Part shown: piece after piece, positions 1 through 64,000 of the stretch
How the letters are laid out: the number at the start of each line of letters is the position of its first letter
Position numbering within the stretch: position 1 is the first letter of the stretch
Virus record (IMG/VR): IMGVR_UViG_3300037722_001090
DNA from: a virus
Lineage: Duplodnaviria > Caudoviricetes
Strand: one strand, 5' to 3'
Length of the DNA: 64,000 nucleotides
The notes under the pieces: model-generated
What the model saw: the letters and a program-made list of their open reading frames with translations, nothing else
What the model was told of the DNA's origin: nothing
The model's database searches: none
Translations under genes and position numbers: made by a program

Positions 1-249
1 TTTAACGAATCCTCGTATCCAGAGTTTAGTTAGAATACCTGATTTACGCATAATTACATGAGCTGCCATCATGTTATACTCATACATGACAAACAACTTA
101 CGTAACATACGATACTCACGATGACTATAGATCCAATTAAAGAACACAAGTGCAAGAATAGCAAGTATGTTCCAGAACCAGAACTCGCTGAATATATGTA
201 AGTAAGGATTTATATATGCAACGGCTTTATCGAACCATTCTCTAAACAT
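1..249 (-). CDS. Hypothetical membrane protein, runs off the window edge (MFREWFDKAVAYINPYLHIFSEFWFWNILAILALVFFNW...)
   Basis: Hand-translated. ATG at 249 is preceded by AAGGAG; open to position 1; contains a hydrophobic helix. Confidence 0.7.
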   Translation of the reverse strand, partial: MFREWFDKAVAYINPYLHIFSEFWFWNILAILALVFFNWIYSHREYRMLRKLFVMYEYNMMAAHVIMRKSGILTKLWIRGFVK

Positions 250-258
250 GGCATCTCC

Positions 259-411
259 TTAAATAGTTATCCATCCAGCTGCTTGAGCTTTAGCACCCAA
301 GAAGGCAAAGACAGTTCCTTCAACAGTCAGGTGCAGTAAGTAACCGACAAGCACCCACATTGCCGTAGCAAGTTTGTGATGTCTGCGCATGAAGCGTCTG
401 AAGTTTTGCAT
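259..411 (-). CDS. Small hypothetical membrane protein, 50 aa (MQNFRRFMRRHHKLATAMWVLVGYLLHL...)
   Basis: Start re-assigned to ATG 411 (SD AGGAGG). The longer track ORF crosses a terminator. Confidence 0.75.
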   Translation of the reverse strand: MQNFRRFMRRHHKLATAMWVLVGYLLHLTVEGTVFAFLGAKAQAAGWITI

Positions 412-444
412 ATAGTGCCTCCTGCATAGGTTAAGGGACCATCG

Positions 445-453
445 AGAATAGCA
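445..453 (-). promoter_or_regulatory. Candidate extended -10 promoter element TGCTATTCT
   Basis: An identical 9-mer lies at 1085-1093. Both sit at the same offset (34 nt) from their start codons and resemble TGnTATAAT. Confidence 0.45.
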
Positions 454-459
454 AGTGAA

Positions 460-488
460 TAAAAAAATAGGGGACCCGAAGATCCCCC
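460..488 (-). terminator. Rho-independent terminator
   Basis: GGGGATC-TTCG-GGTCCCC hairpin followed by TATTTTTTT, just after the stop at 497. Confidence 0.85.
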
Positions 489-496
489 ATTCTTGT

Positions 497-1051
497 TTAC
501 TTCTGCAGCTTGGCCGCTTCTTCCGCCTGCTTGCGGAGCGCGAATGCCGAGAGGCCGCCTTCTTCGCCGGTACCAGCGGTGGTCGACTCATCTTCGAGCC
601 GGTTCGTGGTTTTGGCCTTGGGCTGCTTCAAACAGCTCAGGTCGATGTCTTCCGGGGCGATGAACGAGGGGAGCGTGGCAGCACTGCCTTTGAACCGATC
701 GAGCAGCGTGCATTTGCTGTACTCCTGATACTCCACGACGTATTCGCCGCCGGTAGCCGTTTCGCCCCGGTATTCGCCGTGTTTTTCCGACTTGAACGCG
801 AAGGCAATGCGGTCGCCCTCCAAAACCGACAGCCAGGCCTTGTCACGGGCATTTTCGAGCGATCCGTAGATCACGGCACGATTGCCCGAAGCCAGACCGA
901 CGTTGACGATGAAGTCACTGCCGGATTTTTCGTTCCCACGGAGATCTGTTTTGCTGATCCGGGCGACTTCTTCGTCCAGGACCAAACAGATTTTCCCACG
1001 CGCTCCGGAGAGCAACTCGGTGAGTTCTTTGGTGAACTGTTTCTTTTCCAT
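497..1051 (-). CDS. Hypothetical protein, 184 aa, beta-rich with acidic tail (possibly OB-fold/SSB-like)
   Basis: ATG 1051 with SD AAGGAG; markedly GC-rich codons; own terminator. The fold call is a guess. Confidence 0.75.
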   Translation of the reverse strand: MEKKQFTKELTELLSGARGKICLVLDEEVARISKTDLRGNEKSGSDFIVNVGLASGNRAVIYGSLENARDKAWLSVLEGDRIAFAFKSEKHGEYRGETATGGEYVVEYQEYSKCTLLDRFKGSAATLPSFIAPEDIDLSCLKQPKAKTTNRLEDESTTAGTGEEGGLSAFALRKQAEEAAKLQK

Positions 1052-1084
1052 AACGTACTCCTTCAAAAAGTGTAAAAAGGTTCA

Positions 1085-1174
1085 AGAATAGCACGTACTC
1101 ACACACCCATAGTGTAAGTCAGTAGCTCTTTTTTCTCATAGATAGCACAGGACACGCACTCTCGTAGATAGCAC
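1085..1174 (-). promoter_or_regulatory. Three tandem GTGCTAT motifs (candidate promoter/operator array)
   Basis: ATAGCAC at 1088, 1142 and 1168 (+ strand); CTC(A/G)TAGATAGCAC direct repeat at 1135-1148 and 1161-1174. Confidence 0.5.
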
Positions 1175-1340
1175 GAATCTACGCATACGTACACTGTATT
1201 AGATATATAGACCTTAGGCCCTTCGTGTGATACCAGGCCCGTCGTAAGTGTAGAAGCGTCAAGGCTTCAATAGCTATACTCTGCTTGCTGGCTCCAGGTC
1301 AACGGTGGAGCACCATACCGTACAGCTCGCATTATATAGC

Positions 1341-1375
1341 TAATAAAAAAAGGGAGCCCGTTAGGACCCCCTTTT
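1341..1375 (-). terminator. Rho-independent terminator
   Basis: GC-rich imperfect hairpin followed by TTTTTTTATTA on the minus strand. Confidence 0.75.
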
Positions 1376-1384
1376 AATTACATA

Positions 1385-1654
1385 CTAATACCTACGCCAA
1401 TAACAACCCTCACCTATTGATATTCCATGAGACGTTGGCCCACAATAATGACCATCAGTAATAGACGAAGCTCTACTCCCTGTAGGAAGAGGATCCTTAC
1501 CAACTAAGAACTTATTCATTCTTAGTCTACCAATCTCCTTATCAATAGCGTTCATTCTATTCTTCACCTTCTGTCTATCTTCTTTACTGATGGGACGACC
1601 AAGTCTTAATTCAAGATCAGCACTCTCCATAAACAACGCATCTACTCTGTGCAT
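1385..1654 (-). CDS. Hypothetical protein, 89 aa
   Basis: ORF track; follows the RNAP gene and ends before a terminator. Confidence 0.6.
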   Translation of the reverse strand: MHRVDALFMESADLELRLGRPISKEDRQKVKNRMNAIDKEIGRLRMNKFLVGKDPLPTGSRASSITDGHYCGPTSHGISIGEGCYWRRY

Positions 1655-1710
1655 GATATAAACCTTTCTAGGCAGTTTAACGACATGCCCAGGTCAGTAA
1701 GAGTTAACTA

Positions 1711-4700
1711 TTAGAGATCGCCTTCACCCTGAGCCATGATACGATCCATGTACTCAGTAGCCTCACGCTCGATACGTTTACGGATATTCTCCGCCACAGC
1801 AATCTCAACATCCTTAATGTACGGATTGTCAGGATTCACACGCTTAGCAAGAGGAATGATGAACTTATCCGCATCGAACAGCCAGAACAAGCTGCCAGGC
1901 TTACTGGTAATCTTATCCGCACCAGTATCCCTGTCCTGACCAGACCAAGTGCCGAAAGACTGAACACCAATCGACAACATGAGCTGCTCCTTAAACTCAT
2001 CCATGAAGAAGCGATAATCAGGCTTACCGAAATACTTCTTACAAGCAAACTCAGCAATGATATCAATGTAACCGCGATAATCATTGGCAAGTGCAGCCCA
2101 GGCAATACGACGAGCCCTCTTGTCCACAATGAGAGACTTGTCATCCTGCAGAATCCTGGAATGCAGAGAATACCCCTCAATGATGGTACCATAAAGATTA
2201 CCACCATTAATGAGCAGGCTAGTAGCATTCAATACGAACTGAGGAGTCCAAGGAAGCTCAGCTTTGAGCTGCCTGAATTCACTATGAAGTGCTACCTTCT
2301 TTGCCCATTCAGTACGACAAAGATTACGCATATCAGTACTGTCCGAATGACGAGTAGTACAACTCACATCACGCAGAACATTAAGGACATGGCGGTAAGG
2401 GTTATATTCACTGCACTTGATATCCTGCAACTTACGGATAATCGCCTTCATGCAAAGATGCGGAATACCCTTAACGCTACTGTTCCCTCCATCCTTACGG
2501 AGAGCGCAGTAATCCTGAGGAGCAGAACGCAGCGGCATAACACGGCCATTAACACCATAAAGGCGAGTAATGGTTGCTGCAGCATCTTCCTCAGCAGAAA
2601 TGTCATGATGCTTCATGCCATCAATTGCAAGCTGGACAATCTCACCCATATGCATGATCTGAGCAGGAGTGAGAGGAGTACCATTCCACCAATTCTCGAA
2701 GATGATCTGCCGAGACAGGTTATCCAGAGAGCCAGTATCAATAGCACTCTGAGCAATAGCCAAGTAAGCCCTATAGGTCTGAGTGACAAATGCTTCTTCA
2801 CTCATAAGGCCTTTGGCTTTAGCCTTCTTCTCCTTAACAGGAGGGAGAGGACGCTCAGTTACAGGGAATGCGATGTCAGGATGAGGGAATACAATACAAG
2901 TATCCCCATCGACATCACCGAACATAGTCCAGAGAGCCCTTGCGCTAAGCTCAATGCAATCCGTAGTACCATTCAACTTGTGATGATGAAACTCCATGAA
3001 GTTACCATCACCAACAACCGGATTACGACCAATGTTCCATTTAGTATCGGGCCCAAGAAGCTTCGTGAACTTCTTCTTGCTGGGACCGTTGAACATATAG
3101 ACCTTCTCATTAGTCTCCAGAAAATGCTTATACTCGAGCAGGTCAAGCTCTTCATTAACCTCCAAGTAGAAGGCCAAATCAGACAGCCGCACCTTATACA
3201 CATTCTGGATCAAGTAAGTCCAAATACGAGCCATCATAACAGTAATGCGACTCGTATACATAGGAACACGCCAATCACCAAGCTCTTCGTCATATTTAGT
3301 GAAGAGGAAAGCCTTAAGTGGCTCACTAATAGCATCGTCCATAGTGGCTTCAGCATCCGACTTCAAGATACTGAGATAGCCACTAGCCTTACCTGCCAAT
3401 GCATCAACTACGATCTGCGCATTAGGAATCGCAGTCTCCACAATACGAGACACAAGCTCACTGTCCAAACGAACAGACTGAACACCAAGCGACGACTTTC
3501 CATCACTAACCTTGATTGCAACAATACGCAATGCAGGTTTCTCAGGAGTAATGGGAATAAGCACGATATCACCATGCTTGAGCCGGCCCTTCTGCGTTTT
3601 AAAGTTACCAAGACCCATGATAGCATCCTGATCCTCAAGATTGAAGCCATACTCTTCAACCTTCTCCTCATACCTGTTCACATGAAACATACACTTGCCC
3701 TTGAAGCTAGGCATCACATCACCAACCTTGAATTGGTAGATAGAAGGATTGGTCACGGCCAACTCAGCCATTACCTTAACATCAGCCTCATCAAATACAT
3801 GATAGCTCCTCGCCTGAGCATTTCCGTTAACACGCTCCTCTTTAGGAGGCTTAGGCACAGTCACTTCCTTGCCAGCAGTAACTGCAGCATTATACTCCTC
3901 CATCTGCTTAGCAAACCTCTTAAGCTCACTGACAGGAGTGTACCACATGCTAAGACAAGTAAGCATGTTACCATCGTTAAGAGGGTGTCCGCCCCAACCA
4001 GTCATATGTTCGGTGCGAGGAGTGTGACCAACAATCTCATCATTAATAACGCGCACACGAAGATACTGAGCATTCTCCGTACTTGCGATCTGATAAGGAT
4101 TGGGCGTCATGAACGTACCAGTAGGCTTAAACGGATTGTCATGATTACGAGGATCGTCACCCATCAACTCTGTCCAATCCTCAAGATATGCCTTACCAAG
4201 CAAAGGTTCACTCTTCTTAGCATTACCAAGTACGTGCTTGGCTTCACTAGCGGCTACATCCTGCATACGCTTGAAGATCTTAACCCTGTTGTTAGAGTCG
4301 TGCTCTTCAATAGACATAGGGATAACCTTGCCTCCCTTGCACCACTCATAGAATGGCGAGTTCGAGGCAATCTCAATCATGGCATCAGTACCATTAATGA
4401 CAAAGTCCGTACCGATAACCACCTCCTTTTGTACCGGATCACCATGCTCATCAATGCCTGCTTGCGTTTCAGTGATCTCAATCACCGCACCAGTATAGAC
4501 AATGCCCTTAACTTTCTCAAGCGTAGGGCTAAGTCCATGCAACCTGATCTTCGGATCATTCTCCGAGACAGGGTTAACTGCACCACTATACTCTTTAGGC
4601 TTAGTGGCGATAAGGCTGAGCTTCCTGTTCTTCATGGCATCTCCCTTGTTGTGGGCCTCCAGTTTGTCTTTGAACAGTTGCACCTGCTCTTTAACGGTGC

Positions 4701-5322
4701 CCTGTTTGACGAAGGCCGAAATTTCAATCTCTTTGAATCCAGCCAATTTGAGAATCTGCTGGTCCGACTTACCCCTGATGAGTGCTTCGGTTGCGCGACG
4801 GGCCTTTCTTCCCTGAGCAACAAACATGTCCTGAATGATCCTGTTCATATCTGCCAATTTGTCATTGCGCTCCACCTTGGAACGGACATCTTTGAGCTGG
4901 AACTCATAAATAGAGTTAACCAACTCCATGCCTTCGAGCTTTCTGAACTCAGACCGATGCATACCGATCTTATAGGCAATGAGACGTAAGTCGTCATCGC
5001 CACCCTCTTTGTTGAGGATGTTGATCAGCGTGGTCTTGTTCTTGAACCCTTCCGGATCCTCGAATTCCTCAGGCAGCAGAGAACGGCTCATGAACTCATA
5101 AATCACGATGCGCAGACGATCAGCAGTTGCCGCATTGTACGTGGTGTACAAAGGAACGCCGAGGTCCTTCGCGATCTCCTTGAGGGCAGTGATACCCTTT
5201 TCATCAAGACCCTTCTTCTTGATGATGACTTTAATCTGCGTCTGGTTCATGTGTACCTCCTTGTGGTTAGATTTCTTGCCATTAACGCCATTGCCATTGG
5301 TGTTACCGTTGTGCTGTGTCAT
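1711..5322 (-). CDS. Single-subunit double-psi-beta-barrel RNA polymerase (YonO / QDE-1-RdRP-like), probably non-virion
   Basis: GRNPVV (R766) lies 37 aa before GDVDGD (D803; nt 2902-2916), matching the beta-prime R-x-P...DxDGD arrangement. YQFKVG...FKGKC resembles the cellular-RdRP Q-x-R-x-G...KG motif, and QLAIDGMKH follows. Start set at ATG 5322 (SD GGAGGT). Confidence 0.85.
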   Translation of the reverse strand: MTQHNGNTNGNGVNGKKSNHKEVHMNQTQIKVIIKKKGLDEKGITALKEIAKDLGVPLYTTYNAATADRLRIVIYEFMSRSLLPEEFEDPEGFKNKTTLINILNKEGGDDDLRLIAYKIGMHRSEFRKLEGMELVNSIYEFQLKDVRSKVERNDKLADMNRIIQDMFVAQGRKARRATEALIRGKSDQQILKLAGFKEIEISAFVKQGTVKEQVQLFKDKLEAHNKGDAMKNRKLSLIATKPKEYSGAVNPVSENDPKIRLHGLSPTLEKVKGIVYTGAVIEITETQAGIDEHGDPVQKEVVIGTDFVINGTDAMIEIASNSPFYEWCKGGKVIPMSIEEHDSNNRVKIFKRMQDVAASEAKHVLGNAKKSEPLLGKAYLEDWTELMGDDPRNHDNPFKPTGTFMTPNPYQIASTENAQYLRVRVINDEIVGHTPRTEHMTGWGGHPLNDGNMLTCLSMWYTPVSELKRFAKQMEEYNAAVTAGKEVTVPKPPKEERVNGNAQARSYHVFDEADVKVMAELAVTNPSIYQFKVGDVMPSFKGKCMFHVNRYEEKVEEYGFNLEDQDAIMGLGNFKTQKGRLKHGDIVLIPITPEKPALRIVAIKVSDGKSSLGVQSVRLDSELVSRIVETAIPNAQIVVDALAGKASGYLSILKSDAEATMDDAISEPLKAFLFTKYDEELGDWRVPMYTSRITVMMARIWTYLIQNVYKVRLSDLAFYLEVNEELDLLEYKHFLETNEKVYMFNGPSKKKFTKLLGPDTKWNIGRNPVVGDGNFMEFHHHKLNGTTDCIELSARALWTMFGDVDGDTCIVFPHPDIAFPVTERPLPPVKEKKAKAKGLMSEEAFVTQTYRAYLAIAQSAIDTGSLDNLSRQIIFENWWNGTPLTPAQIMHMGEIVQLAIDGMKHHDISAEEDAAATITRLYGVNGRVMPLRSAPQDYCALRKDGGNSSVKGIPHLCMKAIIRKLQDIKCSEYNPYRHVLNVLRDVSCTTRHSDSTDMRNLCRTEWAKKVALHSEFRQLKAELPWTPQFVLNATSLLINGGNLYGTIIEGYSLHSRILQDDKSLIVDKRARRIAWAALANDYRGYIDIIAEFACKKYFGKPDYRFFMDEFKEQLMLSIGVQSFGTWSGQDRDTGADKITSKPGSLFWLFDADKFIIPLAKRVNPDNPYIKDVEIAVAENIRKRIEREATEYMDRIMAQGEGDL

Positions 5323-5362
5323 AGACACCTCCAAAGAATGAATATGCGATATGCATACTACG

Positions 5363-5397
5363 TTAAAAAAAAGGGCAGACCCGAAGGCCCACCCTTT
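5363..5397 (-). terminator. Rho-independent terminator
   Basis: AGGGTGGGCC-TTCG-GGTCTGCCCT hairpin followed by a T run. Confidence 0.85.
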
Positions 5398-5401
5398 AAT
5401 T

Positions 5402-5617
5402 TTACTTCTTCAGCATTTGTCTTTGCAGATCAATACCGATCTGTGCTGCAAGATCGAAGTATTGGATCATCCTAGCATACCTATGCATATGCCTTTCATA
5501 TCCTTCCTTGTCGCCAATCTGAAGCGACAGCAATGCTGCTTCCAGATGAATCCTGGCATTCCTATGGTACCAGATGCCAATTCTAATGTACCGCCTCTTC
5601 TTCTTATGGTTCTTCAT
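5402..5617 (-). CDS. Basic hypothetical protein, 71 aa (MKNHKKKRRYIRIG...)
   Basis: Start re-assigned to ATG 5617 (SD AAGGAG); overlaps the upstream gene's stop. Confidence 0.7.
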   Translation of the reverse strand: MKNHKKKRRYIRIGIWYHRNARIHLEAALLSLQIGDKEGYERHMHRYARMIQYFDLAAQIGIDLQRQMLKK

Positions 5618-5867
5618 GACAAGCTCCTTTCTCTTCATCAAGGCGAGTATAAATCTCAATCACTGTCAATCTAGACTGACCAGTGATAGCCATAGCGTAC
5701 AATACACTATAGCCGTTTTCATAACACTGCTCCACACTCATTTGCATAAGACCTCCTTTCATAATGCGAATAAGCCCCTGACTACACTTAGGACACAGAT
5801 CGTCCGCGACATCATACGTATTAAGTTCCATCACACTATAACACGTACTGCAAACAAACTTAGCCAT
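5604..5867 (-). CDS. Zinc-ribbon protein, 87 aa (CSTC-x15-CPKC)
   Basis: ATG 5867 with SD AAAGGAG; two CxxC pairs. Confidence 0.7.
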   Translation of the reverse strand: MAKFVCSTCYSVMELNTYDVADDLCPKCSQGLIRIMKGGLMQMSVEQCYENGYSVLYAMAITGQSRLTVIEIYTRLDEEKGACHEEP

Positions 5868-5928
5868 CACACCACTCCTTTCTTCCCCTACACCCACTAT
5901 AAAACCTACACTTGTTTCTTTTGCACAT
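5860..5928 (-). CDS. Cys-rich micro-protein, 22 aa (MCKRNKCRFYSGCRGRKEWCDG)
   Basis: Hand-translated; SD AGGAGG; its end overlaps the next gene's start. Confidence 0.5.
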   Translation of the reverse strand: MCKRNKCRFYSGCRGRKEWCDG

Positions 5929-6030
5929 ACGCTTATTCCTCCTCTTCCTCTTCGTGGCAGCACTCACAGGTAAAGCCAGTAATCTCACCAATACACCAGT
6001 ATTTATCTTCTTCACACAGTTAGTTAATTG

Positions 6031-6174
6031 TTAGATCCAGCTGTTAAAGGTAGCAGTAGCAGCACTACTACCCATTTTAAGCGACAAGTAACGCACAGCT
6101 TGCACATTACTAATGGCTCCAGCTTTGAATAGCAACTGGACACGGAAGATACGACGGCCTGCATGCTTGCCCAT
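6031..6174 (-). CDS. Hypothetical protein, 47 aa (MGKHAGRRIFRVQLLFKAG...)
   Basis: Hand-translated; SD AAAGGAG; abuts the upstream ORF's stop. Confidence 0.65.
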   Translation of the reverse strand: MGKHAGRRIFRVQLLFKAGAISNVQAVRYLSLKMGSSAATATFNSWI

Positions 6175-6176
6175 AC

Positions 6177-6251
6177 TCACACTCCTTTCAGTTCAGGTAC
6201 AAATACAATAGCCATCCAGAACGACACCCACACTAATGCAACAATAGTCAT
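6177..6251 (-). CDS. Hydrophobic micro-peptide, 24 aa (MTIVALVWVSFWMAIVFVPELKGV)
   Basis: Hand-translated; SD AAGGAG; first ORF of its cassette. Confidence 0.55.
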   Translation of the reverse strand: MTIVALVWVSFWMAIVFVPELKGV

Positions 6252-6287
6252 GGCTCTTCTCCTTAGATATATGTGCATAATTGCACC

Positions 6288-6320
6288 TAATAAAAAAAGG
6301 GGCTAAAGAACAGCCCCTTT
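6288..6320 (-). terminator. Rho-independent terminator
   Basis: AGGGGCT...AGCCCCT hairpin followed by TTTTTTATTAGG. Confidence 0.85.
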
Positions 6321-6325
6321 AATTA

Positions 6326-6583
6326 CTACCCGATCATTCTAAGTCCTCTAGCGTGAGGAACAATCTTGACAGTCGCACTTTCATACTTGCCAAGGACCTC
6401 ATACAGCTCCTCCAGATGATCGAAATCACCCTTAAGAGTACGATTAATTACCTTTTTGCAAGCCCCATCCTTAGCAAGGCTTCTCCAAGAGGAAGTTATC
6501 CTTCTTTCCAGTTGCCCAATCTTCTGATCAAGGATATTGAGCTCGTCTTCAACAACCATTTTGTTCGCTGCGATAACCATCAT
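6326..6583 (-). CDS. Hypothetical helical protein, 85 aa
   Basis: ORF track; SD GGAGGT; flanked by terminators. Confidence 0.75.
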   Translation of the reverse strand: MMVIAANKMVVEDELNILDQKIGQLERRITSSWRSLAKDGACKKVINRTLKGDFDHLEELYEVLGKYESATVKIVPHARGLRMIG

Positions 6584-6630
6584 GTTACACCTCCAAGGAA
6601 TTTGATATCACCGATATGGCGATATACCTA

Positions 6631-6659
6631 TTAAAAAAAAAGGGACCCGAAGGCCCCTT
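6631..6659 (-). terminator. Rho-independent terminator
   Basis: AAGGGGCC-TTCG-GGTCCCTT hairpin followed by a T run. Confidence 0.85.
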
Positions 6660-6663
6660 GATT

Positions 6664-6861
6664 TTATATAACTCTTAGCATCATCACATAAGTGCCTCCA
6701 ATTACATTATAGTTTTTAATAACTATATTTACCTCTTCGCATAACTTTAATTCCCTTTTGACCTTTTCGCCTAATATAATACCATCATATTTAGCACCAA
6801 AATCTACAACAACATAAGCACCAGTCTGCACAACAACACCTCTCTTTACAGCACCTAACAT
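6664..6861 (-). CDS. Stand-alone S1-domain protein, 65 aa, resembling ribosomal protein bS1 domain 1
   Basis: GAVKRGVVV..YVVVDFGAKYDGII..ELKLCEEVNIVI aligns by eye with E. coli bS1 GSIVRGVVV..VVLVDAGLKSESAI..EIQVGDEVDVAL (recalled from memory). SD GGAGGT before ATG 6861. Confidence 0.7.
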   Translation of the reverse strand: MLGAVKRGVVVQTGAYVVVDFGAKYDGIILGEKVKRELKLCEEVNIVIKNYNVIGGTYVMMLRVI

Positions 6862-6918
6862 AACTACCTCCAAGTATAAGAATTAAACTTACGCACACAT
6901 ACTATATATGTACATATC

Positions 6919-6947
6919 TAATAAAAAAGGGCCTATTGTAGCGCCCC
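6919..6947 (-). terminator. Probable rho-independent terminator
   Basis: Weaker GGGGC...GCCC hairpin followed by TTTTTTATTAG. Confidence 0.6.
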
Positions 6948-6953
6948 ACATTA

Positions 6954-7097
6954 TTACTTGTACTGAGTATCGCGATAATGCTTCCAAGTACGAAGATCAT
7001 GATTATAATTATGATTTACGCGCAGACGACGCACACGCACTTGAAGTGCCTCTTTACGTAAATTCCAACCACCACATACTGGACAAGTATGAGCCAT
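6954..7097 (-). CDS. Basic hypothetical protein, 47 aa, with CPVC knuckle
   Basis: Hand-translated MAHTCPVCGGWNLRKEALQVRVRR...; SD AAGGAG; bounded by terminators. Confidence 0.7.
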   Translation of the reverse strand: MAHTCPVCGGWNLRKEALQVRVRRLRVNHNYNHDLRTWKHYRDTQYK

Positions 7098-7131
7098 AAT
7101 AGTTCTCCTTGTTATGGTACATTATTGTACC

Positions 7132-7162
7132 TAATAAAAAAGCGGGGCAATATGCACCCCGC
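7132..7162 (-). terminator. Rho-independent terminator
   Basis: GCGGGG(T)GCATATTGCCCCGC hairpin followed by TTTTTTATTAGG. Confidence 0.85.
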
Positions 7163-7176
7163 CTCTATATAACCCC

Positions 7177-7350
7177 CTATGCCATGCATCTACCAGCATA
7201 GAGCTGCATGAAGACATCTCTCGGCATGAGATCTCCGCCTATGTATGTGCCCATATCTTGCACTATGCATGCCTCAGGTAGGAAGGCCTCTGCAGCCTCC
7301 CTATCGCATCTCTCGATAGCTTCTTCAATGGACCTACAGATGATAGTCAT
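7177..7350 (-). CDS. Hypothetical protein, 57 aa (MTIICRSIEEAIERCD...)
   Basis: Hand-translated; SD AAAGGAG. Confidence 0.7.
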   Translation of the reverse strand: MTIICRSIEEAIERCDREAAEAFLPEACIVQDMGTYIGGDLMPRDVFMQLYAGRCMA

Positions 7351-7380
7351 GGTATCTCTCCTTTAGTTAATGGTTAATAG

Positions 7381-7491
7381 TTAGATATATAGGCATAGTG
7401 CGACAAGCACCATACCCACAACGAACGGGTACAACTCTTGGGCCATGATACGCCCCTTCCCAACCTTACTCTTACCCTGATACATACGCAT
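7381..7491 (-). CDS. Small protein, 36 aa, with C-terminal hydrophobic helix
   Basis: Hand-translated MRMYQGKSKVGKGRIMAQELYPFVVGMVLVALCLYI; SD GGAGGT. Confidence 0.6.
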   Translation of the reverse strand: MRMYQGKSKVGKGRIMAQELYPFVVGMVLVALCLYI

Positions 7492-7522
7492 AGTACACCT
7501 CCACTATATAGGCATGATTGCC

Positions 7523-7552
7523 TAATAAAAAAAACGGGGGTTATTAGCCCCC
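7523..7552 (-). terminator. Rho-independent terminator
   Basis: CGGGGGCTAATAACCCCCG hairpin followed by a T run and ATTAGG. Confidence 0.85.
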
Positions 7553-7575
7553 GCCTCTATATAAGCCCCTTAGTA

Positions 7576-7854
7576 CTACATGCTTATTAGGTTCTCGCGT
7601 AAACAGCCTAACCTACATGCTGCTTGATATAGTAATCCTCTATCTACAAGATCACTAACCTTCTCCAATTCAAACATACATCCAGTAATAGCCAGCTTAT
7701 ATACTGGTCTAATCTTAGTAGCACCACTTAAGGACACACAATACATGGTACTGTTATCGCCCTTATATGCACACCTACTGTGCCTATTAACCTCATCACT
7801 AAGAACAACAAACTCGCCTACTACATTGTCATATGTTACGCTCAACATTGTCAT
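7576..7854 (-). CDS. Hypothetical protein, 92 aa; first gene of the leftward arm
   Basis: ORF track; SD GGGAG; ends at a terminator. Confidence 0.7.
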   Translation of the reverse strand: MTMLSVTYDNVVGEFVVLSDEVNRHSRCAYKGDNSTMYCVSLSGATKIRPVYKLAITGCMFELEKVSDLVDRGLLYQAACRLGCLRENLISM

Positions 7855-7943
7855 GATGATTCTCCCTGTTAATTGTTAGAAGTCGACCCCGGGGTTGCAA
7901 ATAGTCCATACCGACCTACATCTATATACCTACAGTCCTTTAA

Positions 7944-8011
7944 TCACTCCAGCCCATTTCAATCTCATATCTAGGCTTTTTAGATCATCACTTCACTCCA
8001 GCCCATTTCAA
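7944..8011. repeat. Perfect 19-bp direct repeat TCACTCCAGCCCATTTCAA x2
   Basis: Copies at 7944-7962 and 7993-8011, in the divergent gap between the two arms. Confidence 0.85.
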
Positions 8012-8270
8012 ATCCACTATAGACTTAAGCTTTTTACTCCACTCCTTTACACGAAACCTTTAATAAGACTTTTCCTTATTAAAACTTTCCCCATATTCGA
8101 TGCCGGGGTCTGTGACAAAAATCTTTTCCATTTTCCCCTATACGTTTCCCTCATATAGGACCAAAGTCATTTTGATTTCATATTTGACCTTTCTAATATG
8201 CACACTTAGCCTATTTCCCTTATTAACATACTGTACATAGATATGTACTTATTTTTTTTAGGAGAACATA

Positions 8271-8912
8271 ATGTCAACATTATACAATGCAGCTACAAAT
8301 AAAATCCCATCTCTTACATCGCCAGAACTTCCAAAAGAAGAAGCACTTAACAGTGTAGGTCCTTGGAAGCAAATCAAGGTCGTAACATTGCAAGATAATG
8401 AACTATCTGTTTCAGGTGCAATTTTACCAGAGAAAGCTTCAGACTTAAAAATACATCTTAAATATGCAAACGATGGTAGCACTAATAATGTTTGGCCATA
8501 TCTAAAGATAAATGAAGGAGTTCCTGGAGATACTATTGAGATAGTAGACCCAAAACACTGGGATCAAATACGCTGTAGTGGATCTTTATGGGATCCAGCA
8601 GGCGTTAAGACAGCGTGGAGCCAGACATCTGATGAGCTTCTTCCATCAGATAATTTACAAGGATATGAAGTAGACATTATTGTTTCTGCTGAACTGGGAA
8701 GAATATACGTTCATGGATTCGGTACTTTATGGAAATATTTAGCAGGCGAATATATTCCATACAAAGTAAATATTTACGGAGAAGATTACGTCAATACCCT
8801 ATATCCTATTTCACTAGATAGTATTTCTAAGTTTGGTATATATAATTGGGAAAACTCAACAGTCAATCTGCATGCTTGTGAACAAATTTCTGCCTGGTAT
8901 AAACCACAATAA
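8271..8912 (+). CDS. Hypothetical beta-rich protein, 213 aa
   Basis: ORF track; SD AGGAG; own terminator. Confidence 0.8.
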   Translation: MSTLYNAATNKIPSLTSPELPKEEALNSVGPWKQIKVVTLQDNELSVSGAILPEKASDLKIHLKYANDGSTNNVWPYLKINEGVPGDTIEIVDPKHWDQIRCSGSLWDPAGVKTAWSQTSDELLPSDNLQGYEVDIIVSAELGRIYVHGFGTLWKYLAGEYIPYKVNIYGEDYVNTLYPISLDSISKFGIYNWENSTVNLHACEQISAWYKPQ

Positions 8913-8924
8913 AATTAAACATGA

Positions 8925-8947
8925 AGGCCCTCTTCGGAGGGCTTTTT
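8925..8947 (+). terminator. Rho-independent terminator
   Basis: GCCCTC-TTCG-GAGGGC followed by TTTTT. Confidence 0.9.
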
Positions 8948-9230
8948 ACAGAAACACAATGCCTTTTATATACCATTTAGAGCCCCATACTTAACCCACA
9001 ATCGCACTTCTCCCCATACATGACACATTATATAGATACGACATAAATACAAATAGTTACCTCTTAACCTTTTCCTCTTTCCCTACTTCCTTACTACTAA
9101 GCTCGAACTAACAATAAGCCACCTATATTAGAGTATTTAACTAACCGACATGCTCATTCTTCGTTAATAACACATAGTAAAAGCTAGTTACATACTAGCT
9201 ATTAACTTAAGAGAGGACAATGGAGGAATA

Positions 9231-9848
9231 ATGACATCACCACTTATGCGTCCTATGTATAAGCATATGGACAGAACCACAGCTACACCATCACTAGTAC
9301 TAGATTATAGGCTTGACAATCCTGGTTATTTTGGAGCATCAGAAATCTCTACGGAATTTCGAAATAACTTTGCTTGCGATTGGCAGAAGAAATTAGAGAT
9401 AAAAGGTAAGACATTGGATGATGTTATCTTAATTATCGGTTTCGATGCAACAGGTTTTGTTACAGCAACATATGGTACAGAAGGTTCACGAATTGATATT
9501 AAATATCCAATTACTGCCATTACAGTCAAAGGCGTAGATAGTAACATGTTATCATATACAGTTCCTGGAATAGACCTGTATGATAGCGTTAATAATCCTA
9601 CTGGACGTGAAATTGTTGTTAACTTCTATGACCCAGACGATAATGGGCCAGCCTGGTTTGACACAGACCTTATTGTTACTGGACCAGATACATTCGACAT
9701 GGCAGTAAGTCATAGCCATGGAGCAGTAGATGGAACTATAGTTCCTGTTGATGAAACCCATTATATGCATATTGATGGTTTCTGGAATAATATATGGCAA
9801 TTAACTTCACTTGGAGCAACTAAAATTATTGCGCTTTATGTAGCTTAA
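9231..9848 (+). CDS. Hypothetical beta-rich protein, 205 aa
   Basis: ORF track; SD GGAGG; own terminator. Confidence 0.8.
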   Translation: MTSPLMRPMYKHMDRTTATPSLVLDYRLDNPGYFGASEISTEFRNNFACDWQKKLEIKGKTLDDVILIIGFDATGFVTATYGTEGSRIDIKYPITAITVKGVDSNMLSYTVPGIDLYDSVNNPTGREIVVNFYDPDDNGPAWFDTDLIVTGPDTFDMAVSHSHGAVDGTIVPVDETHYMHIDGFWNNIWQLTSLGATKIIALYVA

Positions 9849-9857
9849 AAACACATT

Positions 9858-9885
9858 AGGCCTCTCTTAATCGGGAGGCTTTTTT
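9858..9885 (+). terminator. Rho-independent terminator
   Basis: GCCTCTC-TTAATC-GGGAGGC followed by TTTTTT. Confidence 0.85.
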
Positions 9886-10000
9886 GTATCTAAAATCTAT
9901 ACCAGCTTTTCATAATATATTTATTTAAGGGAACGTGTAACAGTAGTTATTAACATAAAGGACAGTATCGTTACTGCCTATAAACATTGGAGTATATAAT

Positions 10001-10162
10001 ATGAGCAATAAGAAGATAGCTAAAAAAACAGTAGATATTCCTAGTGATCTATTTGAAAAGATTATGACTTATTCACATGAGAATAAGATATATAAGTTTA
10101 GTCCTGCAGTTATTCAATTAATTGAAATTGCACTAAAGAGCCTTGAGGAAGGAGATGGATAA
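10001..10162 (+). CDS. Ribbon-helix-helix DNA-binding protein, 53 aa (not in the ORF track)
   Basis: Hand-translated MSNKKIAKKTVDIPSDLFEKIMTYSHENKIYKFSPAVIQLIEIALKSLEEGDG, an Arc/CopG-like strand-helix-helix pattern. SD GGAG; TAATG coupling to the next gene. Confidence 0.7.
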   Translation: MSNKKIAKKTVDIPSDLFEKIMTYSHENKIYKFSPAVIQLIEIALKSLEEGDG

Positions 10163-10581
10163 TGGAAATGGAAACTATTGATGCACTAAGCTTCGATAAA
10201 GAAATGTCTTATGATAGAGTTGTAGGATGTACATTTAAGGACTATAAAGGTGAAATATGGGACCTTAACCATTCTCTAATTAGATCGCCTGTTTCTGTCA
10301 TCGACAATAAGCTTACTATTAGCTTAGATATTAAGAATGGTATCGACAACCTTATATCTTTTGCTACACAAAAAATGAGAATGAGAGACAAAGATAATGA
10401 ACTAGAGATCGCAATGAGTAATGATCAGTTATCTCTATGTTTCTTTAACTTTAAATGTATCTCTCAAACTAGTATTGGAATCCACGATGGTACTATAGAT
10501 CTTACATTTGATATTGGAAGATTTACTACTACAGTACAAAGCAATTATTCAGAAACAGAATATGTAAAGAAAAGAGACTAG
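10162..10581 (+). CDS. Hypothetical protein, 139 aa
   Basis: ORF track; coupled to the RHH gene. Confidence 0.75.
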   Translation: MEMETIDALSFDKEMSYDRVVGCTFKDYKGEIWDLNHSLIRSPVSVIDNKLTISLDIKNGIDNLISFATQKMRMRDKDNELEIAMSNDQLSLCFFNFKCISQTSIGIHDGTIDLTFDIGRFTTTVQSNYSETEYVKKRD

Positions 10582-10599
10582 ACATGAAAGGAGACTACC

Positions 10600-10899
10600 A
10601 TGAACCCGACAGGTCAAATTATAACCTACAGAAAAAAGAGACTGTTTGGTCTTATAGTCTCAAACCTACTAGCAATAAGGTACGATAGAGATAATTTTAT
10701 TGTGCTTGATAATGATGGAAAGCCGTATAAAGAAAAAGCCTCTACTTTACAGGATAGCATTGAAACATCTTACACTGTAAGATCTGGCATGTTTAAGTTA
10801 ATGCAAGGCAGAAGATTCTTAGAAAAAGCTATATTTAATAGCGAAACATGGGATAAAGATAAGTTTCTCCGGGCTTATCTTAATATTGTAGGAGAATAA
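10600..10899 (+). CDS. Hypothetical protein, 99 aa
   Basis: ORF track; SD AAAGGAG. Confidence 0.75.
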   Translation: MNPTGQIITYRKKRLFGLIVSNLLAIRYDRDNFIVLDNDGKPYKEKASTLQDSIETSYTVRSGMFKLMQGRRFLEKAIFNSETWDKDKFLRAYLNIVGE

Positions 10900-10909
10900 G
10901 GGTAGATTT

Positions 10910-11686
10910 ATGAGTGACAAATTTAAAGACATCGCTGCGCCAGCAGGCTCGTTAGCTGATGTTATGCATGAACTAAAAGTAATTAATGCTCCTAAAGGGA
11001 TTGATCGAATTAGAAATGTTCTTGCAATGAGAATGAATCAGTATTCAAACATAAATCTTACACCTAGTGAAGTAAGAAACATTGCTACTTCGTTTGCTAA
11101 TATAGAGACGGGATCATCTACAAATCTTGTAGTTATATGTAGTAAAAAAGGGTGCTTATATAAAGGTAGATGTGCTTTATTTGTTGCAGATAAGGCTCCT
11201 GAAGGTAAAGAATGTTTACATGAAAATAAGGTTCTTATGGATGCTATGGACCGATATATTGAATCTCTAGAGATAGAGACTGACAATTATGCTGAAATGG
11301 TAATGGTTAACCAGTTAGTTGAATATGAGCTTATTGAGTTCAGGTGTAATACGATCTTATCTTATGACCATCAGAATATGAAGATGGAGATAGTAGTAGG
11401 CGTAGATGATAATGGCCAATTAGTTACTAAAGAAGACATTTCTCATGCCTTACAGATTAAACTGCAGATATTTAAAAATAAAATGGTACTTCTACAAGAA
11501 CTAACAGCTACTCGTAAAGAGATTTATAAGAAGCAAGCCGCTCTTAAAGAAGGTAAAGATGGACCTACTAAGGTTATTTCCGGAATGAAAGCTCAGCTTG
11601 AGAAGATGAAGAGAGACGCTGTAAATGCAGAAGAAGTTCATTATGAACTTAATGCTTTGGCAGATGATGATTTAATAAATGAGTAA
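10910..11686 (+). CDS. Hypothetical protein with Cys cluster; possible terminase small subunit
   Basis: C-x4-C-x4-C-x11-C followed by long helices; lies upstream of TerL. The function is positional inference only. Confidence 0.45.
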   Translation: MSDKFKDIAAPAGSLADVMHELKVINAPKGIDRIRNVLAMRMNQYSNINLTPSEVRNIATSFANIETGSSTNLVVICSKKGCLYKGRCALFVADKAPEGKECLHENKVLMDAMDRYIESLEIETDNYAEMVMVNQLVEYELIEFRCNTILSYDHQNMKMEIVVGVDDNGQLVTKEDISHALQIKLQIFKNKMVLLQELTATRKEIYKKQAALKEGKDGPTKVISGMKAQLEKMKRDAVNAEEVHYELNALADDDLINE

Positions 11687-11712
11687 GATAATTAAACTTA
11701 AAGGAACAAATA

Positions 11713-12720
11713 ATGAAATACACTGAAGACCAGTTAACTGAACTCTTTAATAAAGTATGCAATGAGAACGTCTTATTTACAATGAGCGACGAAGAAGGAT
11801 ATATTGGTAATGTACTCGACTTATCTTTAGTAAAATACCCTACAGACCCTAAAGCTATACTTAAAGAAACTGTTTTGCCAGATAACTTTGAAGATTCCCT
11901 TATGGAAGAAGAAAGGCTTAGTGAAGACCAGTTAGATGCTATTATTCATCAATTAGATGGTCATTATAAGTGTAGTGGAAATATCTATAAAAGTGAGAGT
12001 GATGATGAGAAATATGTGGTCATTAATGATCTACATATTCCTTTCCATAGGAAAGAAGTAATCGAAGCTCTTGAGAAGGCATATGGAAATAAGGGGTACA
12101 ATTTAGTGCTTGGCGGCGATATTCTTGACTGCTACGACATATCTACTTTTCCTAAGGCTTATGCTGTAGGACTAGGAACAGAAATTAAGACTGCTAAAGA
12201 ATATATTAAGCGCTGGTCTGGCTTATTCAAAAAAGTCTTTGTAGTATCTGGTAACCATGAAGGCAGGCTAGCCTCTTACTTACGCAAAAGAATCTCTCCT
12301 GAGGTCGTACAGTTCCTTCCAGACGATATTTTAGAGAACATTGTAAACGATTTGAAGCTAGATAACATTAAGTATGTACCTGGAGATACATATAACTGGT
12401 TTGTACAGATTGATAATGTAATTATATGTCACCCTAAAAGCTTTGCTAAATCATCTTTAGGTACTGCTGCTCGAGTACAAGAGTTCTTTACTACAAGAGG
12501 ATTTACTGCAGATGTCTTTATTGTTGCTCATACACACAAGCTAGGACAAGCTATTAGGAACGGTGGAACTATTGTAGAGTCTGGATCACTATGCATGCCT
12601 CAAGACTATGCAATGGATGGTAAAGTCTCTTATACGCCTGAAGCTTCTGGATTTGTAGTATTTAAGTCTAGAAACAACAAAGTAGGGTTCAATGACGTAA
12701 GACTTCATTACGTAGGATAA
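11713..12720 (+). CDS. Calcineurin-like metallophosphoesterase
   Basis: Motifs DLH, GDILD, GNHE, CH and AHTH in canonical order, after an acidic N-terminal extension. Confidence 0.9.
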   Translation: MKYTEDQLTELFNKVCNENVLFTMSDEEGYIGNVLDLSLVKYPTDPKAILKETVLPDNFEDSLMEEERLSEDQLDAIIHQLDGHYKCSGNIYKSESDDEKYVVINDLHIPFHRKEVIEALEKAYGNKGYNLVLGGDILDCYDISTFPKAYAVGLGTEIKTAKEYIKRWSGLFKKVFVVSGNHEGRLASYLRKRISPEVVQFLPDDILENIVNDLKLDNIKYVPGDTYNWFVQIDNVIICHPKSFAKSSLGTAARVQEFFTTRGFTADVFIVAHTHKLGQAIRNGGTIVESGSLCMPQDYAMDGKVSYTPEASGFVVFKSRNNKVGFNDVRLHYVG

Positions 12721-12723
12721 TAT

Positions 12724-12966
12724 ATGATAGATTTTAATACACTATCTAAAGCAATGGATCTTCGGAAGAAGCGCGAAGAAAAAGAACAACTATTAGAGCC
12801 CAAGGTGTTTTTAGAGACACATGGAAGGACATATGACTATTTTGTAGATAAATCTTTCTTTAATGTACTAGATTTACTAGATACTATAGAAGTATATGAT
12901 AAAGATGTAGATTTTAGTGAAGCTACATTCGCAATGACTGTAGTCGAAATGCTTAAGGAGGAATAA
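12724..12966 (+). CDS. Hypothetical protein, 80 aa
   Basis: ORF track; tightly packed in the operon. Confidence 0.7.
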   Translation: MIDFNTLSKAMDLRKKREEKEQLLEPKVFLETHGRTYDYFVDKSFFNVLDLLDTIEVYDKDVDFSEATFAMTVVEMLKEE

Positions 12967-12967
12967 T

Positions 12968-13654
12968 ATGCGAGCAGTTTTACCAGTTAAGGGAGACCTA
13001 ACTAAAGCAAAAGTATATAGAAATATGTTCCAAGGTTTTGGTTTAAGTAGATATTTTGCCTTATCATCTATAATTGCAACCGCAGCTACCGCTGGTAATA
13101 CAGCAGTACAGTTTGCTCAAGATGCATCTTCTGGTAGCGAGAATACGTTTGAAAACCTAGGCTATGGAGTTGGTGGCGTTGCAATGGAAGCAGGTTTTGC
13201 TATGTCTGCCATGCAGGTTGCACGTGATCAATGGAAGCAAAACACTACACCAAGTAGAACTATGTATGAGGCTACTAGATCTAAGAATTCAATATACTTA
13301 GCACCAGATGAAAAACTTGGTGGTAAATGGAGAGCACCTAAAGGCACAAAGATGCAAAAAGGATCCTATAATGCTGCAACAGGAGAATTCTTTAAGCATG
13401 GATGGAAAAAAGATATACTATTTGCAGGAGCAGCTATAGGGGCAGGAATGGCTGTATCATGGGCTGCTTCTACTGCTGGTAGAATGGTAGATAACCATAC
13501 AAAAGATGTTAAGTCTAGGTCACAGCTTAACTATGATACTCGTTTCTTTAATACGCAAATGTATGATCAAATGGCATATCAGCAGGCAGGACAATCAATG
13601 GGTGACTATAGTGACCGAATAGTTAGTGTAGCAAGAATTTATCACAAGACGTAA
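12968..13654 (+). CDS. Gly/Ala-rich protein with hydrophobic helices (possible internal virion protein)
   Basis: Several small-residue hydrophobic stretches, e.g. ILFAGAAIGAGMAVSWAAS. Confidence 0.55.
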   Translation: MRAVLPVKGDLTKAKVYRNMFQGFGLSRYFALSSIIATAATAGNTAVQFAQDASSGSENTFENLGYGVGGVAMEAGFAMSAMQVARDQWKQNTTPSRTMYEATRSKNSIYLAPDEKLGGKWRAPKGTKMQKGSYNAATGEFFKHGWKKDILFAGAAIGAGMAVSWAASTAGRMVDNHTKDVKSRSQLNYDTRFFNTQMYDQMAYQQAGQSMGDYSDRIVSVARIYHKT

Positions 13655-13668
13655 CTTAGGAGAAGATA

Positions 13669-14415
13669 ATGGCATATATTCCAAAGAAATTTGCTCCAGG
13701 TGCTGTAAGCGCATTTAATGAAAATAGAGCGGTATTTAAAGGTATGGGCATTAACGACATGTCCCAATTAAATGCAAAATATTTCTCACACGTAAAACCA
13801 GTTAAAGAAAATACCGGAGCTATAGGTGCAGACAGATTACTAAATATTATTAATGGATCATCGCATACTAATGCATCTGGTGCGGCATCAACAGTAGCTC
13901 CAGTTAATGCACCTCGCGTAAATAAGTTTCTAGGCGATAAAGCTAAGAATGTTACAGGCCCAAGGTCACTTGGTGGCTATGCAAGATTAGCTAAGTCAGC
14001 TTTTGGTAAAAGCTTTAAAGGCGGCACTAGTGCAACTCCATTCAATAGTGCATTTACAGGACGCGTATGGATGGGTGCTGCAGCAGGGGCAATAGGTTCA
14101 ATGACGTACTCGGCTGCTGGCATGGGAGTTGGTCGAGAATACTCAGAAGGAAATGGAGTTATTAAGTCTGCCGCTAGAGGAGCAATGCTTGGTGCTACAT
14201 TTGGAGCGATGGGTGTAATGGGTAAAACTATTAGTAATAGCCCACAACTTAGAAAAGCTGGCTATGGCTCAGTTGGTGCAGCCGGTAGAATGACTAGAAG
14301 CTGGGCTGATAGTAGTGTTATGTCTGGAATGATGTATGGATATATTGGACTTACATCTGGTCAGTCTTCATTTACATCTGCAGTAAATAAAGTGAATAAA
14401 AGCGGGAACTATTAA
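13669..14415 (+). CDS. Basic Gly/Ala/Ser-rich protein (possible internal virion protein)
   Basis: Few acidic residues; GAAAGAIG and GAMLGATFGAMG motifs. Confidence 0.55.
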   Translation: MAYIPKKFAPGAVSAFNENRAVFKGMGINDMSQLNAKYFSHVKPVKENTGAIGADRLLNIINGSSHTNASGAASTVAPVNAPRVNKFLGDKAKNVTGPRSLGGYARLAKSAFGKSFKGGTSATPFNSAFTGRVWMGAAAGAIGSMTYSAAGMGVGREYSEGNGVIKSAARGAMLGATFGAMGVMGKTISNSPQLRKAGYGSVGAAGRMTRSWADSSVMSGMMYGYIGLTSGQSSFTSAVNKVNKSGNY

Positions 14416-14417
14416 TT

Positions 14418-16247
14418 ATGAGATTAGACCATCCCAGATTTAAAGATCCTCAATGCCAAGCATGTATCGCTAGAGCTAAGAAGAAATATGGTAAGTTTGC
14501 TATACCATGTAGTGGTATAACTATCGATAAGGACGTTGCTTTTGCTATTAAGAATGGTATGTCTGAAGAAGACGCTAGATATATGTACGACCCTTCTTAT
14601 TTCTTTAAAGAAAGTTATAGATCTGAAGCCAGAGAGTATCAGATACCAATATTAAGGTGTACTAGCCGAAACTTAGTAGCAAGACAATGTAGGCAGACAG
14701 GTAAGACACTAGCTTTTGTAAATAAGATCCTACATTATGTAGGTACTAATGATGATAAGACAGTTCTTATTATTACTCCGCAAGAGAAGCAGATTAAAAA
14801 AATCTGGGATGAGTATATTTTCCGTGATGGTATTGACAAAAATAAAAAATTAAAAGACTCAGTAGTTAGTAAAAGAGAGAAACCATACTATCAAGTAACT
14901 TTTGATAATGGATCTAGAATCTTGCTAATGATCGCCGGCCCAGGTGTCCGTGGACAGACTGCTGACTGGATTTATATTGATGAAGCTGCAATAGTACCAA
15001 ATGATACACTAAAAGATATTTTAATGACAATTGCATCTAGAGGTGATGATGCTACTATCCTTCTAACCTCCACACCTAAAGGTAGAGGTAATGTGTTTTA
15101 TGATGCATGTAAAGAAGATCCATCATTTAATGAGTATCACGTATCAATTGACGATGTACCTGAAATGCATGGACAGATATCTAGATTTAAGAAGCTATTA
15201 GGTGAAACAGGATATATACAAGAAGCACTTGCTGAATTTCCTGCTACCTCAGGTGGTCCATTTAACTTAAATGGTATTACCTTAGCTAAAGATGAGTACG
15301 AATATGAAGACTGCTTTAGAGAACCGGGGTTAATTTACTTTGGTGGCGTAGACTGGAACGGACCAGGTATTGGTACGTATTTCTACATAATTGCATTTGA
15401 TCCTAATCGTACAACACTTAAAATAGTAGACAAGCAAGTAGTTGCTTCTGCTAACTGGAATAGTACAGTAGCAAAGAATTGTTTAATTGAACTTAATAGG
15501 AAATGGGAACCAAAGCACTGGATGTGTGACTACGGATATTCTCAATCACTAATTGAAGAGATTAGACGATACTCAATGCAAGTACAGGCACCAAAAGGAC
15601 ACCCAGATCTAGTAATTAAGCATATTATAGAGACTGTTGCCTTCGGATCAACACTATTAGTAGAGGATCCATTTACTAAAGAAGAAGTTAAGAAAACAGC
15701 AAGGTCATTCATAGTATCACAGGTTGCAAGACTATTTGAACCAAGAGGTGCTGAAGGTGAAGAATGGGTACCATTACGCTTCTCAGCTAGTGATAGTGAG
15801 CTAATTAAATCACTAGAAGTATATAAGTTGTTGCAGATTACTACTACAGGACAAGATAAGTACGGAATAGACCCAAAAGATGGAGTAGAAGACCATGCAG
15901 TTGACGCCTTTATTCTTGCTTGTTATGGTGTAATAAAGTACTATAATGAGTTATTTAAAAGAATAATATATGCATCTGTAGGCTTTAATGCAGAGTCTAT
16001 TTTAGTGCCTCCTCCAGAACCTGAACATGATAATAAAATCATAGCAGGAGGAATCATTTTATTAACAGATAATAGTCCAGAACTGATATACTTGGATGAT
16101 AGTAAAATTAAAGATCCAACTGAAATTAGAGAAATAATTATCTCTAGAACATTTTCAAAGAGCATGAAAAAAAGGTGCTATACCCAAGGAAACTTTTCTG
16201 GTATTATGAAGGGTAGAGGCGGATTAGTTAGAAGAACTAATTTCTAA
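14418..16247 (+). CDS. terL: Terminase large subunit
   Basis: Walker A RQTGKT, Walker B YIDEAA, coupling motif TSTPKG, RNase H-like nuclease GVDWNG...DHAVDA. Confidence 0.95.
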   Translation: MRLDHPRFKDPQCQACIARAKKKYGKFAIPCSGITIDKDVAFAIKNGMSEEDARYMYDPSYFFKESYRSEAREYQIPILRCTSRNLVARQCRQTGKTLAFVNKILHYVGTNDDKTVLIITPQEKQIKKIWDEYIFRDGIDKNKKLKDSVVSKREKPYYQVTFDNGSRILLMIAGPGVRGQTADWIYIDEAAIVPNDTLKDILMTIASRGDDATILLTSTPKGRGNVFYDACKEDPSFNEYHVSIDDVPEMHGQISRFKKLLGETGYIQEALAEFPATSGGPFNLNGITLAKDEYEYEDCFREPGLIYFGGVDWNGPGIGTYFYIIAFDPNRTTLKIVDKQVVASANWNSTVAKNCLIELNRKWEPKHWMCDYGYSQSLIEEIRRYSMQVQAPKGHPDLVIKHIIETVAFGSTLLVEDPFTKEEVKKTARSFIVSQVARLFEPRGAEGEEWVPLRFSASDSELIKSLEVYKLLQITTTGQDKYGIDPKDGVEDHAVDAFILACYGVIKYYNELFKRIIYASVGFNAESILVPPPEPEHDNKIIAGGIILLTDNSPELIYLDDSKIKDPTEIREIIISRTFSKSMKKRCYTQGNFSGIMKGRGGLVRRTNF

Positions 16248-16260
16248 GGAAGAGGTTATA

Positions 16261-17283
16261 ATGAGTACACTTGAACTGTATCAGGAACAAGTACCATTCT
16301 CAAACAAGAGACTGGACAGAAAGATTAGCGCTAATAACGCATACACAAACCCGGTAGTAATACCATTCGCATTTGATTTTACATCTGCGCTTAATACTCT
16401 AGAATGTGTTATTTATGTTAAAAACACATCTCTTGAATATAGATATGAGAATATTGTAGTATCTTTAATCGAAGACGAAGGAAATGGTACGTTGCCAGCA
16501 CATGCAACTATTTCTGATAGTACAATCGTATTACTTGATCAACTAATAACAGATACTATATCTGATACAATTATACCATTAGGCAATATAGACGCTTTTT
16601 TTTATACATCTAAGTTCATTGACCTAGGTGGAGTATTAGATGTCGGTAGAAATAATATTTTAGTTAAGCATATATCAGATGTATTCTGGAGCATTATAGG
16701 TAAATATACTTCAGTATCCTATTTCGATGGAATCGCCACGTCATATACATATGGTCCTGGGTATCCTTCAGTTTTAAACACATTGAATTCTATCGATATG
16801 CAAGCAGTGAATAGTCAATTAACTATAAAAGCTATTGCTCCAGGAAGACTTGTGCTTTCTGAGAATGGAGAAGGTAGAACTAATATAACTATTAATGACA
16901 CAGTCGTAACAGCATCTTACCCTGATCATCAAGTAGGTTTAAATTACGGTGAGTCAGCTATTCTTATTAGTGACCCTGAAGTGTCACAGAACGGATATTA
17001 CGATAGCTATAAGCCTATTAATAGCGATAATACTAAACTAGACGTAAGATTTAGTTATGGATATGACGAAATAAGCAGTGTTGAGTGGGAATCTAAAGGA
17101 AATGCTCTTATTATACCTTATATTGGGAAAGGACCTGTAGATGGAGCACTAACTGGTACCCCTGATACAGCATACCACCCAATAAGAATGCGCATTACAT
17201 GGAAAGACAGAACAGAGCTTTTTACGGTAAGAGATTACTTTATTGATGTATCTTATCAGAGCAAACTAGATATTGGAGCTTAA
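16261..17283 (+). CDS. Hypothetical structural protein, 340 aa
   Basis: ORF track; beta-rich; lies between TerL and portal. Confidence 0.65.
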   Translation: MSTLELYQEQVPFSNKRLDRKISANNAYTNPVVIPFAFDFTSALNTLECVIYVKNTSLEYRYENIVVSLIEDEGNGTLPAHATISDSTIVLLDQLITDTISDTIIPLGNIDAFFYTSKFIDLGGVLDVGRNNILVKHISDVFWSIIGKYTSVSYFDGIATSYTYGPGYPSVLNTLNSIDMQAVNSQLTIKAIAPGRLVLSENGEGRTNITINDTVVTASYPDHQVGLNYGESAILISDPEVSQNGYYDSYKPINSDNTKLDVRFSYGYDEISSVEWESKGNALIIPYIGKGPVDGALTGTPDTAYHPIRMRITWKDRTELFTVRDYFIDVSYQSKLDIGA

Positions 17284-17285
17284 TA

Positions 17286-17663
17286 ATGAGTCAGTTCAAT
17301 AGACAGTCAGTAGACTATAGGCCAAAACCTATTACATCTGCAGATATATCACTACTTAAAAATCCTGTATCTAAATCAATGGAGTCATCAGTTGCTATTG
17401 CAAAGAAATTCATTAAGCACTTAGATGCAGTTAAGGAATATAGAGATAGAATTGATGCAGTTAACTATCTAATTGATCAAGCAGAGCAACTTGCAGGTAA
17501 TGTGAGAATTGATGTTAAGGATGAGTCTATTCAGACTGCCATTAAGGCACTTGGTGGATCAGGCAAGTATATTGATTTTGACTTATTTAAAAAAGCTGTA
17601 GAGGTCATGGATACTGCCTATGCAGAGCTAGCACTTATAGAGTTTACGGGAGTAAGAAAATGA
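17286..17663 (+). CDS. Hypothetical protein, 125 aa
   Basis: ORF track; operon packing. Confidence 0.7.
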   Translation: MSQFNRQSVDYRPKPITSADISLLKNPVSKSMESSVAIAKKFIKHLDAVKEYRDRIDAVNYLIDQAEQLAGNVRIDVKDESIQTAIKALGGSGKYIDFDLFKKAVEVMDTAYAELALIEFTGVRK

Positions 17664-18031
17664 GTATAGATATGGCCAGTGCAACACAGTCAGCTACAGC
17701 TCTTCTTGCCAATAGTAGTCTTGCAGGAAGTGCACCAGGCATACCAAGTAAGGCTAGTTGGCGTACACAGATTATTGGTGCATATGACTTAATGTTTCCT
17801 AGTATGCATTTAGATATACCTACGAGAGATGAGGTATTAGTAGCAATTCAAAGTACAATATCTGTACATCATGCTACTACTCCACATTTTGGCTCAGGTA
17901 GCTTCCCTGGTGGCGCAACAAATGCAATACCAACTATTATAAGCCCAGTAACAGCACCTGGTGGCCCTGCTCTTGTAAGGGCTATAGGTGATAATGTTAT
18001 GACTAGCGGATATGGAATAGGAGGCATCTAA
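17660..18031 (+). CDS. Hypothetical protein, 123 aa
   Basis: ORF track; 4-bp overlap with the upstream gene. Confidence 0.7.
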   Translation: MSIDMASATQSATALLANSSLAGSAPGIPSKASWRTQIIGAYDLMFPSMHLDIPTRDEVLVAIQSTISVHHATTPHFGSGSFPGGATNAIPTIISPVTAPGGPALVRAIGDNVMTSGYGIGGI

Positions 18032-18219
18032 TGTTAAGCGAAAAGGTAATTAGTGCAAAAAAGGTAATGGAACACTATATTGACAAGATGCATGACATGG
18101 GAACAAAAGAATCTGTTTTTTCTGCTCAATATGCTAATTTACATGTATTACGATTTAGAATTCAGAGTGTTTTAAATTCACTAGAGAGTTATAATCTAGA
18201 GGTTAAAGTTAATGAGTAA
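18031..18219 (+). CDS. Hypothetical protein, 62 aa
   Basis: ORF track; TAATG coupling. Confidence 0.65.
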   Translation: MLSEKVISAKKVMEHYIDKMHDMGTKESVFSAQYANLHVLRFRIQSVLNSLESYNLEVKVNE

Positions 18220-19783
18220 TATATCAGACTTTACAAGTAAACAATCCTATACAACCGTATTAGATCAAATAAGCGGTGGATGGAATATTGACTTAATAAT
18301 TAATGAAAACAATCTAGAGCTAAGAGATGCTACAGCTCAGTTTAGTGGTACTGATGAAAGAGCTAGCTTAAAAGTAGTTGAGGTTACAGGCACAGATAGT
18401 ACTGGTAGAGAAATAATTAGAGATGCTGCATTCCCTGCCTCAGGGATAACAACTGCAATTAGAGAGGCAGCAGGATCAATAGACAGTACAGTTGTAAGCA
18501 TGCTAACTAAGGAAGATGGCTTTATTCAAGTAGTAAATGCTCCTAGAGTTGAGGTTAAGTCTTATTTAGCTGCAACGACAATTGCATTAGACAGTATGTT
18601 AGATATTGGTAAAGAATTTGATGATCTAATTAAAGATAATGTAATTATGCAGCAATTCCATATAAAAGGCTCTGATATTCTTTGTTCTTTATTTTGTGTT
18701 ATAGTAAGTCAATTAGAATGTGAAACAAGAAACAATTTATATAAAAGTATTAACAGTACTCAAAATAGACTATATGGTCTTGAAAAAATGGCAGCTGCAA
18801 CCAATGAATATGTTAATACTGCAAATTCGACACTTGTAGGCTTAGACACAATAGCTTTTGCAACAAAACAATTATTTACAAGCAATCCTATTAATACAGT
18901 ATTTGGCCAGCAAGATACAGGAATAAGTGCCTTAGCAGGAGGTGCGATACTAGCATCAGCCAAGAATAGTATAGAAAATATTACAGTAGTTTTTGAAAAT
19001 TGCATCAAAGTAATCAATAGCGGTAAGATATCTGGTAGCTTAAATGTAAGTAGTAGTATTTGGGACCTAGCTAAGAATATTATATTTGCCTTACAATCAC
19101 AAGCAGTACAACTAGCAGATGAGACACTTAGTAAAGTAATTGACCCTATAGAAGAGCAAATTAAGGACTGGGTGCCAACAGAATGTGGAACTAGGGGTTA
19201 TGCTTGGCAATTCTTTAAAAAGATAATAGACGGACTATCTAGAGAGAAACAATGGATACTACAGCAAATACAAGATCTATTTACTTCTGGTACAGATTTT
19301 GCTGATAACCATCGTAATTTTACAGCAGGGTCTATGAGCATACTAGAGATAGAGGCATTTTTACTAGCTTTGAAAATGATTTCTTTTAGATTTGGAGATT
19401 TAGCTATAGCATGCGGAATTCAGCCATGTAGTGAAGATGCATTAACGGCACAAGGAACAAGAGTTGCACAGGCGATTAAGACGGGGAATACTACATCTTC
19501 TCCTCCTCTTGGATCATTATCCGTAATTAACACTATACCTACTAGACAAAACACAACAAATATTGATGAGATTGCAGATTCTTTTGCAGGAATCATAGAC
19601 TTAAGTAAAGATAATGTGATAGTTGATAAAAATTCTATATCGACCGTATACTCTTTAGGTAATATGCCTGTAAAAATTAAAGAACTTATGGACCTGAATT
19701 CTCTTGGATCAAATTATGGCGTTTTCGATGATGGCAATGAGACAAAAGTAGTATATACATTTAATCGCATGTGCGGAGTATAA
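18212..19783 (+). CDS. Hypothetical protein, 523 aa, largely helical
   Basis: ORF track; directly upstream of the portal. Confidence 0.7.
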   Translation: MSNISDFTSKQSYTTVLDQISGGWNIDLIINENNLELRDATAQFSGTDERASLKVVEVTGTDSTGREIIRDAAFPASGITTAIREAAGSIDSTVVSMLTKEDGFIQVVNAPRVEVKSYLAATTIALDSMLDIGKEFDDLIKDNVIMQQFHIKGSDILCSLFCVIVSQLECETRNNLYKSINSTQNRLYGLEKMAAATNEYVNTANSTLVGLDTIAFATKQLFTSNPINTVFGQQDTGISALAGGAILASAKNSIENITVVFENCIKVINSGKISGSLNVSSSIWDLAKNIIFALQSQAVQLADETLSKVIDPIEEQIKDWVPTECGTRGYAWQFFKKIIDGLSREKQWILQQIQDLFTSGTDFADNHRNFTAGSMSILEIEAFLLALKMISFRFGDLAIACGIQPCSEDALTAQGTRVAQAIKTGNTTSSPPLGSLSVINTIPTRQNTTNIDEIADSFAGIIDLSKDNVIVDKNSISTVYSLGNMPVKIKELMDLNSLGSNYGVFDDGNETKVVYTFNRMCGV

Positions 19784-19785
19784 TA

Positions 19786-21966
19786 ATGAATGGACTAAAT
19801 ATAAGCCCTACAAGACAGCAATTCAGAACAGCTTCTAGATTTCTTAATTTAGTAGATGAGACTAAATCAATTGTCCCTGTAACAGGTGCAGCTGTGATGG
19901 TATCTAGATTAGCTAAGAACATTAAAACAATAAAAGCACCAGTAACTAGATTCTTTGAATCTCCCTCACAAATACATAGCCCCATAGCTGCTGAATATGA
20001 CTTAATTTCAGTATTTAAACTATTGAAATACGAGCCTTACTTTTTAAAGTCAGCACAAAAAAAACAAGGACTTCTTGTTAAGTCCGGCTTCGCTATCAGT
20101 AGTGATAGCGATAAGGTTAAGGAGTATTTTGATTCAAGATTTAAATACATGTTTCTTCAAACTGGCAAGTCATTAAGAGAGATTATACACCAACTAGCAT
20201 ATTATTTAATTGTATGTAGTAATGCATTCTTAGTTAAGGTAAGAGACAAAGATTTTGAACATGCTCAGTCATATAGTCTAGATGGACGAGAAATGCATCC
20301 TGTTGTAGGACTATTTCTGGCTCATCCAACAAGCATGAAGCCTAGGTTTAAGACCGTTAAGACTAAAAAGAACTATATGCTTGTTATAGATAAATGGGTT
20401 CATTTTAACTCTAGAGGAGAAGTAGCAGAGTTTGATCCAAAAGATGTTGCTCACTTTACTTTATATAAAGAGGACGGCATGATATTTGGAATGCCTGAAG
20501 TACATCCAGTTATTGACGACATTAGAACCTTAAGAAAAATTGAAGAGGACGTACAGCTACTAATATATAGAGACTTATTTCCTATTATACATTATACAAT
20601 TGAAAACCCTGTATCTATAGACCATAAAAACGGTGAGACAGAACTTGATAGAGCAAGGTATGATATGGAAAAGATCATACAAGATGGCGGAATTGCAACT
20701 GATGCTAGACATGAAATTAAGTTTGTAGGTAATGAACATAAGGGTATTGATGCTAAACCTTACTTAGAATACTTCCAGTCACGTGTATTTACTGGATTAG
20801 GAGTATCTATGGCAGACATGGGTATGGGACAAGACATTAGCGGATCTACAGCATCATCTATGTCTAAGCAACTAACAGACGCAGTAAGGTATGTACAACA
20901 GGAACTTGCTCAGCAGTTTAACGAAATGGTTCTAACTGAAATGGCATTACAGTCACCTTTCGGTATAGATATTATGCGAGATGAAGAAATTCCTACTCTT
21001 GAGTTTAATGAAACTGACATTGAATGGAAGATTAGACAAGAAAACCATGAAGCTGATCTTTTTACTAAGAACGTTATTACTATTGACGAAGCAAGATATA
21101 AGCTTGGCAAGAATGAGTTATCAGACGAACAACTTAAGCGCACATATCAGGGTCTTGTTGGTCAGATGGAAATTGATCAACAAACAGAATCTGGTGAGCA
21201 TATGGCTAAGGTTTCTGCTTCTGCAGCTCCACAAACAGTTAAGACGTCTACTGGTGGCACCAAGGTAATTAAAGGAGTGCAACCATCAGGGACTTGGAAC
21301 AATCCTACATCTACCGGTATCAATAAAGGAAAGAGTGCTGCAGATAGAGATCCTATTAAGTCAGCTAAGTCTAACTCTAATATAGTTAAGTCAGTTAGAG
21401 ATGCCGAAGATGGCATTTCAACACAAGATATGTTCCGAGAGGCTATTGGCTCTATTTTATCTAATGAGAATAAGAGCAAGAAGAAGTTAGACTTAATATT
21501 TGCAACAAAAGCTGTATATGACTCCATTAAGAGCGATATGGTGGACTCATTTCATGAAGGAGTACGTACAGCAATGAGTGACATGAAGTCTATACTTACA
21601 GATAATTACAAGCCAGATATGCATATAGCTCATAATATATTTGAGAAGATTGACAGATTACGCGATCAGATCGTTGATAAGCTTAGTAAGAATCATGATT
21701 ACCTTAACATTGCTGCTGCTCGTGTAGCCTCTGCTGAAAAGACAGAGAAAACTAGAGCATATAATTACGGATATATGCTTACTTGCGTTAATAACAATAA
21801 GAATGAGTTTGTAATCTACTCTGAATACGAAGACGTTGCACTTGATAGCATAGAACATATTGGTAGAGAAGTTACTATAGATAAGAAGATAGTGCTTAGT
21901 GCTATTCCTCCATTTAGATCAAATTCCAGATTAAAGCTTAAAATTAAGGAGACGGTAAATGTCTGA
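19786..21966 (+). CDS. Portal protein with C-terminal extension
   Basis: Portal-like segments (YYLIVCSNAFL, DVAHFTL..GMPEVHPVIDDI, VFTGLGVS) and position before the protease. Start moved to ATG 19786. Confidence 0.85.
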   Translation: MNGLNISPTRQQFRTASRFLNLVDETKSIVPVTGAAVMVSRLAKNIKTIKAPVTRFFESPSQIHSPIAAEYDLISVFKLLKYEPYFLKSAQKKQGLLVKSGFAISSDSDKVKEYFDSRFKYMFLQTGKSLREIIHQLAYYLIVCSNAFLVKVRDKDFEHAQSYSLDGREMHPVVGLFLAHPTSMKPRFKTVKTKKNYMLVIDKWVHFNSRGEVAEFDPKDVAHFTLYKEDGMIFGMPEVHPVIDDIRTLRKIEEDVQLLIYRDLFPIIHYTIENPVSIDHKNGETELDRARYDMEKIIQDGGIATDARHEIKFVGNEHKGIDAKPYLEYFQSRVFTGLGVSMADMGMGQDISGSTASSMSKQLTDAVRYVQQELAQQFNEMVLTEMALQSPFGIDIMRDEEIPTLEFNETDIEWKIRQENHEADLFTKNVITIDEARYKLGKNELSDEQLKRTYQGLVGQMEIDQQTESGEHMAKVSASAAPQTVKTSTGGTKVIKGVQPSGTWNNPTSTGINKGKSAADRDPIKSAKSNSNIVKSVRDAEDGISTQDMFREAIGSILSNENKSKKKLDLIFATKAVYDSIKSDMVDSFHEGVRTAMSDMKSILTDNYKPDMHIAHNIFEKIDRLRDQIVDKLSKNHDYLNIAAARVASAEKTEKTRAYNYGYMLTCVNNNKNEFVIYSEYEDVALDSIEHIGREVTIDKKIVLSAIPPFRSNSRLKLKIKETVNV

Positions 21967-22327
21967 AAAGAAGAAGCGTGTAAGTAAAAAATTAAAAGAA
22001 TCTCAACCAGAAGAGGTAGTTATTGCACTAGAATCTACTGAGATGCTTGTACTTGACGAAGTTGTCGTAGTAGAAGAGGAAGTAATTGCTGAAGCTATTG
22101 AGTCTCTAGTTATTACTGAGCCTGAAGTTATTATTTCTACTATTAAAGAGACAGTACAAAGAGTATTTAGCAGAGGAGATGTTGTTACATTAAAAGATCT
22201 TCAGGGACACTTTGTAGGGCTTAATGGTAAAAGTGCAAGAATCCTTGCAATTAAAGACAATGCAGTTACGGTATCATCTAATGGACGTAGATATGCTGTG
22301 TCTAAAGTTAATTTAGAGGTTAAGTAA
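21959..22327 (+). CDS. Acidic protein with C-terminal KOW/SH3-like domain
   Basis: RGDVVTLKD..GLNGKSARILAIKDNAVTV resembles a KOW motif. Confidence 0.55.
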   Translation: MSEKKKRVSKKLKESQPEEVVIALESTEMLVLDEVVVVEEEVIAEAIESLVITEPEVIISTIKETVQRVFSRGDVVTLKDLQGHFVGLNGKSARILAIKDNAVTVSSNGRRYAVSKVNLEVK

Positions 22328-24330
22328 TGATACTAAGTAAGGATGCGATTGTACTATTTGAGCAATATCAGATAAACCTAACAGAATCCGTCCTTATTAA
22401 GATGGAAGATGCAATTAGGAAAGATCATGAACTGATCTTAACTATTGATGCTAGTCATTATGGTTTCCGTAACAACAATGGTACTGTTTATCGTCACGAC
22501 ACCATGATGAATGATGTGCAGTCTTTTGTATATCCTTCACCAAAACCCATTATCGAAAGACATAGGCCTGAAACATCGGCAATATTTGGTAATGTTATTG
22601 CTGCAGACTACAAACTTACCAAGTATCATAGTGATCTTTTATTAGATATTGATCTTGACGGACTAACCACTAACGAGTATATTGAGATGTGTAAGGATGA
22701 TATTCTTCCTCTTCAAAAAAGAGATAAGAAATTTAATGGACTTGCATATGTTCAAGTAATTGGTAAGCTAACTCACAAAGACGGAATACAAAAAGTACTT
22801 GATGGAGAGTTCCTTAGTGTATCTATTGGAGCTGCACCTAAAAGACTTATATGCTCTGAATGCTTACAGGATCAAGTACAAGGTATTTGTGAGCACTTTG
22901 TACATAAAGTAAGTGGTAGATTTATGCTTGCTGAATCTATTGAATATGAAGAGTTGTCATTTGTACCTAGACCAGCAGATCCTTTTGGTCGGGTTGTAAG
23001 AATCCATGATGGATTAATGGAAACACAGACTGTTGAACATGATATTAATATTTTAAATTCAGATATTGATGTAATGTATATCAAAGACTTCTTTAAAGAA
23101 GCCGAAGGTAAAACAATCGTATGTGTAGATAATATCTGCACAATAATTAACGAGGAGGAACAAGAAATGAAGAGAAAGAACCTTTCTCTTGCTGACGAGT
23201 TCTCTGCCGAGATCCTTAAGGTAGCACTTGAGAATGTTAAGCTTGAAGATGAAGAAAAGGATGTACTAGAGGAACTAAAACTTACTGATGATGTTGATGA
23301 GTGGACTTCTATGAAGTTTGCTATCGTTCAAAAGACTCAGGATGGTGAAGTTCGTCGCTTCCCACTTCATACCAAAACTAGCGTTCAGGCAGGACTAGCA
23401 CTTATCGACAAGGCAGAAGATCTAACTGAAGCAGAAATGAAAAAGGCAGTTTCTAAACTAGGTAAAGCAGCTAAGAAATTTGGCATTGAACTTGCAGACG
23501 AAACTACAGAAACACAAGAAACTACAGAAGAAGTAGTTGTAGATAAGGTAGCAGATACCGATTCCACCACTGAGGAGAGCACAGATGCTAGCGGGGGCTC
23601 AAAGCTTGATGCTCTCTTGGATGAATTGAAAGCTGAGCTTGTAAAAGAGCCAGTTGAAAACCTAGAAGACTCTGTTCCTGATCCTGCAAACCCTAAAAAA
23701 GATGCAGTAACTAGAATTTTTGACCTACTTAAATGGTATTCAGTTGATCAAGCTGTTGCAGCAAAATCTCTTAACTCTGGTATTTCTAGTTTTCTAGAAG
23801 AAGCAGGTAAGGAAGCAATCAGCAAAGGTCAGTATGACGAACTACAAGTTAAAGCATCAGGACTTGAAGACAGTGTTAAGTCACTAGAAGATGGCAAGGC
23901 TGATCTTGAAACTAAGTTCACGGAACTTACTAGTGAGGTAGAATCTTTAAGAGATGAATGTGAAATCCTAGAAGAAGCTAATAAAGATCTTAACTTTGAA
24001 CTACGTGCACATCTAGTAGATGAATTAGTAGCTAATAAGATCTCTCTTGGTATTCTTGAAGATGCAGAAGTTGAAACTACTAAAGCTGAACTTGCAAGAA
24101 TGCCTTACAGTGCAATTAAAATGCAAGTAGGTGATTCACGTAAACTTACAGCAAAACTTAAAGGTACAGTTAATAACACAATAGGTATCAAAACAGTAAC
24201 AGACCCCACACTTCAGGACCAAGATAATTCGGATAAAGGACAGTCGCCCACTGTTCTTAAAGATGAAGAAGCACCTAGGTTGTCTGAAGAACAAATAGCA
24301 AAAGGCATTGCTCGTCTCTTTTCGAGATAA
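22327..24330 (+). CDS. Prohead maturation protease fused to scaffold
   Basis: ASHYG (His), FLSVSIG (Ser), YEELSFVPRPAD; acidic coiled-coil C-terminal half; CxxC...CEH insertion. Confidence 0.85.
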   Translation: MILSKDAIVLFEQYQINLTESVLIKMEDAIRKDHELILTIDASHYGFRNNNGTVYRHDTMMNDVQSFVYPSPKPIIERHRPETSAIFGNVIAADYKLTKYHSDLLLDIDLDGLTTNEYIEMCKDDILPLQKRDKKFNGLAYVQVIGKLTHKDGIQKVLDGEFLSVSIGAAPKRLICSECLQDQVQGICEHFVHKVSGRFMLAESIEYEELSFVPRPADPFGRVVRIHDGLMETQTVEHDINILNSDIDVMYIKDFFKEAEGKTIVCVDNICTIINEEEQEMKRKNLSLADEFSAEILKVALENVKLEDEEKDVLEELKLTDDVDEWTSMKFAIVQKTQDGEVRRFPLHTKTSVQAGLALIDKAEDLTEAEMKKAVSKLGKAAKKFGIELADETTETQETTEEVVVDKVADTDSTTEESTDASGGSKLDALLDELKAELVKEPVENLEDSVPDPANPKKDAVTRIFDLLKWYSVDQAVAAKSLNSGISSFLEEAGKEAISKGQYDELQVKASGLEDSVKSLEDGKADLETKFTELTSEVESLRDECEILEEANKDLNFELRAHLVDELVANKISLGILEDAEVETTKAELARMPYSAIKMQVGDSRKLTAKLKGTVNNTIGIKTVTDPTLQDQDNSDKGQSPTVLKDEEAPRLSEEQIAKGIARLFSR

Positions 24331-24358
24331 GCATAAATTTAACGGAGGTTAAATCACA

Positions 24359-25543
24359 ATGAGTGTAAATGGACAAAACTACTTTGCAAATATGGTCGCA
24401 GCACCCCAGATTCTTCAGGGCGCTCCTTCTTATAATGTAGAAGTTTCTGAGGGACAAACCCCTCCTGGTGAGTTTTATCCTGCTCAATACCTACCAATCG
24501 TACAAGATGAAGAGCGTATTGCAGGATCTGGCTTTGTACTTATGCCAGGTAAAGTTGTTGCTTATGATAGCAACAAGCGTCTTATCCCTGCTGGTCTAGG
24601 ACAAGACTTCACAAACGAGGTTGCATTAGCAACTTCTGGCGTGATTAAATATGGTGCACTTGACACCAAGCATGGCGTTGTTGCTCCTGATAATGCATAT
24701 GCACAAGCTGACGACTTTGTAGCTCCTGCTATGATCGCTGCTGGAATTACAGTAACCAACCCTGTTGGTATTATGCGCTATGCCGCACTAATGGCTCCAG
24801 GATCTAACCCTTCTAACCCTACCACATTCACTAAGCATGCTTATGATACAGGTGGAGCTAGAGCATATAGCCGTTGGTGCTATATTCAGGTTCCTGTTGT
24901 TGAGATTAATACTCGCCGTGAGGCTTGTGTTGTTGGAGATAACAAACATCGTATGCGTCTATATGCAGACGAATCTGCTACAAAAATCGCAATTCTTGAT
25001 GCAGGTAATCTAGCTGTTGCTACCTGTGTTCGTGTAGCTAGCCTTAATGGAGTTGATGGAGTAGCTGGAGATCCTACTTTCTTTACTGTTCAGGGTCGTA
25101 CCGTTCTATTTAACGGTGTTCTTCCTGCTGACTGGAAAGTTGAGTATGAGCCTAAAGTTGATCTTCCTTTTACTTGTATTAAGTATGCAGGCGGATCTGA
25201 TCCTGTTACCACATATGACAGTGCTATCCTAAACCCTAACACCGTTCTTCTTGGACAAGATGTTTGTTTTGATATTGAATCAAACTTCAAAATTCAAGGT
25301 GCAACTATCGACGCTAACGGATATAACATGACCGTTGGTCGTATTCTTGACTACAAGAATGGATCTAATGACGACCTTAAGCTTGTACGTACCTATTTCC
25401 GTGACTCCGGTCTATGGCAAGAACAGCCTGGTTCGGCTACAGACGGACGTAATACTCAGCTAAGCATTGTTAACGCTCCTAAGTGGATCGCAAGAATCGC
25501 TGTGAACTTTGAATCTAGCTTTAGCAAACTACCTACAGCATAA
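24359..25543 (+). CDS. Capsid-associated structural protein (decoration/cement-like)
   Basis: Lies between protease and MCP; high-expression codon bias; GKVVAYD...PAG motif typical of such head proteins. Confidence 0.7.
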   Translation: MSVNGQNYFANMVAAPQILQGAPSYNVEVSEGQTPPGEFYPAQYLPIVQDEERIAGSGFVLMPGKVVAYDSNKRLIPAGLGQDFTNEVALATSGVIKYGALDTKHGVVAPDNAYAQADDFVAPAMIAAGITVTNPVGIMRYAALMAPGSNPSNPTTFTKHAYDTGGARAYSRWCYIQVPVVEINTRREACVVGDNKHRMRLYADESATKIAILDAGNLAVATCVRVASLNGVDGVAGDPTFFTVQGRTVLFNGVLPADWKVEYEPKVDLPFTCIKYAGGSDPVTTYDSAILNPNTVLLGQDVCFDIESNFKIQGATIDANGYNMTVGRILDYKNGSNDDLKLVRTYFRDSGLWQEQPGSATDGRNTQLSIVNAPKWIARIAVNFESSFSKLPTA

Positions 25544-25573
25544 GCAGTAGAAATTTAATGGAGGAATAAACAA

Positions 25574-26779
25574 ATGAATTTAGCAGCAAAACTACTACAG
25601 TTTGCAAAAGCTAATAAACTGATTGACTCAGAGACAAACATGAAGGGCGACATTAAACTTCGTGACATTCTTAATAAAGAAGATCTGTCACGTCTTGTCC
25701 CAATCGCAATCTCTGAAGTTGTAAGAGAAGCATCTGAATTTGAGCTTCTAGCTACCAAACTGTTTAAGAAAATTAACCAAAAAGAAGGTATCTATATTCA
25801 GCTACCTGCAATCGGCGCAATGGATACCATTGAAGAAGTTGCACCTGGCGCTGAGTACGGCACCGAAGAAATCACCCTTGGTGGTGGACAGGCTATTCGT
25901 GTTGACATCCGTAAATACGGTATCAAGCTTGCTCTTACTGAGGAAATGGTTGAACAGTCCCAGTGGGATGTTATCGGTGAATGGCTCAAAGCAGCTGGTA
26001 AGGCTTTCGCCCGTAAGAAAAACTGGATTCAGTTCCAGATGTTTGAAAGACAGGGACTAACCCTTGTTGACAACAAAAACCCTAACCATACTGTTCTTGG
26101 TCGTCCTCTTTCTGGTAAAGATGGCGTGGGTAACTTCAACTATTCGTTCACTGCAGAAGACTTCTTTGATATCTATGCTGCAATGCTTCAAGAAGGATTC
26201 GCTCCTGATGTAGTTGTTGTTCATCCTATGACCTGGGCAATCTGGGTTAAAGACCCTATCCTTCGTGCGTTTGCTATGACCAATGCTTCCGGTCCTATGT
26301 TTAACCAGTATGAAATGGGTAGTGTTAATCGTGAGCAGTACTTCGGTGGTCTTGGTAAATCTACCGGTGGAGCTGAACTAGGTGAAGATATGGCACCTGA
26401 CTATAAAGGTCGCCCTATTCTTCCTCCTTACCTTAATGTTCCTCTGAGCATTCTGGTATCGAAACAAGTTCCTTTTGATCCAGTTAATAAGCTTACCAGC
26501 ATGTATTTTGTAAATACTGAAAATGCTGGAGCTATTGTACAGGGCGAGGAAATCAACCATCACTCTTGGGCAGATCCCGAGCGTGACATCCAGATGATCA
26601 AACTTCGTGAGAAGTATGGTATCTCGATGCTTAACGAAGGTCGCGGAGTTGGAGTTGTTAAAAACATTCCTATCGTACCTAACCGTTGGGTTGATGGTCA
26701 GGTTCAGCCTACAATGGCAGTAGATGCTAACTCGAAGATGTTCCCTGAGGACATGACTGCTGCTGACGCAATGGTTTAA
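25574..26779 (+). CDS. Major capsid protein (HK97 fold)
   Basis: EEVAPGAEY, KYGIKLALTEEMVEQSQWDVIGEWLKAAGKAFARKK pattern; strong SD; followed by a terminator. Confidence 0.92.
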   Translation: MNLAAKLLQFAKANKLIDSETNMKGDIKLRDILNKEDLSRLVPIAISEVVREASEFELLATKLFKKINQKEGIYIQLPAIGAMDTIEEVAPGAEYGTEEITLGGGQAIRVDIRKYGIKLALTEEMVEQSQWDVIGEWLKAAGKAFARKKNWIQFQMFERQGLTLVDNKNPNHTVLGRPLSGKDGVGNFNYSFTAEDFFDIYAAMLQEGFAPDVVVVHPMTWAIWVKDPILRAFAMTNASGPMFNQYEMGSVNREQYFGGLGKSTGGAELGEDMAPDYKGRPILPPYLNVPLSILVSKQVPFDPVNKLTSMYFVNTENAGAIVQGEEINHHSWADPERDIQMIKLREKYGISMLNEGRGVGVVKNIPIVPNRWVDGQVQPTMAVDANSKMFPEDMTAADAMV

Positions 26780-26807
26780 GTCGTTAATGGTTAGTTAGCA
26801 ATATAAA

Positions 26808-26846
26808 GAAAGGGTAGTCAGAGAAATCTGGCTACCCTTTTCTTTT
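26808..26846 (+). terminator. Rho-independent terminator after MCP
   Basis: AAGGGTAGTCAGA-GAAA-TCTGGCTACCCTT followed by a T-rich tail. Confidence 0.9.
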
Positions 26847-26894
26847 TCTCTACAAGCCGTTAATAACAACTATCAAATATATATTCGAGGTTTT

Positions 26895-27233
26895 ATGGTA
26901 TTTACAGTTAACATCAAATGGCTTTCGTTTAAGCAAAATATTTCTAGCTTAAATCTCTTACTAAAAGATCAAATATCTACATACGCAATACTTCGCTACG
27001 CGCATGACATCCCAACTAGTGCATATAAACAGTCAATGAATCTGCTACTGGCAAATACTGATCAACTTTCTTATAAGAAACTAAAGACTCTTGTCGAAAA
27101 GTATGGTAAGGTTAATAATGTTGGCATCTTTATGAGCGATGAGCTAGAAGAGACAATTGACGTACACGTAGGTTTTAACCCAAACAGCGACATCATTATT
27201 AAAGATGGCGTATCAATGACAATGGAGTTCTAG
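26895..27233 (+). CDS. Hypothetical protein, 112 aa
   Basis: ORF track. Confidence 0.7.
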   Translation: MVFTVNIKWLSFKQNISSLNLLLKDQISTYAILRYAHDIPTSAYKQSMNLLLANTDQLSYKKLKTLVEKYGKVNNVGIFMSDELEETIDVHVGFNPNSDIIIKDGVSMTMEF

Positions 27234-27234
27234 T

Positions 27235-28263
27235 ATGGCGCTACATATTATATCAGCAGATCCTTATGATCTACAACAAAGCGTAGTAACAGACTCAAAA
27301 GTAGTTATTAGATTTGATGGTCCTATTGATCCATTTACAGTAAGTAATGGACTTAGTTTATATACACCATCCCCCGGACTTTGGACTGGACCAGATCTAG
27401 CAATACTAGATACCAAATACGCTGACGTTTTAGATGTGACACAAGAGTATACATATTTTCAGTACTCATACACAATAGACAATTACGTTAATGATGGTGG
27501 AGCTACCATTACTAATGGTCAGTTAACAGTTACCCCACTATTACCTTTCTTACCAGATAGAGATTATTATTTTGCAATCTATCCAGGTAATGATGCTAGT
27601 AGATATATATCTAAGCAAACATTTTCAGAGCCAGTATATACATTAGATCAGGCATCAACATCTCTAAATACAATATCAGTAAACTCAGCTTTTAGTGGCG
27701 ATGTAGCTGGAACATATAGTCTTGTAGTTACAGATGTAAATGGTACAGTAATAGGGATATCATCCACACTAAATGGGGTCACAGATTATCGAAGTGTCGA
27801 TATATCAAGTAATGTATTATTAGATTTAACAAAAATCAAACTATCCTTTAGTAGTCTTGATATAAATGGAGATCCTGTTATTTGGACAGTACTAGATCAA
27901 GTTGAGATTGATGTATTTCCAGCAGAAGGTATAGATGTTATAGCTAAAAATAAGTTTACTACTACGCATGTAGCACAAGGAAATTTTCCAAGTTCCACTA
28001 AGATCAACACACTTAGCAGTATAGGTAAAGACGCATCAACACTTAGGTTAATTAGCTCTATACCTGCTAATTTAACTTTAAATAATGTACGATATAATCC
28101 GATAACACTTAAGTTTAATCAAAACATAGATGCTATACAAGATATTGCTAGTAGAATTATGGTTAAAAGAAGAGATATGAATACTGGTGTCGTAAGAGCA
28201 GTTAAGTACTACTATAAGATTACCGACTCTACGGTAAAGCTTTATCTTACATCGCTCCAGTAA
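27235..28263 (+). CDS. Virion protein with N- and C-terminal Ig-like domains
   Basis: VVIRFDGPIDPFTV and PITLKFNQNIDAI resemble bacterial Ig-like domain starts. Confidence 0.65.
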   Translation: MALHIISADPYDLQQSVVTDSKVVIRFDGPIDPFTVSNGLSLYTPSPGLWTGPDLAILDTKYADVLDVTQEYTYFQYSYTIDNYVNDGGATITNGQLTVTPLLPFLPDRDYYFAIYPGNDASRYISKQTFSEPVYTLDQASTSLNTISVNSAFSGDVAGTYSLVVTDVNGTVIGISSTLNGVTDYRSVDISSNVLLDLTKIKLSFSSLDINGDPVIWTVLDQVEIDVFPAEGIDVIAKNKFTTTHVAQGNFPSSTKINTLSSIGKDASTLRLISSIPANLTLNNVRYNPITLKFNQNIDAIQDIASRIMVKRRDMNTGVVRAVKYYYKITDSTVKLYLTSLQ

Positions 28264-28277
28264 AAGAAGGGGGTAGT

Positions 28278-28481
28278 ATGGCGAAGAAGGAAGATAAGTG
28301 GATTCAGAAGGCTATTAAGAAGCCTGGAGCACTAAGAAAGACTGCCGAGCGTCATGGCGCACTAAAGAATGGTATTGATCCAGCATGGCTTGATAAAGCA
28401 GCTTCTGGTGAAGGAGTAAGTAAGAAAACTGCTCAGCGAGCACGTTTAGCTAAAACACTAAAAAAAGTAAGGAGAAAGTAA
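28278..28481 (+). CDS. Small basic protein, 67 aa (WIQKAIKKPGALRK family)
   Basis: Lys/Arg-rich; ORF track. Confidence 0.75.
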   Translation: MAKKEDKWIQKAIKKPGALRKTAERHGALKNGIDPAWLDKAASGEGVSKKTAQRARLAKTLKKVRRK

Positions 28482-28482
28482 C

Positions 28483-28623
28483 ATGGCATCGAAAGGTAAA
28501 GCAATGAGCGGTACTGTTCCTACTAAGAAGACTGGTAAGCCTTCTACTAAAGGATCTAAGACTGCAGTAGCGAATACAAGCAAGAAGTCTTTCCCATCAA
28601 AAGGGCGTAAGACTAGTAAGTAA
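28483..28623 (+). CDS. Histone-H1/protamine-like basic micro-protein, 46 aa (not in the ORF track)
   Basis: Hand-translated MASKGKAMSGTVPTKKTGKPSTKGSKTAVANTSKKSFPSKGRKTSK: 12 K, 1 R, no D/E. SD AGGAG. Confidence 0.75.
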   Translation: MASKGKAMSGTVPTKKTGKPSTKGSKTAVANTSKKSFPSKGRKTSK

Positions 28624-28629
28624 TTTTTA

Positions 28630-28647
28630 GGGCTGTGAAAACAGCCC
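28630..28647 (+). promoter_or_regulatory. GAAA-tetraloop hairpin without U-tract
   Basis: GGGCTGT-GAAA-ACAGCCC directly after the basic-protein genes. Confidence 0.55.
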
Positions 28648-28669
28648 GCACAGCTTATAGGAGATACAA

Positions 28670-29902
28670 ATGGCAAGATTAACATTACCGAGAGTAGCAC
28701 CACCATCCATTGGTGCAACTATGCATGTCTATGCAGCAGGAACTGAAAATGAAGTTCAGCTATACAGTGATAGTGCATTTACTGTACCAGTAGCGCAACC
28801 TGTTACTTTAGGCATTAGTAATATAGATTTCTATACTAATGGAAATGTTAGAGTAGATATTAAGTTTATAGATACCATTTATAATGGTGGGTTTACTCTT
28901 ATTCCCGACCAGATTTTATTTGACTATAATGAAGCAATAGACCAAGGCCTATCTACTACAGACTCGCCTACATTCAACAATCTAACACTAACTAATGGCT
29001 ACCTAGGACATAAGATACAATCTAACAGCATCGATTTAAATGATAAGGCTAAGATTAACTTTATTGATTTTGATGTGGCAGAAGGTGCTGATGTTATTAA
29101 TGTGACTCCAAAAGGAGTTGGTACTTTTAATATTATCGAAATAAGCCCATCTGCTGGTCAAGTTGTATATACTGATACTAGATTTATTCCCGGTGTATAT
29201 GAGGTATTAATAGATGGGGCGCAAGTAGAACCATCTGCAATTGATACTTCTATTATAGGACAATTTACTCTGCTAGTAGATCCATCCTATATTACCTCTG
29301 ATAAGACAATACTTGTAAGAATATATACAAAAATTATAACATTAACTGAAGCAGAAATACGATTAGAATATATAGCATCACAGGGACAAACAGATTTCGT
29401 TAATTCTAATATTTTAGCTAATAAATGTAAAGTATCAGTTAATGGTAATATATTACCTACATCCGATTATATTGCAATCGATGGCACTCTAACTATATTT
29501 GATGGACTTAATCTTAATGATGAAGTATCTATTTTTGTTTTAACTGGAGAAGTTGCTAGTATTGAAGACTTAAAAGTAAGTGGTGTTAGAAGTGAATTAA
29601 TATCTTATTCTGCCAATGATACTCAAAATATATTGATTGATTATAGGAATGGTAACGTACTAATTAATTTTACTGCTGATATGGTTACATATAATGTATC
29701 GCCTGTTAATGGACCAGTCGGAGAAGAAGTAGAAATTATAGTATATGCTAAAAGTATTGGTAGTGCTTGGATTCCACAATGGTCAAATATATTATGGGAA
29801 AATGCTACTGAGCCTACTTTAGATGCTGACCTAACATATATAATCTGGTTAGGATGGAATGGAAGTCAATGGCTAGGTAAATTAGCAGGAGGGCCGTTCT
29901 AA
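28670..29902 (+). CDS. Fibre/structural protein with repeated beta modules
   Basis: Two (SA/SQ)GQ(V/T)..(Y/F)...(I/V)(D/N)G repeats; C-terminal fibre-like domain. Confidence 0.6.
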   Translation: MARLTLPRVAPPSIGATMHVYAAGTENEVQLYSDSAFTVPVAQPVTLGISNIDFYTNGNVRVDIKFIDTIYNGGFTLIPDQILFDYNEAIDQGLSTTDSPTFNNLTLTNGYLGHKIQSNSIDLNDKAKINFIDFDVAEGADVINVTPKGVGTFNIIEISPSAGQVVYTDTRFIPGVYEVLIDGAQVEPSAIDTSIIGQFTLLVDPSYITSDKTILVRIYTKIITLTEAEIRLEYIASQGQTDFVNSNILANKCKVSVNGNILPTSDYIAIDGTLTIFDGLNLNDEVSIFVLTGEVASIEDLKVSGVRSELISYSANDTQNILIDYRNGNVLINFTADMVTYNVSPVNGPVGEEVEIIVYAKSIGSAWIPQWSNILWENATEPTLDADLTYIIWLGWNGSQWLGKLAGGPF

Positions 29903-30534
29903 TGTCTTTACTTAATACTAGAAGTGGAATTAATATACATGATACAGGACCAGTAATAGCAACTCCTAAAACATATGCATCATTTGATCCTGAATTTACA
30001 CCTGAACAATTTACTTTATATAATGATAACTATAGCATATCAACAGATACGGCTTCATGGAATACAGCATATCTTAAAAATGTACCAATTTCAGGAATGT
30101 GGGCGATGGAGGTAACACCACACCAGACACTACAGTCATTTTACCCACATAGAGGATATTTTATGGGGATATCGGCGTTTAAAACCCTCTCAACATATAT
30201 AGGTGGGTTTTTCTATTCTACAGGATATATACCATATTTAGGTAGGCAGTATCTCAATAATACATATCAGGCAAACTACTGGAAAATAAATATAACACCA
30301 AATATTCCTATACTTATGGTTATAGATTTTGATTATACTCGAATAGGGATACAGCAAGGCACTGAATTAAGGTGGAGTAATACTAATAATACTTTATGTA
30401 AATATGTTGGATTAAGCCTTTATGATATACAAGATGGAATATTCCAATTAACAATAAATACAGGACAGCAGCCTTTTTCACCAGAGAATAAAACATTATT
30501 ACCAGAAGGGTGTAATGAGGGATTATGGATTTAA
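29902..30534 (+). CDS. SPRY/lectin-like beta-sandwich protein
   Basis: SGMWAMEV..FMGISA..STGY..GRQY pattern; AT-rich. Confidence 0.5.
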   Translation: MSLLNTRSGINIHDTGPVIATPKTYASFDPEFTPEQFTLYNDNYSISTDTASWNTAYLKNVPISGMWAMEVTPHQTLQSFYPHRGYFMGISAFKTLSTYIGGFFYSTGYIPYLGRQYLNNTYQANYWKINITPNIPILMVIDFDYTRIGIQQGTELRWSNTNNTLCKYVGLSLYDIQDGIFQLTINTGQQPFSPENKTLLPEGCNEGLWI

Positions 30535-30561
30535 TAAGATATTTAAAGGATATATATATAA

Positions 30562-30984
30562 ATGGGTATTTTAAATAGACTAAATAAAAGAGGAACCGTA
30601 GCTGAATTTCTCTCTAATATAACTGAAAATAGATGGTTCTCCCCTTCTATTATGACCTCGTGGATACGTACTGTATTATCAACCCATACTGAACTTGGAA
30701 CAGTTGGAGCTACTGCTATTCTTGATATGGGTGGTGCTTATTCAAAAAGCTTTTCTGTTACGTTACCAGAAGCAACTGACGTGTCATTTAGTATTATAAA
30801 TACACCAGTAGGGATTAGAAGTGATGTGCTTATCATATTAACTTCTGGAGCGACCCTTGGTGTTTTAGATGTAACAGGATTCAATGGCTGGACAGATCCC
30901 AATCCATCAGTAGTAACTGAATATAGCTTATTAACAATTGATGATGGTGCTACTTGGGAGGTTGTTAGTCGTGAACGAGCGTAG
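30562..30984 (+). CDS. Fibre-like protein, paralogous to the C-terminus of 28670-29902
   Basis: ILDMGG..FSVTL..FSIINTP..VLIIL..W..P pattern is shared. Confidence 0.5.
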   Translation: MGILNRLNKRGTVAEFLSNITENRWFSPSIMTSWIRTVLSTHTELGTVGATAILDMGGAYSKSFSVTLPEATDVSFSIINTPVGIRSDVLIILTSGATLGVLDVTGFNGWTDPNPSVVTEYSLLTIDDGATWEVVSRERA

Positions 30985-30986
30985 AT

Positions 30987-31727
30987 ATGAATAACAGACG
31001 CAGAGCATTATATACAGCCAGAACACAGCCAAAATTTCTTTTTAGAGGCGATTGGACAAATGCTGTTGATCGCGCACTAGTGTCTGGGGAGACACTAACA
31101 ACTAATTCGGATGGAATTTTTGATGGATATGCTACTATAAGAGAGAGTAATGCCAATACATTAAATATTCAAAGTGGATTTGTGAAATGGATTTTTAATA
31201 CTACCTCTAATACAGATATGGCAGGTATTTATAGTCAATTTGTACCTATGATTAATGGACTTGGGTTTTTTTGTGATGTATCCCCATATCAAATGCAACC
31301 TAATGATGGTTTGCGTTTCTTGATTCAAAATACTTCATCTTTTGATATTAATTCTCCTACTAATGTATGGTGTGCTTTATATAATGGCAATGGTGGTAAA
31401 AAACTAACAGTATCAGGAACTAATCAACTAACACAACATTTATTTGAATATGCAGCTTTACATTTAGAAAGAATTCAAATAGGTATAATTGTAACCACTA
31501 CACTATATTATTTTTTTGTTAAAATTCCTTCAGTTGCACCAACATGGACTTTAAGTGCAACCCTCCCGGTTATTACATTAATGGGAAGTGTTAGATTATG
31601 TATTACTCATTACACAGGAGCTAACCAGCTTTATAAAGCAAGTATTCCAGATTATGATTATACAAATCAAGTAGTTGGTGCAACTCTCGGTGATAGTGGG
31701 TTTGTATTTCCATATATAGATTATTAA
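30987..31727 (+). CDS. Putative receptor-binding beta-sandwich protein
   Basis: Aromatic/Asn/Thr-rich; very AT-rich; in the fibre cluster. Confidence 0.5.
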   Translation: MNNRRRALYTARTQPKFLFRGDWTNAVDRALVSGETLTTNSDGIFDGYATIRESNANTLNIQSGFVKWIFNTTSNTDMAGIYSQFVPMINGLGFFCDVSPYQMQPNDGLRFLIQNTSSFDINSPTNVWCALYNGNGGKKLTVSGTNQLTQHLFEYAALHLERIQIGIIVTTTLYYFFVKIPSVAPTWTLSATLPVITLMGSVRLCITHYTGANQLYKASIPDYDYTNQVVGATLGDSGFVFPYIDY

Positions 31728-31788
31728 CAATATATCACCCAATTGATAGTATCAGAATTAATATGTCATAATATACAAGGAGACTCAT

Positions 31789-32481
31789 ATGAGCTACCCA
31801 CTTTTTTCAAGAATAGAAAATAACATAATCACAACTCCATCTAGACTACCATTAAAATATGAATATATTGTAGATGGAGTAACAAGAACAGCAAGCAACT
31901 TTAGAGCATTAGAATCTAGACCAGCAGATGCAGTTAAGTATGGATTTTACGAATATGTAACACCTGCTTATGATACAGTAACACAAAAGCTAGATGGATT
32001 AGTAATGCTTGGTGACAATCAAGTAACTAAAATTATTATCGATAAAACACAAGAAGAAATTGATTCTGAATTTACCAATTCACTTACAAGTGCAAAATCA
32101 ATGGCATTAGATGAAATAGATCAAGCAGCATTTAATGTTGATTATAAGTATACTACTGTTGGTGGTCAGCAAGCATCTATATATGATATTAAGCCAGTTC
32201 AAATTGCTGAATGGGAATCTGATCCTAACCCAGATATAAATGACATAAAATATGGCACCATCTGGGCAGAACTAGAACGAACTAAAGTTACTAATCCTGA
32301 TGCAATAGTACAAGACGCTATTGATGGACTGAAAATGCTTATTTCTGCATGGCAGCAAAATCTAATAAAATATAGAGAATATTATAGATTAGTAGGGAAA
32401 GCAAAGGTAGAAAATGCAATATCAATTATAGAAGTTGAAGCTGCTAAAACAGAAGCAGTAACTGGGCTAAGTAGCCTGTAA
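31789..32481 (+). CDS. Putative fibre assembly chaperone
   Basis: PAYDTVTQKL..DKTQEEID..AKSMALDEID pattern; follows the fibre genes. Confidence 0.55.
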   Translation: MSYPLFSRIENNIITTPSRLPLKYEYIVDGVTRTASNFRALESRPADAVKYGFYEYVTPAYDTVTQKLDGLVMLGDNQVTKIIIDKTQEEIDSEFTNSLTSAKSMALDEIDQAAFNVDYKYTTVGGQQASIYDIKPVQIAEWESDPNPDINDIKYGTIWAELERTKVTNPDAIVQDAIDGLKMLISAWQQNLIKYREYYRLVGKAKVENAISIIEVEAAKTEAVTGLSSL

Positions 32482-32490
32482 GGAGGCAAT

Positions 32491-32700
32491 ATGATGATTT
32501 GGATGCCAACTGCAAAATTTCCAAGTCCAGAAAAAGTATTAAGCAATATTATATATGGATATAATGGAGAGTTTACTGGGATACTAAATATATCTACTCA
32601 AAATATTGTACAAATATTAAACGCTGAAATATCAATTAAAAAAGATATCTCTAGTACACCACCATCGCCAAGTAATGGAGAAATAGATTATGTCAGTTGA
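32491..32700 (+). CDS. Hypothetical protein, 69 aa
   Basis: ORF track; SD AGGAGG. Confidence 0.65.
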   Translation: MMIWMPTAKFPSPEKVLSNIIYGYNGEFTGILNISTQNIVQILNAEISIKKDISSTPPSPSNGEIDYVS

Positions 32701-33982
32701 AATTAAATTTAACTTACCAGTACCAGAGCCAGGACAAGATGCTGCGTATAAAGTTGTATTATACCAGTCTAGTGATGGCAAAATTTGGGATATAAATTCG
32801 ACTACAGAAGAAGTAATATCTAACCTTATTATAGGCCAAGATGGTAAATACATATGGGCTGTAAATACTCCACCAGTTGATGTATCAAAGTGGATACAAA
32901 TTAAGACAGAGAATGCTCTTGGAGCAGAGAGTAATACAGGTATAGTATTCAGTCCTATTAGTTTGCCTACTAGTAACTTTGGAGCAATAAAGATTGATAA
33001 TGGTACAGCTAACTATAATGCAGGATCAGTTATTGAGTTGATGCTACAGCTAGACACAGATGATGCTATTATTGTAGGAGATACAATAGATGTACACATA
33101 AGAGATGTTTTTGATAATGAAATTGGATTTATTACAGCTAATAAAATTGGAGATAATCTATATATAGCTGAATATAAGATTCCTTCTAATTTATCTGATC
33201 TATACAATATTTTAAATTCTGATGAGTCAGAATATAATACATCTGCTTTCAGTATGAAAGATGTATGGATCTTTAAAGACGCTACTCAAATAGAATATCC
33301 TTTTTTTGTTTCTAGATCCGTACTAGAACAAGTAGTAAAGAATGATTCTTTATTTACTGTTATAATAGACAATCTAAATGATACAGGTATGTATCAGGAG
33401 ATATCATTTGCATCACAGATAAGCAAATTCTACGCTTCAGTAGATGATGTAATTGCAGTTTCACCTCAATCTATTGACACCTTAAATGTTTATAGTATTG
33501 CTAGAGAAATTATGTTAGTATCAGATTACGTTGATTTACACATGAAACCAGACAGAATTTACTATCAAGAAGCATTTGATAGTGCAGTAAGATGCTATGT
33601 AAGATATCAAGCTGCATTAAACTTACTGGGTGACGAAGCTAAGCTTACTAGTGAAACTAAACAACTAGATACGTTCCAGGTACAGCGTAGTTATGACATG
33701 AGGTCTTATTTAGGTGGAATTGAAGATAAGGCATATAAGTGTGCATTGATTATTTGGGCTGGTGGATTAGATACGCCATTTAAAACAAAGACATTTCAGA
33801 AAGGACTATACGATCCGAATAGACCTAATGTCTCAAGAGCAAACCTTGACATTACAGGTACAGAGCCTTGGGTTAATAGGACAACTAGATCTACGTTAAT
33901 TTCCGATGCATCAGGACAGACAGTTGAACTTCGCGGCATTAGAACGATAAGTATATCTAGAATAGATCGTACACTGCTATGA
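32690..33982 (+). CDS. Probable head-tail adaptor with N-terminal Ig/FN3-like extension
   Basis: The C-terminal third (YASVDDV..YVRYQAALNLL..SETKQLDTFQV) is adaptor-like; position before head closure. Confidence 0.6.
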   Translation: MSVEIKFNLPVPEPGQDAAYKVVLYQSSDGKIWDINSTTEEVISNLIIGQDGKYIWAVNTPPVDVSKWIQIKTENALGAESNTGIVFSPISLPTSNFGAIKIDNGTANYNAGSVIELMLQLDTDDAIIVGDTIDVHIRDVFDNEIGFITANKIGDNLYIAEYKIPSNLSDLYNILNSDESEYNTSAFSMKDVWIFKDATQIEYPFFVSRSVLEQVVKNDSLFTVIIDNLNDTGMYQEISFASQISKFYASVDDVIAVSPQSIDTLNVYSIAREIMLVSDYVDLHMKPDRIYYQEAFDSAVRCYVRYQAALNLLGDEAKLTSETKQLDTFQVQRSYDMRSYLGGIEDKAYKCALIIWAGGLDTPFKTKTFQKGLYDPNRPNVSRANLDITGTEPWVNRTTRSTLISDASGQTVELRGIRTISISRIDRTLL

Positions 33983-34440
33983 TAAATTTACAAAAAGAAA
34001 TGTCAATACTACTGAAAGAGATATGGAATACAGTAATAGTTAGAATAATGACTGATACCAAATGTTTTTGCTGGAGAATAAGATCTAATACTGCAGATCC
34101 AGAATGTCCTAATTGCGAAGGTTCTGGATACATATTCAATGAACACATAAGTAAATGTAAATTATTCTATGCACCTGCAAACTCGGTAGCACATGCACAG
34201 GATTTTGATTATGGTATTTCATATTCAAATACAAACGTACTATATTTTGAGGTTAGCGACATTAGCGAAAACATAAGGATAAATGACGAGGTATTCGAAG
34301 TTAAGACACATACTAACGGAACACTATATGACCCAATAATTAGGACTAAAAAATGGACAGTAATTGATCCATATAAATTTAGTCTTGATACTGGTAAGCG
34401 TGAGTTCGTTAAAGTATTTGCGAAGCCATCGATAGTCTAG
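33979..34440 (+). CDS. Head-closure (neck) protein with Zn finger
   Basis: CFC-x10-CPNCEGSGY motif; neck position. Confidence 0.7.
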   Translation: MINLQKEMSILLKEIWNTVIVRIMTDTKCFCWRIRSNTADPECPNCEGSGYIFNEHISKCKLFYAPANSVAHAQDFDYGISYSNTNVLYFEVSDISENIRINDEVFEVKTHTNGTLYDPIIRTKKWTVIDPYKFSLDTGKREFVKVFAKPSIV

Positions 34441-34456
34441 TTATTAACAAAGTGAT

Positions 34457-35185
34457 ATGGGAACTTCTTTTTCAAAAAATATATTCGTTAAAATAGTAGA
34501 GAGTTTATCAATTCCATCTTTAGAGGGAAACAGTTTTCCCACAGAAGGAATCGTTACATCTCTAAATGAATTCTTGGACCTTATTAGTATTGCCAATAAT
34601 ATTTATTGTAATACATTTAAGATCCCTGATGCAGACAAGCTTGTATTCGCAGAGGATGTTCCTAGCGACTTAGTACACAAGCTGAATAATGGCACAACAT
34701 CACTAGACATAACAAGTGATACACTAAGAGACCTACGGATTGTTACATATACTGCTGACGAAAAACCAGCAGTTATATCTTCCAGAAAAACAAACGATTA
34801 TGACGGCATAAGAAGTATAAAGTGGAGATTAATTGACGAATATCCAGACCCTGACTATACTGGCTATACAATAGCTAGGTTAGGTAAAGATGTAGAAGTT
34901 GATATTTCATTTCATGTGTGGGGCACAAACTTCGAAGATATCCGCAAGAGAGGGGCACTCCTTAGGGATATTGTCGACACAAACGTTTGGTTCTTTAAAC
35001 ACAAAGGCCTTAGAGATATCATCTGGCGTGAAAGTCAAGAGACTAGATTGTGGGATGGTAAGAGTATAATGAAAGAAAAGATTGAAAGTTACCTGGTAAG
35101 ATATACGCAGGTAAAACTGGTTCGACAAAAAAACCTAGAGCAGATGGCAATTGAATTTGCACTAGAAGAACCTAAGAAAAACTAA
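34457..35185 (+). CDS. Tail completion/terminator-like neck protein
   Basis: Immediately upstream of the sheath; DISFHVWG..IRKRG..LRDIV pattern. Confidence 0.6.
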   Translation: MGTSFSKNIFVKIVESLSIPSLEGNSFPTEGIVTSLNEFLDLISIANNIYCNTFKIPDADKLVFAEDVPSDLVHKLNNGTTSLDITSDTLRDLRIVTYTADEKPAVISSRKTNDYDGIRSIKWRLIDEYPDPDYTGYTIARLGKDVEVDISFHVWGTNFEDIRKRGALLRDIVDTNVWFFKHKGLRDIIWRESQETRLWDGKSIMKEKIESYLVRYTQVKLVRQKNLEQMAIEFALEEPKKN

Positions 35186-35199
35186 TGGAGGAATAACAC

Positions 35200-37935
35200 A
35201 TGTTTAATGTTGCACCTAGATACCTTTCTGGTATTTCTGTTTTCCTTGGTGATGATATCACCAAACGTGAAACTACCGGCGAACTTGTTGTCTTCCTTGG
35301 TCCAGCAAACAAGGGGCCTCAAACTCCTGTTGTCCTAAAGAGCATTGATAATCTAGTGCCTCTTTTTGGAGCAGGCAACCCTCTCGTAAAAGCTGGTCAC
35401 CAATTCATGGACGGATATGCAGATGCTGGCGCAAACAATCCTCTCCAACTCGTAGCAATGCGTGTTGGTGGTATTGCCGCTAAGCTTACTACTTCTTTCG
35501 GACTAGTAATTGAAACCGAGGACGCGTATGACGGCATTGAAAACGAATTCTACCTTTGGGTAGATGACACCTCAGATGAAACCTTTAATGTTAAGATCTG
35601 GGATAAAGATAGACTAATTGTATTCGATTATGCTGAAGCAGTTAGTACTGGACATGTTAAGGTAACTGTTCCTGCTGTAAAAGGTAGCACAGGCGCTATT
35701 TATGGCGACGATCTTGATAATGATCCAGGCACAGCAGGACTTCTGTTGCTACAGGCCAGAGATGCAGATTTTGCTAGTCCTGGTACTGGATCTACAGTAT
35801 TTGGTCTTGCCGCTTCACCTGCAGCTGGAGTTTCTACTCTAGTAGTTTCTAATGTAGTTGGTGCTGGTAATGTTAACTACGATGCAGATATGATGCTTTT
35901 CCCTCTTTCAGGCGGACGCATTAGAATCTATGGTAATATTGGAGCAATCGAGAAAGAAGAGTTTATTAATTATACCTCTGCTGTTGTTGATGTTGACCTT
36001 AAAACAGTTACATTTACTCTCGCTACTGCTACTTCTGTGGATTTCTCTGGAGTAATCAATACTAACATGAGCATCAAGCTTGTTAATAGTGTTGTAGTTT
36101 CTGGTGATTCTGAAATGGATCTTACCAAGCGTGAAATGTACGAGCGTTATCGTAATGCACTTCTAGAAGTTGAAACTTGGACCCCAGACTATCTGGTTCC
36201 TGGTGGAGCTTATTTTGATGACACTGAAACTTATGTTTCCAGTGAAACTGAAACAACCATCGCAAAAATTGCTCAGGCTACAAATGCTGCACTTACTGGT
36301 GCTCAGGGTCTTGGTGGTGGAGATTATGTTACAGTTGAAGGCGCTGCAACTTGGGGCCTAACTGGTACTTATCGTATCGACTCTGGACTACAGCTACCCG
36401 TTGGTACAGCAGGCGTACTAGAGAGAGTATCTCAGTACTTTAGATATAGCGGTATTACAAAAGTAACAGATCCACTAGTTCCTACTGCATACGATTATCG
36501 TCTAGAAACAATTTTCGACCAGTTCGAAGCTGAATCTAACTATATCGCTCTTAGCAATACACTTACTCTTAAAACTAAAACTGGTGGACTAGCTATCGAG
36601 AATATGCTTCCTCAGGGGTGGTTCCGCTTTGGAACTGCAGGAAATGCAACCCTTGGTTTCTATAAACTACAGGGTATTGTAGATGGAATTGCTACTCTAA
36701 AAATTCACGTACCTACGGACTTCGGTGCAAATATTGCTGTTGCAATTGAGCCTGACACTGATGGTATCGGAGCACTACCTATTGCAGGTGATGTGTTTGA
36801 AATGTCGTTCACTTCTTTTGATGACGCTGGAAGCTATGTATATGGTTACTGGACTGAATCACAGAATGTATATGACATTGGAGTTGGATACGTTAAAGAA
36901 ACTGATCAGGGTGATGCATTTACCTTTGAGTGGGCTGACCAGAAGAAAGCAGGATTCTATCTTGCACATTTTGGATATCTATTTGCTAACTTCTGTAACG
37001 AAGCAACAATTGGATATAACACTCCACTAACTGCAATGAACGTAAGACCTCCTTCTTCACTAGATAGAGCTGCAATCGTTCAGTGGATTGGTGAAAAACC
37101 TCTATTCAAGATGGTAGCTGGTGAGCCTACTGCTATCGAAAATGTATCAAAAAAAGGTGCAGGTCTTTTAGGAAATGCAGTTATGGCAGGCGGTATCGCT
37201 CCTTATAACCGTACATACCTAAATGATGCAGCAAACAATAAGTTTGTTGACCCAGCATACGGACTACTAATGACCAGTCAGGGATTTGTTGACGGAAACG
37301 AAATCAGAGACTCTTATGGTAAAGTAGTTGATCTTGGTAAGTTCATGTGCGTTGGTGCAGGTCTTCTGACTTTTGCACACAGAGCAAATGGCGTACCTTA
37401 CACAGATGCTTGCGGTATCTACTCACTTGGTATGCTAGCAGGTTCCCCTTACGAAGAAGGTATTTCCTTCAAGCAGGTTGGAACTAACTCTGGATCTACC
37501 GTTTCTGTAATTGTTAACCGTAAACTATACAACGATCTTGCTGGCGCTGGTTACATTGTAATTACTCGAGAAAAAGGTCTTGGATGGGTTATTAATAATG
37601 ATCACTCTGTAGCAAGAAAAGACAGCGGTTACCGCCTAATCTCTACTACTCGTATTGTTAAAACTGTTATCGAAGAGAAGCGTGGACACCTTATGCAGTT
37701 CATTGGTAAGCCAATTAACACTTACTATTATGAAGCTGCTAAGACTAAGCTTTCTGAGTCGTTTAAGAATGACGTATCAAGAGGCCTTCTGAATGGCTAC
37801 AGATTCAATCTGTCAGCTTCTAAGTCTGGTCAGGCGATTGGTAAGCTTTATCTGAGCGTGGTAATCAATCCACCACTAGAGTTAACCCAAGTAGATATCG
37901 ATACTGTTATCGATAGAAACTTAACTAATACCTAA
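35200..37935 (+). CDS. Contractile tail sheath protein
   Basis: LVVFLGPANKGP..PV N-terminus; C-terminal LISTTRIV..FIGKP..VVINPPLELTQV; followed by the tube. Confidence 0.92.
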   Translation: MFNVAPRYLSGISVFLGDDITKRETTGELVVFLGPANKGPQTPVVLKSIDNLVPLFGAGNPLVKAGHQFMDGYADAGANNPLQLVAMRVGGIAAKLTTSFGLVIETEDAYDGIENEFYLWVDDTSDETFNVKIWDKDRLIVFDYAEAVSTGHVKVTVPAVKGSTGAIYGDDLDNDPGTAGLLLLQARDADFASPGTGSTVFGLAASPAAGVSTLVVSNVVGAGNVNYDADMMLFPLSGGRIRIYGNIGAIEKEEFINYTSAVVDVDLKTVTFTLATATSVDFSGVINTNMSIKLVNSVVVSGDSEMDLTKREMYERYRNALLEVETWTPDYLVPGGAYFDDTETYVSSETETTIAKIAQATNAALTGAQGLGGGDYVTVEGAATWGLTGTYRIDSGLQLPVGTAGVLERVSQYFRYSGITKVTDPLVPTAYDYRLETIFDQFEAESNYIALSNTLTLKTKTGGLAIENMLPQGWFRFGTAGNATLGFYKLQGIVDGIATLKIHVPTDFGANIAVAIEPDTDGIGALPIAGDVFEMSFTSFDDAGSYVYGYWTESQNVYDIGVGYVKETDQGDAFTFEWADQKKAGFYLAHFGYLFANFCNEATIGYNTPLTAMNVRPPSSLDRAAIVQWIGEKPLFKMVAGEPTAIENVSKKGAGLLGNAVMAGGIAPYNRTYLNDAANNKFVDPAYGLLMTSQGFVDGNEIRDSYGKVVDLGKFMCVGAGLLTFAHRANGVPYTDACGIYSLGMLAGSPYEEGISFKQVGTNSGSTVSVIVNRKLYNDLAGAGYIVITREKGLGWVINNDHSVARKDSGYRLISTTRIVKTVIEEKRGHLMQFIGKPINTYYYEAAKTKLSESFKNDVSRGLLNGYRFNLSASKSGQAIGKLYLSVVINPPLELTQVDIDTVIDRNLTNT

Positions 37936-37948
37936 TAAACATTGGAGC

Positions 37949-48483: not shown

Positions 48484-51400
48484 ATGGCAAACAATCCATA
48501 CTATGAAGAAAATAGCGGCTTTGGTAGTGTATTAAAAGGTGCATCTTTTGCTGGCGCAGCTGGTGCATCTTATATGGCATATAAGAACCCTGAAGCTACT
48601 ACCCGTGTATTTAATCGTGTAGTTAATTCTGTTGCACCACTAAAAGCACCTGAGCTTAATCCATATCAAAGCAACATAGTTAGTGCTAGAGAGGCAATCT
48701 TCAGTACTATGGAAGCCAGAAATATACGTAGAGTAGCTTTAGATAAAGATATGCAAGCAAGAGCTTTACAGACAATCGGTAATGTAAATAACTGGGGTAC
48801 TGTAAGTGCTGTAGGTGCTGGTATAAAAGGTGGCAAATCTGATTCATTTAAAAGCCTAACTGATATTCTAGACATAGAAGGTAATGAAATAGGGACAAAA
48901 ATACATAACGCACTAGAGAAGAGATTTAATTCTAAAATCGATGCTCCTAAATTTAGTGGAACAAGAGGAACCTGGAAGATAGCAGGAGAAGATTTGTCTA
49001 TTGATTTCTCTAAAAAAGGACTAGATTCAGGACTAGGAAATTCATGGTTCAAGCGCGTTGGAGAGTCTTATTATGCTTCACCTTATCAGTCTAAAATGGC
49101 TAATCGTGGCGGAGGGAAGCTTGGATATGATGTAATGAGTCCAAATGAATTTGTATTAAATGTGCTACAAGAAGAAAATGCTGGGAGTGGAAGACTGGCA
49201 TATGTAGAGAGTCCTACTAAGTTTAGGAACGCATATGAAAAGGTAATAGGAGAGAAAGTTACTGGACTAAGTGGACATGACGATGCTGTTAAGTATGCTG
49301 TTCAGCAAGTACGTAAAGAAATAGAGTTAGGATCTAATGCTAGTGTTAGCAATGTAAGAACTATGCAAAAGGCTTTAAAGAAAGTATTTAATACAGATAC
49401 TATGTTTGTAGAAACTGACCCAGTAAAGCTTGGCTTATTTGGCAGTGAAGTTCGCGTAGAAGAATATTCTAGATATATACTTGGTAATACAGAACCTGAA
49501 TTTAAAGGTGTAGGTTCAAACCGCGTAGGCAGAAACATGAATAGTCTTACAGGAGGAAGCGTAAACATAGAAGGTAATGCACTTAAAGTAGCATATAATA
49601 TTCCTCATGATGCAAGAACTGATAGTTCTTTAATTAGGATTGTTAATGGTAGTGGCGCTACGTTGAAAAGTAAAAATGCTACATTTATGCAAAAAATGAT
49701 GTCTCTGTTTGGTGGATATAGGCTTGGACAAGATCCTTCATCTGAATTTGCATGGGCTGTTAGACCTACTGTTCTTCCTGTTATTGCGGAAGGAGATAAG
49801 TCTATGAAGGGTGCTTTATGGGCAGATGATAATACCGTTATTAGAAAAAATGGCACTCAGGGTATTTCTATGGGAAAGGAATATTTCAGAGGAACAGGAA
49901 CAAAAAGAATTGAAGCACACAGACTTGAAACATTAAGGCATATGTCTTTTATTGACGACACTAAGATTACTGAAGCTGCTGCTTCAAGCTCAGATTATGT
50001 AAAGGGTAAAATATATTCTCAGCAAAATAAAGGCATTTATAATATGACAATGGCTCTTAACCCGTTTTCTGAAGAGTCTATTCAAGTAAGTTCAGGTATG
50101 AGTAAGCATATGAAAGTTCTTATTCCAAAAACAGCTACTGTGGACACAATTGCACTTAAAGGAGAAGAATCGTATAGGAGGTCGCTACTTACACTAATGG
50201 ATGCAAACGGTGTATTAGATAAGGAATCATTTACTATAAAAGAAATAATGGAAAGTAAAGCTTTATCAGAAAGAGTTAGTACTGGTCAATCCAAAATTAA
50301 GATAGGAAGAGGGACATATCTAGGCAGAAAGAACATAGGTATGGAAATATCTAATGCTGAAGACTTTTACTCTACATTTGAAAGAGACGGAGAGATTATT
50401 AAAGCAAAAGTAGATATGTATATAGACAGTACAGACTTTAATCAAATGGTCGAATCAAATCAAAGAATGATGGGTGAAGGACATAAGCATGCAGGAGGAG
50501 TTAAATATATAGCTAAGGCCATGGATGACCCTGCTAAAGTTGCACTTACTGGTATAAGAGCCCGTGGAGCTTATGCAGTTGGCGATGACGGATTACTTAA
50601 TAGTTTATATGCAAGTGCAGGACTAGGTAATAAGCAAGAAGCTACTATTTCTCTTGGTATGTTTAAAAAAACATTCCCTAAGATTTCTAATAACAGCCTT
50701 CTTCTTGGTAAAGATTCACCTGAACTATTACACTTTACACAATCTGCACTTGGATGGCAATCCTTACAAAGTAGCATGGATATAACATTAAGTAAAAATG
50801 CCGCTGATCATTTTGTCGGTAAATACGTAAATGATGCATCAAAAGTATTAGGCAATCAAGATTATTATACTGGAAGAGGTGCATCTAAAAAGTTTAGCTT
50901 TAGTAAGGCTATGCGAGATGGAGCAATATCTTTTACTCAAAGAACAGAATCAGATGCTGCATTTGCACAGCAATATCAAGACACTGTACAGGTGCTTGGT
51001 ACTGCGCGAAGAGAATGGGGTAATAATCGTAAAGTTGCACACATAGAAAGCTTCTCTACGACTAATGCTAAAGATGCTGCTAAAGTTATAGATAATCAAA
51101 TTGAAGCAATAGACAATATGGGCAAGCTTGCAAAAGGTGAATATGCTGTAAGGCTATTTAATAAACAGGTAGATGCAAAAGAGCTTGGAGAACAAGCCTT
51201 AGTTAGGACAAGAGTATCACAAGGTAGTAGTGCTGGTCTTGGATCGACAAAAGCACTCACAATGGGTATTCTTGGAGGACTTCAACCTCAGGAACAAAAC
51301 TGGCTAGCTCTTGGTGGTGAATTTAATAAGATGCGTATTTCATGGAGAGATATGTATCACTTTACAGACAAGGCAGATATACTAAGAGATATTTCAGTTA

Positions 51401-53973
51401 GAAGCTTAACAGATGCAGATACTAGCGCAACTATGATTAAGCTAATGAGTGACTCTGCTGTAGGGCATAATGTTACTTCTGCTGTTAATGCATTTGAGAA
51501 GAAATATGGTAAAATTCCAAAACTAAAAAAGACAGAAGAGATTTTGGAAATGATAGGTGGTGATGCCGCTATGGTTCCAGGTGCTATTAGAGATCCTGAA
51601 TTCTTAGCAACAAAAAGCTTCTTAGGTAATAAAAAGAATGAGTTCGGTTTTATGGTCGAAATGGGTGAGCGTAATGTTTATATTCCAGGTAGAGATGTTT
51701 GGAAAGGATATGCAACTGATGAGGGGATGGCTACATTTGATTCTTTATTTGCAGAAACTCATAACTTACTTTTGAATAAAGCTCTAGGATCGAACATACA
51801 TCAAGATAGAGATGAGTACCAAAATTGGGTTAAAAGAATAATCAATGAAACAGGAAGCTCAAAAGAAGGACTACAAAGAACAATTTCATTATCTATTGAC
51901 CATGCAGTTGCTGCAAAACATATAGAAGATCCATCGTTTATTCATAATAAAATTATGATTGGTGCTATGGAGAGCTGGAAAGGTAATGCAGACAAGAAGT
52001 TAATTCCTGGATATGTAGCAAAAGCAGAAGCTCTAGAAAATACATTTGGTAATATAGCTAAAATCGGAGAAAAAGATTTTAGTTCAAGTATTAAACAGCT
52101 TATAACTGACACTAAGACAATAGCTAGTAGCCCTGGAAGCAGACAGACAATGCAAGAGGTTCTTACCTCACAATATGGTGAAGATCATTTTCTACAAAAG
52201 TATGCAAATAGGATGAGTGCAAACATGGACAAGGAAGGTGTAGCCAGTCTTGTTAAGGATATTACAACGGATCATGTTGCTAGTAGTAAGCTACTTATGA
52301 GCAAAATAAAAGAATATGCATCAACAGGGAATGAGTCTTTATTTGGAGAGATAGACACGCTTGTAGGAGGTGCACATAAGATTTTTGCCGTTAGACATCC
52401 TACACTTTATACTGGATCTTATTCAGGATTAATAGCTCTTATTGATAGTCAAATTGAAGGAACACAAAAAATAGCAATAGCACACAGAGCTAGTAAAAAT
52501 ATGGCGTCGGACTGGGACGGAGATACAATTAACTATGTTGACCTTAGATCTAAACTGGGAAGACAAAAAGCATTGAATCTTATTAATACGGATCAGAAAA
52601 TTGCATATGGTGTAATGAGTTCTAAAGTGCAAGACAGAATGACTGGAATTTTAACTGGCAAAGGAACTAATGCTCCATCCGAGGCCCTTGCTTTTTTTAA
52701 CTCACTAGACTCCCCTGCAGCACTAAATACAGTAGCTAAAAATATTTTACATGATGCTCCTGGCTCAACAGCTATTTCATCGTATTTTACTAAAGCAATG
52801 ACCGGTCAATTTAATATCTCTGCAATGGAAACAAAAAACTATATAAGAGATTTATCTGATAGTAAAAACTTATCACAAGAGCATATGAAAGAGCTAGGTC
52901 ACTACTTTGGAGTAATGGCATCTAAGAACTCTGAGCAGGAAGTAATCTCAGCTAAGCATGCAGAGACATGGCTTAAGAATATGAACAAAAGTGAAAGTAA
53001 GATGAACTATCTTACTAATTTAATAGGCGCTCAATCTGGACAAGAACAAATAGCGGAGTCTATTAGAGAGCTTGGATCAGTACATCCTATTGCTCAGATG
53101 GCAGCAATGAACGCCAAAGGTAAAGATAATGAGAAGTTTGCTGGTATGGTTTCTGACTTTATGGATTTTAAGGTAGGATGGAAACAGCTTGAGCAGCCAA
53201 GATTCGAAACTATGTGGGAAGGACTAGGTCTTGAAAAATCTCATGGAGTTAATACCTCAGCAGCTTGGGACATGTACGACTCTTGGTTAAAAGAAGGTGA
53301 ACATATTTTTGGTAATAAAATGGAATCTTCTGTTGCCGCTGGTATATCAGAACTCAGCTATTTAGAAGTTACTAAGCAGGCAATGTTTGATAAGAGATCT
53401 TCTGCAAGTGAAAGTATAGAGGCCATGTTTAGCCGTGCATTAGAGTTTATGAAAATGAGCGATAATGATAGGGCTGGAGATGCTGCAATGGGCGTATTAG
53501 ATAAGCTCGGATATAGGAAAACAGCACTACAGATGCTCACTTTACATGAGCAACAATCAAATATGGCACAAGCAACTCGCAAGATAGCTGGCTTTGATAC
53601 AGTATCTAAAGCAGCACAGTGGATGGTAGAAAAACCTGTTAGATTAGCTGGAGCTGTAGGTATTGGCTTATTAGGCATGACTGCAATTAACCTACTAAGC
53701 GGAGATGGTGGCCTTGAAGATCCAAATGATTTACCTAGTGTTAGTAATCCGGCATTTACAGGCGGTGGTGGAAATGGTATGATGAATACACATGGAGTCC
53801 AGCCACACGTAGGCGTAAACGCTAATGTAAACTTATTAACAGACAGTAACGATAATCCACAAAGTGCACTTAGTTACATTTCTAATATGTTTGGCTATAG
53901 TCAGGGCAGCGTTGTATCTGTTATGCATGATGGTGAAAACCCATACAAAAAAGATATGATGTATTATAATTGA
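48484..53973 (+). CDS. Putative virion-packaged RNA polymerase (double-psi-beta-barrel), 1829 aa
   Basis: VRHPTL (R1304) lies 39 aa before SDWDGD (D1343; nt 52510); hydrophobic Gly/Ala helices at both termini; embedded in the tail module. Confidence 0.75.
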   Translation: MANNPYYEENSGFGSVLKGASFAGAAGASYMAYKNPEATTRVFNRVVNSVAPLKAPELNPYQSNIVSAREAIFSTMEARNIRRVALDKDMQARALQTIGNVNNWGTVSAVGAGIKGGKSDSFKSLTDILDIEGNEIGTKIHNALEKRFNSKIDAPKFSGTRGTWKIAGEDLSIDFSKKGLDSGLGNSWFKRVGESYYASPYQSKMANRGGGKLGYDVMSPNEFVLNVLQEENAGSGRLAYVESPTKFRNAYEKVIGEKVTGLSGHDDAVKYAVQQVRKEIELGSNASVSNVRTMQKALKKVFNTDTMFVETDPVKLGLFGSEVRVEEYSRYILGNTEPEFKGVGSNRVGRNMNSLTGGSVNIEGNALKVAYNIPHDARTDSSLIRIVNGSGATLKSKNATFMQKMMSLFGGYRLGQDPSSEFAWAVRPTVLPVIAEGDKSMKGALWADDNTVIRKNGTQGISMGKEYFRGTGTKRIEAHRLETLRHMSFIDDTKITEAAASSSDYVKGKIYSQQNKGIYNMTMALNPFSEESIQVSSGMSKHMKVLIPKTATVDTIALKGEESYRRSLLTLMDANGVLDKESFTIKEIMESKALSERVSTGQSKIKIGRGTYLGRKNIGMEISNAEDFYSTFERDGEIIKAKVDMYIDSTDFNQMVESNQRMMGEGHKHAGGVKYIAKAMDDPAKVALTGIRARGAYAVGDDGLLNSLYASAGLGNKQEATISLGMFKKTFPKISNNSLLLGKDSPELLHFTQSALGWQSLQSSMDITLSKNAADHFVGKYVNDASKVLGNQDYYTGRGASKKFSFSKAMRDGAISFTQRTESDAAFAQQYQDTVQVLGTARREWGNNRKVAHIESFSTTNAKDAAKVIDNQIEAIDNMGKLAKGEYAVRLFNKQVDAKELGEQALVRTRVSQGSSAGLGSTKALTMGILGGLQPQEQNWLALGGEFNKMRISWRDMYHFTDKADILRDISVRSLTDADTSATMIKLMSDSAVGHNVTSAVNAFEKKYGKIPKLKKTEEILEMIGGDAAMVPGAIRDPEFLATKSFLGNKKNEFGFMVEMGERNVYIPGRDVWKGYATDEGMATFDSLFAETHNLLLNKALGSNIHQDRDEYQNWVKRIINETGSSKEGLQRTISLSIDHAVAAKHIEDPSFIHNKIMIGAMESWKGNADKKLIPGYVAKAEALENTFGNIAKIGEKDFSSSIKQLITDTKTIASSPGSRQTMQEVLTSQYGEDHFLQKYANRMSANMDKEGVASLVKDITTDHVASSKLLMSKIKEYASTGNESLFGEIDTLVGGAHKIFAVRHPTLYTGSYSGLIALIDSQIEGTQKIAIAHRASKNMASDWDGDTINYVDLRSKLGRQKALNLINTDQKIAYGVMSSKVQDRMTGILTGKGTNAPSEALAFFNSLDSPAALNTVAKNILHDAPGSTAISSYFTKAMTGQFNISAMETKNYIRDLSDSKNLSQEHMKELGHYFGVMASKNSEQEVISAKHAETWLKNMNKSESKMNYLTNLIGAQSGQEQIAESIRELGSVHPIAQMAAMNAKGKDNEKFAGMVSDFMDFKVGWKQLEQPRFETMWEGLGLEKSHGVNTSAAWDMYDSWLKEGEHIFGNKMESSVAAGISELSYLEVTKQAMFDKRSSASESIEAMFSRALEFMKMSDNDRAGDAAMGVLDKLGYRKTALQMLTLHEQQSNMAQATRKIAGFDTVSKAAQWMVEKPVRLAGAVGIGLLGMTAINLLSGDGGLEDPNDLPSVSNPAFTGGGGNGMMNTHGVQPHVGVNANVNLLTDSNDNPQSALSYISNMFGYSQGSVVSVMHDGENPYKKDMMYYN

Positions 53974-53980
53974 GGTAGAT

Positions 53981-56900
53981 ATGGCAATTTCTAATAAAGA
54001 GTTTATTGATGTGCTTAAAGCAGAAGGCTTATGGCCACCACAGGCAAATGCTGAAGCAGCATATGGAGCAGTTGAGTTTCCAGTAGGAAAACTTAAAATT
54101 GATGGAGATGCCTCTTTTACATCTATTTATGTAATGGACGGAGATACCATTGAGTTACATAAGCCCGGATATGTATTTAGTACAACAGGAGATCATGGCA
54201 CAGTACCCGCCGAAGGCATGGATGGCATGGCAACCTCTCTTCGTTATTATGGCTTAGATACAAAAGAGACAGCAAAAGAGGGCACAGGTAAAGCTGCAGA
54301 GCCATATGCTAATTGGCAAACTAGGGCAAACTTAGCCTTATTTAAATATGCAGAAAGAACAGGTAAAAATGTTGATGTTACTGGATACAATCAAGATGCT
54401 TACAAGAGAACAGTTGCTGCAATAAATATTGATGGTACGGATGTAGCTGATCTCTTTGTACGAAATGGTATATCTGCCGCAGGTACCGCCGCAGAAGCAG
54501 GCTTTGTACCTGAAGGGGGGATAACTGTTCGCTCACTGCAAGAATCAATGAATGAGGCAGCAACTAAAGGCTGGGGTCTATGGAATAAAAATCAAATTTA
54601 TGATGTCTTAAGAGATGTAAATAAAGAGACTGAATATCTTGATGGTTATATTAATGATCGATTTGGTAAAGCTAAAAGCATGACAGACGATACTGTTAAG
54701 CTTGGAGACGTATATCTTGATATACCTCCTACACACATAAGTATTAATCAGTTAAGAACATCATATTCTACACCACAATTTGGTGGCGAATCAAAGCCAA
54801 CATCTACAAGTACAGCGCGAACAACTATAAAGCTAAACCTTATTTTTAATGGTGAAGACTCAGTAAACGATGATTTTAAAAGAATCTATTGGCAGTTTAT
54901 CTATTGTCCAATTAACTTACTGTATTCAAAAGATATATACGAGAAGGTTGTTTCAGATAATCCTTATATAGCTAGGATGAATACTGCCACAATTAACACT
55001 GAAGAATCGTCTTCTTCTAAGTCATCTTCGTATTTTATCCCTGTAACTATGGATAGTTGGACCGTATATACTATTGAGGGTCATCCAGGGTCTATTGGAT
55101 GTACAATACAGCTATCTATCTTTAACTATTCTGCATACTTTGAAGGTGCAGGTAATGGCGTTGAATACTATACATATAGTGATAATCCAGGAAAGCATGG
55201 TAATGCAGTTAGATACACTAAGCACCTAGAAGAAGCTATTCACCCATATAACCAATATATCATGAAGCACCTCGGTAATAGCATTCAGCACTTTGATGCA
55301 TCAGATAGTCGCACTCTTATTTTTAAGGTTGAAGATAATAAATCTAGATTTGAAGGTAAACAAGAAGATATTAATGAGGATGTTTCAGATTTATCTGAAT
55401 ATCTAAAAGTTATACTTGAATCAGAAGTTGATGAATTAATGGTTAATGGTTCTGTAACTTTTCATAATAACTTTGCATGGTTACCAATTATAGGATATAC
55501 GCAACCAACAGCACAGTATATTGGTCCTGGTGAAACCAATATGTCACTAAGTATTAGAACTAAAAACAATAAAACCATATCAGGACTATTAGCAACATTT
55601 GGTGAAATGGTTCTTGATAGAACTAAACATACATACTATGATGATAGATACTTAGTGTCCAACTCGCTGTCTAGGCTATGTAAGGCTTCTGTTTGTTCAC
55701 TACGTAATATCTCAATTACAAACGTAGATCATCACCCAGGATGGTCCGATATTAATATTCAGCTCTCTAAGTCTTCCTATGCAGATCATCAGGATGAAGT
55801 AAACCCAGCTGCAGAATTTGATGAATATTTTGGACTACAAAGGTTGATTAAAGCTGCAAATGTAGATGAGGTTATGGAGGCTCTTGAAAGAGAACTTAAA
55901 CTAGCTGACATGACAGATATATCTCTTCCTGCAGAAGATGATTTGCTAGGACAAATGTGTATACTCTCTGGTATAATAAATGCACATTCATACATTAGTG
56001 ATGAAGCATACCTTGGGTACAATGAAATACTTTCTAATATACGTGCTTTTAAAGCAACTATTAATGATAAAGACATGAAAGAGCTTGGATTTTCTAAGCC
56101 TCTTATGGGAGACATAAAAAGTCTAGAGGTAAAAGGTACGGACATAATTGATCGTATGTTCATTCAGTCTCTACCTATATCTGTAAAATCTGACCCTAAA
56201 CAAATGAAAGCAATAGTTGATTTCGAAACATACTATAATGCTAAGAAAAAAGCAGGTGTTGTTAATGAATTTGATTCTTTTGAAAGCGCACTTAGAGGAG
56301 ATAATTCTAAAGAGGGTTTTGAATTAAGAGCAGAGATGATAGATAGGTATTTACCTCTTGATGAAATGATAGATATGACAGGTACTAAAAATAAAATAGT
56401 AGATGTAAATAAACACCTATTTAATGCCTGGGAAGAGTATTGGGGAGATAGACATACAGTAAGGTCGCTAAGCAGTGTATATATAAAAGATTTATTAGCT
56501 AGTGGTGTGGACACATCAGTATATGATGAAGAAATGGAAAATATAGTATATAGGATACTTAGATCCATATCTAATGAAGGCATGATGTTAAGTTACCAGA
56601 AGGCTTGGAATCCGCTAGCTCTTTCAATGGCTCGTGGTCATGCAATTGTTTTTAAGTTTACTGGTACAATATTAGAAGCACAAATAATTAAAGCAGCCCT
56701 TAGGGTTGGAGATGAGACATCATCTATAATTGGAGAGGCAGCTAGTTTTGGTACGCATGGATCTAAAGCAAGAAAGTTTTTTAGTTTACAAAACAATGTT
56801 AAATATCCATCTATTTCAGTAAAGTTAACTTGTCATAATAAGGATGTTGCATATAGTGAATATAGCACTAGTATGTCAGAGGCATCAAAAGAGGCATCAT

Positions 56901-59900
56901 GGTCTTTAGCTACTGCGTTTAGAGCTAAAAAAAGTAATGATGCTATATCTAGCTTTACGGGTAATGATAAGATTAACCAATCAGAAGTAAGTAAAGAGCT
57001 AGCTCTTTTGCGCGAGGATATGGAAGATGTTGCTTTTAGCAGAATACCTATGCCTCATGCAGCACATAGATACTTTCCTTTTATAGATCAGTATATTAAA
57101 CATAGCGAGCTTTTCTCTGCAAGCATGGGTGATTGGTTTAGAAATACAGCAGAAGACGATCCTTATTCATTTTTTGAAGAAGTAAGCGAAACTGTTGAAA
57201 ATTCAGTATCACCGCTCATGAACAATAAGGGGTGGACATCAACTTATCTTCAAAAAAGATATGGAAATACATATATAAACAAAATCAATGAAGATATTAA
57301 TGACCCATCTAAAATAATGGAAGCACTTTCTTTACCTGTATCATCGAAGGATTCAAGCGATAGAAATAAAGATGGATCACTTGCAAGACTTAAAGACGGT
57401 AAGATGGATACATCTATGCCTAAATTTAGTAAAGATATGGTAACAGACTTGCTTGGTAACTATAAGTATGATGAAGACATTGACAATAAGCCATATAGTG
57501 GAACTGTTCATTCAGGAGTATTTATTGCAGGATTCTATGATGGTGCAAAAGATGGTAAGAGAGCAAAAGATTTTAGACAAAATACATATGATACACATTC
57601 TATATGGCTTGATAGTGACGGTGCAATAAGCGGTCTTTATAATAAGCTAAATAGAAATCAATTAGTACCAAACGGAAACATGTTAGTAGAGGCTTCAGAA
57701 GCTCGCGAAACTAATGTTGCCTCAACATTAATTAATGGTGTAGGAAGAAGTTTAGCTGGTCCAATAGATACATCAGTTAAGTATGCTGGTGTATTTAAAT
57801 CAACATCACTTATAATGGCGCTTAATAAAAATCCTAAGATGTTCATGATAGAAACAGATAGGATACCTCCAGCACAATTTGCTCTTGGTCCAGATAGTGG
57901 ACTTAATATTGTTCAGGCTGATGAAAAAATATTGACTATGTTTGTTAGAGCTATTACATCTATACATAAAGGTGGCAGTGCTACAGATTATAAGAATATT
58001 GGATGGTCAGATCGTGCATCTAGACATTATGCTAAGGTTTTAGTTGCAGAAATTAAAACTAAATTAAGAGCAAGTGGATATTCAGACAGTTGTATTTACT
58101 ATGCTAAGCAATCAGAAGTTTCTGCTTTTGTAGCACAGAAAGAAGCTATATCATATGAGGAAGGTGCACCAGAAGAAATCTTTATGAGGGCACTAAGATT
58201 AAGAGCTGACAGTAATTTGCCTGTAGCTGACTTTGTTGATGATCATACAAAAAATATAGTTGCAAGACAATCTATGGCTTCATTAATGTCAACTACATGT
58301 TTAGAGAATGCTTTCCCTACTTATAAGCTATACATTATTGAAGAAGATACATCTGACATTAGGTATTTTTCACTAGACGATTATTATGATCTAAGAACAG
58401 CACAAGACTTAATGATTATAAAATCAAAAGATAATCCAGTACATATTCTAAAAGGTAGAATAATAGTAGATCCAAGATACATAACTGTTACAGATAAGGT
58501 AAAACAAAAAGTATCAAAATACAATGAAGATAGTGAACATGAACTAAATGAGCCATCATTACAGTTTATTGATACTAGGCTTGAAAACTACTTCAATAAA
58601 GGTTTTACACCTTTAAGAGAAGGTATGCGAGTTTGCGTTAAGCTTGGATATCATACTGATCCAAGAATGCTTGATACAATATTTATTGGTACTATTACTG
58701 GATTAAAAGGTAACATGACTTCTGGTGTATATGAACTTGAAGCAAAAGGTGATGGAAGAGAATTATTATCTCCTCCTAGTCCAGAGCTAAGGCCTAACGT
58801 AAGTGGTAAGAACTTTGCAGAGGTAATATCAAAGATACTTAGAACTAATCCAAGTATTATTCACTTTGGTAAAACATATGGATCTTTCATTGAAAAATTC
58901 TCTAGAGATCACTATACATTACTTGCAATAGCTAAGAATGGACTTCTGCAAGGAAGCTCAATGGCAGGTGGTGGACTAATGGGCACAATTGCAGTATCAT
59001 TGTCAATGGCATCTCCACAGAGAGCTATGTATAAGGTTGGAGCTAGAGTAATTGCTGGAATAGTAGGTATAGGTGCTGGTGGACTTATGGCTCAACTATA
59101 CAGCCCAGTACCATATAGTTTAATACAGAAAAGTAGAGATAAGTTTAAGCACGAAGCATTAGCGCAGTATAGTGGACATATATTCAAAGGGCTTTGGTTT
59201 TCAGAGGAGTTTAAAGCTGCAAACTTTTCACAAGCAAAAAAATGGATTCAAGGACATACATTCGATCCAGCAAAAGCGGCAAGAGAGGTTGCAGAGATAT
59301 CTTACAATACACTTAAGTATGGTAATGATCCTATTGATGACAATATATTAGCAGTTGATATTTGGCAAACAGGAATGACTCCATGGAAAACATTCAATAT
59401 GCCTGTTAATGGAGCAAGAACCGTATGGGACATTCTTGTAGATATAAAAAGAATGTATCCTAACTTTGCACTAGACATTAGGCCATATGGCAATAGATCA
59501 ACATTATTTATGGGGCCTTATGAGTCTGAAATGTGGAGAACAGATGACCCTCTACAGGCAATGGCTCCACAGTTATATCAAATGAGCAACGGAGCACCTT
59601 GGGCAGATGGACAGGCTTACGCTGAGCATACTAAGGCTGCTATTGAAAATATGGTTACTAGAGATCAGTTTCATAATGCTACTCCAAATACACGTAATAT
59701 AGCGCCTAGAGAGCCATTCCAAAGAACACACTTAGTGTCTTCCTTTAGCGATATAATTATGAATGGAGTTAGATCTACACCATATAGGGGATGGAACGAT
59801 GTAATAGTTTCTTACTCTAAAGATCCAGATGATGATGATTCGCCTCCAATTGTAAATCAAGTTGTTAATGCACAGCTAGATCCTAAAGCTAAAAGGACAA

Positions 59901-64000: not shown

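Follow-up and report, generated by a model that had tools for sequence, protein, structure and literature searches.

In the 64,000-nt stretch of phage DNA analysed here (the window), repeated non-coding cassettes on the minus strand are most likely gene-start signals for the phage's own RNA polymerase. A fuller reading, to which an even chance is given, is that they are fused terminator-promoter junctions of the first-expressed ("pre-early") gene block, each mRNA of which would carry a 5′-terminal hairpin. The sequences suggest that a promoter is probably present in the cassettes, and comparison with Thermus phage P23-45 makes the linear T-run-ATTAG motif a more likely promoter than the hairpin that follows it.

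Layout and conservation of the cassettes

Eight strong terminators were found on the minus strand between 467 and 7558, in agreement with a first, sequence-only reading that had placed eight between 460 and 7552. The six short inverted repeats which that reading had noticed just past terminators were all recovered at the positions it had given, each 0-3 nt past a T-run and ATTAG. TTATTAG, described there as part of the repeated cassettes, does follow five of the eight terminators, but TTAATAG, AACGTAG and ATTCAC stand after the other three. Seven copies of the T-run-AT(T)AG type are spread from 7534 to 1340. The features are as follows.

Cassette c1, 7489..7558, minus strand: terminator 7558-7530, T8 7534-7527, ATTAG 7526-7522, hairpin TAGGCA-ATCA-TGCCTA 7524-7509 (inverted repeat GGCA-ATCA-TGCC, 7522-7511), GGAGG 7502-7498, ATG 7491.
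Cassette c2, 7095..7164, minus strand: terminator, T6 7141-7136, ATTAG 7135-7131, hairpin GGTACA-ATAA-TGTACC 7131-7116, AAGGAG, ATG 7097.
Cassette c3, 6859..6947, minus strand: terminator, T6 6928-6923, ATTAG 6922-6918, palindrome ATATGTACATAT 6917-6906, GGAGG, ATG 6861; a longer, G.U-rich RNA stem is also possible.
Cassette c4, 6581..6659, minus strand: terminator 6659-6640, T9 6641-6633, AATAG 6632-6628, hairpin ATATCGCC-ATATC-GGTGATAT 6625-6605 with one G.T pair on the sense strand (inverted repeat TATCGCC-ATATC-GGTGATA, 6624-6606), GGAGG, ATG 6583.
Cassette c5, 6249..6320, minus strand: terminator 6320-6296, T7 6298-6292, ATTAG 6291-6287, hairpin GTGCA-ATTA-TGCAC 6286-6273, AAGGAG, ATG 6251.
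Cassette c6, 5320..5397, minus strand: terminator 5397-5370, T8 5372-5365, AACGTAG 5364-5358, hairpin (AG)TATGC-ATATC-GCATA(TT) 5359-5341 (inverted repeat TATGC-ATATC-GCATA, 5357-5343), GGAGG 5332-5328, ATG 5322; it immediately precedes the RNA polymerase gene, and its orthologue is L001 2654-2707.
Cassette c7, 1340..1375, minus strand: terminator 1375-1348, T7 from 1351, ATTAG 1344-1340, with no tight hairpin and with a non-coding stretch of ~280 nt downstream in place of a ribosome binding site.
Cassette c8, 409..489, minus strand: terminator, T7 467-461, ATTCAC, second motif TGCTATTCT 453-445 (a candidate promoter-like element of a different class), GGAGG, ATG 411.
Second motif in three tandem copies, 1085..1173, minus strand: TGCTATCTA 1173-1165 and 1147-1139, TGCTATTCT 1093-1085, preceding a 184-aa gene; candidate promoters of the next temporal class.
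Divergent non-coding junction, 7855..8270, minus strand: upstream of the block's first gene, with ATTAAAG 7944-7938 and ATTAG ~8197-8193 followed by a bulged stem; a possible entry promoter.
Early single-chain RNA polymerase gene of the predicted two-barrel class, 1711..5322, minus strand: catalytic motif GDVDGDT; candidate non-virion RNA polymerase.
Tail-module protein of 1829 aa, 48484..53973, plus strand: beta-prime-type signature VRHPTL ... SDWDGDT; candidate virion RNA polymerase and cassette reader.

The leader with its hairpin and GGAG(G) is 20-50 nt long; between the two, 2-18 nt (median 9) are left open, and the stem never takes in GGAG itself. Five exact copies of the 11-mer TTTTTTATTAG are present in the 107.9-kb contig, every one of them on this strand and in this block, which also holds the two-barrel RNA polymerase gene; in an unrelated record (G001) all three copies lie upstream of its polymerase gene. 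T-run-ATT(A)G is near letter-perfect across five related phages, and T(6-9)ATT(A)G is found behind terminators in L001, L003, L014, L015, L016, L018 and L019, the early RNA polymerases being 26-45% identical in both comparisons. No T(6-9)ATT(A)G was found after the terminators of the opposite, plus-strand arm. A leader similar to that of the divergent junction is present in L014 at 1-77 (AATAG-GACTGTA ... TGCAACCCCGGG). Co-occurrence of the motif with a tail-module polymerase was followed in records that are 44-56% complete: G002 encodes both polymerases and has no such 11-mer, and in G001 (44% complete), which has the motif, no homologue of the tail-module polymerase was found.

The phage is uncultured and comes from sediment, and its sequence was detected in 19 DNA sequencing runs from sediment and soil, with no RNA run among those listed. 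Searches of 50,697 phage records with the polymerase (tblastn) and with positions 5300-8200 (blastn) gave no match, a single-protein search of viral contigs for related loci found none, and a profile scan of metagenome contigs returned 141 pattern matches and 0 relatives. The pattern GTAGTATGCA-N-TATCGC was matched 10 times in viral contigs, always within genes and without a terminator, and was discarded as chance.

The leader hairpin

A perfect stem of at least 5 bp starting within 4 nt is present in three of seven cassettes (four when one G.T pair is tolerated), compared with ~3% of random or shuffled 24-mers, which places the inverted repeats above chance. Judging from the sequence comparisons, the hairpin is under selection, because among relatives the linear motif is kept while the stems are swapped for different, still complementary sequences. 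Covariation across related phages, which the sequence-only reading had named as a check, was assessed on apex-anchored, equal-length alignments, since with an ordinary MAFFT alignment, in which the 3′ arms were out of register, RNAalifold yielded only 3 pairs. In alignment A3, 7 of 8 pairs differ on both sides, a level reached in 0-1 of 500 shuffles, and in alignment A4 95.8% of cells are paired. The stems (4-10 bp) have no sequence in common, and the loops are AT-rich and 4-6 nt long. The two loop classes proposed from the window hold there (ATCA, ATAA and ATTA; ATATC twice) and become looser in relatives (ATGA, TTAA, ATGT, CTTA, ATGTC, AATATC, TGT); across 19 cassettes, the apex reads CAAT-N-ATG in five and ATRTC in four. 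The ATG inside most hairpins was considered as the start of a mini-ORF and rejected, as it derives from the CA/TG closing pairs and its frames are inconsistent. A search of positions 1-8400 against Rfam gave no match.

The strand on which the structure forms can be read from its imperfections. Nine pairs inside stems depart from Watson-Crick pairing; read on the sense strand, all nine are G.T and none is A.C, and the same nine positions are A.C mismatches on the template strand. In every imperfect stem the sense strand folds better than the antisense strand, and the summed RNA folding energies are -137.8 and -107.4, respectively. By this signature, the structure forms on RNA or on the non-template strand, and the hairpin is neither an N4-type template-strand hairpin nor a double-stranded operator. 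The spacing from stem to ATTAG is fixed, whereas that from stem to Shine-Dalgarno (SD) sequence is variable. With the invariant G taken as the first RNA nucleotide, 15 of the 19 cassettes have a stem that begins at nucleotide 0-1 (mean z = -2.9). In several cassettes (c1, L014b, L003), the stem runs into the TA of TAG or into ATTG, which implies either initiation 1-4 nt further upstream or extension by chance. Covariation, the 9 to 0 ratio of G.T to A.C and the position of the stems next to the G support one of the two proposals of the sequence-only reading, that of conserved 5′ mRNA hairpins.

Known 5′-terminal stem-loops offer a model for such a structure. Those of the ompA and papA leaders, at most 1-2 nt from the 5′ end, are mRNA stabilisers (Emory et al. 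1992 as cited in PMC3997798), and RppH-type enzymes require at least 2 unpaired 5′ nucleotides (PMC3997798). Similarly, the cassettes keep structure rather than sequence, leave the SD free and, given a putative start at G, would place the stem-loop within ~0-2 nt of the 5′ end in 15 of 19 cases. In contrast to ompA and papA, the 5′ end is here predicted from the motif and the stems are short (4-10 bp).

Candidate polymerases and the parallel with P23-45

The structural model of the early polymerase (pLDDT 86.6) suggests that the protein folds as a member of the two-barrel class, with Foldseek matches to QDE-1 (2.6e-10), P23-45 gp64 (8F72, 8.6e-08), P74-26 gp62 (8F5M) and the crAss phi14:2 enzyme (6VR4). 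Residues D807, D809, G810 and D811 are invariant across 9 homologues. The 1829-aa tail-module protein, to which a 1784-aa protein in another phage record is homologous, gave no usable match in the ESM Atlas, and PDB sequence searches with the proteins of 1207, 1829 and 1963 aa gave no match. Comparison of the giant ORFs with Pfam and PHROG revealed no T7-like RNA polymerase. In hhalign comparisons of the polymerase family with gp64 and with the 1829-aa ORF, the catalytic motifs were aligned at a score that is not significant.

In P23-45, a virion RNA polymerase, gp96, is fused to the tape measure protein and a non-virion enzyme, gp64, is encoded separately (PMC10770324). The motif used by the virion enzyme, TTATTCCTTT, is short and T-rich and lies just before a purine at which transcription starts, with at least 14 repeats in a 9-kb block at a divergent junction that includes the gene of the non-virion enzyme; several copies abut a terminator stem (PMC10770324). 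The non-virion enzyme uses a different motif further on, and the mRNAs are leaderless, starting at the A of the ATG (PMC10770324). The window shares with P23-45 the divergent junction, the block of small genes with a non-virion RNA polymerase gene of the predicted two-barrel class, a T-rich motif ending at a purine before nearly every gene, with several copies adjoining a terminator stem, and a second, different motif further downstream. Both phages would also combine an early two-barrel enzyme with one from the tail module, the latter recognised here by its signature only. However, the motif here is T(6-9)ATTA-G and that of P23-45 is TTATTCCTTT-A, with only TTATT in common, and the tail-gene polymerase is here a separate ORF of 1829 aa. 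The P23-45 motif sequence TTATTCCTTTA with a leaderless start is not matched by the cassettes, in which T(6-9)ATTAG precedes a 20-50 nt leader with a hairpin and an SD; because P23-45 transcripts are leaderless, the hairpin has no counterpart in that phage. The P23-45 promoters rest on measured start sites and polymerase occupancy (PMC10770324), whereas the cassettes are known from their sequence.

The preferred reading, a terminator fused to a phage promoter, would work as follows. The GC-rich stem and run of 6-9 T that are seen in the cassettes would end the upstream transcript. The T-run and ATTA would then be recognised as a short, T-rich promoter by a two-barrel RNA polymerase that the phage encodes and that works without sigma, most likely the 1829-aa enzyme from the tail genes, presumably injected. 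The first nucleotide transcribed would be the invariant G of ATT(A)G. Because the start is placed at this G, the new RNA would open with a 4-10 bp hairpin and hardly any unpaired 5′ nucleotides, followed by the open stretch, GGAG(G) and the start codon. Covariation speaks for the structure, and its role at the RNA level may be that of a protective and insulating 5′-terminal stem-loop. The block would close after the second, non-virion RNA polymerase gene, beyond which the motif TGCTATTCT would take over. The TATATAG and ATAAC boxes that lie between hairpin and SD were rejected as -10 elements, since with initiation 7 nt further on the mRNA would lack its SD.

A bolder version, which we think has a slim chance of being correct, is stop-start transcription on the DNA, in which a few injected and possibly tail-tethered polymerases would enter at the junction 7855-8270 and restart cassette by cassette. 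The RNA would be freed at the hairpin and U-run, the polymerase would stay on the DNA and restart 5 nt on at the invariant G, and the new 5′ hairpin would help to peel the nascent RNA from the template. The cassettes would then be to a DNA phage what the U7 gene junctions are to non-segmented negative-strand RNA viruses, and restarting would explain the fusion of stop and start signals, conserved as one unit.

Alternative readings and implications

The same boundary could be a processing junction, an unlikely alternative, in which a polycistronic read-through RNA from a promoter at 7855-8270 is cut by a host or phage endoribonuclease at U-run-AUUAG, after which the terminator stem would guard the upstream 3′ end and the small hairpin the downstream 5′ end. 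An AU-rich single-stranded segment does lie between two stems in every cassette, a sense-strand hairpin at a fixed boundary is equally compatible with processed and primary ends, and a non-coding junction with repeats lies upstream of the first gene. However, eight strong terminators in a row, with GC-rich stems and 6-9 U, would leave little read-through to the polymerase gene, and L001 has one motif and hairpin (TTTATTGTAG, 1263-1296) without a terminator. In addition, the closest studied system has many separate promoters, several of them adjoining terminators.

Decidedly unlikely is a structure-assisted promoter at the DNA level, in which a non-template hairpin at about +1 to +16 on melted or supercoiled DNA would hold the bubble open, leaving the template strand free for a sigma-less polymerase. 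The bias to G.T makes the sense hairpin stronger than the template one, as this mechanism requires, the stems adjoin the invariant motif rather than the ribosome binding site, and no sigma partner could be recognised for the phage polymerases. Against it, calculation with DNA parameters gives small stabilities of about -2 to -6 kcal/mol, some stems are as short as 4 bp, two-barrel phage polymerases offer no precedent, and an RNA hairpin accounts for the same data without extra assumptions.

It is also improbable that the leader hairpins, with loops often CA-ATNA-TG or ATRTC, are RNA operators bound by a phage protein, whether for shut-off of pre-early mRNA translation or for nut-like antitermination through modification of the polymerase. 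Variable stems with a partly conserved apex are the pattern of protein-recognised RNA hairpins, but the loops differ among relatives, no candidate binding protein was found, and spacing that is fixed towards ATTAG and variable towards the SD is the reverse of what a translational operator needs.

Host sigma-70-type promoters, with the T-run as UP element, a -10-like hexamer (TACAAT, TGCAAT, TATAAT) in or beside the repeat and the palindrome either incidental or a repressor site, are very improbable. Hexamers ending in AAT lie 1-5 nt past TAG in several cassettes, and c2 has one 9/12 match, TTGCCC-18-AATAAT. However, the promoter scan found 31 sigma-70-like sites in comparison with 32.5 expected from shuffled sequence, and because matches are at this level only, the earlier remark that no clear -35 is evident is upheld. 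The hexamers are inconsistent among cassettes, the motif is kept across phages that probably have different hosts, and a double-stranded operator predicts a common half-site and no G.T bias, but the stems share no sequence and do show that bias. The promoter-early stem-loops (PeSLs) of T4-type phages, conserved intergenic composites flanking small orphan genes, do carry host sigma-70 -35 and -10 boxes: each consists of a terminator stem-loop (often GGGG...CCCC), which is its single stem-loop, an AT-rich tract, a promoter and an SD (PMC2839356). Unlike PeSLs, the cassettes have no consistent sigma-70 boxes and contain a second, small covarying hairpin after the start signal.

The other proposal of the sequence-only reading, structure-based promoters for the virion RNA polymerase as in N4, is most improbable. 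In promoters of that type, an injected polymerase would read a template-strand hairpin lying at a fixed, short distance upstream of the start. A variable-stem inverted repeat does precede each early gene and this phage, like N4, probably injects its polymerase, but the strand signature is the opposite one, the loops have the wrong size and composition, the polymerases are of the two-barrel class, and with a gap of 2-18 nt to the SD, initiation ~5 nt past the stem would reduce the leader to almost nothing. In N4, the three early promoters P1-P3, present only at the genome end, form a template-strand hairpin whose stem has 5-7 bp and whose 3-nt loop lies within a conserved, GC-rich heptamer centred at -11; the virion RNA polymerase that reads it is a T7-like single-subunit enzyme (PMC4496689). 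The hairpin strand, the heptamer and loop, the T7-like enzyme and the restriction to the genome end all differ from what is found here.

As with PeSLs, the cassettes are conserved between phages and the genes in between are not: the cassettes can be aligned between the window and L014, and only 3 of 13 small proteins flanking them have any BLASTP match. This contrast suggests that the cassettes may double as joints for gene exchange, like the PeSLs.

To our knowledge, very few promoters of sigma-less two-barrel phage RNA polymerases have been described (P23-45, and the multisubunit enzymes of AR9 and phiKZ), and we know of none for this mesophilic sediment clade. For such an enzyme, the cassettes predict a T-rich signal of 11-14 nt, initiation at one particular G and a 5′ hairpin with an exchangeable stem. 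If this is true, the two-polymerase programme of P23-45 would extend to large uncultured contractile-tailed phages in a leadered version with a built-in RNA hairpin, and the cassettes would be compact, host-independent terminator-promoter-leader modules.

Genome setting and the terminator-linked signal

A single virus contig of 107,910 bp (36% GC; completeness of ~52% by CheckV estimate) contains the window as the reverse complement of its positions 37160-101159. At window 50635 (index 13366 once the window is reverse-complemented; ~50525 in the genome), the two sequences differ by one base. Minus-strand genes run from ~7860 down to 1 and continue past the window edge, while plus-strand genes start at 8271 and include the portal and three giant ORFs (1963, 1829 and 2471 aa). 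The cassettes c1-c8, numbered in the direction of transcription, form a block at the head of the minus-strand arm, immediately past the divergent junction. The junction itself (7855-8270) contains two copies of a ~20-nt repeat (GAAATGGGCTGGAGTGA), an ATTAAAG (7944-7938) and, ahead of a bulged stem, an ATTAG at ~8197. A leader box, TGCAACCCCGGGG, lies ahead of the first gene as well as in positions 1-77 of the metagenome contig L014. These features are possible entry promoter or genome-end signals.

All six inverted repeats described in the sequence-only reading are present where it had placed them, and its eight minus-strand terminators are strong and of intrinsic type, with T-runs starting at 7534, 7141, 6928, 6641, 6298, 5372, 1351 and 467. 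The sequence that follows is ATTAG in five of the eight and AATAG, AACGTAG or ATTCAC in one each. A terminator scan of the block's strand over the whole contig returned 16 candidate sites; nine of them, ranking among the strongest, are the eight plus one downstream outside the window. In the same scan, ATTAG was absent from the few terminator sites of the opposite arm. The contig has five exact copies of the 11-mer TTTTTTATTAG, all within the block and on the same strand. A box, GGGG-(C/G)-TTATATAGAGGCGGGG, is found at window 7562-7540 and 7176-7157 (minus strand), where it overlaps the 5′ arm of terminators c1 and c2; it is shared with the matching L014 cassettes L014a and L014b (L014 404-430 and 680-705), also on the 5′ side of the terminator.

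The block encloses an ORF of 1207 aa (1711-5334, minus strand), of which the start codon preceded by GGAGG is the ATG at 5322, giving an enzyme of 1203 aa. It has no sequence match in Pfam, PHROG or PDB. Its structural model (residues 301-1207; pLDDT 86.6, pTM 0.82) matches QDE-1, RDR2, the non-virion RNA polymerases (RNAPs) P23-45 gp64 and P74-26 gp62 and the virion RNAP of crAss phage phi14:2, and residues D807, D809, G810 and D811 are invariant in the homologue alignment. The tail module also encodes a candidate polymerase, the 1829-aa ORF, which has the sequence signature of a beta-prime barrel (VRHPTL...SDWDGDT). Between the stop codon of the early polymerase and the next gene (window ~1700-1660, minus strand) lies a conserved element, GACCTGGGCATGTC-N-TTAAACTGCC, with a GGGCA/TGCCC stem that is kept in the contig L016 and changed in a compensatory manner to GAGCA/TGCTC in L018. 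The 89-aa gene may be translationally controlled through this element.

Cassettes and a second motif in related phages

Homologues of the early polymerase were found in metagenomes and their contigs compared. Identity is 37-44% in a multiple alignment and 40-45% in the homology search for L001, L003, L014 and L015, ~27-34% for L016 and L018, and 26% for L019. In all seven relatives, T(6-9)ATT(A)G stands right behind terminators upstream of the polymerase gene, with a small hairpin and then GGAG(G) after it. Four such cassettes are present in L014, and the record behind L019 has three copies of TTTTTTATTAG, all upstream of its polymerase gene. One L001 cassette consists of TTTATTGTAG and an 8-bp stem with no preceding terminator, hence the motif-hairpin unit can stand without one. 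Only 3 of the 13 small genes between cassettes have a BLASTP match (window against L014 or L001), so that conservation is higher for the cassettes than for the genes between them. The IMG/VR record G002 (contig L020, 115.9 kb) encodes homologues of both the tail-module polymerase (a 1784-aa ORF) and the early polymerase, the latter within a tight operon devoid of terminator cassettes. It contains no exact TTTTTTATTAG, with one-mismatch hits only, which are scattered, implying that the clade has more than one promoter solution.

A second, promoter-like motif, TGCTATTCT (TGCTAT(T/C)(T/C)T), first appears right past the polymerase operon.

Copies of the second motif
Window 1173-1085, minus strand: three tandem copies ahead of the 184-aa gene
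Window 453-445 and 163-155, minus strand: single copies
Genome 103109-105512: four further copies downstream of the window

Ahead of genes, it lies ~33-38 nt before the start codon. Equivalents exist in the relatives, with the same arrangement in L014 (GTGCTAATCTTGA) and L001. Its resemblance to an extended -10 element (TGn-TATTCT) makes the host enzyme or the early phage polymerase a possible reader. A ~280-nt non-coding stretch after c7 (window 1067-1340, minus strand) is a candidate structured RNA; it has no Rfam match, and counterparts sharing a TATGACGG box occupy the same place in L014 (7095-7467), L001 (7040-7380), L018 (4254-4705), L015 and L003.

The leader hairpin and the reading of the cassettes

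A perfect stem of at least 5 bp begins within 4 nt after the TAG in three of seven cassettes, against an expectation of ~3% for random or shuffled 24-mers, and in four if one G.T pair is allowed. Between matching cassettes, the terminator and ATTAG are kept and the stems are replaced. For instance, c2 has GGTACA/TGTACC where L014b has TAGGGG/TCCCTA, and c3 has ATAT/ATAT where L014c has AGGGTA/TGCCCT. Covariation across related phages, a check named in the sequence-only reading, was indeed found on apex-anchored alignments. In the class with 4-nt loops (8 sequences), 7 of 8 pairs show changes in both partners, and the observed values were reached by 0-1 of 500 shuffles. The class with ATRTC loops (3 sequences) showed 95.8% pairing, and both partners differ in 5 of its pairs. 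In both classes, pairing was lost once the 3′ partner was slid. Judged from these alignments, the hairpin is selected as a structure.

Non-canonical pairs inside the stems comprise 9 G.T and 0 A.C (14 cassettes scored, both pair types allowed equally), and the summed RNA folding energy is -137.8 kcal/mol for the sense strand, the non-template strand of the early genes, versus -107.4 for the antisense. Such a bias is not expected from a double-stranded palindromic operator or a template-strand hairpin; hence the structure forms either in the RNA or on the DNA's non-template strand. The G of the conserved motif, often the AG, usually lies inside the stem. If the RNA is assumed to start at this invariant G, the minimum-energy stem begins at nt 0 or 1 in 15 of 19 cassettes, with a mean z of -2.9 relative to shuffles, while anything from 2 to 18 nt separates it from the Shine-Dalgarno (SD) sequence. 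The hairpin thus keeps its place with respect to the upstream motif rather than the ribosome site.

We infer that the cassettes are fused terminator-promoter junctions, in which the T-run would have two uses: it would supply the terminator's U-tract and also form the upstream portion of a short promoter, read by a two-barrel RNAP of the phage that is probably the injected enzyme. Transcription would start at the invariant G, and the transcript would open with a hairpin protecting and insulating its 5′ end; enzymes of 5′-end-dependent decay require unpaired 5′ nucleotides (PMC3997798). Taken whole, this reading is given an even chance. It is conceivable, though unlikely, that read-through RNA is cleaved in the U-run-AUUAG segment. 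A non-template-strand DNA hairpin assisting promoter opening is rather improbable, and an RNA operator for a phage protein is slightly less likely still. Host sigma-70 promoters are very improbable; sigma-70-like matches were no commoner than in shuffled sequence in a promoter scan. N4-type template-strand hairpins, after the precedent cited in the sequence-only reading, can be practically dismissed: they fail on three defining features that were tested, namely strand, loop and polymerase class.

Comparison with P23-45 and other early arrays

In the Thermus phage P23-45, the virion RNAP, fused to the tape measure, occupies a pre-early block of 9 kb within which the non-virion RNAP gene lies; its 14 start sites share an AT-rich motif, and the non-virion enzyme has another one, rich in GC (PMC10770324). 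According to the source data of that study, the virion-RNAP motif is TTATTCCTTT with A or G as the next base, and a terminator stem immediately precedes several copies; in a related phage, for instance, a GGGGG/CCCCC stem stands before TTTTTTATTCTTTTG (PMC10770324). Across the P23-45 family, the motif has been shown to occur only in phages that also have the tail-module polymerase. On the minus strand of the P23-45 genome, this motif precedes nearly every gene between 41.8 and 32.6 kb, adjoining the divergent junction. In most pre-early genes, the final A of the motif TTATTCCTTTA is the A of the ATG, hence these mRNAs are leaderless. Immediately behind gene 64, the copy at 35272 precedes a 13-bp stem of very high stability (-24.7 kcal/mol).

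The window has the layout of P23-45: next to a divergent junction lies a block of small genes in which terminators are fused with a T-rich motif and which also holds the two-barrel polymerase gene, and afterwards the motif switches. However, its cassettes have another motif sequence and an SD leader that opens with a hairpin. Early promoter-terminator cassette arrays are known also from the AR9 and phiKZ early regions. The PeSL elements of T4-type phages are a further known case (PMC2839356). What is new here is the signal T(6-9)ATTAG, conserved across an uncultured phage clade with a new family of early two-barrel polymerases, together with a leader hairpin that covaries, is strand-specific and starts from the invariant G; the cassette signal is directly testable with oligonucleotide templates.

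Follow-up and report, generated by a model that had tools for sequence, protein, structure and literature searches.

The S1 fold usually binds nucleic acids, and poxvirus K3L is a viral S1-fold decoy of eIF2α. K3L is named in PMC6375957; genes for S1-domain proteins and for ribosomal protein bS1 are already known from phages (PMC7162821, PMC13157829), and, since S1 domains occur everywhere, an 'S1' annotation in a phage tends to be dismissed as ambiguous (PMC7162821, PMC6375957). In Escherichia coli bS1, attachment to uS2 depends chiefly on the N-terminal helix (F5, F9), and the core of the first repeat (D1, or OB1) adds a D39-R208 contact and K43, lodged in the zinc pocket of uS2 (PMC4288201); the K43 contact has been confirmed and the D39 bridge was not seen (PMC10123108). 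The loop carrying D39, G41 and K43 forms interface II with the Qβ replicase subunit (PMC4176380), and RNA binding by OB1 is undetectable (PMC10123108, PMC4176380). Isolated pieces of this region have contrasting properties. With the helix included, N-terminal fragments of S1 are dominant-negative on translation, whereas S1(19-106) shows no binding to 70S ribosomes and no displacement of native S1, and D1 stripped of the N-terminal segment leaves ompA translation uninhibited in E. coli (PMC4288201); D1 alone does not bind Qβ replicase (PMC4176380). The uS2-bS1 complex also works off the ribosome, repressing rpsB (PMC10931766).

bS1 is a recurrent phage target: Qβ replicase binds D1-D2, T4 RIII binds D5 and T4 ModB modifies D2 (PMC4176380, PMC10931766), and the D39-K43 loop is an interface used by phages. 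While these proteins bind or modify the bS1 of the host, the phage described here encodes a piece of bS1. The S1 proteins of huge phages (PMC7162821) and the bS1 of PhiMa05 (PMC13157829) are likewise S1 homologues in large phages, with a proposed role in host translation; they are described as possessing up to six S1 domains or as rpsA itself, whereas the protein studied here is a single D1 of the non-RNA-binding type. Moreover, huge phages with S1 genes rarely have Shine-Dalgarno (SD) sequences (PMC7162821), unlike the SD-rich phage analysed here.

The window, a stretch of 64,000 nucleotides, belongs to a tailed-phage record (Caudoviricetes; IMGVR_UViG_3300037722_001090) of 107,910 bases, with an estimated completeness of 52%. 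A contig of 205,327 bases also codes for the same 65-aa protein, which puts the probable size of the phage genome at about 205 kb. For the terminase and the major capsid protein, the nearest counterparts are those of Moorella phage MTATph1, Bacillus phage 0305phi8-36 and Acinetobacter phage ME3, all distant (~30% identity).

Table 1. The 65-aa gene and neighbouring sequence elements (window positions)
Feature	Position	Strand	Remarks
65-aa ORF, bS1 domain-1-derived S1/OB barrel lacking the N-terminal anchor helix and the C-terminal linker	6664..6861	minus	
Shine-Dalgarno GGAGGT	6866..6871	minus	4 nt upstream of ATG; read from sequence
Terminator-like hairpin (UUCG loop) and T-run, downstream of the 65-aa gene	6632..6659	minus	z -3.0
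Upstream terminator-like hairpin and T-run, end of preceding gene	6923..6947 (approx.)	minus	hairpin family D6
AT-rich palindrome, candidate phage-specific promoter element	6906..6917	minus	putative function
Codons 17-29, β2-β3 hairpin with D-x-G-x-K loop	6775..6813	minus	best-kept segment

Identity of the 65-aa protein

An earlier note on this DNA had recognized, by eye, a close match between the 65-aa product and bS1 D1. We compared the protein with one HMM per repeat (D1-D6), built from a collection of 97 bS1 proteins (Bacillota, Desulfobacterota, Bacteroidota and Chloroflexota for the most part) after removal of those found through the query's own motif; such per-repeat profiles are an established method for typing S1 domains, with a threshold of about 10 (PMC2760812). 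The score on the D1 HMM was 20.9 bits (E 2.3e-5), reached by 0 of 2000 shuffles, as against 1.1 for the reversed sequence and 0.3-2.0 bits on the D2-D6 HMMs, and the protein is the top D1-HMM match over the six frames of the whole 108-kb contig. The best 50 pairwise matches, with all S1 repeats compared, are all D1s. Among NCBIfam models, only three match, all of them RpsA models and all through the first repeat (TIGR00717, positions 19-71, E 0.0075), and a separate search with a profile of real D1s, three rows of which were motif-selected, recovered the protein at E 2.4e-6. In a maximum-likelihood tree (75 alignment columns) it lies inside the D1 clade (96/87) on a long branch of 3.5 changes per column, its exact place within D1 being unsure. 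Chloroflexota D1s scored best (19.1 bits) and those of Bacteroidota almost equally (18.0), a pattern that, with the long branch in the tree, gives no host assignment.

At the level of sequence, these results identify the protein as derived from bS1 domain 1. The resemblance noted by eye is thus real and D1-specific, and D1 profiles and the tree, rather than generic OB folds, give its best placement; the word 'close' was nonetheless too strong, given that identity to real D1s is 13-31% (about 25%) and that searches of Pfam, PHROGs and PDB sequences returned no informative match.

Structural models are compatible with an S1/OB β-barrel. AlphaFold2 supplied with a D1 alignment predicts a five-strand barrel at pLDDT 84, a value biased by that alignment, the single-sequence prediction reaching pLDDT 42; an independent Atlas model has a TM of ~0.8 to S1 domains. 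In a fold comparison (VIA), the protein matched residues 34-105 of Mycobacterium smegmatis bS1 (Z 9.3, rmsd 1.7, 63 residues aligned), tied with other S1 domains, as matches less than 1 Z unit apart are ties and S1 subtypes are not separable by fold. Fold searches accordingly place S1 domains of NusA (top in Foldseek), RNase R, CvfB-like proteins and Rpb7 level with bS1. This equality, together with the presence of the VDFGxKYxG motif in unrelated Xaa-Pro peptidases as well, could be taken to mean that the protein stems from another S1-family or generic OB protein, such as the S1 domain of NusA, and resembles D1 by chance. Profiles of the other families, however, gave only 0.1 (NusA), 1.3 (PNPase), 4.1 (RNase E/G), 4.3 (Tex/YugI), 4.7 (RNase R) and 5.5 bits (CvfB), compared with 12-23 bits for size-matched D1 subsamples of 8 or 23 sequences; the NusA profile comprised 23 sequences, and the sets for RNase E/G, Tex/YugI, RNase R and CvfB were small. 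The D1 score also remains at 15 bits after K24 is swapped for Gly, the tree placement is within D1, and the fold ties do not discriminate between subtypes. We regard such an origin as highly improbable; it is largely excluded for the families profiled above. The small stand-alone S1 barrels GSP13/YugI and YabR are similar in architecture, but they are D3/D4-like RNA binders, and the YugI-type profile has the low score given above.

Gene organization and the surrounding putative early block

The ORF is on the minus strand, with an ATG start codon preceded by an SD (Table 1). An alternative upstream TTG (6873) is an unlikely start because it overlaps the SD. Gene callers predict the same 65-aa gene on 10 public metagenome contigs of this phage, whose sequences are essentially identical. 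The terminator-like hairpin lies directly 3' of the stop codon, and 0 of 200 shuffles fold equally well; the upstream hairpin is the weaker of the two (8 of 200 shuffles). This arrangement is consistent with a monocistronic gene, as had been proposed, while the other half of that proposal, early expression, would follow from position and cassette structure.

In the first 8,300 nucleotides of the window, a block of small minus-strand ORFs runs up to the gene for a 1,203-aa protein that contains the motif DVDGD. In the small-gene cassettes, a terminator-like hairpin with T-run is followed by a short second hairpin, an SD and an ATG, a layout that resembles the hairpin-promoter early regions of phages. 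At least six early cassettes (5335-8258, minus) carry the short hairpin between terminator T-run and SD, with stems of 5-8 bp, loops of 4-5 nt and z of -2.0 to -3.2 as ssDNA, and these hairpins are candidate phage-specific promoters. In the cassette of the 65-aa gene this place is occupied by the AT-rich palindrome, the weakest of the set (z -0.98, against -2.0 to -3.2 in six sibling cassettes). Strong SDs precede most early cassettes, and 40 of 58 late-block ORFs are SD-led. With a GC of 0.33 and a GC3 of 0.25, the 65-aa gene resembles late genes and differs from most of its early neighbours; for comparison, GC is 0.41-0.47 in the early block (1-8000) and 0.32-0.42 in the late block (10000-64000), and the GC skew switches near 9-10 kb, at the strand divergence.

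The 1,203-aa protein (1711-5322, minus) has no match in Pfam, PHROG or PDB and belongs with three homolog clusters; DVDGD is invariant across three homologs of 43-44% identity, two of which have an extra N-terminal cpYpsA domain. Judging by this motif, it is putatively an RNA polymerase of the single-subunit, two-barrel type. Downstream of its gene, a conserved protein of 165-185 aa (497-1051, minus; L008:7468-7965 and L006:7381-7917 in related phages), with an acidic, flexible C-terminus and possibly an SSB-like OB fold, is encoded by a gene that is unusually GC-rich in the window (GC3 0.72). For the 85-aa neighbour of the 65-aa gene (6326-6583, minus), all four differences from strain variant L005 are at the third base of a codon, as would be expected under purifying selection. 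The 65-aa gene itself shows zero differences in L005 and hence yields no dN/dS.

Retained and lost features

The 65-aa chain starts at about position 19 of E. coli bS1 and stops just past strand 5. A stop codon 12 codons upstream of the ATG closes the frame, and a profile of the N-terminal segment (NTS) found nothing significant in the 108-kb contig, which bears out the reported absence of the N-terminal helix. A split bS1, with the anchor helix supplied by a neighbouring gene, is unsupported, as the contig contains no NTS-like peptide. The C-terminal linker helix is likewise absent, and the D2-D6 repeats gave no match across six frames of the 108-kb contig (about 52% complete). The boundaries are almost equal to those of the engineered E. 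coli fragments S1(19-86) and S1(19-106) (PMC4288201), which are also D1 cores without the N-terminal segment; the engineered fragment is devoid of ribosome binding and translation effects, whereas the phage version occurs in nature, has diverged strongly and has an expression cassette to itself.

Like bS1 D1 (E. coli residues 21-86; TIGR00717; PDB 4TOI, 8A3L), the phage protein is a predicted barrel without canonical RNA-binding residues. It keeps equivalents of G21, G26, D39, G41, K43, the consensus Gly46, I48 and G80 (E. coli numbering), its D20, G22 and K24 corresponding to D39, G41 and K43, so that the D-x-G-x-K partner loop is retained. Altered positions are S44, E45 (to D), E52 (register uncertain), G65 (to C), L84 and S85; the β3-β4 loop is shorter than in bS1 D1, and 9 of 15 highly conserved D1 columns are changed. 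Conservation is uneven along the chain: identity to the D1 consensus is 7/13 in residues 17-29, which alone score 12.2 bits on the D1 profile, versus 4/36 in residues 30-65, and the D1 signal amounts to 16.1 bits for residues 1-29 and 3.6 bits for residues 30-65. K43 is diagnostic for D1 (92 of 95 D1s; Gly in D3/D4). Retention of the D20/K24 loop is suggestive of selection on a contact surface, and no more than suggestive because no part of D1 is more conserved than this loop in any case, and the retained invariant residues are mostly glycines, only the Asp and the Lys being polar.

Since the loop is the one that contacts uS2, the protein might be thought to take the bS1 site on the 30S subunit, evict host bS1 and thereby favour strong-SD phage mRNAs. 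The SD richness of the phage would suit such an antagonist, and helix-containing N-terminal fragments of E. coli S1 do behave in this way (PMC4288201). It is, however, precisely the dominant-negative helix that is missing, no separate helix peptide was detected in the 108-kb contig, S1(19-106) has no such effect, and compensating new contacts would be required. Eviction of full-length bS1 is probably not feasible because the anchor is absent, and we consider strong antagonism very unlikely. The suggestion in the earlier note that the protein biases translation toward strong-SD mRNAs loses ground for the same reason: it needs ribosome occupancy, and once the N-terminal segment is removed, E. 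coli D1 fails to bind ribosomes, as seen with S1(19-106) and 70S, and fails to inhibit translation (PMC4288201).

The phage protein also departs from bS1 in charge, a point that, like the missing linker, the earlier note did not raise. The phage protein is basic (net charge +3, pI 9.2), whereas sampled D1 cores are all negative (median -7, maximum -1, pI 4.3). This reversal, the presence of four Tyr and one Phe, and the general tendency of the S1 fold to bind nucleic acid raise the possibility of a repurposed small basic ssRNA- or ssDNA-binding protein, acting as an RNA chaperone or as a helper of the hairpin-type early promoters or of the putative phage RNA polymerase; the gene sits among hairpin cassettes, upstream of the DxDGD-motif protein. 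Y16 may even occupy the β1-β2 aromatic position of RNA-binding S1 repeats, the Y290-equivalent being Tyr or Ala depending on the placement of one gap. Conversely, three of the four canonical RNA-contact residues are missing (D4 residues F293, H305 and R341 are replaced by V, L and T), OB1 has no detectable RNA binding (PMC10123108, PMC4176380), and a gene this AT-rich drifts to Lys, Ile, Tyr and Asn regardless. Relatives with the same polymerase-like gene have no 65-aa gene in the early block seen, and the protein is therefore not a core transcription cofactor. A nucleic-acid-binding role is the main rival to the reading favoured below, though less likely than not.

Distribution

Searches of 5.8 billion proteins and of 1.84 billion representatives, at near and longer lengths, returned only the protein itself, an absence that is weak evidence, as short diverged proteins are easily missed. 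Scans of IMG/VR and JGI with the 65-aa protein or with the polymerase-like alignment gave nothing. Two D1-profile matches in IMG/VR proved to be ordinary host-type rpsA at contig ends, and tblastn of real D1s against INPHARED matched an rpsA-annotated record and unannotated contigs. The D1 profile found no match in MTATph1, ME3 or 0305phi8-36 (the same kind of profile does detect the gene of its own phage), nor in the DNA searched of the related phages identified through the polymerase-like gene (L006, L008, L009, L287). Of these, L287 covers the entire block from the strand switch to the polymerase-like gene. Two small β-rich proteins that flank the polymerase-like gene of L008 (755-1039 and 6307-6576) are OB-like by eye but match neither D1 nor the 65-aa protein. 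The gene is lineage-specific, being confined, as far as these sequence searches reach, to one phage lineage, and we found no report of an anchor-less, D1-only phage form in the literature covered, which was incomplete.

Such a distribution would also be expected if the captured fragment had at most a minor function and were drifting in an accessory block of fast turnover. The singleton status, the nine altered conserved columns (including G65 to Cys), the AT-rich codon use unlike that of most early neighbours and the weakness of the promoter-like hairpin all point in this direction. Against drift, some 3.5 substitutions per site have accumulated without a stop or frameshift and with the hydrophobic strand pattern intact, and the fragment is trimmed exactly to the barrel and furnished with a dedicated SD and terminator. 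A functionless fragment is in our view distinctly unlikely: because the frame has remained open, the SD strong and the barrel intact over this divergence, we infer long selection on the fold.

Proposed role

The reading that we favour, if tentatively, is that of a low-affinity protein-binding decoy or adaptor that uses the retained D-x-G-x-K loop. The 5' part of a host rpsA would have been captured long ago, cut down to nothing but the D1 barrel and provided with a separate expression cassette in a putative immediate-early block, so that the protein would be made within the first minutes of infection. Through the retained loop, it would then bind a D1 partner at low affinity. The most plausible partner is host uS2, contacted at its acidic zinc pocket and either free or on bS1-free 30S subunits; the alternative is a phage protein with an evolved affinity for D1. 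The protein cannot replace bS1, because the RNA-binding repeats are absent; as a decoy or adaptor, it would rather tune bS1-dependent processes. At the level of concept, K3L sets a precedent for viral decoys with an S1 fold, although it is a eukaryotic mimic.

Several observations weigh against a decoy: E. coli D1 without the N-terminal segment is inert on ribosomes and translation, D1 alone misses Qβ replicase, the charge is +3 as compared with a D1 median of -7, and the gene is a singleton missing from the syntenic block of relatives. The earlier proposal that the protein competes for bS1 partners stands in part, fitting the retained D20/G22/K24 loop but not the failure of D1 alone with Qβ replicase. 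Co-folding with a stand-in uS2 and Zn gave a score of 0.19 (mark, 0.32), which we count neither for nor against binding. A more specific version, which we consider unlikely, is an anchor-independent D1 mimic evolved by the phage: new basic and aromatic contacts would dock the D-x-G-x-K loop into the uS2 zinc pocket early in infection, blocking either bS1 docking or the free regulatory complex of uS2 and bS1. In such a mimic, viral translation decoys of the S1 fold would have their bacterial counterpart.

Unlike for most phage 'S1' annotations, the subtype is assignable here: the protein represents the first repeat, which binds partners and not RNA, and its ends nearly coincide with the boundaries of an engineered fragment that is inert in E. 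coli. If the natural protein is active, the secondary contact between D1 and uS2 could become a stand-alone regulatory interface or, alternatively, the protein would expose a new D1 partner.

Other features of the phage

Far from the early block, on the plus strand (42579-61396), lie three adjacent very large ORFs of 1,963, 1,829 and 2,471 aa. The only Pfam family among them is SNase, as the N-terminal domain of the third, and all three are candidates for injected virion proteins. As for habitat, the record name of L006 (DOMB18-1) presumably refers to hydrothermal sediment of the Guaymas Basin and would then be a hint at where this phage group lives.

Follow-up and report, generated by a model that had tools for sequence, protein, structure and literature searches.

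A predicted single-chain beta-beta' RNA polymerase in the tape-measure slot of a contractile-tail gene cassette: a candidate tail-delivered virion enzyme

Gene content and organization of the locus

The analyzed window is a stretch of 64,000 nucleotides from a tailed virus of the class Caudoviricetes (IMG/VR record IMGVR_UViG_3300037722_001090). Its plus strand carries a tail gene cassette with the conserved order sheath, tube, chaperones, giant protein A, the gene of the 1,829-aa protein P0001, a giant hub protein (giant C) and baseplate protein J, and its minus strand carries an early RNA polymerase (RNAP) and a set of small early genes (Table 1). P0001 is encoded by one open ORF that is separated from the flanking giant genes by 13 and 7 nt, and sites resembling promoters or terminators are not enriched at positions 41600-61500. 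The cassette recurs in relatives down to ~20% identity, on contigs of up to 401 kb, and is syntenic gene-for-gene with the cassettes of the Acinetobacter phage ME3 and the Bacillus phage 0305phi8-36.

Several features of the P0001 gene are those of a tape-measure gene: it is located after the chaperones and before the hub, and its product has a C-terminal hydrophobic segment. The gene is one gene away from the tail chaperones, as is gp146 of 0305phi8-36. Giant A has no matches in Pfam and PHROG. Giant C contains a Pfam SNase domain (aa 87-202), a PHROG endolysin-like domain (aa 1980-2081) and hydrophobic segments.

Table 1. Features of the P0001 gene, its neighbors and the early region (positions in the 64,000-nt window)
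Feature	Position	Strand	Remarks
Early single-chain two-barrel RNAP, 1,203 aa, 11 Cys	1711..5322	-	Presumed non-virion partner; ORF to 5334, true ATG 5322
Terminator/T-run/'TTATTAGG'/short hairpin/RBS modules before small early genes	6286..7532	-	Candidate phage-RNAP promoters
Giant A, 1,963 aa, 0 Cys	42579..48470	+	Corresponds by synteny to gp145 of 0305phi8-36 and to ME3_35 (virion structural protein)
P0001 gene	48484..53973	+	Tape-measure position of the tail module; ORF, family, fold matches
N-terminal leader, ~aa 1-119	48484..48840	+	Gly/Ala-rich, then long helices; outside the RNAP match
Predicted beta/Rpb2-like module, ~aa 120-990	48841..51453	+	Foldseek, VIA, exhaustive search
Invariant basic residues K685, R694, K743	50536..50712	+	Candidate substrate contacts, beta-side barrel; 29/29
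Predicted beta'/Rpb1-like module, ~aa 993-1710	51460..53613	+	Foldseek, VIA, exhaustive search
Catalytic barrel segment R1304-x-P1306 ... D1343-W-D-G-D1347 (predicted metal-binding Asp triad)	52393..52524	+	Invariant in 29/29
TKAMTG (T1436, K1437, G1441 invariant)	52789..52806	+	Middle of a 50-residue helix; bridge-helix-like
EQEVISAKH (Q1485, K1491 invariant; H1492 in most)	52933..52959	+	Trigger-loop-like Q-x6-H
Hydrophobic membrane-type helix, ~aa 1715-1740	53626..53703	+	Kyte-Doolittle 1.73; conserved in the family
C-terminal tail SGDG..DPNDLPSV.NP.F ... LLTD ... DG.NPYK.DM..Y	53704..53970	+	Conserved; candidate assembly anchor
Giant C, 2,471 aa, 12 Cys	53981..61396	+	Baseplate-hub position; synteny with gp147 and the ME3_37 hub

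The P0001 protein family

The word-index protein search with P0001 gave a single distant homologue, and thus an exhaustive HMMER search was required to collect the family. It comprises 45 representatives at 50% identity, all of them metagenomic and unnamed. The ESM Atlas likewise returned only an unnamed cluster (score 0.82). No matches to P0001 were found in Pfam, in PHROGs or, using phmmer, among the PDB sequences, and neither P0001 nor the family member P0042 had a match in 50,697 phage records by megablast and tblastn. A recognizable Pfam RNA_pol_Rpb1 or RNA_pol_Rpb2 domain is absent from P0001 above threshold. In the member-by-member Pfam search, PF00623 was weakly detected in 2 of 38 family members (E 0.043), and PF00623 gave no signal in the genome, whereas all 14 controls did. 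The profile of the beta-like half had no matches among the PDB sequences. Altogether, no RNAP family reaches a significant sequence-level match to P0001.

Conserved catalytic motifs

Conservation was analyzed in 29 full-length homologues that are 18-38% identical to P0001 and 1,265-1,896 aa long. The preliminary description, made from the DNA sequence, had read P0001 as a second RNAP hidden among the tail genes from the string FAVRHPTLY and a spacing of 39 residues between its arginine and the aspartate motif. Both are found in the protein, as 'KIFAVRHPTLY' and 'MASDWDGDTINYV' (DWDGD), with 39 residues from R1304 to D1343, and the arginine and the aspartate triad are invariant in the 29 homologues. 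R1304, P1306, D1343, D1345, G1346 and D1347 belong to just 22 invariant columns; T1436, K1437, G1441, Q1485, K1491, K685, R694, K743, E937 and G944 are also invariant. The R-to-D spacing varies from 38 to 64 in the family, with a mode of 38-42. In the early RNAP of the window ('GRNPV...FGDVDGD'), it is 37, as had been stated, and in bacterial beta' it is ~35 (R425 to D460 in Escherichia coli).

The three best matches of the family profile to the PDB sequences are beta' proteins of the AR9 and phiKZ nvRNAPs, with a marginal E of ~0.03. In this alignment, R-x-P...DxDGD of P0001 falls exactly on 'NRNPT...DYDGD/NADFDGD' of the AR9 and phiKZ beta' proteins. P0001 is thus predicted to have a beta'-type DPBB with a DxDxD loop after the R-x-P strand, as in the two-barrel RNAP superfamily. 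Other D.D.D strings in the ORFs of the window lack both the R-x-P partner and conservation, and a chance DxDxD was rejected on this ground.

For the beta side of the active site, GHKHAGGVKY (aa 666-675) had been proposed as the source of the lysines. This proposal did not hold, as K668 and K674 are not conserved; the invariant K685, R694 and K743 are located just downstream and may contact the substrate. The alignments of four single-chain two-barrel RNAPs (QDE-1, RDR2, gp62 and gp96) to P0001 start at ~aa 681, and the DPBB domains align inside aa 517-937 of the beta half.

Two further motifs lie downstream of the triad. The invariant TK..TG residues are held by a 50-residue helix (P0001 1411-1460, model 832-881), and TKAMTG presumably resembles the bridge helix motif of beta'. 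EQEVISAKH is placed after this long helix, colinearly with beta'; judged against beta' sequences, it is what we take to be a trigger-loop motif, so that the segment would be the equivalent of the trigger loop.

Predicted structure and fold matches

Two template-free AF2 models were obtained for P0001 (pLDDT 80.1 and pTM 0.78; pLDDT 78.5 and pTM 0.75), and the two halves of the protein were compared with known folds by Foldseek, VIA and an exhaustive search of 48,161 representative chains in which Foldseek was not used. For the beta-like half, all top 50 Foldseek matches are second-largest RNAP subunits; VIA aligned 400-540 residues (P0001 aa 120-977) to residues 31-1258 of beta with Z 9.1-9.7; and the top nine chains of the exhaustive search are of the beta/Rpb2 type, followed by a fall to Z 5.3. 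For the beta'-like half, all top 50 Foldseek matches are largest RNAP subunits, the best being the AR9 nvRNAP (E 1.5e-4); VIA placed model residues 414-1128 colinearly with residues 23-1375 of E. coli beta' (Z 9-10); and the exhaustive search gave phiKZ (9.2), AR9 (8.8) and Mycobacterium tuberculosis beta' (8.7). In the exhaustive search, the scores fall sharply after the RNAP chains. Fold-search scores of this size (Foldseek E 1e-4 to 4e-2, Z ~9-10) are moderate, and the TM-scores are low, as expected with multi-domain chains.

A DPBB fold had been anticipated around aa 1300-1350, and structures consisting of this domain only (CDC48-N, VAT-N and designed DPBB proteins) indeed align to P0001 at ~1139-1379. 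In the models, P0001 is more than a DPBB pair. Since aa ~120-990 match whole beta/Rpb2 and aa ~993-1710 match whole beta'/Rpb1, parts outside the barrels included, the predicted protein is a colinear beta-beta' fusion that joins an entire beta-like module to an entire beta'-like one. The identity of P0001 as an RNAP, namely a one-piece relative of the cellular RNAP core with an intact active site, is well supported by residue conservation and by the models. The earlier reading of a second, highly divergent two-barrel RNAP among the tail genes is therefore borne out, as beta' subunits top every fold search with the C-terminal half. The VIA matches to beta begin at ~aa 115-130; upstream of them, residues 1-60 of the leader have pLDDT 33-62 in model mfcc345d808f6, with helices at 13-98.

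Absence of cysteines and the C-terminal region

None of the 29 family members contains a cysteine. P0001 has no zinc sites because it has no cysteines; the zinc-binding cysteine clusters of beta' were not found in any of the 29 members, and the protein is a single ORF with no separate beta and beta' chains. Cysteines are also absent from giant A, ME3_35, ME3_36, gp145 and gp146; the hub giants have 8-12 of them.

Both termini of P0001 had been described as hydrophobic. The C-terminal feature is real and conserved, and the Gly/Ala-rich stretch at the N-terminus stays below the same threshold. The tail downstream of the membrane-type helix includes the invariant residues D1749, N1779, L1784, P1820 and Y1821.

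Positional counterparts in cultured phages

In 0305phi8-36, the slot of P0001 is occupied by gp146, a 'hypothetical tape measure protein' whose record reads 'identified as virion protein by mass spectrometry' (PMC2147016). Comparison of P0001 with gp146 and with gp36 of ME3 (ME3_36) revealed several common features: (i) each gene is located between a cysteine-free giant and a hub giant, which is followed by gpV-like and gpJ-like genes, (ii) the upstream order in all three cassettes is sheath, tube, tube paralogue, chaperones, and (iii) the proteins lack cysteines and carry a C-terminal membrane helix, which in gp146 and ME3_36 lies ~110-130 aa before the end. Gp146 differs from P0001 in its length of 2,537 aa, and it has neither DxDxD nor detectable similarity to P0001; thus, the same slot can house a non-polymerase.

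ME3_36 contains 'REP...GGDHDQD'. In BFVD, the second-best structural match of P0001 (E 2.6e-6) corresponds to one segment of the uncharacterized ME3 protein A0A172Q021_2, which is taken to be ME3_36 (vB_AbaM_ME3 gp36). Two unannotated giants with DxDGD were found in the Microcystis phage MaMV-DC. Searching the records of ME3 and MaMV-DC with the profile yielded nothing, hmmsearch and hhalign gave nothing significant for the ME3 and MaMV-DC giants and 0305phi8-36 gp145-147, and tblastn with ME3_36 returned its self-match only. As all these sequence links failed, the connection with ME3 and MaMV-DC consists of BFVD fold matches, motifs and synteny. ME3 gp36 appears to be the counterpart of P0001 in a cultured phage. 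To our knowledge, no annotation or discussion of gp146 or ME3 gp36 presents it as a polymerase. The recognized RNAP of 0305phi8-36 is the early YonO-like orf99 (PMC2147016, PMC7824862).

The early RNAP and the early region

The early RNAP of the window has homologues P0048-P0050 and, beyond R-x-P...DxDGD, no detectable kinship with P0001 (BLASTP; hhalign probability 0.6%). The IMG/VR scan found no early RNAP, and the gene is absent from two IMG/VR fragments (19% and 42% complete) that carry P0001 homologues. The P0001 homologue P0005 and the early RNAP homologue P0048 come from the same sample, 3300005264.

Copies of the 'TTATTAGG' module are located at 6286, 6627, 6917, 7130 and 7521, with a further copy at 1339, and a variant precedes the early RNAP gene (~5340-5400). 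The motif was observed 6 times against 1.04 expected, always in a single orientation, and none of 100 shuffles reached 6. In the relative L003, it is not conserved as such, except for the element that precedes the operon of the early RNAP. The motif could equally be used by the early RNAP or by the host RNAP.

Comparison with other phage RNAPs

The nearest precedent is the Thermus phage P23-45, with a tape-measure-fused vRNAP, gp96, and an nvRNAP, gp64, whose two-polymerase relay is documented by experiment (PMC10770324); this pair was taken as the working model for P0001. Both phages have a two-barrel RNAP with a C-terminal membrane segment at the tape-measure position, a second, early single-chain two-barrel RNAP, and a repeated non-sigma70-like motif in the early region. 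However, the 5,002-aa gp96 carries its RNAP in the first ~1,200 residues, followed by a long tape-measure part that includes a metallopeptidase, whereas P0001 is nearly all polymerase (~aa 120-1710 of 1,829). After the polymerase, P0001 has only the membrane helix and a ~90-aa tail with no peptidase match, and thus lacks a tape-measure body of the gp96 type. Moreover, gp96 belongs to a non-contractile tail and to the clamp-less QDE-1/YonO-like clade, whereas P0001 belongs to a contractile-tail cassette. In the fold searches, gp96 (8H2N) has Z 5.5 and the homologue gp62 (8F5M) has Z 6.7 versus Z 8.1-9.2 for beta'-type chains and Z 8-9.7 for whole beta and beta' subunits together, so that the closest fold relative of P0001 is not of the gp96/gp64 type. 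Both are absent from the matches of the N-terminal half, and no sequence similarity between P0001 and gp96 was found.

The best structural matches of both halves are the nvRNAPs of phiKZ (7OGP/8QUE) and AR9 (7S00/7S01) and the cellular beta and beta' subunits. AR9 and phiKZ are also the only sequence-profile matches, and the order of elements in P0001 is colinear with beta and then beta'. The jumbo-phage RNAPs are composed of four or five polypeptides and their virion copies are packaged in the head, whereas P0001 is one chain encoded in a tail cassette. Finally, the crAss-like phi14:2 phage's virion RNAP gp66 (6VR4; bioRxiv 10.1101/2020.03.07.982082), which was identified via its DxDxD motif and is virion-delivered, resembles P0001 as a giant single-chain two-barrel protein encoded in a giant-gene block adjoining tail genes. 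It differs in belonging to a podovirus, in being QDE-1-related and in being thought to be head-packaged. Its absence from the top 50 of every fold search of P0001 is compatible with a relationship as well as with none.

Proposed role of P0001

The whole explanation that we favor, with a probability of about 60%, is that P0001 is a packaged, tail-delivered beta-beta' RNAP that starts phage transcription. P0001 would be a catalytically competent DNA-dependent RNAP in one chain, with D1343, D1345 and D1347 binding the catalytic metal. It would be synthesized late, alongside the tail proteins, from its slot between the chaperones and giant A on one side and the baseplate hub on the other, and the C-terminal membrane helix, the tail and the lack of cysteines would make it a tail-associated protein built into the virion. 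Upon sheath contraction, it may be expelled with the tape measure or like one. Inside the cell, it would transcribe the first-entering genes, namely the short units on the minus strand that carry the T-run/TTATTAGG/hairpin motif. These transcripts would include that of the non-virion RNAP, which would then take over, and the start of infection would thereby be independent of the host RNAP. Packaging and early host-independent transcription are suggested by the synteny with gp146, the absence of cysteines and the C-terminal membrane-helix tail, and ejection, activity and promoter use are likewise inferred.

The RNAP identity of P0001 fits equally an active, non-packaged enzyme of the middle or late stage, with its gene merely residing in the tail operon and the infection started by the early enzyme or the host RNAP; the best structural matches of P0001 are, indeed, the non-virion enzymes of phiKZ and AR9. 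We consider such a role unlikely, since (i) little is left to transcribe for an enzyme that is first made when infection ends, together with the tail proteins, (ii) the membrane helix and tail at the C-terminus of P0001 are conserved, (iii) it is cysteine-free like giant A, gp145 and gp146, whereas the early RNAP has 11 cysteines, and (iv) this slot is filled by a virion protein in 0305phi8-36. A slightly smaller chance is given to a mainly structural tail-lumen or tape-measure protein with a co-opted RNAP fold, a DNA-gripping plug, channel or motor that aids genome entry at the membrane and makes no functional transcripts. P0001 does occupy what is regarded as the tape-measure slot of 0305phi8-36 (PMC2147016), and gp146, a protein lacking DxDxD, has the same arrangement of the C-terminal helix, but both models are compact and mixed alpha/beta (pTM 0.75-0.78), with beta and beta' folds in place of an extended alpha-helical ruler. 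Furthermore, invariance across 29 very divergent members extends to the triad, to the R-x-P strand and to the motifs that resemble the bridge helix and the trigger loop, which argues for retained catalysis.

QDE-1/RDR2 (Z 7.8), among other non-canonical enzymes, have the two-barrel fold as well, and the phage already owns another RNAP for transcription. P0001 might be a two-barrel polymerase that serves another function, such as RNA-dependent RNA synthesis, the making of replication primers, or the production of non-coding or decoy RNA on the entering DNA. This is the least probable of the readings considered, since the fullest and best matches for both halves, N-terminal beta parts included, are DNA-dependent beta/beta' enzymes, RdRP-type enzymes are absent from the top matches of the N-terminal half, and relays of two polymerases are documented (PMC10770324).

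Several points weigh against the favored explanation. Besides the lack of a significant sequence-level match to any RNAP family and the moderate fold-search scores, the presence of P0001 in the virion is deduced from positional equivalence only. In addition, a compact core of ~180 kDa that has clamp-like parts is too large to cross the tail tube in the folded state, and P0001 would need to pass unfolded or be located elsewhere.

Broader implications

Virion RNAPs allow infection to start without the host enzyme, and so to escape host-directed control and rifampicin. We know of three solutions of this kind: the T7-like enzyme of N4, the head-packaged two-barrel enzymes (phiKZ/AR9 and crAss), and the tape-measure fusion of one Thermus siphovirus. 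The P0001 family would bring their number to four, with a one-chain beta-beta' core encoded by the tail cassette of contractile-tailed jumbo-type phages. As a tentative proposal, somewhat short of even odds, in the large contractile-tailed lineage related to 0305phi8-36 and ME3, the protein of the tape-measure slot may have become a complete, cysteine-free single-chain beta-beta' core that is stored in or with the tail, threaded into the cell on contraction and refolded at the membrane, where it would act on the entering DNA by transcribing it and perhaps by pulling it in. If true, this would be the first delivery of a cellular-type RNAP core via a phage tail, and the strategy of P23-45 would have been invented independently from another two-barrel clade. 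It also raises the physical question of how a cysteine-free polymerase of ~200 kDa passes, or rides on, a contractile tail. The family, invisible to Pfam, PHROGs and BLAST, would represent a very divergent lineage of fused beta-beta' proteins that is useful for studies of RNAP evolution.

Predicted fold and conserved residues of P0001

We put at about 0.9 the probability that P0001, the 1,829-aa product of the middle of three giant tail-region ORFs, is an RNA polymerase. It has no named match in Pfam, PHROGs, PDB sequences or phage BLAST; searching 1.8 billion representatives exhaustively with HMMER yielded a family of 45 proteins, most of them 1,700-1,900 aa long, and every homolog looked up is an unnamed metagenomic protein. 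When 29 full-length members (18-38% identity to P0001) are aligned, just 22 columns are invariant, and 16 of these fall into three groups: (i) R1304, P1306, D1343, D1345, G1346, and D1347, (ii) T1436, K1437, G1441, Q1485, and K1491, and (iii) K685, R694, K743, E937, and G944. The consensus of the aspartate triad (D1343/D1345/D1347) is (N)AD-x-DGD, with the exact NADFDGD in some members. The catalytic motifs were found as the preliminary description had them, including the R-to-D spacing of 39 residues in P0001 (R1304-D1343) and 37 in the minus-strand ORF 1711-5322; its suggestion that GHKHAGGVKY (aa 666-675) supplies the beta-side lysines did not hold, since K668 and K674 vary across the family alignment. 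Against all PDB sequences, the family profile ranks the beta' subunits of the AR9 and phiKZ non-virion RNAPs (nvRNAPs) first, with an E-value of only ~0.03, and the alignment spans R-x-P...DxDGD.

Family alignments served as input for two template-free AlphaFold2 models, one of aa 1-1000 (pLDDT 78.5, pTM 0.75) and one of aa 580-1710 (pLDDT 80.1, pTM 0.78). For the C-terminal model, each of the best 50 PDB matches in Foldseek is a largest RNAP subunit (AR9, phiKZ, bacterial beta', or Pol I), and VIA-align gives Z scores of 9-10, with model positions 414-1128 colinear with E. coli beta' 23-1375. A Foldseek-independent search of 48,161 representative chains gave Z scores of 9.2 for phiKZ nvRNAP, 8.8 for AR9 nvRNAP, 8.7 for M. 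tuberculosis beta', 8.6 for Pol I, 8.5 for both Pol II and Pol IV, 8.4 for vaccinia, 7.8 for QDE-1 and RDR2, 6.7 for P74-26 gp62, and 5.5 for P23-45 gp96. Foldseek matches of the N-terminal model are second-largest subunits in 50 of 50 cases (beta, Rpb2, archaeal B, and vaccinia Rpo132), with Z scores of 9.1-9.7 across aa 120-977; in the independent search, the best nine chains (Z 6.8-9.3), phiKZ and AR9 included, are all of this type, and Z falls to 5.3 at the next chain. By these subunit matches, P0001 is one colinear chain, beta followed by beta'. Isolated double-psi beta-barrels align to residues ~1139-1379, the segment containing the triad, in agreement with the fold that had been proposed there. 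The 50-residue helix 1411-1460 carries TK..TG and is followed by a Q-x5-K-H motif; judged from beta' sequences and colinearity, these look like the bridge helix and the trigger loop, respectively. The chain begins with a leader of ~120 aa and ends with a membrane helix (~1715-1740) and a conserved tail.

Conserved tail cassette and its cultured counterparts

The window corresponds to the minus strand of an IMG/VR virus contig of 107,910 bp, estimated to be ~52% complete, and the late module lies on the window plus strand. Only 13 nt separate giant A (42579-48470), the upstream giant ORF, from the P0001 gene (48484-53973), and 7 nt separate the latter from giant C (53981-61396), the ORF in the hub position; the three giant ORFs show no excess of promoter-like or terminator-like sites. 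Position 50634 is G in the window and T in the genome record (third position of P0001 codon 717).

Coordinates and properties of the features discussed
Feature	Coordinates	Strand	Remarks
Window: terminase	14418-16247	+	
Window: portal	19771-21966	+	
Window: major capsid protein	25574-26779	+	
Window: tail sheath	35200-37935	+	
Window: two tube-like proteins and two small genes		+	the small genes encode 137 and 193 aa
Window: three giant ORFs	42579-61396	+	1,963, 1,829, and 2,471 aa; P0001 is the middle one
Window: three small genes, then baseplate-J protein	62602-63816 (baseplate-J)	+	
Window: early-module core copies	1339-1350, 6286-6297, 6627-6638, 6917-6928, 7130-7141, 7521-7532	-	
MaMV-DC ORF65L	49224-54257	-	1,677 aa, 26 Cys, QRTP...GDADGD
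MaMV-DC ORF82L	66652-77334	-	3,560 aa, 1 Cys, GDFDGD at aa 2537

In relatives, on contigs of 78, 125, and 401 kb, the cassette is kept down to ~20% identity in the order ~435 aa, ~400-550 aa, ~133 aa, ~190 aa, giant A, RNAP, giant C, three small genes, and J. The N-terminus of giant A (ILAIDTEVSGL) resembles the DEDD exonuclease motif ExoI, with no match in Pfam or PHROGs; its homolog on the 401-kb contig has instead nuclease-type Pfam matches, to DUF559 (weak) and to MTES_1575. This suggests a conserved tail-lumen protein with a variable enzymatic head. In giant C, Pfam places a staphylococcal-nuclease domain at aa 87-202 (E 1.2e-5). Further along are a region resembling endolysins (aa ~1980-2081) and two hydrophobic segments (~2084-2109 and ~2358-2365); the counterpart in one relative carries an SLT domain.

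Among BFVD fold matches to P0001 is an uncharacterized protein of Acinetobacter phage vB_AbaM_ME3 (E 2.6e-6), a phage with the same cassette gene order as the window. Its ME3_36 (1,603 aa, REP...GGDHDQD) is flanked by the genes of a virion structural protein and a baseplate hub, and these neighbors are annotated by homology to Bacillus phage 0305phi8-36. The order in the latter is sheath 139, tube 140, tube paralog 141, 142, chaperonins 143 and 144, gp145, gp146, hub gp147, gpV-like 148, 149, 150, and gpJ-like 151, and because this order matches, P0001 is the positional counterpart of gp146. Both gp145 and gp146 were marked as virion proteins by mass spectrometry, gp146 as a "hypothetical tape measure protein" (PMC2147016). 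Unlike P0001, gp146 lacks DxDxD, and no similarity between the two is detectable. The slot is conserved across phages, and not all of them fill it with a polymerase.

Another BFVD match is segment A0A075BUT7_2 of a long protein of Microcystis phage MaMV-DC (E 2.9e-4), not assigned to either ORF65L or ORF82L, two "hypothetical proteins" of that phage (KF356199) with RNAP-type catalytic motifs. For its close relative Ma-LMM01, host sigma70 dependence was inferred from the transcriptome for all phases (PMC5780444).

Absence of cysteines

In cellular beta', zinc is held by cysteine clusters. All 29 P0001 family members are free of cysteines, as are giant A, ME3_35, ME3_36, gp145, and gp146; cysteine counts are 8-12 in the hub giants and 11 in the early RNAP. 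The two giants preceding the hub are cysteine-free in every genome examined (the window, ME3, and 0305phi8-36). Total loss, matching the neighboring tail-lumen-type protein, fits a protein that would cross a channel and the oxidizing periplasm unfolded. In this lineage, being cysteine-free seems to have been selected for in tail-lumen or ejected proteins.

Functional interpretation

That P0001 is virion-borne and starts transcription is probable, with clearly less confidence than its assignment as a polymerase. It is the most economical reading because of late co-expression with tail genes, the tape-measure slot, the membrane-helix tail, and the lack of cysteines, and P23-45 gp96/gp64 is a demonstrated precedent for a virion RNAP that starts transcription (PMC10770324). 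One rival reading is a late enzyme that is not packaged, against which the slot, the membrane helix, and the lack of cysteines speak. Another is an exapted structural protein; the invariant catalytic residues argue for an active enzyme. A third is a polymerase that makes some other product; the best structural matches are beta and beta' RNAP subunits.

Pairing a virion RNAP in the tail slot with a second RNAP is already known as a concept; the fused beta-beta' enzyme lineage, the contractile-tail cassette, the lack of cysteines, and the family breadth are new. In the literature we found the P23-45, crAss, N4, and phiKZ/AR9 systems and no account of the P0001 family; in 0305phi8-36, only the early YonO-like orf99 was recognized as a polymerase (PMC2147016, PMC7824862).

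Early region and the partner polymerase

GC content is 41-47% in the early minus-strand region (window 1-8200) and 33-39% elsewhere; GC skew is negative in the early block (1-8000) and positive in the late block (8000-64000). This region encodes the 1,203-aa single-chain early RNAP (ORF 1711-5322). Its motif and its homologs were confirmed, and it has no detectable relationship to P0001 outside the catalytic strand. Its homologs, including P0048 of one relative (2895-6977), carry an extra N-terminal cpYpsA domain (SLOG-type, PF12694) that is absent from the window copy.

Each small early gene is preceded by a module of a terminator hairpin, a T-run, TTATTAGG, a short AT-looped hairpin (5-bp stem, 4-nt AT loop), and a ribosome-binding site, with stems varying by copy (GTGCA/TGCAC, GTACA/TGTAC, and GGCA/TGCC). 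There are six copies of the core motif, all oriented alike, where 1.04 would be expected, and none of 100 shuffles reached six. A variant (~5340-5400) lies upstream of the early RNAP gene and is recognizably kept before the homolog's operon in a relative. The module resembles the hairpin promoters used by N4 vRNAP and may act as a promoter or 5' element for one or other phage RNAP.
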